NCBI GenBank assembly: GCA_964399555.1
Contig: CAYNRM010000002.1
Coordinates: 4,071-30,859, forward strand
Direction of reading: 5' to 3'
Length of the DNA: 26,789 nt
Origin: an uncultured Gammaproteobacteria bacterium
Lineage (GTDB): Bacteria; Patescibacteriota; Microgenomatia; Daviesbacterales; UBA10151
Shown here: piece after piece, positions 1-26,789 of the stretch
How positions within the stretch are numbered: position 1 is the first letter of the stretch
Layout of the letters: every line of letters begins with the position of its first letter
Notes under the pieces: generated by a model
Told to the model about the DNA's origin: nothing
What the model saw: only the letters and a program-made list of their open reading frames with translations
The model's database searches: none
Translations under genes and position numbers: made by a program

Positions 1-5
1 AACTT

Positions 6-461
6 ATGTATCCGGTAGAGTGGGCAGTAGCTGGAGGTTTTCTAATTTGGCTTTCGGTTCTAACATTTTTAATCTTAAAGCAACGAAACTTTGTTAAAGA
101 ATTATTTCCAAAAGACGGCAGTCGGGAGATCAGAAATAAGTTTAACGAGGTAATTGAAGCTATATCAGTATTTGAAAAAAATAATCAAATACTGGAGAAT
201 AGATTAATAGGGTTTAAAAAAGACAGCCTGGATTATATTAGTAAGTTCTCGGTTTTAAAATATAATCCATATAATGATACCGGCGGGGATCAGAGTTTCT
301 CTTTGGTATTGTTGGATGGTAAGATGGATGGAGTATTGATTACGAGTCTTCATTCAAGAGCCGGAACCCGTACATATTTAAAAAGTATAAAAAAGGGCTT
401 AAGCGAACTGGAGTTATCCAAAGAGGAAACAACAGTTCTAAAAAAAGCCATTGATGATTAA
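6..461 (+). CDS. DUF4446 family membrane-anchored protein
   Basis: N-terminal TM helix and coiled region, then YNPY..GGDQSFSLVLLD..GVLITSLHSRAGTRTYLK, which matches the DUF4446 pattern as I recall it. Confidence 0.75.
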   Translation: MYPVEWAVAGGFLIWLSVLTFLILKQRNFVKELFPKDGSREIRNKFNEVIEAISVFEKNNQILENRLIGFKKDSLDYISKFSVLKYNPYNDTGGDQSFSLVLLDGKMDGVLITSLHSRAGTRTYLKSIKKGLSELELSKEETTVLKKAIDD

Positions 462-465
462 AATA

Positions 466-1662
466 ATGAGAACATTTTTCGAAAATTTAACTAAAGCCCA
501 AAAAGTACTAGTCCTCGTGATCATGGCTGTCGTCTTATACACAGTCTCCGCCGGAGTCTCTTTCTCTCTGTTTGCAAATTCTGCGGTTCCTAAAGCATTA
601 GACGGCTCCAGTCTCCAGACTGCCCTACCTGGCGCCGGAGGAGAGCAGGAAGATCCAGGTCTTCCAAGAACTGAAGCCTGTCCTCTTAACGGTAATCTCC
701 ACACCAAACCCGCTAAAGAAGCCTGGGATAAAAGACGTCCTTTGGCTGTCATGATAGAAAACCATCAGGAATCCCGCCCTCAATCAGGACTTTCCTCAGC
801 AGACGTAGTTTATGAAACAGTAGCCGAAGGCGGAATCACCCGCTTTATGGGCATGTATCTTTGCTCCTTTGGTGATATTCAACTTGGCCCAGTCCGTTCC
901 GCTAGAACCTATTTCTTAGATTGGCTCTCTGAGTACGATCCTCTTTATGCTCACGTTGGTGGTGCTAATACTCCAGGACCGGCTAATGCCTTAGGTCAAA
1001 TCATTGATTACAAAATCAAAGATTTAAATCAGTTCGGTATCGGTTACCCAACTTTTTGGAGAGACTACCAAAGACTAGGCCGCCCGGTAGCCACCGAGCA
1101 CACCATGTACACCACCACTAAAAAACTCTGGGATATAGGCGAGAAAAAGGGTTGGGGTGTGGCCGATGCCTTGGGAGTCAGATGGGATAAAAACTTTGTA
1201 CCATGGAAATTCTTAAAATCGGACGAAGCAGTTAACATTGGTGCGGCCGCTACGAAAATGACAGTTAATTTCTGGGAATCCCAAAAAGATTATCAGGTCG
1301 AGTGGAATTTTGACCAGGCAAGTAATTCTTATAAAAGAAAGAATGCTGGCTCAGACCATGTTGATTTGAATACCAAACAGCAACTCTCGCCAAAAACAGT
1401 CATTGTTCAATACATGAAAGAGTCAAGGGCCAATGATGGCTACGAAGGGAACGCCCATTTGCTCTACGCCAACAAAGGTCCTCAAGCTCCAACTGGCAAA
1501 GCTCTGATATTTATGAACGGAAAAGTCGTAAAAGGGAGCTGGAATAAAGCTAATCGCTTAGCTCGCGAAACCTTTAAGGACGAAGCCGGTAAAGAAATCT
1601 CATTCGTCCCAGGCCAAATCTGGATCCAAACTGTCCCTGAGGGTAGTTCCGTCACATATTAG
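466..1662 (+). CDS. DUF3048 family membrane-anchored extracytoplasmic protein
   Basis: N-terminal TM, then RPLAVMIEN..SRPQSGLSSADVVYETVAEGGITRF and GPVRSAR, characteristic of DUF3048. The start could be 454 or 466; the ORF track uses TTG at 451. Confidence 0.85.
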   Translation: MRTFFENLTKAQKVLVLVIMAVVLYTVSAGVSFSLFANSAVPKALDGSSLQTALPGAGGEQEDPGLPRTEACPLNGNLHTKPAKEAWDKRRPLAVMIENHQESRPQSGLSSADVVYETVAEGGITRFMGMYLCSFGDIQLGPVRSARTYFLDWLSEYDPLYAHVGGANTPGPANALGQIIDYKIKDLNQFGIGYPTFWRDYQRLGRPVATEHTMYTTTKKLWDIGEKKGWGVADALGVRWDKNFVPWKFLKSDEAVNIGAAATKMTVNFWESQKDYQVEWNFDQASNSYKRKNAGSDHVDLNTKQQLSPKTVIVQYMKESRANDGYEGNAHLLYANKGPQAPTGKALIFMNGKVVKGSWNKANRLARETFKDEAGKEISFVPGQIWIQTVPEGSSVTY

Positions 1663-1713
1663 TTACAAACTCTCCTGCCTTACCTGTGAGCCATTTTTGT
1701 CCCAGCTGATGTA

Positions 1714-1744
1714 TTTACAAGAATGAGCAATTTTGGTATACAAT
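1714..1744 (+). promoter_or_regulatory. Putative sigma70-type promoter
   Basis: TTTACA at 1714-1719 and TGgTATACAAT at 1734-1744, upstream of ATG 1768. Confidence 0.45.
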
Positions 1745-1767
1745 TATCGTAGTTAGGGTAATAAACT

Positions 1768-2352
1768 ATGGAAGAATTATTTGTCTCAAAAGTCCGGGTA
1801 AAAATACTTCAGTTATTTTTGACAAGCAAAGATGATCTGATGCACGTCCGGGATATGGTTCGCCGTGTCGACGAAGAGATAAATGCCGTTCGTCGCGAAC
1901 TAGCCCGGATGGAAAAATTCGGTATGGTCTCCTCCGAGTGGCGGGCTAATAGGAGGTATTATAAATTCCGCAAAGATTATCGGTTCTATCCTGAGTTACT
2001 CGCTTTCGTAATTAAATCAACCGGACTCGGTGGGGGAATTATTAAAAATAAAGCTTCCTTAGGGAAAATTAAATATGCCATAATGGCAGTTAGATTCGCT
2101 CAAAACAGTGATTCGGGTCCTGAAGATGTTGATCTATTAGTTGTCGGGCAAATTGTTCTCCCCAGTCTCCAGTCGTTGGTTGCAGATGAACAATCCAAAA
2201 GAGAGAAAGAAATCAACTATTCCTACATGGACGAAGCCGAGTTTAATTTTCGCGTTAAAAGACGCGACCCTTTCATCTTGGGAATCTTAACCCAGCCTAG
2301 AATTATGCTAATTGGCGATGAAACACAACTAATGGATAATGTGATTGTCTAA
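1768..2352 (+). CDS. Winged-helix DNA-binding domain fused to a degenerate minimal nucleotidyltransferase-like domain
   Basis: The N-terminus (RVKILQLFL..HVRDMVRRVDEEINAVRRELARMEKFGMVSS..RRYY) is wHTH-like. The C-terminus has DVDLLVVG (NTase DxD strand) but lacks the usual GS motif. Confidence 0.65.
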   Translation: MEELFVSKVRVKILQLFLTSKDDLMHVRDMVRRVDEEINAVRRELARMEKFGMVSSEWRANRRYYKFRKDYRFYPELLAFVIKSTGLGGGIIKNKASLGKIKYAIMAVRFAQNSDSGPEDVDLLVVGQIVLPSLQSLVADEQSKREKEINYSYMDEAEFNFRVKRRDPFILGILTQPRIMLIGDETQLMDNVIV

Positions 2353-2377
2353 TCATTTCCCAATATTTAAAAAACAT

Positions 2378-3688
2378 ATGAGAGTAAGATTTTGGTTGAT
2401 TCTAATATTAATACTTCTTTCGGTTTACGCCATCGCCCCCCAAATTAACTTACCTCAATCAATAAAAATTCCATATTTTAATAGTGAAATAAAATCACTA
2501 GCAGGAAACTTCCCTCTAAGATTAGGCTTGGACTTACAAGGAGGCACCCAGTTAGTTCTCCAAACCAAAATGGACAACATTCCCTCTGAAAATCGTGACA
2601 ATGCTTTAGAGTCCGCCAAAGAAGTTATTGAACGCCGAGTTAACCTGTTCGGCGTTTCAGAAGCAATAGTCCAAACCTCAAAACTTGGCGACAACAGAAG
2701 AATATTAGTCGATCTGCCCGGAGTTAAAGACGCCTCGCAAGCCGCGAGCTTAGTAGGCAAAACTGCCCAATTGGAGTTTAGGGAGTTGATAGCTAGCGAA
2801 TCTGCAGAAGCTTCCGGTTCTGCCGGTATGACAGACGCTCCAACTGGTTTAACCGGCGCCGATCTGAAAAGCTCACAAGTCGTTTTCTCTCAAGGCGGCA
2901 ACACCTCAGGCGGCGCTCAGGTCCAAATAGAATTTAACCCCGAAGGCGCCACAAAATTCGCCGATATAACAAGAAGAAACATCGGTAAACCGCTGGCAAT
3001 TTTTCTGGACGATCAATATGTTTCCGCCCCCACAGTCCAGCAAGAAATCTTAGGCGGTAGTGCAGTAATTTCCGGCGACTTCACAACAGAAGACGCTAAA
3101 GCTCTATCAATCCAATTAAATGCCGGCGCCCTTCCCGTCCCAATCGAAATAATAGAGCAAAGAATAATCGGCCCTTCGCTCGGTGCTGAATCAGTTAAAG
3201 CCAGCATTATCGCCGGAGCAATTGGTTTAATAACCGTTATGATCTATATGGCTGCCTACTACGGTTTCTGGGGAATAATTGCCGATATTGCACTGCTTAT
3301 CTACACCTTGTTCGTTCTGGCAATTTTCAAAACCGGCCTCTTCCTTATCCCGCCAATTACCTTAACCTTGCCTGGCATAGCGGGATTTATTCTTTCCATA
3401 GGCATGGCAGTAGACGCTAACATCCTAATTTTTGAAAGGATGAAAGAAGAACTCAGTTGGGGTAAGTCCAGACGGCAAGCTCTAGAGCTGGGATTTGTTA
3501 GAGCCTGGTCTTCGATTAGAGACTCAAACATCTCCTCGTTACTTACTGCAGCAATCCTTTATTCCATAGGAACAGGATTAGTTAAAGGCTTTGCTGTAAC
3601 TCTGGCAATTGGAGTTCTTATTTCTATGTTCACAGCAATTGTAGTTACCAAAACAATACTGAAAATGGTAATACGAAATAAGCGATAA
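2378..3688 (+). CDS. secD: Protein translocase subunit SecD
   Basis: LRLGLDLQGG, IERRVNLFGVSE, IGPSLGAESV, AGFILSIGMAVDANILIFER, IRDSN, VKGFAVTL. ATG 2378 is preferred over TTG 2345. Confidence 0.97.
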   Translation: MRVRFWLILILILLSVYAIAPQINLPQSIKIPYFNSEIKSLAGNFPLRLGLDLQGGTQLVLQTKMDNIPSENRDNALESAKEVIERRVNLFGVSEAIVQTSKLGDNRRILVDLPGVKDASQAASLVGKTAQLEFRELIASESAEASGSAGMTDAPTGLTGADLKSSQVVFSQGGNTSGGAQVQIEFNPEGATKFADITRRNIGKPLAIFLDDQYVSAPTVQQEILGGSAVISGDFTTEDAKALSIQLNAGALPVPIEIIEQRIIGPSLGAESVKASIIAGAIGLITVMIYMAAYYGFWGIIADIALLIYTLFVLAIFKTGLFLIPPITLTLPGIAGFILSIGMAVDANILIFERMKEELSWGKSRRQALELGFVRAWSSIRDSNISSLLTAAILYSIGTGLVKGFAVTLAIGVLISMFTAIVVTKTILKMVIRNKR

Positions 3689-3735
3689 GTGATACGCAAA
3701 TTTAAACGTATCTCTCGTCTCGAATCGCGTATCTC
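3667..3735. repeat. Degenerate 7-nt-periodic inverted repeat at the secD 3' end and intergenic region
   Basis: Heptads ggtaata/cgaaata/agcgata/agtgata/cgcaaat are followed by cgtatct/ctcgtct/cgaatcg/cgtatct. gatacg(c) at 3691 can pair with cgtatc at 3707 or gcgtatc at 3727. Confidence 0.35.
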
Positions 3736-3744
3736 AAAACAAAC

Positions 3745-4626
3745 ATGAATAAATTTACCTCAAAGAATCCTAAATTCGAACATTTAAGAAAAAAGTGGAT
3801 CGCCCGTCACGCTGAAACTTCCCAAAATCTAATCGACAAACACGCCCGTCACATCGCAGCAACTTCTCTGGGGGGTCTAATGCTCCTATCAACTCCTGGA
3901 TTGGCAATGTCCACACTGCCCGCCGAAATTGCCCCAATCGAACAAACTAAGATCTCAGCCTCCTCAAGTAACAATGCTTTACTGGCCTCGGAGCTTATAG
4001 ACAAGTTACCAAATCAAGTCGAAAAGTTAAACTCCTCTCAGGATGATGCAATTGCCGCTCTAATAAAAAAAGATTTAAACATTGAAGTTAAAGCAGAAAT
4101 TGATAACAAAAGATTAAATCGAACTTACGGTGTTATTGGTGGTGAACAACATCTCTATAGATACCCTGGTGACACCGTCCACAATCATGCCAGGGATGCC
4201 CAGGATTGGGCTATGTATGGAGGATCGGGAATTGCCCCAGGTCTCGGCGCTTACGGTTATTTCACACCCTCTAAAGAATCAATGACTGAAGAAATCGAAA
4301 TGCGGGAAAGATACTATCTAGCCGTCCAAACTTTCCTTTCACCGGGTTTCTCAGAAAGAGTTGGCGAATATCGCGATTTCTACCGCTTTAGAAAAATGCT
4401 GGTAGTCAATCCTAAAACCGGTCAGGCTGTCGTCGCTGTGATAGGGGATGCTGGACCCGCCCAATGGACTGGCAAGCACTTAGGTGGCAGTCCCGAAGTA
4501 ATGCACGAATTAGGTTACGCCGGAGGCCCCAGAAAAGGCCCAGTGTTATACTACTTTGTTGACGATCCTGAAAATAAAGTACCTTTAGGTCCAATAAAGT
4601 TAATAGAGAAGTTAGCGGAATCATAA
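3745..4626 (+). CDS. Membrane-anchored or exported protein with a C-terminal RlpA-like double-psi beta-barrel
   Basis: Hydrophobic segment IAATSLGGLMLLSTPGLAMS. The C-terminal MLVVNPKTGQAVVAVIGDAGP..GGSPEVMHELG resembles the RlpA DPBB pattern VxN..NG+SVVV+InDRGP..DLS..AA..LG. Confidence 0.55.
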   Translation: MNKFTSKNPKFEHLRKKWIARHAETSQNLIDKHARHIAATSLGGLMLLSTPGLAMSTLPAEIAPIEQTKISASSSNNALLASELIDKLPNQVEKLNSSQDDAIAALIKKDLNIEVKAEIDNKRLNRTYGVIGGEQHLYRYPGDTVHNHARDAQDWAMYGGSGIAPGLGAYGYFTPSKESMTEEIEMRERYYLAVQTFLSPGFSERVGEYRDFYRFRKMLVVNPKTGQAVVAVIGDAGPAQWTGKHLGGSPEVMHELGYAGGPRKGPVLYYFVDDPENKVPLGPIKLIEKLAES

Positions 4627-4629
4627 ATT

Positions 4630-4956
4630 ATGAAATTTTACAGTCACTTAGTTGAAATAGAATCACTAACCATTGAACTCGATTCAATAAATTTCCAAGA
4701 TCATGAAAAACATGAACTGGCTCATTTGATAGACTCAAATATTCATAATGTCGTAATGGACGCCATACTCTCAAAATTATCAGAAACCGATAAGAGAAAA
4801 TTTGCCGAGATTGCGCTTTCCGATGATCACAATAAAATTTGGGATTTCTTAAATGACAAAAGTGAAGATCTCGAAAGCGACATCAAAAAAGCAGCTATTG
4901 AATTTAAGAAAAAATTACATGAAGACCTAAAGGAGGCTAGAATAAAGCATGCTTAA
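4630..4956 (+). CDS. Small helical acidic hypothetical protein (DUF5663-like appearance)
   Basis: 108-aa ORF packed between neighbours (3-nt gap upstream, overlaps the secF start), amphipathic helical pattern MDAILSKLSETDKRKF. The family assignment is tentative. Confidence 0.6.
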   Translation: MKFYSHLVEIESLTIELDSINFQDHEKHELAHLIDSNIHNVVMDAILSKLSETDKRKFAEIALSDDHNKIWDFLNDKSEDLESDIKKAAIEFKKKLHEDLKEARIKHA

Positions 4957-5812
4957 ATTAATGAAATACAAACTCTGGTTCTTTATAACCTCGACTTTAA
5001 TTATTATTCCTGGGTTAATATTTATCTTTCTGGGAGGTTTGAAATTCGGCATAGATTTCACAGGCGGAGCGTTACTCGAATACAAATTCGAAAAAGTTAT
5101 CAACCCTGAAGAGCTAAAAAGTTTTGGAACTGTTGTGGCTTCAAACGAAAACACCTATATCCTCCGAACCCCAGCGGTTTCTCATGATGATCTCCAAACT
5201 TTAAAAACTCAAATCAAAGATAAATTCGGTAACTTCGAAGTCCGCCGGGAAGAAAATGTCGGACCAACGATCGGTAAAGAATTAGAGCAAAAAGCCTTGA
5301 TCGCGCTTGTTGTCTCCTGGGTAACCATAATCTTATACATAACCTTCGCGTTTAGAAAAGTTCCTAAACCAGCCTCTTCATTTAGATTCGGAGTCTCAGC
5401 TATAGTCGCTTTAATCCACGATGTTCTGCTTTTAGTTGGAGTTTTCGCGATACTCGGATATTTCTGGCACGTCGAAATTGATACTCTTTTCGTCACTGCC
5501 CTCCTCACAGTTGTCGGTTTTTCAGTTCATGACACCATCGTAGTTTTTGACAGAATTAGAGAAAACCTGCCAAAGAATCTAGGCAAAAAATTCGAAACAG
5601 TAGTTGATATCTCAATCTCCCAAACTCTAGCCCGCTCATTAAACACTTCTCTCACCGTCATCTTCGTTCTAACCGCTCTTTTATTATTCGGTGGAGTCAC
5701 AATAAAATGGTTCGTCGTCGCCTTACTTATAGGAATCACCTCAGGAACTTATTCCTCGATCTTTAACGCCGCCGCGCTACTTACTTGGTGGGAAGAAAAA
5801 TTAGGTCACTAA
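4949..5812 (+). CDS. secF: Protein translocase subunit SecF
   Basis: GLKFGIDFTGG, ENVGPTIGKEL, ALIHDVLL, VGFSVHDTIVVFDRIREN, QTLARSLNTS, GTYSSIF. Confidence 0.98.
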   Translation: MLKLMKYKLWFFITSTLIIIPGLIFIFLGGLKFGIDFTGGALLEYKFEKVINPEELKSFGTVVASNENTYILRTPAVSHDDLQTLKTQIKDKFGNFEVRREENVGPTIGKELEQKALIALVVSWVTIILYITFAFRKVPKPASSFRFGVSAIVALIHDVLLLVGVFAILGYFWHVEIDTLFVTALLTVVGFSVHDTIVVFDRIRENLPKNLGKKFETVVDISISQTLARSLNTSLTVIFVLTALLLFGGVTIKWFVVALLIGITSGTYSSIFNAAALLTWWEEKLGH

Positions 5813-6129
5813 TTCTCAGGTGTGCTTGTGTCTGTCGCCTCAGAAGAATCCATAATGTTTAATAAATCATCTGGGTCAACTTCCTCACCAGCACTCGTAG
5901 CCGCCTGGCTATATCGATCCTTTAAAACATCCATCACATTAATTATGCCGTCCTGATAAACATCCATACTGGTGTTAAATTCACTATCCTGCACCGAAGA
6001 ATGGAAAAAGTTACTAAAATCAGAAACTTCATATCCAAAAGACTGCATCAGAGTCGATTTCTGAACTATAAAAACAGTGGTGGCAATACCTAAAACGAGT
6101 ACTATGACGAGGGCAACGCTTTTAATCAT
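5809..6129 (-). CDS. Small membrane-anchored protein with dockerin/EF-hand-like repeats
   Basis: N-terminal TM helix. DVYQDGIINVMD resembles a dockerin Ca-binding loop (DxNxDGxINxxD), and a second degenerate copy EVDPDDLLNIMD follows. Confidence 0.55.
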   Translation of the reverse strand: MIKSVALVIVLVLGIATTVFIVQKSTLMQSFGYEVSDFSNFFHSSVQDSEFNTSMDVYQDGIINVMDVLKDRYSQAATSAGEEVDPDDLLNIMDSSEATDTSTPEN

Positions 6130-6161
6130 AAAATGCTGAATAAATTATAGCCGACTTCCGG

Positions 6162-6962
6162 CTATTTGTCCTTCTTAAAAAAATTATTATCAAATGCAAT
6201 TTTATATAAAGCGTAATAAGAGGGTGCGAATAATAGGAACAGAATTAACCAAACAGTGAGTGGTAGTGGCTCATTAGCATAACTACTTAGATATTCAGAT
6301 CTTGGAAATAACTGTCTAAAACCTTCAAAAGAATAAAGTAGCTCAAAAATTATTGAACTAACACATACCATAAAAAAGAACTGCCAAAAACGAGAAGGTA
6401 GCAGAGCTCTCTTATATAGGAATACATACATCGAAAGTATCGAAGGTGGTATCGTTAAAACTGAAAAGTAATCGTAAGGAGTCCACAACACTATCTCGTA
6501 AAGCATAGAAAAAAATAAACATCCCAGCAGTAATGTAAAAACAAAAAAATAAATCTTCCAGTAATTTAATTTAATAAGACTACTAAATTTAAAGCTTGTA
6601 AAAGTCTTAACCACAGGATAAATCACAAAAAGTGGTAAGCACATAAAGAATAAATCGATAAGCGATAAAGGCATCTCCTCATTAAGTTTTTGAAAATTAA
6701 AACTTATAAATACTACAAGATAAAAAATACTAAAACCCAAAGACAATAAATAACCTCCAATTATGATACTTTTTTTCCACAAAGAGACTTTGAATCTTCT
6801 GCCACCGATATAAGAGTACAAGGAATAAATTGCCAGAACATCAGCAAGAAGCATAACAATACTTATGAAATCCGCAATTGATTCAGGCGCAATAAAGACA
6901 GCAAAAACTTTTATCGCAAAAGAAATAATATAAATAGTTAACACCCATCTCCATATCCTCAT
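6162..6962 (-). CDS. Polytopic membrane protein of unknown function (about 8 TM)
   Basis: Long hydrophobic ORF. The start is placed at ATG 6962 (MRIWRW) because the ORF-track start at 7109 lies inside the opposite-strand ABC gene. Confidence 0.7.
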   Translation of the reverse strand: MRIWRWVLTIYIISFAIKVFAVFIAPESIADFISIVMLLADVLAIYSLYSYIGGRRFKVSLWKKSIIIGGYLLSLGFSIFYLVVFISFNFQKLNEEMPLSLIDLFFMCLPLFVIYPVVKTFTSFKFSSLIKLNYWKIYFFVFTLLLGCLFFSMLYEIVLWTPYDYFSVLTIPPSILSMYVFLYKRALLPSRFWQFFFMVCVSSIIFELLYSFEGFRQLFPRSEYLSSYANEPLPLTVWLILFLLFAPSYYALYKIAFDNNFFKKDK

Positions 6963-6984
6963 TTTTTTATCCGCGAAGTAATTA

Positions 6985-6990
6985 TATAAT
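6985..6990 (+). promoter_or_regulatory. -10 box for a probable leaderless transcript of the ABC ATPase
   Basis: TATAAT at 6985-6990, exactly 6 nt before ATG 6997, with no Shine-Dalgarno sequence. Confidence 0.55.
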
Positions 6991-6996
6991 GAATTA

Positions 6997-7917
6997 ATGG
7001 CTATTTTAAATGTCAAGAATCTAACAAAAAAATTTAAAGACTTTACAGCAGTTAACGATATTTCTTTCGAACTAAGAGAAGGAGAGATACTGGGTTTCCT
7101 CGGTCCCAATGGTGCTGGAAAAACAACGACTATTCAAATGCTACTAGGAATACTAACACCAACGTCAGGCTCCATCGAATATTTCGGTAAAGATCTGTTA
7201 AAACATCGTGAGGAGATTCTGGAGCAGGTTAACTTCTCAACCACTTACACCAACTTACCCTGGGTTTTGAAAGTTTCTGAATGTCTAACATTTATATCCT
7301 ACTTATATGATATAAAAAACAGAAAAGAACGGATCAAAGAACTAGTCGAAGTCTTCGACTTGGGCGGACTTTTAAATAAAAACATCAGCAGTTTGTCCTC
7401 TGGTCAAAACACCAGAGTAAATCTAGCCAAATCATTTATTAACAACCCGAAAGTACTACTTTTAGATGAACCGACTGCATCCTTAGATCCAGAAACTGCT
7501 GATATGGTGAGAAAGATTTTATTAAAAGAGCAGAAAGAGCATGGAATTTCAATAATTTTAACTTCCCACAACATGAATGAAGTAGAAACAGTCTGCAATC
7601 GTGTAATTTTCATAAATAACGGTACGATAGTCGCGAACGACACACCTCAGTCACTTGCTAAAACAATCAAAATCTCCCACATCGAATTAAGATTTGATGA
7701 GGGAATCAACCAGGCCATAGAGTTCTGTGAAATGCAAAAATTAATTAGTCGAAAAGACGGTAAATACCTGACAGTAGATATTAAGGAAGTAGATATCCCA
7801 AATTTCTTAAAAACTTTAATCGATAAAGAATTGTTCTACTCAGAAATAAGTATAGAAAAGCCCTCGCTTGAGGATTACTTTTTAGAAAATATAAAAATAG
7901 AAAGGAAGGAAGCATGA
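6997..7917 (+). CDS. ABC-2 type exporter ATP-binding subunit
   Basis: Walker A GPNGAGKTT, signature LSSGQ, Walker B LLLDEPT, H-loop TSH. Confidence 0.95.
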   Translation: MAILNVKNLTKKFKDFTAVNDISFELREGEILGFLGPNGAGKTTTIQMLLGILTPTSGSIEYFGKDLLKHREEILEQVNFSTTYTNLPWVLKVSECLTFISYLYDIKNRKERIKELVEVFDLGGLLNKNISSLSSGQNTRVNLAKSFINNPKVLLLDEPTASLDPETADMVRKILLKEQKEHGISIILTSHNMNEVETVCNRVIFINNGTIVANDTPQSLAKTIKISHIELRFDEGINQAIEFCEMQKLISRKDGKYLTVDIKEVDIPNFLKTLIDKELFYSEISIEKPSLEDYFLENIKIERKEA

Positions 7918-8696
7918 AATTTCACCGGATTTACGGTCTGATGCTGAGAAATTTCTATGCCTTTAGAAAGAATATGGACCGGTTAACTGACTCTTTTTAT
8001 TGGCCGACAATCGACTTAATTATGTGGGGTCTGACCAGTCAATTCTTCATGAATATGGGTGGAGGAAACAACGTTCTATTGATGGTCCTAAGCGGCCTGG
8101 TGATGTGGCTTATTCTGTGGAAAAGTCAGTATGAAATTTCAGTTAATCTATTGGATGAACTTTGGAATAAAAATCTAATCAATCTCTTTGTCTCGCCTGT
8201 TACTTTTACTGAGTGGTTAGTTTCTGCACTCATCTTGGGAATAATCAAAGTTATAGCCAGCTTCTCGTTTGCCTTAGGGATAGCTTACCTCTTATATAAA
8301 GTCAGGATATTTGATTACGGACTCCAATTCCTGCCCTACATGTTAGTGCTTTTATTAAGTGGTTGGACAGTCGGAATCTTTGTGACTGGCCTCATATTTA
8401 GATACGGTACAAAAATCCAGGCCTTTGCCTGGACAATGGTTTGGGTATTTGGCCCCTTTTCGGCGATCTATTTTCCTGTTTCGATTTTACCAATTTGGGC
8501 GCAGCAAATTTCAAAATTCATCCCCATGAGTTACGCCTTCGAAGGAATGAGAGGGGTAATATCAACAGGAATTATCGACTACCAAAAATTCTTCATAGGG
8601 GTGAGTCTGGCCTGTATATACTTATCACTGTCTTTGGTATTTCTATACAGAAGTTTTGCCAAAGTCATGCAAAAGGGGTTGTTAAAAGTAGAGTAG
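7914..8696 (+). CDS. ABC-2 type exporter permease
   Basis: About 6 TM segments, DELWNKNLINLFVSP, FSAIYFPVSILP..ISKFIPMSYAFEGMR. ATGA overlap with the ATPase and an aggagg SD. Confidence 0.92.
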   Translation: MKFHRIYGLMLRNFYAFRKNMDRLTDSFYWPTIDLIMWGLTSQFFMNMGGGNNVLLMVLSGLVMWLILWKSQYEISVNLLDELWNKNLINLFVSPVTFTEWLVSALILGIIKVIASFSFALGIAYLLYKVRIFDYGLQFLPYMLVLLLSGWTVGIFVTGLIFRYGTKIQAFAWTMVWVFGPFSAIYFPVSILPIWAQQISKFIPMSYAFEGMRGVISTGIIDYQKFFIGVSLACIYLSLSLVFLYRSFAKVMQKGLLKVE

Positions 8697-10070
8697 TTAT
8701 GTACTGAGTTTAATTACCTGTCCTGTTAAATACTCTTTATTATTCTTCTCAGGTTTCTCTAATACTTCTTGAAAAAGTTCATTCAGAATTTCCCCAATTT
8801 TAGGTCCCGGTTTAATCTGTAAAATCTCCATAACCTCAGATCCGTTAATCTTCAAATCCGAAATCGAAAATGGTTTCGTCATAACTTCCTCAATTCTTTT
8901 TTTAAATTCCTCAGTCCTCCAGGAAGTCTCGGTCATTGTCCCGCCGCCTAATCTATCCCCAACCCTAACCGCCATCATGTCATCAATGTTTTCATAACCA
9001 ACATTTTTTATAAATCTTCTGATTGCCGAATCTGTTTGATGTTCTGAAACAGTAAACATATGCCACCTCACTAATGCATGTAATTTCTCAATCTGTTTTG
9101 AAGAAAGTCGAAGTCTCTTTCCGGTTTCTTTAACAAGTCTGGCGCCAACAGTTTCGTGTCCGTAAAAAGTCACATTCCCCTGAGCGTCTTTCCTGAATGT
9201 ATCAAGCTTTCCAATATCATGCACCAAACATGCCAGCCTAACGAGCGGGTCCTTACTTGGGCAAAATTTTAAAGAAAGAAGCAGATGCTCGCCAATATCA
9301 TAAATCCTGTCATGCTTAGGGCCTTCCTGAACAATCCCAAAACATCTTGTCACCTCAGGCAAAATATACTCTAATAGACCAATTTCTTTTAACGTAATAA
9401 TTCCTTCATAAAAATTATCAGATTCTAAAATCTTAAATAATTCATCCCGGATCCTTTCCCAGGAAATATTCTGTATCAACTTTGCGTTTTCTTTTATTGA
9501 AGCAAAAGTTTTCTCTTCTATGTCAAAGTTTAGTTGACTGCTAAATCTAACTGCCCGCATCATCCTTAATGCATCTTCCTGGAATCTTTTATCTGCCTCC
9601 CCAACAGCGCGGATTAGTTTCATCTTAAGATCTCCCTGTCCTTTAAATGGATCAACAAGAGTTGGTTTTCCTGATTCACTCAGTTCCATAGCCATTGCAT
9701 TGATAGTGAAATCTCTCCTAGCCAGATCCTCTTCAATGTCTTTAGTCCACGAAACCTCAGTAGGATGACGTGAATCCTCATAAACCCCTTCCTTCCTCAT
9801 GGTGGTAATCTCAAGTATTTGTGCGGTTGAAGTCTGAGAGCTGACGTCTGAAAGCTTAATTCCCACAGTTCCAAACTGATTGTTGTAGAACCCGTCAGGA
9901 AACAGCTCGAGAATTTGCTCCGGCGTAGCAGACGTAGTTAAGTCCCAATCCTTGTGAGCGCGTTTAAGCAAAATATCCCGCACAACTCCGCCGACTAAAT
10001 AAATTTTAAAGTCAGCTTTTATAAATTTGCTAATAACCTGATAGACCTCATCTGGTAAAATAATTTCCAT
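8697..10070 (-). CDS. cca: Class II CCA tRNA nucleotidyltransferase with HD domain
   Basis: VGGVVRD, DWD, EITTMR, DLARRDFTINAM, EDALRMMRAVRF, ERIRDELFK, HDIGK. Confidence 0.93.
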   Translation of the reverse strand: MEIILPDEVYQVISKFIKADFKIYLVGGVVRDILLKRAHKDWDLTTSATPEQILELFPDGFYNNQFGTVGIKLSDVSSQTSTAQILEITTMRKEGVYEDSRHPTEVSWTKDIEEDLARRDFTINAMAMELSESGKPTLVDPFKGQGDLKMKLIRAVGEADKRFQEDALRMMRAVRFSSQLNFDIEEKTFASIKENAKLIQNISWERIRDELFKILESDNFYEGIITLKEIGLLEYILPEVTRCFGIVQEGPKHDRIYDIGEHLLLSLKFCPSKDPLVRLACLVHDIGKLDTFRKDAQGNVTFYGHETVGARLVKETGKRLRLSSKQIEKLHALVRWHMFTVSEHQTDSAIRRFIKNVGYENIDDMMAVRVGDRLGGGTMTETSWRTEEFKKRIEEVMTKPFSISDLKINGSEVMEILQIKPGPKIGEILNELFQEVLEKPEKNNKEYLTGQVIKLST

Positions 10071-10076
10071 TATTGA

Positions 10077-10082
10077 ATTGTA
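10077..10082 (-). promoter_or_regulatory. -10 box for a probable leaderless cca transcript
   Basis: Minus-strand TACAAT 6 nt before ATG 10070, within an 18-bp divergent gap. Confidence 0.5.
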
Positions 10083-10088
10083 CTAGAT

Positions 10089-11684
10089 ATGACTAAAGTT
10101 TGGAAAATCAAAGAAAAACTCTCTGAAGACACAATAGAGCAGCTACTCATCAATCGCGGTATAAACTCAGAGGAAGAGAAAGAAAAATTTTTTAACCCTA
10201 AGATTGAAAACTACAAAAAAGAATTGGAAATTCCCGGAATTGAAAGAAGTCTAAAAAGAATTCAAAAAGCAATTGAAACAGGAGAGCAAATTGTAGTTTT
10301 TGGTGATTACGATGTTGATGGAGTTACCGCCTCAGCAATCTTATACAAAGCGCTAACTTCCCTCGGCGCTAAAGTCATGCCCTACATTCCTCACAGGGAA
10401 AGGGAAGGTTACGGCTTATCCAAATTAGGCCTCGAATTCGCCCGGGACTCGGGCGCAACCGTTGTTATAACTGTAGATAACGGAATCGTCGCTATAGAAC
10501 AGGCAAAGTTTGCTAAAGAAATTGGACTGGATCTAATAATCACCGACCATCATACTCTGAGTAGCGAAAAGCCAGACGCTTACTCAATCGTTCACTCCAC
10601 TAAAATGTGCGGAGCAGCTGTAGCCTGGTGCTTAATCCGCAGTGTTATAAAAGAAGATTTGGCTCAGGAACTACTACAGTTCGTAGCAGTTGCTACTATC
10701 GCCGACATGATGCCTCTAATCGGTCTAAACAGAGCATTCGTAACAGAAGGCACAAAAGTTCTAAACAAAACCAAGAATCTGGGATTTCTGGCGTTATTTG
10801 CTGAGTGCCGCCTGGAAAGAGGTGAGTTGAAGTCTTTCGATATCGGGCACGTTATCGCTCCCAGAATTAACGCCATCGGCAGGCTTGAGCACGCCATAGA
10901 TGCGCTAAGACTTTTATGCACCAAAGATCCAGTCAAAGCCAGAAGACTGGCCAGGCTCTTAAACGACACAAACGTCAGGCGTCAGGATATGACTTTAGAA
11001 GCGTACACTCAGGCAGTCAAAATGGCTGAACAAAATATTGATAAAAAAATTCAGGTTCTCTACTCAAAAGATTGGCACCAGGGAATAATCGGCTTAATCG
11101 CTGGGAGAATCACTGAACAATACGCACTCCCTACTATAGCGATCTCGGTAGGTGAAACAATTTCCAAAGGTTCAGCCAGAAGCATAAACGGTATAAACAT
11201 AACGGAGGTTTTAAGAAGCTGTGCAGACAATTTAATAGACGTCGGAGGCCATGCCGGAGCAGCCGGATTTAGTGTGGAAACTAAAAAAATTGAAGTTCTA
11301 AAAGCAAAGCTCGAAGCCGCTGTATCCAAAATATCAACTGAAGCATTTGGAAAATTTTTAGACATCGAAGCAGAAATCCCCATTTCTAAACTAACAAAAA
11401 CATTAGCCAAAAAACTTGAAGACTTTGAACCCTTCGGCCTGCAAAACCCCAGACCGGTATTCGCCAGTTTTAATTTAAAGTCATCAGACACAAGAACACT
11501 TAGCGCCGGCAAGCATCTGAAATTCAAAGCTGACGGAATAGATGCAATTGCTTTTAGCATGGGAGAACTTGAATCGTTTATCCAATCAGGCCAGCTGCTG
11601 AACTTGGCTTACAACCTGGAAATAAATAAATTCAACGGCAATGAAAATCTTCAATTTAAAGTTAAAGATATTCAGCTTAATTAA
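10089..11684 (+). CDS. recJ: Single-stranded DNA-specific exonuclease RecJ
   Basis: GDYDVDG, ITVDNG, ITDHH, ATIADMMPL, APRINAIGRL, KGSARS, GGHAGAAG, PFGLQNPRP, HLKF. Confidence 0.97.
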   Translation: MTKVWKIKEKLSEDTIEQLLINRGINSEEEKEKFFNPKIENYKKELEIPGIERSLKRIQKAIETGEQIVVFGDYDVDGVTASAILYKALTSLGAKVMPYIPHREREGYGLSKLGLEFARDSGATVVITVDNGIVAIEQAKFAKEIGLDLIITDHHTLSSEKPDAYSIVHSTKMCGAAVAWCLIRSVIKEDLAQELLQFVAVATIADMMPLIGLNRAFVTEGTKVLNKTKNLGFLALFAECRLERGELKSFDIGHVIAPRINAIGRLEHAIDALRLLCTKDPVKARRLARLLNDTNVRRQDMTLEAYTQAVKMAEQNIDKKIQVLYSKDWHQGIIGLIAGRITEQYALPTIAISVGETISKGSARSINGINITEVLRSCADNLIDVGGHAGAAGFSVETKKIEVLKAKLEAAVSKISTEAFGKFLDIEAEIPISKLTKTLAKKLEDFEPFGLQNPRPVFASFNLKSSDTRTLSAGKHLKFKADGIDAIAFSMGELESFIQSGQLLNLAYNLEINKFNGNENLQFKVKDIQLN

Positions 11685-11728
11685 ATCAGCTGGAAGAGGA
11701 GATTATGTGCGTTTAGTATACATACGAC

Positions 11729-11756
11729 TGGACATTAGCTGATTAAGTGATATACT
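11729..11756 (+). promoter_or_regulatory. Putative promoter of the aro leader and operon
   Basis: TGGACA (11729-11734), 16-nt spacer, extended -10 TGaTATACT (11748-11756). The predicted TSS is about 11763. Confidence 0.6.
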
Positions 11757-11766
11757 TATTTAAGTA

Positions 11767-11832
11767 ATGAAGAAACATTCAAATTGGTTTAGCTTTACAT
11801 ATTTTTACTTCCGAAAGGAGGAGGCCTCCTAG
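11767..11832 (+). CDS. Aromatic amino acid attenuation leader peptide MKKHSNWFSFTYFYFRKEEAS
   Basis: ATG 11767 to TAG 11832. Codons 7-15 are TGG TTT AGC TTT ACA TAT TTT TAC TTC (1 Trp, 4 Phe, 2 Tyr), directly upstream of a terminator and the aro operon. Confidence 0.85.
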   Translation: MKKHSNWFSFTYFYFRKEEAS

Positions 11833-11867
11833 TATCCTAAAAGGATATTAGTGAGAATCAGGCCTCC
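11808..11867 (+). promoter_or_regulatory. Attenuator alternative structures: GNRA protector/pause hairpin and antiterminator
   Basis: cttcc-GAAA-ggagg (11808-11821). Antiterminator: ggaggcct (11820-11827) is perfectly complementary to aggcctcc (11860-11867) and encloses the hairpin ctagtatcct-aaa-aggatattag (11829-11851). Confidence 0.75.
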
Positions 11868-11886
11868 CAAATGGGAGGTTTTTTTT
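11861..11886 (+). terminator. Intrinsic (attenuator) terminator
   Basis: Stem cctccc (11863-11868) / gggagg (11873-11878), loop aaat, followed by 8 T (11879-11886). Confidence 0.88.
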
Positions 11887-12754
11887 GTCGAAAACTATGA
11901 TAAATATAACAAAATTAACATCGGATAAAATAATAATTGCTGGTCCCTGTGCTGCTGAAACGCGCGAGCAGGTTCTTGAAAGCGCTAAGCAAGCCAAAAA
12001 GCGTGGAGTAAAAATCCTAAGAGCCTCCCTCTGGAAACCCAGGACTGAGCCCGGATTTGATGGTGTAAAAGAGAAAGGTATTGAGTGGCTGGTTGAGGTC
12101 GCAAAAATGGGATTAACCCCAGGAACAGAAGTTCTAAATGCTAGAAACACTAAAGCTGTTTTAACTGCTATTGCTAAAAATGTCGAAAACCCTTCAGCCC
12201 TAATCTGGATAGGTGCCCGAAACCAAAATCATGACGAACAAGTCGCAATTGTTAAAGCAGTAAAAAAATACCCTTGGGCGCGCTTCATGTTTAAAAACCA
12301 ACCATGGAGACACGAAAAGCATTGGAGGGGAATATTAAAACATGTGCTTTCAACAAAAATTGGTAAAGACAAGATCTTTCTCTCTCACCGGGGATTTGAC
12401 CCAGGAACGGATGAGCCCCGCGACCCAAAAGAATTAAGGAACTTCCCTGATTACCAAATGGCAATGCGCGTTAAAACCGAAGAGGATGTCCAAATGATTA
12501 TCGATCCTTCCCATATGGGTGGCACTGTCGACAATGTCATAAGGATTTCTAAAGAAGCCATGCGCCACAAAGAAGCAGGTACTTCCTTTGACGGTTTCAT
12601 TTTTGAAATTCATCCAAATCCAACTATCGCCTGGACCGATGCTAAGCAGCAGTTAACATGGGAGCAGTTTGATGAGTTAATGGATGAATATCAAAATCTC
12701 CATAAAGAACCACAAGTCAAAACTAAATCTGCTCAAACTCAAGCCTCATTCTGA
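11885..12754 (+). CDS. aroF: DAHP synthase type I-beta, catalytic barrel only
   Basis: AGPC, WKPRT, EV, WIGAR, FKN, HRGF, RN, DPSH, EIHP..AWTD: all four metal ligands (C, H, E, D) and KPRT are present. The start is TTG 11885 or ATG 11897. Confidence 0.88.
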   Translation: MSKTMINITKLTSDKIIIAGPCAAETREQVLESAKQAKKRGVKILRASLWKPRTEPGFDGVKEKGIEWLVEVAKMGLTPGTEVLNARNTKAVLTAIAKNVENPSALIWIGARNQNHDEQVAIVKAVKKYPWARFMFKNQPWRHEKHWRGILKHVLSTKIGKDKIFLSHRGFDPGTDEPRDPKELRNFPDYQMAMRVKTEEDVQMIIDPSHMGGTVDNVIRISKEAMRHKEAGTSFDGFIFEIHPNPTIAWTDAKQQLTWEQFDELMDEYQNLHKEPQVKTKSAQTQASF

Positions 12755-14379
12755 TGTTAGATCAAAATTCAAAGATCCATATAGTTGGAGGAACAGGAGC
12801 AATGGGGACATGGCTCCGGATTTTTCTGGAGTCACTTAATTTTTCCGTTTCTGTTAGTGATGAAAATAAAGGGGAAGAAGAGATTGAAAAAGCAGACATT
12901 GTTTTTATCTCGGTGCCGATTAATCTTGCTCCGCAAATAATCTTACAAACTGCTCCCAAAACTAAACATGAGTGTTTAATGGTCGACCTCTCCTCAATAA
13001 AGTCGGAGACCAAAAAAGCTTTAGAAAATTGCGGCAGATCATCTCTGTCCTTGCACTTTCTTTTCGGGCCAACGCTCAGTTCTATCCAAAATCAAAAAAT
13101 TATTTCTGAAAAGTTCAAGCAGTCAAAAATTGCTGACGATCTGGTACAAGTTTTTAAAAAGGAAGGCGCTCAAATTATAGAATTACCCAGCGATCTTCAT
13201 GATCTAACAATGGCTCACATTCAATCCCTGACTCATTTTATAAATCTTTCCCTAGCTCAAATTCTTATAAAAAACAAAATCGGAATTTCCGGTCAAATCT
13301 CAACACCCGTTTTCTTATCACAACTTTCCGCAACCCTAAGAGTTCTTTCTCAAAGTCCAAAGTTGTTAAGTGAAATCCAAACCCAAAATCCTGAATTTAT
13401 CAATGTAGTCGAGGATTATCTGGAGATTCAAAAAGATCTGGTTAAAAAGATTAAAACCGGTGATGTTAAAGAAATAGAAAAACAATATGCAGGCTTGAGA
13501 GAAAATTTAGAATCTATTTCCGGAACTACTGACAATAGCAAAAGAGTAGTTGAAGATAAAGTATTAGAACCCAAGAATCTTAAAGTCGGTTTCTTAGGTC
13601 CAAAAGGCACGTTCTCAAGTCAGGCAGTTTTGAAATTATTTAATGAAACAGACAATCGGCTTATTGCCTGTAAAAGTATCTACGATTTATTCGATAGCCT
13701 AGATAAAAATCTTGTTGATGTCATAGTGGCCCCCGCCGAAAATACTACTGAAGGAACTGTGAGAGAAACACTTGACTACTTATTTGATCACAAATTTAAG
13801 ATTATTGGAAAAATTGATTTACCAGTTTCTCAATGTCTTCTATCAAAGGAATCAGATTTGAAAAATATAACTAAAATAATCTCTCACCCTCAGGCGCTTA
13901 ACCAGTCGAGAAAATTTCTCGAAGATAATCTGCCCGATGCCATACTCGAGACAAGTGCCTCAACAGTTGCTTCAACAGAAGAGTTAGATAAAAAAGGGGT
14001 AGCCATAATCGGTTCAGAACTTGCAGCGAAGATTTATAAATTGAACACCCTAAAAAAAGATATCCAGGGTTATGACCAAAATACGACTCGATTTAATATA
14101 ATTGCCAAACGCGACATGCTTAATCTGCCGGGCAGAAGTAAAAGTCTTCTTTTCCTGTCTGTTTTTAACCGGGTTGGTGTTTTAAGAGACATCTTATCCG
14201 TTTTTGCTGACCTCTCAATAAATTTGAATAAAATTGAGTCGCGACCGTCAGGAGAAAAGCATTGGGACTATTACTTTTATATAGAGGTTGAGTCAACCGA
14301 TGAACATCCTAAATTCTTGCAAGCTCTTGATATCCTTAAACAGTATTGTCCTCAGATAATAGTTTTAGGTAAACTCTAA
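12754..14379 (+). CDS. tyrA-pheA: Fused prephenate dehydrogenase (TyrA) and prephenate dehydratase with ACT domain (PheA)
   Basis: N-half: IVGGTGAMG Rossmann motif, DLSSIK, SLHFLFGP, HDLTMAHIQSLTH. C-half: FLGPKGTFS, ENTTEGTV, SHPQAL, NTTRF, NKIESRP, YYFYIE. TGATG overlap with the upstream gene. Confidence 0.92.
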   Translation: MLDQNSKIHIVGGTGAMGTWLRIFLESLNFSVSVSDENKGEEEIEKADIVFISVPINLAPQIILQTAPKTKHECLMVDLSSIKSETKKALENCGRSSLSLHFLFGPTLSSIQNQKIISEKFKQSKIADDLVQVFKKEGAQIIELPSDLHDLTMAHIQSLTHFINLSLAQILIKNKIGISGQISTPVFLSQLSATLRVLSQSPKLLSEIQTQNPEFINVVEDYLEIQKDLVKKIKTGDVKEIEKQYAGLRENLESISGTTDNSKRVVEDKVLEPKNLKVGFLGPKGTFSSQAVLKLFNETDNRLIACKSIYDLFDSLDKNLVDVIVAPAENTTEGTVRETLDYLFDHKFKIIGKIDLPVSQCLLSKESDLKNITKIISHPQALNQSRKFLEDNLPDAILETSASTVASTEELDKKGVAIIGSELAAKIYKLNTLKKDIQGYDQNTTRFNIIAKRDMLNLPGRSKSLLFLSVFNRVGVLRDILSVFADLSINLNKIESRPSGEKHWDYYFYIEVESTDEHPKFLQALDILKQYCPQIIVLGKL

Positions 14380-14381
14380 AC

Positions 14382-14660
14382 ATGGATAAATTGAAAATGT
14401 TGCGAAAACTTATCGATGACATAGATAACCAACTCCTGGATCTAGTAAAAAGCCGGATGGATGTGGTTGTCGAAATTGGCAATGTAAAAACAGAAAATAA
14501 TGTGGAAGTCGTAGATAAAGAAAGGGAAGAGCAAATATATGTTCGGTTACTTGCTAAAGCAAAAGAGAAAGGTGTAAAACCCGAGGTTGTAAAAAAAGTT
14601 TGGAAGTCTTTACTAGAAATTTCATATGAGATTGAAGGAGGCAAAAATGGAAAAAGTTAA
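14382..14660 (+). CDS. aroQ: Monofunctional chorismate mutase (AroQ, type II)
   Basis: LRKLIDDIDNQLLDLVKSRMDVVVEIGNVK..VVDKEREEQI is the AroQ pattern. Confidence 0.92.
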   Translation: MDKLKMLRKLIDDIDNQLLDLVKSRMDVVVEIGNVKTENNVEVVDKEREEQIYVRLLAKAKEKGVKPEVVKKVWKSLLEISYEIEGGKNGKS

Positions 14661-15687
14661 TGTGTTAAACAAATATCAGGTATATATTGGTTCTGGGTTA
14701 TTAGGAAATATTTACTCAATTATTGATACTAATGGTTTCAGTAAAATTATTGTAATCACTGATGATAAAATCCCCTCTAATTATCTTTCAGAATTTGAGA
14801 AGATCTCTATTTCGTCCGGAGAAGAGAATAAAACAATAGAAACAGTCAAAGAGATCTGGGAGCAAATGTTAAAGCTCGGTTGCGATCGCAAAACTTTAGT
14901 TATTAATTTAGGCGGGGGGGTAATCGGTGATATCGGCGGGTTCGCTGCCAGCTGTTATATGAGAGGAGTAAAATTTCTTCAGATCCCGACAACATTATTA
15001 TCTGCAGTAGACGCCAGTGTTGGAGGCAAGGTCGGGATAGATTTTTCAGGAATAAAAAATCTCATCGGTTCATTCAATCAGCCCATCGGAGTGATAGTCG
15101 ATATAGAGACATTCAATTCATTACCGGATCGGGAATTTATCTCAGGCTTCGGAGAAATAATAAAACACGGTCTTATCGCCGATCCGGATTATTTTAAATT
15201 TGTCACCTCAAAAAAACCTCGTGAATTTTCTCAAGACGAACTAATTGAAATTATAAAAAAATCCTGTGAAATAAAAGCCGCCATAATCTCCGGAGACGAA
15301 AAAGAATCTGGCAGCCGCAAACTGCTTAACTTTGGCCACACCATTGGTCATGCGCTCGAAAGCGCTTCCCTGCAATCACAAAAACCACTACTGCACGGTG
15401 AAGCAGTTGCGATTGGCTCAATTGCTGAAGCTAAAATTTCCTTTGACTTGGGGCTAATCGAAGATAAAGAACTATCTATTATCCAACAAGCCCTGGAAGC
15501 AGCGGGGTTACCGGTAAGTTTCAAAGTTGAAGATATCGATAAAATTATGGAACTAATTTCAAAAGACAAAAAATCTCAGTCTGGTAAAATAAGCTGGACT
15601 TTATTAAATAGTATTGGCTCAGCAGTCATCGATAATCAAGTTGAAAAGAATATTGTTCTTTCCTCGCTTGAATACATTTCAGACTGA
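14647..15687 (+). CDS. aroB: 3-dehydroquinate synthase
   Basis: GEENK, LGGGVIGDIGGF, YMRG, PTTLLSAVDASVGGK, KNLIG, GEIIKHG, LNFGHTIGHALE, HGEAVAIG, DKK. SD gaaggagg precedes ATG 14647. Confidence 0.97.
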   Translation: MEKVNVLNKYQVYIGSGLLGNIYSIIDTNGFSKIIVITDDKIPSNYLSEFEKISISSGEENKTIETVKEIWEQMLKLGCDRKTLVINLGGGVIGDIGGFAASCYMRGVKFLQIPTTLLSAVDASVGGKVGIDFSGIKNLIGSFNQPIGVIVDIETFNSLPDREFISGFGEIIKHGLIADPDYFKFVTSKKPREFSQDELIEIIKKSCEIKAAIISGDEKESGSRKLLNFGHTIGHALESASLQSQKPLLHGEAVAIGSIAEAKISFDLGLIEDKELSIIQQALEAAGLPVSFKVEDIDKIMELISKDKKSQSGKISWTLLNSIGSAVIDNQVEKNIVLSSLEYISD

Positions 15688-15693
15688 TTCTTA

Positions 15694-16971
15694 ATGAACA
15701 AACTACAAATCATTCCCACAAATAATATTTCTGGAGTAGTCGATGTTCCCGGCTCAAAAAGCTATACCAACAGAGCGCTAATTATCGCCTCATTAATTAA
15801 AGGATCAGTCACGATAAAAAATCCTCTAAAATCAGACGATGTCTCGGTTATGATCAAGTGTCTTATAACACTTGGAATTGAAATAAAAGAAAATAGCGAA
15901 AGTATCCAAGTTATTGGAGATATTTCAGAGGTAAAAGATCAGGAATACCAATTAAACGCCCAACTGTCTGGAACTACAATTAGATTCATTCTGGCGCTGT
16001 CCTGCATTATTCCTGGAGTAAAAATAATCAGCGGAGATGATTCCTTAAATAATAGACCTATCGGTGAATTAGCAGGCGCCCTGAAAGATCTAGGAGCGAA
16101 AATCGAGTATTTAAAAAAACCAGGTTACCCACCATTAATCGTAAAATCATCATCACTTAGCCTAAAAGAAACCAGACTCCACGGTGATATTTCAAGTCAA
16201 TTCTTCTCAGCCCTCCTGATGATAGCCCCACTTATCGGCGGTATTAATATCGATGTGATGGGGGTTCAAATCTCAAAGCCTTATGTTGGGATGACCATAG
16301 ATCTTATGAAATATTTTGGAGTCAAAGTTGCGAATACCAACTTTAAAAAATATGTCGTTGAGCCATCACAAGGTTACGTCCTGAAAGATTATGTTGTCGA
16401 GGGTGACTACTCATCAGCTGGTTATTTCCTTGCAGCTGCCGCATTAACTAGTTCAACTCTTAGTCTTAAAAATCTCAACGAGAGTTCAATTCAGGCAGAT
16501 AAGAATTTTATCAATATTCTCAAAGACTTAGGAAGTGAAATTAATTTCCAAGGGTCTTATCTGATTATCAAAGGAGCTGGAGTAAAGCCAATGCGCGTTG
16601 ACATGGAAAACTGTCCTGACCAGGTACAAACATTAGCAGTTATACTGGCTTTCGCCAAAGGAAAATCCGTAATTACCGGTGTCAGATCTTTAAGAATTAA
16701 AGAAACCGAAAGAGTTCTTGCTTTGCAAAATGAATTATCAAAAATGGGAATAAAAACAGAATCAACAATCGACTCACTCACCATTTATGGTGGCAACCCG
16801 AAAGCTTCAGAAGTTAATACTTATAATGACCACCGAATGGCTATGTCGTTTGCCATAGCAGGAGTAGTTCTTCCGGGAATGATTATTAACAATCCTGAAG
16901 TCGTAACTAAAACATTCCCCGATTTCTGGGAAAAATTATCGGGTATTGGAATAAAATCTAATGAAATCTGA
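15694..16971 (+). CDS. aroA: 3-phosphoshikimate 1-carboxyvinyltransferase (EPSP synthase)
   Basis: PGSKSYTNR, SGTTIRF, NRPI, SSQFFSALL, SKPY, EGDYSSA, PD, LRIKETER, DHRMAM, KTFPDFW. Confidence 0.97.
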   Translation: MNKLQIIPTNNISGVVDVPGSKSYTNRALIIASLIKGSVTIKNPLKSDDVSVMIKCLITLGIEIKENSESIQVIGDISEVKDQEYQLNAQLSGTTIRFILALSCIIPGVKIISGDDSLNNRPIGELAGALKDLGAKIEYLKKPGYPPLIVKSSSLSLKETRLHGDISSQFFSALLMIAPLIGGINIDVMGVQISKPYVGMTIDLMKYFGVKVANTNFKKYVVEPSQGYVLKDYVVEGDYSSAGYFLAAAALTSSTLSLKNLNESSIQADKNFINILKDLGSEINFQGSYLIIKGAGVKPMRVDMENCPDQVQTLAVILAFAKGKSVITGVRSLRIKETERVLALQNELSKMGIKTESTIDSLTIYGGNPKASEVNTYNDHRMAMSFAIAGVVLPGMIINNPEVVTKTFPDFWEKLSGIGIKSNEI

Positions 16972-17599
16972 GAACCAAATTTCTACTGTAAACAAAATTT
17001 TCTTGGTCGGCTTTAGAGCCACCGGAAAAACTACGATTGGCAAAATCTTAGCCGAAAAACTGGACTGGTCTTTTTGGGACAGCGATTTCCTGATAACCCA
17101 GGAAGCAGGCCAGGATATTCAGAGCCTCACCAGGGGCGGGATAGACTGGCAAATATTTAGAAAAATTGAAAACCAGGTACTTTATGAATTATCCCGAATG
17201 GAAAACGTAGTTGTTAGTTGTGGAGGAGGAGTTGGTGTAAATGATGTGATAGATGAAATAACAAATAAAACTTTCGGGGACTTAAATAAAGAAATTCTTG
17301 ATAATACTAAAGAAAGCATAGTGATACTGCTCACCTCCAAAGATGAAAGTATTAAGACGAGATTAAAAAGGCAATACAAAAATAAAAAAATTATGCCATT
17401 CCTGAACACTGAAAATGCTAAGATGTCAAAAGACGAAAAAAACCTGGAAGTCTTGATAGAAAAACAAATTGAAGATTCTATGGCTACGTTTCAGGAAAGA
17501 AAATCTTTGTATAAGAGTCTTACAAGTATTATCATCGACACGGATAAAATGCCGCTGGGAAAAACAGCAGAGGAGATTATATCTTATGTCAGAAAATGA
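16961..17599 (+). CDS. aroK: Shikimate kinase (with insertions)
   Basis: P-loop GFRATGKTT, DSD, FRKIE, SCGGG, ERKSLY. Confidence 0.9.
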   Translation: MKSENQISTVNKIFLVGFRATGKTTIGKILAEKLDWSFWDSDFLITQEAGQDIQSLTRGGIDWQIFRKIENQVLYELSRMENVVVSCGGGVGVNDVIDEITNKTFGDLNKEILDNTKESIVILLTSKDESIKTRLKRQYKNKKIMPFLNTENAKMSKDEKNLEVLIEKQIEDSMATFQERKSLYKSLTSIIIDTDKMPLGKTAEEIISYVRK

Positions 17600-18410
17600 A
17601 CAATCAGGATTTAAAGTGTGTTTAATAATGGGTTTTCCTGTAAAAAATTCCAAATCTCCCGCCATGCACATGGCCGCTTATAAAGCGTTAGGAATCGATC
17701 AGGAATTTATATTTCTACCAGCTGAAGTCAAACCCGAGGGATTAGAGGAAGCAATAAATTCTGCCAGAAAATTGAATATAAAAGGCGTCAGTGTCACTAT
17801 GCCCTATAAGCAATCAGTCCTAAAATATCTTGATGTACTTGATGATGATGCGGAAGAAATAGGAGCAGTTAACACTATTGTTAATGACGAAGGAGAACTG
17901 GTAGGTTATAACACTGACTGGGTCGGAGCAATAACAGCTCTTGAAAAGAAAACTAATTTAAACGGTAAAAAGGTCGCAGTAATCGGGGCAGGTGGAGCAG
18001 CCAGAGCAATTGTATTTGGGTTAGTGAAGAAAGAAGCTACAGTTAAAATATTCAATCGCTCAAAAGAAAAAGCTGCTTCCCTTGCGCGAGACTTTGATGT
18101 CGATTTTGCGGGCCTGGAAGAAATAAATCAGCTAAGTCATTTCGACATAATAATAAACGCGACATCCATGGGAATGAATGATGATCAAAGTCCAATTGAT
18201 AAAGAATTAATTAACGAACACCACATAGTATTTGACGTTGTGTATACGCCTAAAGAAACCAGATTGATTAAAGACGCCAAAGAAAAAGGCGCTGAAGTAG
18301 TTTATGGATACGAAATGCTTTTATATCAAGGAGTTGAGCAATTCAAGTTGTATACTAAATACGAAGCCCCAGTAAGGGAAATGGAACAGGCTTTACTTGC
18401 CCAATTATGA
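17586..18410 (+). CDS. aroE: Shikimate dehydrogenase
   Basis: SKSPAMH, VTMPYK, GAVNT, NTD, GAGGAARA, NRS, NATS, DVVY, GYEMLLYQG. ATG 17586 has an aggag SD; the ORF-track start at 17469 is too far upstream. Confidence 0.96.
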   Translation: MSENEQSGFKVCLIMGFPVKNSKSPAMHMAAYKALGIDQEFIFLPAEVKPEGLEEAINSARKLNIKGVSVTMPYKQSVLKYLDVLDDDAEEIGAVNTIVNDEGELVGYNTDWVGAITALEKKTNLNGKKVAVIGAGGAARAIVFGLVKKEATVKIFNRSKEKAASLARDFDVDFAGLEEINQLSHFDIIINATSMGMNDDQSPIDKELINEHHIVFDVVYTPKETRLIKDAKEKGAEVVYGYEMLLYQGVEQFKLYTKYEAPVREMEQALLAQL

Positions 18411-19075
18411 AATATTGTCTTCCCATCATTAATGAGTCCAAAGAAGAGATCTTAAATCTGATCAAAGAAAACCCGGACTATGATTTTTATGAAATCTGGC
18501 TCTCTTATGTTAAAGATCTAGATACCGATTTCCTCAGGAAATTATCGGAGCAATTTAACGGCAAGCTAATCTTCCTTTTTAGAAAGCAAAACTTAGAAAA
18601 ATCTGATTTGGGTAACGAATTAAAAGAAAGAATAATTAAGATACTAGAAAATTCTGATAACTATATGGACTTTGACGTAAATGATGGTTCATGGGGTCTG
18701 GATTTCATAAAAACAAATAACTTAAACAATAAAAAAATTGCCTCATTCCACGATTACCAAAAAACCCCCGATCCCGATTCTCTTACTAAAATTATAAAAG
18801 CTATGGAGAACTATAACCCAGAGATTTTTAAAGTTTCGACATTTTGTAAAACATCTAAGGATGGATTAAAATTATTGGAACTGCTTCTGGATTTAAAAGA
18901 AGAGAATAAGAAATTTATCGTGCTGGGTATGGGAGACGAGGGAAAGATTGTTCGCCTATACGGAGCTCTTTGGGGTAATGAATTAAATTTTGCTCCAATT
19001 AACGAAGAAGATTCTTCAGCTCCAGGACAATTCAGTAAAGAAAAATTAGAGAAAATTTTGGAGGAAATAAAATAG
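18407..19075 (+). CDS. aroD: Type I 3-dehydroquinate dehydratase
   Basis: LFR, SFHDY (catalytic His), FKVST (Schiff-base Lys), GMG..G..VR, APGQ. Confidence 0.88.
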
Positions 19076-20157
19076 TGCCAGGAAATACATTTGGACAATT
19101 ATTTAAAGTAACAACTTTTGGTGAATCGCATGGCGGTTGCGTTGGTTGTGTGATCGACGGCTGTCCTCCGGGAATCGAAATATCAGAAGCAGAAATCCAA
19201 AAAGAAATGGACAGAAGAAAGCCGGGTCAGTCCGCAATAACTTCACCCAGAAAAGAAGAAGACGAAATAAAAATTCTGTCTGGTTATTTTGAAGGAAAAA
19301 CAACTGGCACTCCCATTCTAATGCTTGCCTACAATAAAGACATGCGTCCTGAGGATTATGATCATCTAAAAAACGTCTACCGCCCATCACATGCCGACTT
19401 CACCTACGAACAAAAATACGGTTATCGCGATTTCCGCGGATCTGGCCGTGCCTCAGCACGAGAAACCCTAGCTCGTGTTGCAGCTGGAGCCATCGCCAAA
19501 AAATACCTCAACCAAAGACTGGGAATCAAGATTCTATCCTTTGTTTCTCAAGTCGGGGATATAAAAACTGACATAGATTTTAATTCAGTAACTGAAGAAC
19601 AAATTGAGTCAAATATAGTTAGGTGTCCTGATTCGCAAACCGCCGAAAAGATGATAGCACTAATTGAAAAAATGCGTGACTCAGGGGATTCAATTGGCGG
19701 GGTAATAACTTGCGTCATAAGAAATGTCCCTGCCGGCTTAGGGGAACCAGTCTTTGATAAGCTAAATGCTGACTTAGGGAAAGCCATGCTTTCTATAAAT
19801 GCCGTCAAAGGATTTGAAATCGGCTCAGGCTTCGCCGGCGTTACTAAACCTGGAAGCGAACACAACGACGAGTTCATAATTTCTGATGGAAAAATAAGAA
19901 CTAGGACCAATAATTCAGGCGGCATACTTGGCGGCATCTCAAATGGCGAAACAATCTATTTCCGTGTCGCCTTCAAAAGCGTTTCAACTATTATGAAAAA
20001 ACAAAACACAGTCAACAGAAGTCTGGAAGAAGTTGAACTAGAAGCCTCCGGCCGCCACGACCCCTGCGTCCTCCCCAGAGCAGTCCCCATAGTCGACGCC
20101 ATGTCCGCCCTCACAATAATAGACCACCACCTCCGCCACAAAGCCCAAAATTCTTGA
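19075..20157 (+). CDS. aroC: Chorismate synthase
   Basis: [74 protein letters not shown] start overlapping the aroD TAG. Confidence 0.98.
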
Positions 20158-20166
20158 AATATCAAA

Positions 20167-20195
20167 TTGACATAATAACTGAGCAATCCTATAAT
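20167..20195 (+). promoter_or_regulatory. Perfect-consensus sigma70 promoter, likely leaderless
   Basis: TTGACA (20167-20172), 17 nt, TATAAT (20190-20195), 7 nt, ATG 20203. Confidence 0.8.
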
Positions 20196-20202
20196 TCTTT
20201 TC

Positions 20203-20517
20203 ATGTCTAAAGATAATGAGGTTGTAATTATTAATTTTGTGACTCGCCAAAAACAAGTTCTTGAGAAAAATCCAGTAGAAGAAATTGAAGAGGTTGAGGC
20301 TTCTAATAAAACTACTCACCTCTGCAGAACTGAAAGAAATAGAAATGGAACATATAGCATGCAAGATACAAGATATAACAAGGGGGAATTAATTGGATAT
20401 AGTGGAGGCGCAAGTATTCCTCTGGATGCTTTAATAGATAGGTTACCTCTTATTGGAGATTTAAGACCTGTCATGGGAGCTCTTCAATCTATTAGAGATA
20501 TAAAAATTAAGAAATAA
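20203..20517 (+). CDS. Hypothetical protein (104 aa)
   Basis: The ORF fills the aroC-aspS gap and has its own consensus promoter. No recognised motif. Confidence 0.6.
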   Translation: MSKDNEVVIINFVTRQKQVLEKNPVEEIEEVEASNKTTHLCRTERNRNGTYSMQDTRYNKGELIGYSGGASIPLDALIDRLPLIGDLRPVMGALQSIRDIKIKK

Positions 20518-20533
20518 ATTAAACTCCTGCACA

Positions 20534-20562
20534 TTGTAAGCTAGGCTCATTTTTGATATCAT
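20534..20562 (+). promoter_or_regulatory. Putative aspS promoter
   Basis: TTGTAA (20534-20539), 17 nt, TATCAT (20557-20562) preceded by TG, 9 nt before ATG 20572. Confidence 0.6.
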
Positions 20563-20571
20563 TTCCAGGTT

Positions 20572-21891
20572 ATGAATCGGACACTTATTTTAGATTGTAA
20601 TGACAAGGTCGGTGAAATGGTTTCTATCTCCGGATGGGTTCAAGTTAGGCGTGATCACGGGAAAATTGGCTTCCTTGATGTTGCAGACAGAACCGGCATA
20701 ATCCAGGTATTTTGTACCAAAGAAAACTTAGGAGAAATTAGGCCTCAGGATGTCGTCGAAATAACCGGCACAGTTGCCGCCCGTCCCGAAAAGTTAATCA
20801 ATGAAAATCTCCCAACCGGAAAAATTGAACTTCAATCAGAAACAGTCAAAGTCTTATCTAAAGCCGCCGAACTCCCTTTTGATTTAGCAATGAAAGAACT
20901 CGATCTGCAACTGCCTACACTACTAGATTTTAGATCCTTAACTTTGCGTCACCCAAAAATAAAAGCTATCTTCGAAGTCCAGGCTGCGTTACTGGAAGGT
21001 TTTAGAAAAGCCTGTACCGAATTGGATTGTAAAGAAATAGTAGTTCCAGAAATCTCAGCCTCATCAACCGAAGGCGGCGCCGAAGTATTTAAAGTAGATT
21101 ACTATGGTTTCCCCGCTTTCATGACCCAAAGCCCTCAACTCTACAAACAAATGTTGGTCCCTGTTTTCGAAAGAGTTTACACTATCGCTCATGCATATCG
21201 CGCCGAGCCATCTGTTACGACCAGGCACTTATCAGTCTCAACCCAAATGGATTTTGAATTTGGTTTTGCCGAATTTAAAGAACTTCTCGACCTGATCGAA
21301 AAAATTGCTTTTGACATGTTTAAACACGCGCAAGACAAATCATCAAAAGCTTTGGAAATGTTCGGCGTCGACAAAATCGCTTTCGCTAAAGCCGTCCGCC
21401 TAACTTTAAGAGAGGCTCAGGAAATAATCTTCAAAGAAATAGGCAGAGATTCCAGAACTGAAAAAGATTTAGCCCCTCAAGATGAAATCGATATCTGCAA
21501 ATGGGCGCTAGAAAATCACAAAACAGATTTCGTAATTATTACTCATTTCCCAACTTCCAAAAGAGCCTTCTACACTAAACCAGATCCAGAAAATCCTGAG
21601 TACAGTTTAAGTTACGACATCTTATTCCGCGGCTTAGAAATTCTTTCTGGTTCCCAAAGAATTAACGATTACGATGAATTAGTAGAAGTTATCAAGCAAA
21701 GAAAAATGGATCCAAAGGATTTCGAAATGTACCTCCAGGCTTTCAAATATGGGATGCCTCCAGAGGGTGGAGGATCGTTCGGTTTGGAGAGATTAACTAT
21801 GCTTTTATTAAAGCTTGGTAATGTCCGCGAAGCCTCTTTATACCCGAGGGATATGGAGCGGGTAGACGTCCGTCTATCTACTCTCAGATAA
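20572..21891 (+). CDS. aspS: Archaeal-type non-discriminating aspartyl-tRNA(Asp/Asn) synthetase
   Basis: GWV..RDHG, EGGAEVF, QSPQLYKQ, YRAEPS..TRHL, EILSGSQR, YGMPPEGGGSFGLERL. 439 aa with no GAD insertion. Confidence 0.92.
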   Translation: MNRTLILDCNDKVGEMVSISGWVQVRRDHGKIGFLDVADRTGIIQVFCTKENLGEIRPQDVVEITGTVAARPEKLINENLPTGKIELQSETVKVLSKAAELPFDLAMKELDLQLPTLLDFRSLTLRHPKIKAIFEVQAALLEGFRKACTELDCKEIVVPEISASSTEGGAEVFKVDYYGFPAFMTQSPQLYKQMLVPVFERVYTIAHAYRAEPSVTTRHLSVSTQMDFEFGFAEFKELLDLIEKIAFDMFKHAQDKSSKALEMFGVDKIAFAKAVRLTLREAQEIIFKEIGRDSRTEKDLAPQDEIDICKWALENHKTDFVIITHFPTSKRAFYTKPDPENPEYSLSYDILFRGLEILSGSQRINDYDELVEVIKQRKMDPKDFEMYLQAFKYGMPPEGGGSFGLERLTMLLLKLGNVREASLYPRDMERVDVRLSTLR

Positions 21892-22874
21892 TGAAACTAC
21901 TGCCTAAAATAAATTTCTCTAAGTCTTCTGTGCGTAAGTTCAAAGTTTTGAGCTTGATTTTAGTATTAATTTCAGCATCAACATTATTCTTACTAACCGG
22001 CCCTCAAACTCTGGATTTAGTAGAAAGCAAAGTCTCCTCAGAAAATCTACAGCCGGCACCTAAGAACTTCGGAAGCACTGTCTTGGCAGAAACAATCGTA
22101 GTCCCTAAAATAGAACTAATTTCCGCCGACCTCCCGCAACCTGTCTTAACTGCTGTTGCAACTATCGCGTATGACCCGAACTTAGAAAAAATACTGTACC
22201 AAAAGAATATTCACACCAAACTTGCTCCGGCATCTACCACAAAAATTATGACAGCCATCATCGCCTCAGAGCACTACAATAGTGGCGATCTCCTAACAGT
22301 CCCGGCAGCTGCGATAGTCGGCGGCTCAACAATGGGCCTATCCGCCGGTGAGCAGTTAACATTCCGGAGTCTTCTCTATGGCATGATGTTAAATTCTGGA
22401 AATGATGCCGCCTATACCATTGCCTACAATTACCCAGGTGGTCTTGAATCCTTCATCGCCAAAATGAATGAACGAGCTGGTGTCCTTGGAGCTACTAACA
22501 CCCATTTTGATAATCCTGCCGGGTTTGATAGCGCAAATCACTATTCATCAGCTTACGACCTACTTTTAATAGGTAAAGAAGCCATGAAGAATGCCAGATT
22601 AGGAACCGTCTTTTCTACAAAAGAAACCTCTGTCACCTCAATAGATAAAACCCAAAGTCATGTTTTAAAGAATTTGAATAAATTATTAAAGGAAGATGGA
22701 GTATTAGGCATGAAAACCGGCACAACAGAAATGGCCGGAGAAAGCTTTGTCGGCTTAATCGAAAGAGATAATCAAACAATTTTAACGGTCATGTTGAATA
22801 GTCAGGATCGATTTGGGGAAACTAAAAATTTACTGGACTGGATTTTTAAAAATTACACCTGGAAGGTCAATTAG
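21891..22874 (+). CDS. D-alanyl-D-alanine carboxypeptidase (peptidase S11)
   Basis: N-terminal TM, PASTTK (SxxK), SGNDAA (SxN), HFDNPAG, KTG. Confidence 0.93.
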   Translation: MKLLPKINFSKSSVRKFKVLSLILVLISASTLFLLTGPQTLDLVESKVSSENLQPAPKNFGSTVLAETIVVPKIELISADLPQPVLTAVATIAYDPNLEKILYQKNIHTKLAPASTTKIMTAIIASEHYNSGDLLTVPAAAIVGGSTMGLSAGEQLTFRSLLYGMMLNSGNDAAYTIAYNYPGGLESFIAKMNERAGVLGATNTHFDNPAGFDSANHYSSAYDLLLIGKEAMKNARLGTVFSTKETSVTSIDKTQSHVLKNLNKLLKEDGVLGMKTGTTEMAGESFVGLIERDNQTILTVMLNSQDRFGETKNLLDWIFKNYTWKVN

Positions 22875-23901
22875 TTTTTTCAACATTCTCACTCGCTATT
22901 GCTGGCACAAACCCAACAAACTCAGGCCCTTCAAAAACATACACGGGCTGTAGATAATTAGCAAATTCCTCAGACAAATAATAAGCTAAATAAATTTTAG
23001 TGATCGAAGCATTACTTGTTCTTGGTTCAATCGCCACAAACCCTTCTCCGCTTTTTAATTCCTCAAAAGCATCAGACGAATTCTTAATAGGATAAGTCCC
23101 AAAATTCTCCAAATCAATTGGCCAAAATACGTAATCAAGGAGCGTATATTTTCTATCACTATTTCTATTGGAATTGCCGATTGCCTTAATTAATCCTTCC
23201 TTGAATTTTGGAGTCACAATAGGATAATCCTCAATACTTTCCTGCCATAAATTAACAGTTACTAAGTTACTGTCTTTTTTGATTTGATTATTATATAAAG
23301 CAGTAGTTTTGCCCGCCTTGAGTTGGTCTTTAAGTAAGCCTTTAGAGCTCAAATAGTTCTTCAGAATTTGACCCTGGTTATTCTCATTAATAAAATCCTC
23401 CACTCGGTCAAAACTCTCGCCGCTTCCTGTTGCAGCATTTCTTCTGAATTTAAAATTACCGGTATCTAAGTCAACAATAAGCTCTCCGCCGCTAATATTG
23501 TCGTTAAATTTATACTGTGTTGCAGATATAGCCTGGGGAGTTTTGCTAAAGTCTAGCGATCCAGCCAGACTCTTAGCCCTATCTAAAGCTAATAAATCAG
23601 TTGCCAGCTGGGCTACAGAGTAGACCTTAAATAACCTGGGTGTATCTTCTGGTAGCGCACCTGTTTCAGTATCAAGATTGTAGGAAAAACTGGATGAAGA
23701 AGATATTGAGTCTGGGAAAGCGATCTTGGGTAGAGGACCAAACACCAAAGTCGCCTCCTCCACAACCACCGGCAATCCAGGTAAATAAATATTGTTATAG
23801 TAATAATGCCAAATACCCCAGGAAGCAAACCCCACGAACAAGGTAATTACCGAAACGATCATACCTTTCTTCGTAAAAGCAGCAGCCTCTGTCAGGGTCA
23901 T
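22867..23901 (-). CDS. Membrane-anchored extracytoplasmic protein, possibly YycH/YycI-like fold
   Basis: N-terminal TM. The C-terminal YPIK..DAFEELK..ITKIYLAYY..YLQPVYVF is reminiscent of YycI-type domains; the fold call is tentative. Confidence 0.6.
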   Translation of the reverse strand: MTLTEAAAFTKKGMIVSVITLFVGFASWGIWHYYYNNIYLPGLPVVVEEATLVFGPLPKIAFPDSISSSSSFSYNLDTETGALPEDTPRLFKVYSVAQLATDLLALDRAKSLAGSLDFSKTPQAISATQYKFNDNISGGELIVDLDTGNFKFRRNAATGSGESFDRVEDFINENNQGQILKNYLSSKGLLKDQLKAGKTTALYNNQIKKDSNLVTVNLWQESIEDYPIVTPKFKEGLIKAIGNSNRNSDRKYTLLDYVFWPIDLENFGTYPIKNSSDAFEELKSGEGFVAIEPRTSNASITKIYLAYYLSEEFANYLQPVYVFEGPEFVGFVPAIASENVEKTN

Positions 23902-23909
23902 ATATCTTA

Positions 23910-23942
23910 ATTATACTGGATAATCTCTGTTGCTGGTATAAT
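23910..23942. promoter_or_regulatory. Back-to-back -10 boxes for divergent genes
   Basis: Minus-strand TATAAT (23910-23915) lies 8 nt before ATG 23901. Plus-strand TGgTATAAT (23934-23942) lies 6 nt before gltX ATG 23949. Confidence 0.65.
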
Positions 23943-23948
23943 GCCTCT

Positions 23949-25397
23949 ATGACTGAAATACGCACGAGAATAGCTCCATCTCCCACAGGCGACGATCTAC
24001 ACATCGGAAATCTCTATACCGCACTAATAAATTGGGCCTTTGCGAAGAAGAATAAAGGTCAATTCATAGTAAGAATAGAGGACACCGATCGGGAGCGTTT
24101 CGTTGAGGGAGCAGAATCTACAATCTTAACCTCAATTAAAGCTTTTAACTTGAATCCCGATGAAAGCCCTGAAGTTGGTGGTCCTTTTGGGCCTTACAGG
24201 CAATCAGAGCGCTTGGAATTATATAAAAAGTACGCCGATGAACTCCTGGAAAAAGACTTAGCCTATAAATGCTACTGCTCAAAAGAAAAACTTGAAACAA
24301 TCAGAAATGAGCAAACCGCGACCAGAATTAAAAAAAAGCACCGTGAGTATTGCGATCCAAATGAGAAAGGCGAAAATTCTGTAATCCGACTAAAAGTCCC
24401 TGAAAACGAAGATATAACCTTTAATGATTTAGTCAGAGGAGATATCACAATAAATAGCCATGAACTAGACGACCAGGTTCTCTTAAAGTCAGATGGCTTC
24501 CCAACTTACCATCTTGGTGTGGTTGTGGATGACTATTTAATGAAAATCTCACACGTCATCAGAGCCGAAGAATGGATCTCCTCAACACCAAAACACATTT
24601 TACTCTACAAAGCATTCGGCTGGGAGCTACCAGTGTTTGTCCATCTCCCAATTTTGAGAAACTCCGATAAGTCAAAACTTTCCAAAAGAAAAAACCCAGT
24701 CTGGGTAACCTGGTACTTAAAAGACGGCTATCTCCCAGAAGCAATACTAAATTTCCTAGCCTTAATGGGCTGGTCCCATCCCGAACAAAAAGAAGTTTTC
24801 TCAATCGACGAATTTATCGAGAAACTCGACCTAAAAGATTTCTCCCCAGTCGGCCCAGCTTTCGATCAAGTAAAACTAGATTGGATGAACGGTGAATACA
24901 TTAGAAAAATGTCAGATGAAGAACTTGCTAATCGCTTGGAAAAATACCTGAAGAGTATTGACCACACCGCCAAAAATATTCCTGATCTAGTAACTCTTAA
25001 AAAACTCGTCCCCCTAATAAAAGAACGAATCAAAAAACTCTCCGACTTCATCCCTCTAACCGACTTCTTCTTCGGCAAACCCGAATATGATTTAGCAGTT
25101 TTTAATAAACTAAAAATCGAAGACAAAAAAGCTGCATTAGGAAAAGTTTCAGAAAAACTGGAAACAATTTCCTCTCCATGGAAATCCCAAGATTTCGAAA
25201 ACACTTTCAAAGATTTAGCCAAAGAGTTAAACCTCTCAAATCTGGACATGTTCCAATTAATCAGAGCCGCCGTAGCCGGCCAATTAGTAACCCCGCCCCT
25301 TTTTGAGTCAATAGAAATCTTAGGAGAAAATGAAACCAAAAGTCGAATTATTGAAGCTCTCAAATATCTTGAAAACCCCGAAGAACCAAAGTACTAA
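23949..25397 (+). CDS. gltX: Glutamate--tRNA ligase
   Basis: RIAPSPTG, HIGN, RIEDTD, GPYRQSER, PTYHL, HVIRAEEW, KLSKR, GWSH. Confidence 0.97.
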   Translation: MTEIRTRIAPSPTGDDLHIGNLYTALINWAFAKKNKGQFIVRIEDTDRERFVEGAESTILTSIKAFNLNPDESPEVGGPFGPYRQSERLELYKKYADELLEKDLAYKCYCSKEKLETIRNEQTATRIKKKHREYCDPNEKGENSVIRLKVPENEDITFNDLVRGDITINSHELDDQVLLKSDGFPTYHLGVVVDDYLMKISHVIRAEEWISSTPKHILLYKAFGWELPVFVHLPILRNSDKSKLSKRKNPVWVTWYLKDGYLPEAILNFLALMGWSHPEQKEVFSIDEFIEKLDLKDFSPVGPAFDQVKLDWMNGEYIRKMSDEELANRLEKYLKSIDHTAKNIPDLVTLKKLVPLIKERIKKLSDFIPLTDFFFGKPEYDLAVFNKLKIEDKKAALGKVSEKLETISSPWKSQDFENTFKDLAKELNLSNLDMFQLIRAAVAGQLVTPPLFESIEILGENETKSRIIEALKYLENPEEPKY

Positions 25398-25415
25398 TCT
25401 CTAAGAATCTATATT

Positions 25416-25739
25416 TCAACTCAAACTATTTATCTTCGCTGCCATAATAAAATCGTTTTCAGTTAGTCCCTTAGCTGCGTGGGTAGATAAACTTATTCCA
25501 ACTTTATCATAGAAAATATAGATATCCGGGTGATGTCCTTCGCTCTCGGCAATTCCAGCAATTTTATTAACAAAATCCATCGATTCTTTAAAGTTCTTAA
25601 ATTGAAAATCCCGTTTAATCTGATCCCCAATCAAAAACCAACCGGAAATCAGCTGCATATAATCCTTAATCGTATTAATATTCAATTTCCCCTCACCATT
25701 CTCGCAAGGCACACAATGTTTCTTAATCAGGTCATTCAT
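25416..25739 (-). CDS. Pterin-4-alpha-carbinolamine dehydratase family protein
   Basis: CVPC, W..I.RDFQFKNFKESMDFVNKIAGIAESEGHHPDI, THA..GLTENDFIMAAKI. Confidence 0.93.
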   Translation of the reverse strand: MNDLIKKHCVPCENGEGKLNINTIKDYMQLISGWFLIGDQIKRDFQFKNFKESMDFVNKIAGIAESEGHHPDIYIFYDKVGISLSTHAAKGLTENDFIMAAKINSLS

Positions 25740-25741
25740 AC

Positions 25742-26789
25742 TTATGGCAATATATTATCATATGGGGACTGGTATTCTCTAAGTTTCTTAACTTTGAGAC
25801 CTATTAGAATTGTTAGGGCGATCGTTAGTGCTCCACCAAAAACTGCAGTCAAAGGCGCTCCAATAAACTGCGCTGTAAACCCTGCCTGCGCTTCTCCAGC
25901 CATCGGCCCTCCCTGCACAAACAGCGTATTAACCGCCACCATTCTTCCTTTAAGGTGATCAGGAGTCATAATTTGCCTCATCGTTGTTCTTAAAACCGCC
26001 GAAATCATATCTCCTACTCCCACCATAGTTAAAAACACCAAAGCCCAGAAGTATGATCCCGATAATCCAAAAAGCAATGTCGCCAACCCAAAAAGAATCA
26101 CTCCTCCCAGAATAAATAATCCCTGATTTTTAATATGATGGTAGGAAGCCATCACAAATCCGGCCACAGTTGAACCAATCGCTGGAGCTGCATACAAAAA
26201 TCCTAACCCTTGCGGTCCGATAGAAAAAACATCTTTAGCAAAAATTGGCAATAAAATTGTAGCTGATGAAAAAAAGTTGGCAATAAAATCAAGAGCCATA
26301 GAGTAAATCAAAACCGGGTTCGAGGTCACAAAAGTAATCCCGTCCCAAAGCGACTTGAAAGAAAACGAAACTTCACTCAAAACCTCATGCGCCTTAATCT
26401 GAATCGGGATTAAAGTCAGGATATAGATCAAAAATGTCACCGCATTAAAAAGATAAATTCCCTCAACCCCAAAATAAGCAATCATGAATCCTCCAAAAGC
26501 TGGCCCGATCATTAAAGACAACTGCCTGCTTATCGTCTGAAGCGAAAAAGCATTTACAAAATATTCCTTCGGAACCAATTGAGGGACAATTGATTGTCGT
26601 GCCGGACCCTGTAAACTTCTAAATCCGAATATAAAGAAAACCAAAATATAAATGTAGAGGGGAGTGATGGTTTTGTAAATAGTCATTCCCGCAAAAATCA
26701 AAGCTAATAATAAAGGCAAAATCTGCGACACAATTAATATCTTCTTCCTATCAAATTTATCAACAATTAATCCCGAAGGCAGTGAAAAA
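25742..26789 (-). CDS. MFS transporter (EntS/DHA3-like), truncated by the window edge
   Basis: The frame stays open to the window end and reads FSLPSGLIVDKFDRKK (MFS motif A), with PARQSIVPQLV, IGPAFGG, and TPDHLKGRMVAV. Confidence 0.9.
   Translation of the reverse strand, partial: FSLPSGLIVDKFDRKKILIVSQILPLLLALIFAGMTIYKTITPLYIYILVFFIFGFRSLQGPARQSIVPQLVPKEYFVNAFSLQTISRQLSLMIGPAFGGFMIAYFGVEGIYLFNAVTFLIYILTLIPIQIKAHEVLSEVSFSFKSLWDGITFVTSNPVLIYSMALDFIANFFSSATILLPIFAKDVFSIGPQGLGFLYAAPAIGSTVAGFVMASYHHIKNQGLFILGGVILFGLATLLFGLSGSYFWALVFLTMVGVGDMISAVLRTTMRQIMTPDHLKGRMVAVNTLFVQGGPMAGEAQAGFTAQFIGAPLTAVFGGALTIALTILIGLKVKKLREYQSPYDNILP

Follow-up and report, generated by a model that had tools for sequence, protein, structure and literature searches.

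The region between recJ and the DAHP synthase (DAHPS) gene in the window (that is, the whole stretch of 26,789 nucleotides analysed here) very probably works as a ribosome-mediated transcription attenuator, which, as judged from the sequence and from folding models, would control the operon DAHPS-tyrA/pheA-CM-aroBAKEDC through a short leader peptide. The attenuator is real and well conserved, and its mechanism is a textbook one in a lineage for which no earlier report was found, while the family stands out by its apparently leaderless start, by having no anti-antiterminator and by using one RNA chassis for several amino acids. At least one large lineage of the CPR (Microgenomates/Daviesbacteria) would thus control its amino-acid biosynthesis by classical attenuation, which in turn implies a tight coupling of transcription and translation, probably with leaderless 70S initiation.

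All the elements of the locus lie on the forward strand. The leader peptide ORF (11767-11832) extends from an ATG at 11767 to a TAG at 11830-11832 and comprises 21 sense codons, MKKHSNWFSFTYFYFRKEEAS. Its regulatory codons form the run W7 F8 S9 F10 T11 Y12 F13 Y14 F15 (11785-11811), where seven of the nine codons 7-15 are aromatic (one Trp, four Phe and two Tyr). The last Phe codon is overlapped by a first hairpin, P1 (CUUCC-GAAA-GGAGG, 11808-11821, −6.2 kcal/mol), which has a Shine-Dalgarno-like GGAGG as its 3′ arm and also reaches 2 nt into the antiterminator strand. This 5′ strand of the antiterminator, GGAGGCCT (11820-11827), occupies codons 18-21, ends 2 nt before the stop codon and is the exact reverse complement of AGGCCTCC (11860-11867), giving a helix of 8 bp with six G-C pairs. 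Inside the antiterminator helix lies a second hairpin of nine pairs, P2 (11829-11851, −9.8 kcal/mol), which carries the leader stop codon in its 5′ arm. The intrinsic terminator follows at 11860-11886, with a stem at 11860-11881 (core CCUCCC/GGGAGG, loop AAAU, −14.0 kcal/mol) and a U8 tract, and bases 11860-11867 are shared between its 5′ arm and the 3′ strand of the antiterminator. The original prediction had described the 21-codon sORF with W, F, F, Y, F, Y and F in nine codons and the perfect 8-bp pairing that encloses a second hairpin; both are present on the sequence, and the coordinates of the sORF, the two hairpins, the antiterminator and the terminator were all correct to the base. When folded, positions 11729-11895 gave a z-score of −3.8, and none of 200 shuffled sequences was as stable. 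The antiterminator strand is also a perfect Shine-Dalgarno sequence (AAGGAGG), and the 5′ arm of the terminator mimics the anti-Shine-Dalgarno CCUCC.

Behind the terminator, ORFs and Pfam matches delineate an operon of nine tightly packed genes (11897-20157, forward strand) for DAHP synthase, TyrA-PheA, chorismate mutase, aroB, aroA, aroK, aroE, aroD and aroC; the next strong promoter comes after the operon, at 20167-20195. The first gene (11897-12754) encodes a DAHP synthase of 285 aa consisting of the catalytic domain only, with no regulatory domain, and it is the TyrA-PheA fusion of the operon that bears an ACT domain. Since the DAHP synthase has no allosteric domain, entry into the aromatic pathway may be controlled chiefly by the attenuator. 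The claim that a whole aromatic operon stands under the leader held for the shikimate and Phe/Tyr-branch genes, but not for the trp genes, which are absent from the aro operon: trpE and trpC were found on another contig, and the trp operon stands behind a different leader. In the trpE leader a T-box-like AAGGUGGCACCGC was spotted by eye, and Rfam, searched at E up to 1, gave nothing for this leader. The source genome is a metagenome-assembled one of 1.43 Mb in 202 contigs (88% complete, 40% G+C), and its suspected CPR origin was confirmed by its same-genus relatives, which are Candidatus Daviesbacteria / Patescibacteria. Two of the relatives are evidently mislabelled as Gammaproteobacteria.

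Upstream of the leader ORF we find a sigma-70-type promoter (11729-11756, forward strand) with a −35 box TGGACA, a 16-nt spacer and an extended −10 box TGaTATACT (10/12 match, with the TG extension), which is conserved in the five same-genus genomes. Its −10 box ends 10 nt 5′ of the leader ATG. A good promoter was also found for 57 of 74 related leaders, with the end of the −10 box mostly 6-12 nt 5′ of the ATG, and a Shine-Dalgarno-like motif upstream of the ATG occurred in one of the same 74; the sORF of the window has none. Because the −10 box lies so near to the ATG, with Shine-Dalgarno motifs virtually absent from these leaders, the leader mRNA appears to be leaderless or nearly so. Translation of the sORF would therefore depend on such a leaderless start, which in its turn would tie ribosome loading to the moment when the 5′ end emerges. 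The genes that follow the leaders within the related loci frequently carry strong AAGGAGGTG sites. A mini-ORF of the form TAATG-NNN-TAA at the leader stop, considered as a device for parking the ribosome, was rejected as a core feature, being present in 15 of the 74 leaders (and in five of the six of the genus) and absent from the window.

In the mechanism that we propose, transcription would start about 0-3 nt 5′ of the leader ATG, and a 70S ribosome would load on the nascent 5′ end devoid of a Shine-Dalgarno sequence. With charged Phe-, Tyr- and Trp-tRNAs at hand, this ribosome would reach the TAG at 11830, where its footprint (11815-11841) would hide the antiterminator strand 11820-11827 and melt P2; the terminator (11860-11881) would then fold as it is made, and the polymerase would halt in the U8 tract, releasing an RNA of about 120 nt. 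If any one of the aromatic aminoacyl-tRNAs runs short, the ribosome would stall with its A site within 11785-11811 and its leading edge no further than about 11820, so that 11820-11827 could pair with 11860-11867 as the latter emerges, forming the 8-bp helix closed over P2. With the 5′ arm of the terminator so sequestered, the polymerase would read into the operon. P2 is expected to draw both strands of the antiterminator together, except when it is melted by a ribosome that has reached the stop codon, and it may possibly serve as a pause hairpin as well.

Folding of the RNA with ribosome masks, as had been suggested together with the prediction, gave two different answers depending on how much of the transcript was present. 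For the full transcript at equilibrium, the terminator wins in every ribosome state (−30.0 kcal/mol for P1, P2 and terminator together versus −23.6 for antiterminator and P2), which led us to drop the idea of a thermodynamic switch; since the terminator is favoured at equilibrium, the switch must be kinetic, that is, co-transcriptional. Nascent RNA was therefore folded to 11868 or 11872, before the 3′ arm of the terminator exists, and there the model switches as proposed: the probability of the antiterminator is 0.78-0.90 for an A site at any position up to F15, drops at R16, reaches 0 at K17 and stays there up to the stop. The spacing that such a device would need is conserved among the relatives, the last aromatic codon starting most often 10 nt before the antiterminator strand, this strand ending 0-5 nt ahead of the stop codon and the terminator following about 30 nt after the latter. 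The core of the original prediction, where a ribosome stalled on aromatic codons frees 11820-11827 and a ribosome at the stop masks it, is thus supported by the masked folding and by this fixed geometry, together with the conservation and the compensatory changes described below.

In the model, nascent RNA without any ribosome forms a shortened P1 plus the antiterminator (p = 0.90), and this is because P1 overlaps the antiterminator strand by just 2 nt. It follows that superattenuation like that of the E. coli trp operon is not predicted, and that transcripts entering from recJ would escape control. The GAAA hairpin had been noted to overlap the 5′ strand of the antiterminator, and it does so by these 2 nt, but it does not block that strand: P1 was rejected as an anti-antiterminator since both structures coexist in the model, and it more likely stabilises the terminated state. 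No convincing 1:2 pairing of the E. coli trp type was found. An anti-antiterminator is not universal among leader-peptide attenuators.

The arrangement proposed in the original prediction, an aromatic-rich sORF plus a terminator directly 5′ of the DAHP synthase gene, was found in each of the five same-genus genomes, as well as in several other genera. A covariance model built from the six same-genus leaders in the terminated conformation (R1) matched 86 of the 96 genomes of the family and 54 of its 63 genera, often several times per genome, as well as 18 genomes in other families of the class; outside the class, just three weak matches were obtained among about 143 genomes of the phylum. The top matches share a common layout, made of promoter, ATG, aromatic run, CCTTCC-GNAA-GGAGG, stop codon, hairpin and a GCCTCCC...GGGAGG terminator with its T-tract. 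Orthologous sORFs were found in all the relatives compared, with frame, start and exact stop position conserved, and the indels in the alignment are multiples of three within the sORF and not after its stop. Such 3n indels, together with the conserved frame and stop, would fit a translated leader sORF. As for expression, the locus itself was detected in DNA sequencing runs only (microbial mat and freshwater), and the runs of four relatives yielded scraps only, among them a 151-nt wastewater metatranscriptome contig of a close relative that begins at leader codon 1, crosses the terminator and reaches into the DAHP synthase gene. This contig is compatible with a read-through transcript that starts near the ATG, although it is a single record for which carry-over of DNA is possible.

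These data also bear on whether the element could be an accident, namely an AT-rich sORF that happens to sit beside an ordinary terminator of the upstream recJ gene (10089-11684). A genome with 40% G+C is indeed one where T-rich codons are common, and terminator-like sites found by a simple scan are about as frequent in it as in shuffled sequence. Nevertheless, among the 11,056 ATG-initiated sORFs of 10-45 codons in the 1.43-Mb genome, only three, this leader included, hold seven or more aromatics in nine residues, and the strict CCUCCC/GGGAGG-type terminator pattern occurs just six times in the genome, four of them in leader-peptide units. Moreover, on the 3′ side of recJ the leader is preceded by a conserved promoter of its own, and the unit accompanies DAHPS or PheA genes also where recJ is no neighbour. 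Coincidence is effectively refuted by the family-wide matches and by the covariation of antiterminator, P1, P2 and terminator, which leave it a practically negligible probability.

Covariation was seen in the terminator, in the antiterminator and in both hairpins. In the R1 alignment of 41 sequences, P1 is 96% paired with compensatory changes at three of its five pairs, P2 is 85% paired with changes at all nine, and the terminator is 97% paired with changes at six of nine, which makes 18 of 23 pairs for the three stems. The antiterminator falls outside R1 and had to be fitted by a second model, R2. Since shifts of one base in the register made the antiterminator counts based on R1 columns unusable, R2 and duplex energies computed for each sequence were used instead. 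With R2, the antiterminator is 86% paired in 39 sequences (87.5% in the six of the genus) with compensatory changes at six of its eight pairs, and doubly changed cells number 33 as opposed to 10.5 expected. Most family members can form an antiterminator duplex of −9 to −19 kcal/mol, similar to their terminator hairpins. None of 500 shuffles equalled the observed pairing of P1, P2 and terminator, and none of 500 was as high as that of the antiterminator, figures that overstate the significance because the alignments were fitted to the very structures being counted and the sequences are related; controls with slid strands were all much lower for the three stems, and lower for the antiterminator.

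A product acting in trans has to be considered at this point. In that case the element would encode a small RNA or a small hydrophobic peptide, and its position before the aro operon would be non-regulatory or secondary. In Sinorhizobium, an sRNA and a peptide derived from an attenuator (rnTrpL/peTrpL; PMC7298713 and PMC7968998) are known to function in trans; a unit with a strong promoter and a terminator of its own would yield an abundant RNA of about 120 nt, and several relatives have only small ORFs of unknown function behind the element. The leader peptide, however, is conserved only at the regulatory codons and at those that overlap RNA stems, with a variable N-terminus, while the covariation of the antiterminator would serve no purpose in an sRNA gene standing by itself, and the class of codons changes with the downstream pathway on a shared RNA chassis (see below). 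We give this explanation very little credence.

Conservation also goes further than base pairing in one respect, as the sequences of P1 and of the G-rich antiterminator strand are kept beyond what their pairing needs. This would suit a factor other than a translating ribosome (an RNA-binding protein, a T-box-like tRNA or a free 30S subunit) that binds CCUUCC-GNAA-GGAGG or GGAGG and flips the switch, and the AAGGAGG strand together with the anti-Shine-Dalgarno-like arm of the terminator makes the binding of a 30S conceivable. Against it, such a sensor, whether protein or 30S, would not need a codon class that tracks the pathway, nor a sORF whose frame, start and exact stop are conserved; and no Rfam family other than the Phe leader reaches E = 1, the T-box included, for which positions 11600-12000 gave no match at E up to 10. 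A non-ribosomal factor as the trigger is therefore highly improbable.

What speaks most strongly for the sORFs as sensors, rather than as incidental features, is that their codon class follows the pathway behind them. A DAHP synthase or a PheA/TyrA gene comes after at least 28 of the 58 aromatic leaders and after none of 16 non-aromatic ones. The DAHP synthases behind aromatic leaders are of the short I-beta, the I-beta with ACT or the I-alpha architecture. Although built on aromatic leaders, R1 matches leaders of the Thr, Ile and Leu/Val classes as well: a Thr leader (…TATTTTTT…) stands before homoserine dehydrogenase in the source genome, which also has a second Thr leader, a Leu/Val one and an Ile one (at least four extra leaders in all), and leaders with Ile runs precede HMGL/LeuA_dimer synthases that resemble citramalate or isopropylmalate synthases. 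Numerous further matches in relatives sit before small ORFs without known function, which had no match in Pfam and remained mostly singletons after BLAST clustering. In this regard, the codon run of each leader offers a functional hint for the uncharacterised genes behind it in many CPR genomes.

From these data we would tentatively draw a broader picture, to which we assign somewhat less than an even chance, in which the leaders share a modular chassis specific to Microgenomates that works in two states with no anti-antiterminator. Its parts would be a leaderless start, the P1 hairpin CCUUCC-GNAA-GGAGG, a Shine-Dalgarno-like antiterminator strand, a P2 hairpin with the stop codon, and a terminator with an anti-Shine-Dalgarno-like CCUCCC/GGGAGG stem, and swapping the codon run would have produced at least four classes (aromatic, Thr, Ile and Leu/Val). 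The 3′ end of the 16S rRNA in the terminating ribosome may then help to hold the GGAGG strand. If true, the chassis could amount to a built-in label for genes of amino-acid starvation in the CPR 'dark matter'.

Which of the aromatic amino acids the leader senses is a separate matter. Phe codons average 4.3 per leader and number at least three in all 58 aromatic leaders, whereas Tyr (mean 1.5) is present in 52 and Trp (mean 0.7) in 41 of them. Phe is probably the dominant signal, sensitivity being probably increased by the two Tyr codons and the one Trp codon, and from the codon content it is plausible that one leader integrates Phe, Tyr and Trp, as was originally proposed. A variant of the same mechanism would sense Phe only, the Tyr and Trp codons being simply tolerated beside the Phe ones (within a T-rich run, TTY, TAY and TGG are one-step variants). 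Phe is in fact the sole regulatory residue conserved universally, Trp missing from 17 and Tyr from six of the 58 leaders, pure runs such as FFFFFF occur in some relatives, and the trp operon of the source genome has a separate leader. Moreover, in C. glutamicum the leader aroR (Phe-Tyr-Phe) enhances transcription under Phe limitation, with no effect of Tyr availability, according to the account of Neshat et al. 2014 given in PMC11802643. We nonetheless consider sensing of Phe alone rather unlikely. For leaders of about 22 codons, a single Trp in 41 of the 58 is far above expectation (by our own rough estimate rather than by computation) and this Trp usually opens the run, in the same set where Tyr occurs in 52. 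Phe, Tyr and Trp all depend on chorismate, which is made by this operon, and the Tyr branch is part of it too. In the folding model, a stall at W7, Y12 or Y14 gives the same probability of the antiterminator as stalls at Phe codons do.

With respect to known families, a scan of the entire window returned no Rfam family at its gathering score. The sole family with a full-length match was RF01859 (Phe_leader), at 29 bits and an E-value of 0.004-0.006, far below its gathering cut-off of 55 bits and with many consensus pairs broken in the alignment, which places the element outside RF01859. The RNA family is thus absent from Rfam, where it could enter as one or several families. The likeness to E. 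coli pheL-pheA lies in a Phe-rich leader, a terminator of the CCUCCC/GGGAGG type and an alternative pairing; pheL differs in its start led by a Shine-Dalgarno sequence, its 1:2 anti-antiterminator, its exclusive use of Phe codons and its control of pheA only. More generally, the element shares with E. coli pheM-pheST, trpL, hisL, thrL, leuL and ilvL the codon run, the stop codon beside strand 2 and the competition between a 2:3 antiterminator and a 3:4 terminator. Unlike these classical leaders, it has an apparently leaderless start and no convincing anti-antiterminator, and whereas the E. coli leaders form separate Rfam families, here a single covariance model finds several amino-acid classes.

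No report of leader-peptide attenuation was found in open-access papers for Patescibacteria, CPR, Saccharibacteria or Microgenomates; a leader of mixed aromatic codons before a DAHP synthase gene has a precedent in the C. glutamicum aroR described in PMC11802643. Other relevant systems are the leaderless polycysteine sORFs that act as attenuators in mycobacteria, as they are presented in 10.1101/834739 and PMC4633059. Compared by those descriptions, they resemble the present leader in being leaderless, in opening a polycistronic mRNA and in bearing codons through which the level of the matching amino acid is sensed and the operon behind them controlled; the leader studied here belongs to another phylum and another amino-acid class, and shows a clear terminator and a covarying antiterminator. 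The closest likeness in function is to C. glutamicum aroR/aroF as summarised in PMC11802643, which shares a mixed aromatic leader, ribosome stalling and a DAHP-synthase operon at the entry of the common pathway. In a comparison of features rather than of sequences, aroR being absent from Rfam, the actinobacterial leader, which comes from an unrelated phylum, differs from ours, which has seven aromatic codons including Trp. The leader of the window also stands before the whole shikimate pathway and the Phe/Tyr branch gathered in one operon, and it belongs to a chassis family that serves several amino acids.

At the relatives' loci L019, L029, L035 and L039, the ATG of DAHP synthase (DAHPS) lies about 7 nt 3' of GGGAGG, the 3' arm of the terminator, and because of this short distance the arm serves in several relatives as a Shine-Dalgarno sequence as well. 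At 11873-11899 of the window, an in-frame TTG at 11885 has an equivalent spacing to the 3' arm of the terminator. As this TTG is not kept within the genus, where an in-frame TAG occupies the place in the relative G003 and the TTG of the relative G004 is out of frame, the ATG at 11897 is the likelier start of the DAHPS. The only RNA-library trace of the aromatic leader element comes from a wastewater metatranscriptome (run X14, record 9), in which a 151-nt contig of a G003-like relative, matching window 11781-11885, begins in the first codons of the leader, crosses the terminator and reaches the DAHPS start. Two same-genus MAGs (loci L042 and L043), with the same leader and DAHPS 88-89% identical, are publicly titled 'uncultured Gammaproteobacteria bacterium', evidently a mislabel.

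A second start codon is found at the end of some related leaders. In 15 of the 74 (L012, L014-L017, L019, L023, L027, L029, L035, L037, L039, L070, L079 and L106), a start codon overlaps the leader's stop as TAATG, TGATG or TAGTG, is followed by 0-2 more codons and a second stop, and stands at Shine-Dalgarno distance from the GGAGG strand. Such a start could be a site of re-initiation, or a 'start-stop' site lengthening ribosome occupancy. The leader of the window reads TAGTAT and is free of this overlap.

Aromatic leaders of the same family are also found at loci of relatives without a DAHP synthase match (L020, L022, L023, L027, L031 and L034), where they precede small ORFs of 70-110 aa that gave no Pfam match. 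Two of these loci, L022 and L034, have a twin-arginine-like signal (RRGFLAFLGAAAG, RRTFLKLGVLASL) in the third downstream ORF. The small ORFs behind these leaders may be starvation-induced genes, or else spurious ORFs. Moreover, attenuator units can occur in tandem on the same strand, about 600 bp apart, as observed in L024 (G042:C5), G022:C11 and G006:C15, with codon runs that differ from unit to unit and a short ORF between neighbours. L024 holds three elements inside about 1.4 kb, the last of which precedes a class I-alpha DAHP synthase.

Outside the window, the source genome (G000) contains further leader-peptide attenuators built on the same RNA chassis as the aromatic leader, at C27:11780-11899 (L049, minus strand), C91:153-299 and 4148-4234 (L050), C131:2883-3045 (L051) and C95:153-308 (L053). 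Among these siblings, one Thr-run leader precedes homoserine dehydrogenase and a second one small ORFs, a Leu/Val-run leader is followed by a 605-aa protein and then a class-III aminotransferase, an Ile-run leader precedes a 116-aa protein, and a further leader has a mixed Val/Thr run. Neither the 605-aa nor the 116-aa protein had a Pfam match.

Within the window, a single protein of 541 aa (12754-14379) joins prephenate dehydrogenase (PDH_N/PDH_C), prephenate dehydratase (PDT) and an ACT domain, and the next gene after this fusion is a separate chorismate mutase of 92 aa. Directly 3' of aroC (20167-20517), there is a perfect consensus promoter, TTGACA-17-TATAAT (12/12), ending 7 nt upstream of the ATG of a 104-aa ORF that has no match in Pfam; its transcript is likely another leaderless one.

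A separate leader of about 300 nt serves the trp operon of the source genome. It lies upstream of trpE (L048, G000:C104:2600-3900, minus strand) and comprises a promoter and a long hairpin as well as a T-tract. A comparison of this trpE leader with Rfam gave no matching family at E up to 1; inspection by eye spotted a T-box-like AAGGUGGCACCGC inside it.

Follow-up and report, generated by a model that had tools for sequence, protein, structure and literature searches.

A predicted attenuator-controlled operon for aromatic amino-acid synthesis in a CPR bacterium of the Daviesbacteria type

The usual account of CPR bacteria is that they cannot synthesize most of the amino acids (PMC9938205). A literature search found no paper that treats shikimate or chorismate in Daviesbacteria or Microgenomates, and those CPR papers found to touch on the shikimate module make only survey-level statements about it. 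What, then, is to be made of a CPR contig on which the entire shikimate pathway and the phenylalanine/tyrosine branch are lined up between recJ and aspS? Is the block native, is it controlled, and does its host make its own aromatic amino acids? The window (the whole stretch of DNA analysed) is 26,789 nucleotides long. The reading that we favor, and consider likely from comparison of sequences, is that the block is native and functional, an aromatic amino-acid operon under attenuator control that came by vertical inheritance to its host, a CPR bacterium of the Microgenomates (Daviesbacteria type).

Layout and enzymes of the block

Nine plus-strand genes occupy positions 11885-20157, each overlapping or nearly touching the next (Table 1). 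Matches to protein families bear out what the initial annotation had read from the letters: seven shikimate steps, chorismate mutase (CM), PDH and PDT in contiguous genes on one strand. That there are nine genes yet ten activities is because PDH and PDT are fused, with an ACT domain, in a single chain. The junctions that had been quoted (TGATG at 12752, ATGA at 18407, TAGTG at 19073) are exact, and no intergenic gap exceeds the 6 nt between aroB and aroA. For aroB and aroE, the likely starts (ATG 14647, after GGAGG, and ATG 17586, after GAGGAG, respectively) each leave a 14-nt overlap with the upstream stop. Such junctions point to translational coupling, as a prediction. A tRNA scan of the window found none.

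Table 1. Features of the operon, its leader and its flanks
Feature	Positions	Strand	Evidence or remark
recJ, conserved left flank	10089..11684	+	recJ-aspS linkage conserved across family
Promoter-like site TGGACA, 16 nt, TG-TATACT; 10 nt upstream of leader ORF	11729..11756	+	consensus match only
21-codon leader peptide MKKHSNWFSFTYFYFRKEEAS	11767..11832	+	aromatic residues at 7 of 9 successive codons
Putative anti-terminator: GGAGG(CC) at end of leader ORF pairs with terminator 5' arm	11817..11868	+	
Putative intrinsic terminator, 9-bp GC-rich stem and U8, directly before aroF	11860..11886	+	
aroF, DAHP synthase type I-beta (family I), catalytic core only	11885..12754	+	PF00793, 81 bits
Fused TyrA (~residues 1-255), PheA and ACT	12754..14379	+	PDH_N, PDH_C, PDT and ACT matches
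Chorismate mutase, CM_2/AroQ class, stand-alone	14382..14660	+	PF01817, 79.7 bits
aroB, 3-dehydroquinate synthase	14626..15687	+	TIGR01357, 352 bits vs cut-off 305
aroA, EPSP synthase	15694..16971	+	TIGR01356, 413 bits vs cut-off 287
aroK, shikimate kinase	16961..17599	+	PF01202, 92 bits
aroE, shikimate dehydrogenase	17469..18410	+	NF001319, 290.7 bits vs cut-off 252
aroD, type I 3-dehydroquinate dehydratase	18407..19075	+	PF01487, 101.5 bits
aroC, chorismate synthase	19075..20157	+	TIGR00033, 494 bits vs cut-off 212
aspS, conserved right flank	20572..21891	+	

The catalytic motifs, which had been described as largely intact, are present in each enzyme checked. AroB, AroA, AroE and AroC exceed the curated NCBIfam equivalog cut-offs; DAHP synthase, AroD and AroK fall below theirs (123 vs 268, 87 vs 139 and ~77 vs 161-204 bits, respectively), and all three exceed Pfam gathering scores. 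AroF, for which TTG 11885 and ATG 11897 are alternative starts, is the sole DAHPS homologue in the MAG and has no regulatory/allosteric domain. Aligned to T. maritima 1RZM it retains the Cys, KPRT, GARN, RG, DPSH, E-x-HP and D-x-KQ motifs; Cys/His/Glu/Asp, which we take from the 1RZM structure to be the metal ligands, and KPR(S/T) rather than the KANRS motif of KDO8P synthase mark it as a type I-beta enzyme. In AroD, sfHdy and fKvs align with the His and Lys that are conserved in 3L9C, presumably the general base and the Schiff-base Lys of a type I 3-dehydroquinase, and an Arg and the SAPGQ motif are also retained. AroK keeps the P-loop, DsD, FRxxE and GGG motifs and, at 212 aa, is ~40 residues longer than the matched solved shikimate kinases (168-185 aa). 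The best NCBIfam matches of the operon's CM and PDH include archaeal models, CM_archaeal being the best for the stand-alone AroQ (92 aa).

The TyrA part of the fused protein carries GxGxxG, the mark of the nucleotide fold, together with the catalytic His of H-x-x-F-G-P (here HFLFGP; His101 is invariant in 17 homologues). In the PheA/ACT part the catalytic TRF is kept, as are the ligand motifs ESRP and GvL (G-x-L). No CM_2 match was found in the 541-aa chain, which is thus not an N-terminal AroQ fusion of the P-protein/T-protein kind. A homologue of 654 aa occurs in the DPANN archaeon Huberarchaeum, and ~80 clusters of collinear matches of ~520-600 aa occur in metagenomes; the named close homologues are CPR.

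The pathway would run as follows. The divergent, core-only DAHP synthase would condense PEP with erythrose-4-phosphate; AroB, AroD, AroE, AroK, AroA and AroC would carry the product to chorismate, which stand-alone AroQ would convert to prephenate and which would additionally supply a trpEGDC...A set encoded elsewhere in the MAG. The fused protein would split prephenate between 4-hydroxyphenylpyruvate and phenylpyruvate, leaving the final transamination to an enzyme encoded outside the block. Genes for enolase, transketolase and transaldolase lie elsewhere in the MAG. We infer the enzyme activities, the specificity of TyrA for prephenate as against arogenate, and prototrophy itself.

A leader with the parts of an attenuator

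Between recJ and aroF lie a promoter-like site (10/12 consensus match plus an extended -10 TG), a short ORF in which aromatic codons are clustered, a putative terminator just ahead of aroF, and a putative anti-terminator that would exclude it. The ORF and the two RNA structures are conserved in relatives: a W/F/Y-rich mini-ORF precedes the operon in 9 of the 10 family loci examined, the terminator hairpin is kept in 9/9 aligned leaders, and 88.9% of cells in the anti-terminator are paired (9 sequences; 3 pairs with compensatory change) as against 62-70% in slid controls. An Rfam scan of the whole window returned no family at gathering threshold, Phe_leader and Trp_leader included. Among sequencing runs searched for aroC, no RNA run was listed.

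These parts imply that the aro operon is under attenuation control. Since codons for Trp, Phe and Tyr abound in the leader, the predicted signal is the supply of aromatic aminoacyl-tRNA: the ribosome translating the 21 codons would choose between anti-terminator and terminator ahead of aroF. An operon tuned by charged aromatic tRNA in turn implies cells that must at times synthesize Phe, Tyr and Trp for themselves.

Host, distribution and origin

The initial annotation had made the interest of the block contingent on a CPR host, and this is borne out. The MAG (1.43 Mb, 202 contigs, 88% complete, 3.2% contamination) belongs to the Microgenomates/Daviesbacteria group of Patescibacteria; its GTDB-type relatives (same family, class, phylum) have genomes of 0.5-2 Mb, and close homologues on a congener contig of 37,443 bp (G005:C38) are labelled Candidatus Daviesbacteria. 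Ribosomal proteins L30 and L9, whose loss is reportedly a CPR trait, were looked for and not found in the 88%-complete MAG.

Within the family, 20 of 96 genomes have chorismate synthase; for the class the figure is 21/301 and for the phylum 29/401. The capacity is therefore notable, as had been suggested, in being confined to a minority (~20% of the family, ~7% of sampled Patescibacteria), but it is not unique. All five congeners searched have it; their gene order is identical as far as the contigs reach (two of them span recJ to aspS), and identities of 82-89% for AroF and 78-89% for AroC are comparable to those of the flanks (RecJ 72%, AspS 75-92%). The proposed check on recJ-aspS adjacency in sister genomes turned out positive: the linkage is conserved across the family, with the operon between the two genes in 8 genomes of several genera. 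The family has two operon architectures.

Four other accounts of the block have to be weighed, three of them concerning its origin. The MAG's fragmentation and contamination might suggest a non-CPR aro operon fused to CPR flanks in assembly or binning. Contigs from other runs, with a few SNPs, cover positions 9000-16012 and 18662-21910; because contigs from independent metagenomes thus bridge both ends of the block (recJ|aroF and aroC|aspS), it is not chimeric, and the two congeners show the same arrangement on contigs of 37-138 kb, so that an artefact, once named as a possible refutation, can for practical purposes be dismissed. A recent acquisition from a non-CPR prototroph, which the initial annotation had floated, is highly improbable. 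The operon is indeed more AT-rich than secD, by a real but small difference (GC 0.32-0.45 vs 0.433), and among the matches listed the nearest neighbours of the CPR AroC clade are those of the Bacteroidota and Verrucomicrobiota (58-68% identity). Composition is native: GC3 of 0.29-0.39 falls within the MAG's 0.372 +/- 0.072, and aro codon usage lies at the 1st-74th percentile of the MAG background. The congeners' common order, flanks and flank-like divergence also oppose acquisition, as do a leader of the same design in several genera and, among the matches listed, a single clade of CPR AroC (SH-aLRT 96) and closest AroF, TyrA-PheA and AroC homologues that are CPR, except for one Bacteroidia-binned contig that falls inside that clade. 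Less easily set aside, and still unlikely, is a spread of the block or its ancestor among CPR bacteria, by horizontal transfer or by homologous recombination at the recJ/aspS flanks, with patchiness arising from repeated gains. RecJ was used alone, in a quick search that left many nodes unresolved, as proxy for the species tree because AspS, tried as a second marker, splits into two identity classes even inside one genus. On this tree aroC presence takes at least 11 changes, of which well-supported branches compel 6; such counts cannot separate gain from loss, the tree being unrooted. Repeated gain would also accommodate the patchiness of aroC even within genera (g79, g78, g16), the occurrence of the operon in either orientation and at sites other than recJ-aspS, and the coexistence of two architectures whose AroF and TyrA-PheA are only 24-33% identical. 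In a tree of AroC alone, the congener G005 groups with other genera (97), and some within-family recombination is therefore possible. Against such a spread, the concatenated tree of five proteins (AroB-A-E-D-C) recovers the genus as monophyletic (99/99), its resolved groups matching those of the RecJ tree; the block is bordered by neither tRNAs nor genes of mobile elements, and with its typical composition and concordant trees does not look like a genomic island; and the recJ-aspS gap of 11 aroC-minus genomes retains aroF-like or pheA genes, in one case (G086) a PDT with an internal stop.

The fourth account accepts the operon and denies the prototrophy: chorismate would serve other products, or the pathway would be incomplete, and aromatic amino acids would still be imported. 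The general description of CPR metabolism cited at the outset favors it, and so do the incompleteness of the MAG and a gap in the block itself. The Phe/Tyr branch had been called complete; CM, PDH and PDT are there, but no aromatic aminotransferase was found in the block, and the claim was to that extent overstated. Apart from a HisC-HAD fusion and a DapL-type enzyme, no class I/II aminotransferase was found in the MAG. Operons of sister genera carry an aminotransferase in line, of which HisC-HAD is not an orthologue because the two share only 25% identity over a local alignment of 177 residues. HisC-type enzymes often serve as aromatic aminotransferases (PMC1173090), and the last transamination is probably the work of such an enzyme. 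With this, the in-line gene of the sister operons, the intact PDT, TyrA and ESRP-bearing ACT domain, and a leader that points to control by aromatic aminoacyl-tRNA, we regard an operon without Phe/Tyr prototrophy as unlikely. (Phenylalanine hydroxylase, a candidate partner of a nearby pterin dehydratase, was looked for and not found.)

The favored reading, a native and vertically inherited operon, would have its core passed down within the family from an ancestral site near recJ/aspS and lost, wholly or partly, by most lineages. Going further, we advance only tentatively, as a proposition that could well fall either way and that we do not quite lean toward, that the family ancestor made its own aromatic amino acids from a supraoperon under attenuator control, and that the present patchwork (full operons, two architectures, orphan aroF/pheA remnants, one PDT pseudogene) records at least a dozen independent and ongoing losses.

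Implications and known counterparts

The usual summary of CPR auxotrophy needs qualifying: a definable minority retains a complete chorismate pathway. In this MAG the pathway coexists with trp genes, several his genes and a lysine-pathway (dap/lysA) operon. The family displays graded stages of loss at a single chromosomal site and, if ancestral prototrophy and ongoing loss are the true history, constitutes a natural series for the CPR slide into dependence. There may also be a lesson for surveys of pathway completeness, which may miss AroF because it scores below the thresholds of automatic annotation; its homologues are named 'hypothetical protein' in public records, so that module-based surveys may under-count CPR biosynthetic capacity.

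How does the block compare with what is known? The Gram-positive aro supraoperons likewise gather shikimate and Phe/Tyr-branch genes into a single transcription unit that has a type I-beta DAHPS, and several of them are credited with putative attenuators. Unlike them, the present block holds seven steps plus CM, PDH and PDT in one tight, predictedly translationally coupled unit, TyrA and PheA are fused, DAHPS has neither a regulatory nor a CM domain, and the whole sits in the reduced genome of a CPR bacterium. AroF has its counterparts in the unadorned type I-beta enzymes (P. furiosus 1ZCO, A. pernix 1VS1, the core of T. maritima 1RZM), with which it shares the bare barrel, the Cys/His/Glu/Asp ligands and KPRT; it differs in its divergence (only ~90 HMMER bits by phmmer against solved structures) and in its length of 289 aa, which exceeds the 262 aa of the P. 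furiosus enzyme by ~25-30 residues.

The catalytic domains of the fused protein are those of the E. coli P-protein (AroQ-PheA) and T-protein (AroQ-TyrA), including PheA with ACT and ESRP, and its TyrA part is nearest, among solved structures, to the H. influenzae T-protein; here it is the two competitors for prephenate that share a chain, and the mutase stands apart. Archaeoglobus fulgidus has a four-domain TyrA-AroQ-PheA-ACT protein with the same N-to-C order, TyrA ... PheA-ACT, in a single chain (PMC1173090); the chain described here has no AroQ domain, chorismate mutase being the next gene. The leader, finally, is built like E. coli pheL and trpL (a short ORF of consecutive aromatic codons, a terminator, an exclusive anti-terminator), and the same attenuator parts make up aroR upstream of C. 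glutamicum aroF (PMC11802643). Unlike all three, it draws on codons for Trp, Phe and Tyr together and stands before a whole shikimate and Phe/Tyr operon, in a CPR bacterium.

The aromatic block and its genome

The recJ-aspS interval holds nine co-directional ORFs (Pfam and NCBIfam assignments; see the table), and profile matches, junctions and motifs confirm the nine contiguous same-strand aro genes of the initial annotation. AroB, AroA, AroE and AroC surpass the curated NCBIfam equivalog cut-offs; DAHP synthase, AroD and AroK stand above Pfam thresholds only. Aligned with the T. maritima enzyme, the DAHP synthase keeps the GPC cysteine, KPRT, GARN, RG, DPSH, E-x-HP and D-x-KQ, with no regulatory or mutase extension; AroD retains its His, Schiff-base Lys, Arg and the SAPGQ motif; AroK retains the P-loop, DsD, FRxxE and GGG motifs. 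The TyrA part of the TyrA-PheA-ACT fusion keeps GxGxxG and the invariant His of HFLFGP, and its PheA-ACT part keeps TRF (in the prephenate dehydratase, PDT, domain) and ESRP and G-x-L (in ACT). The junctions proposed at 12752 (TGATG), 18407 (ATGA) and 19073 (TAGTG) are exact, and no gap in the block exceeds 6 nt, as had been claimed; aroB (ATG at 14647) and aroE (ATG at 17586) each have a Shine-Dalgarno sequence upstream and a 14-nt overlap with the preceding stop. Given these overlaps, short gaps and SD-preceded starts, the block looks like a single translationally coupled unit.

A perfect σ70 consensus (TTGACA, 17 nt, TATAAT; 12/12) lies directly after aroC at 20167-20195 (+), a putative promoter at which the next unit would begin. 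The stretch 20167-20517 (+) holds this site and, behind it, a 104-aa ORF without a family match; the aroC-aspS spacer differs between congeners (~0.9 kb in G003, <60 bp in G004 and G005).

Features of the aro block, its leader and flanks, and contigs from other runs that bridge its ends (window positions)
Feature	Position	Strand	Assignment or content
recJ	10089-11684	+	left flank
Promoter-like site	11729-11756	+	upstream of leader
Leader ORF	11767-11832	+	21 codons, reading MKKHSNWFSFTYFYFRKEEAS
Terminator	11860-11886	+	abuts aroF
DAHP synthase, family I	11885-12754	+	Pfam/NCBIfam
TyrA-PheA-ACT	12754-14379	+	541-aa chain, PDH_N + PDH_C + PDT + ACT domains; Pfam/NCBIfam
Chorismate mutase AroQ	14382-14660	+	Pfam/NCBIfam
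AroB	14626-15687	+	Pfam/NCBIfam
AroA	15694-16971	+	Pfam/NCBIfam
AroK	16961-17599	+	Pfam/NCBIfam
AroE	17469-18410	+	Pfam/NCBIfam
AroD, type I	18407-19075	+	Pfam/NCBIfam
AroC	19075-20157	+	Pfam/NCBIfam
aspS	20572-21891	+	right flank
Bridging contig	9000-16012		cca, recJ, aroF through first ~320 bp of aroA
Bridging contig	10987-13190		
Bridging contig	18662-21910		aroD, aroC, aspS
Bridging contig	19465-23000		

The MAG (1.43 Mb, 202 contigs, 40.1% GC, 88% completeness, 3.2% contamination; the window is on contig 2) has relatives in the same family, class and phylum whose genomes measure 0.5-2 Mb. Homologues of AroF and the fusion carry the labels Candidatus Daviesbacteria, Levybacteria or Patescibacteria group, and NCBI taxonomy places Daviesbacteria within the Microgenomates group of Patescibacteria (CPR). 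A search of this 88% complete genome turned up neither ribosomal protein L30 nor L9, an absence that fits CPR. All three observations support CPR affiliation of the contig. A chimeric assembly, which had been named as a way in which the reading might fail, is not supported: the window's DNA is present in several microbial-mat metagenomes, and contigs from other runs span both ends of the block, differing by few SNPs. (The lowest GC of the window, 0.31-0.33, is at 6000-7500, where a 315-aa minus-strand ORF, 6162-7109, has no family match.)

Native or acquired?

How unusual is this capacity? Chorismate synthase is found in 6/6 genomes of the genus, in 20 of the 96 family genomes (12/63 genera), in 21/301 genomes of the class, from three families only, and in 29 of the 401 genomes of the phylum that are at least 80% complete. 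The initial annotation's "notable capacity" for CPR thus holds as unusual, not as unique. In three other Patescibacteria the chorismate synthase match comes in 2-3 pieces (G432:C11:21944-24160, G408:C9:4982-6616, G454:C13:16145-16990) inside long open frames of 753, 566 and 307 aa, respectively, which may reflect inteins or large insertions.

A recently acquired block, the possibility raised at the outset, is not supported by composition, synteny, shared site, remnants or trees. Against a background of 616 long ORFs, operon GC3 (0.29-0.39 vs 0.372 +/- 0.072) and the codon-usage distances of all aro genes (1st-74th percentile) are within the genome's range. Gene order is common to four congeners as far as their contigs extend: G003 and G005 have, on a single contig, recJ-aroF-tyrApheA-aroQ-aroB-aroA-aroK-aroE-aroD-aroC-aspS-dacA-x-gltX-PCD (and on to MFS in G005); the G001 and G004 contigs start inside the operon. 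Identity to the congeners is similar for aro and flank genes. The pterin-4a-carbinolamine dehydratase (PCD) gene (25416-25739, -) lies beside gltX in congeners whose loci extend there; phenylalanine hydroxylase (PF00351) was not found in the genome.

The site itself is shared. As a comparison with sister genomes proposed earlier now makes clear, linkage of recJ and aspS holds across the whole family (96 genomes), with the two genes 58-90 bp apart in G012 and G010 and 0.4-10 kb apart in most genomes without aroC ("aroC-minus"). The operon sits between them in flank orientation in the window's own genome, G003 and G005, and inverted in G097, G099, G105, G074 and G111. In eleven aroC-minus genomes the gap retains orphan aroF-like and/or pheA (PDT-ACT) genes (loci L154, L178, L158, L177, L155, L182, L145, L142, L143, L183 and L163); family-wide, PDT is found in 35/96 genomes vs 20/96 for aroC. 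One PDT match (G086:C4:18652-19212) is broken by TGA, its open frame only 207 aa: possibly a pseudogene caught as the pathway was being lost.

On the RecJ tree (70 genomes; a single-gene, unrooted proxy for the species tree) aroC presence takes no fewer than 11 changes, and well-supported branches force 6 of these. Because composition is native, synteny and site are shared, remnants persist and trees agree, we read the operon's history as vertical descent with repeated loss. Some exchange of the operon within the family is possible: a tree of AroC only groups G005 with other genera. In the concatenated AroB-A-E-D-C tree the genus forms a single clade (99/99); that tree also places the pair G110 and G111 with G023 and G050, contains a G074/G012/G097/G105 group, and is consistent with the RecJ tree wherever the latter is resolved. 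On this reading the family is an instructive case of how the aro pathway disappears.

Among the matches listed for outgroups, family AroC forms one clade (SH-aLRT 96) that also includes two genomes of a second family, a Levyibacteriota MAG, a Dojkabacteria MAG and one Bacteroidia-binned contig; its neighbours, again among the matches listed, are a Bacteroidota/Chlorobiota clade and a Verrucomicrobiota/Desulfobacterota clade. AroC of a third Microgenomatia family is very different (only 37-40% identical). The Bacteroidia-labelled contig (L036, DATHNG010000078.1) carries an aroB-aroA-aroE-aroC cluster, its AroC within the CPR clade, and represents either wrong binning of a CPR contig or a transfer. 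AspS falls into two classes of identity to the window's (about 65-74% and about 51-59%), both occurring within one genus (G088 vs G089; L138 vs L159), and G071, G069, G077 and G066 have only a type 34-38% identical; these classes suggest synthetase replacement.

A second architecture and the last step

Sister genera (e.g., G105; L018 4524-15757) have a second operon architecture: transketolase, leader, aroF-ACT, aroB, aroA-aroK, aroE, aroD, aroC, aroQ, aminotransferase, tyrA-pheA. Here aroF-ACT and aroA-aroK are fusions and the tyrA-pheA fusion is without ACT. AroB, AroA, AroE and AroC share about 50-77% identity with the window's, AroD 42-47%, AroF about 33% and TyrA-PheA 24-27%.

The genome encodes trpE-G-D-C and trpA, enolase, transketolase and transaldolase, the his-operon genes hisG, hisD and a HisC-HAD fusion, and, in a single operon, a lysC-type kinase, dapB, dapA, asd, a DapL-type aminotransferase and a lysA-type decarboxylase. 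The 620-aa fusion in the his operon (G000:C44:6524-8386, L032) joins histidinol-phosphate aminotransferase to a HAD-type hydrolase, a candidate for the missing histidinol phosphatase. Only two class I/II aminotransferases turned up in the genome, HisC, which passes its equivalog cut-off, and the DapL-type enzyme; the block thus has no gene for the last step to Phe and Tyr. Enzymes of the HisC type commonly serve as aromatic aminotransferases (PMC1173090), and HisC probably takes this step here, an assignment that we put no more strongly because the in-operon aminotransferase of the sister genera is not orthologous to HisC.

The leader and known systems

A W/F/Y-rich mini-ORF followed by a GC-rich hairpin and U-run precedes the operon in 9/10 family loci; the mini-ORF sequences differ, and the terminator hairpin is conserved. 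At its end, the leader ORF has a GGAGG segment able to pair with the 5' arm of the terminator (88.9% of cells, three compensatory pairs, vs 62-70% in a control with the partner slid one column). Ribosome stalling at the aromatic codons would free the anti-terminator. Such attenuation fits with a DAHP synthase that lacks an allosteric domain; a genome search found no second DAHP synthase homologue, the operon copy being the sole one.

The pathway itself is standard and the host unusual; variations typical of the lineage are the TyrA-PheA-ACT fusion, a divergent core-only DAHP synthase and a putative aromatic leader attenuator. Window-type AroF has >500 homologues, the named ones all CPR and "hypothetical protein" at NCBI. 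Collinear TyrA-PheA(-ACT) proteins form about 80 clusters at 50% identity, with a 654-aa relative in Huberarchaeum; Archaeoglobus has a known TyrA-AroQ-PheA-ACT chain (PMC1173090). The leader-terminator logic is that of pheL, trpL and C. glutamicum aroR (PMC11802643).
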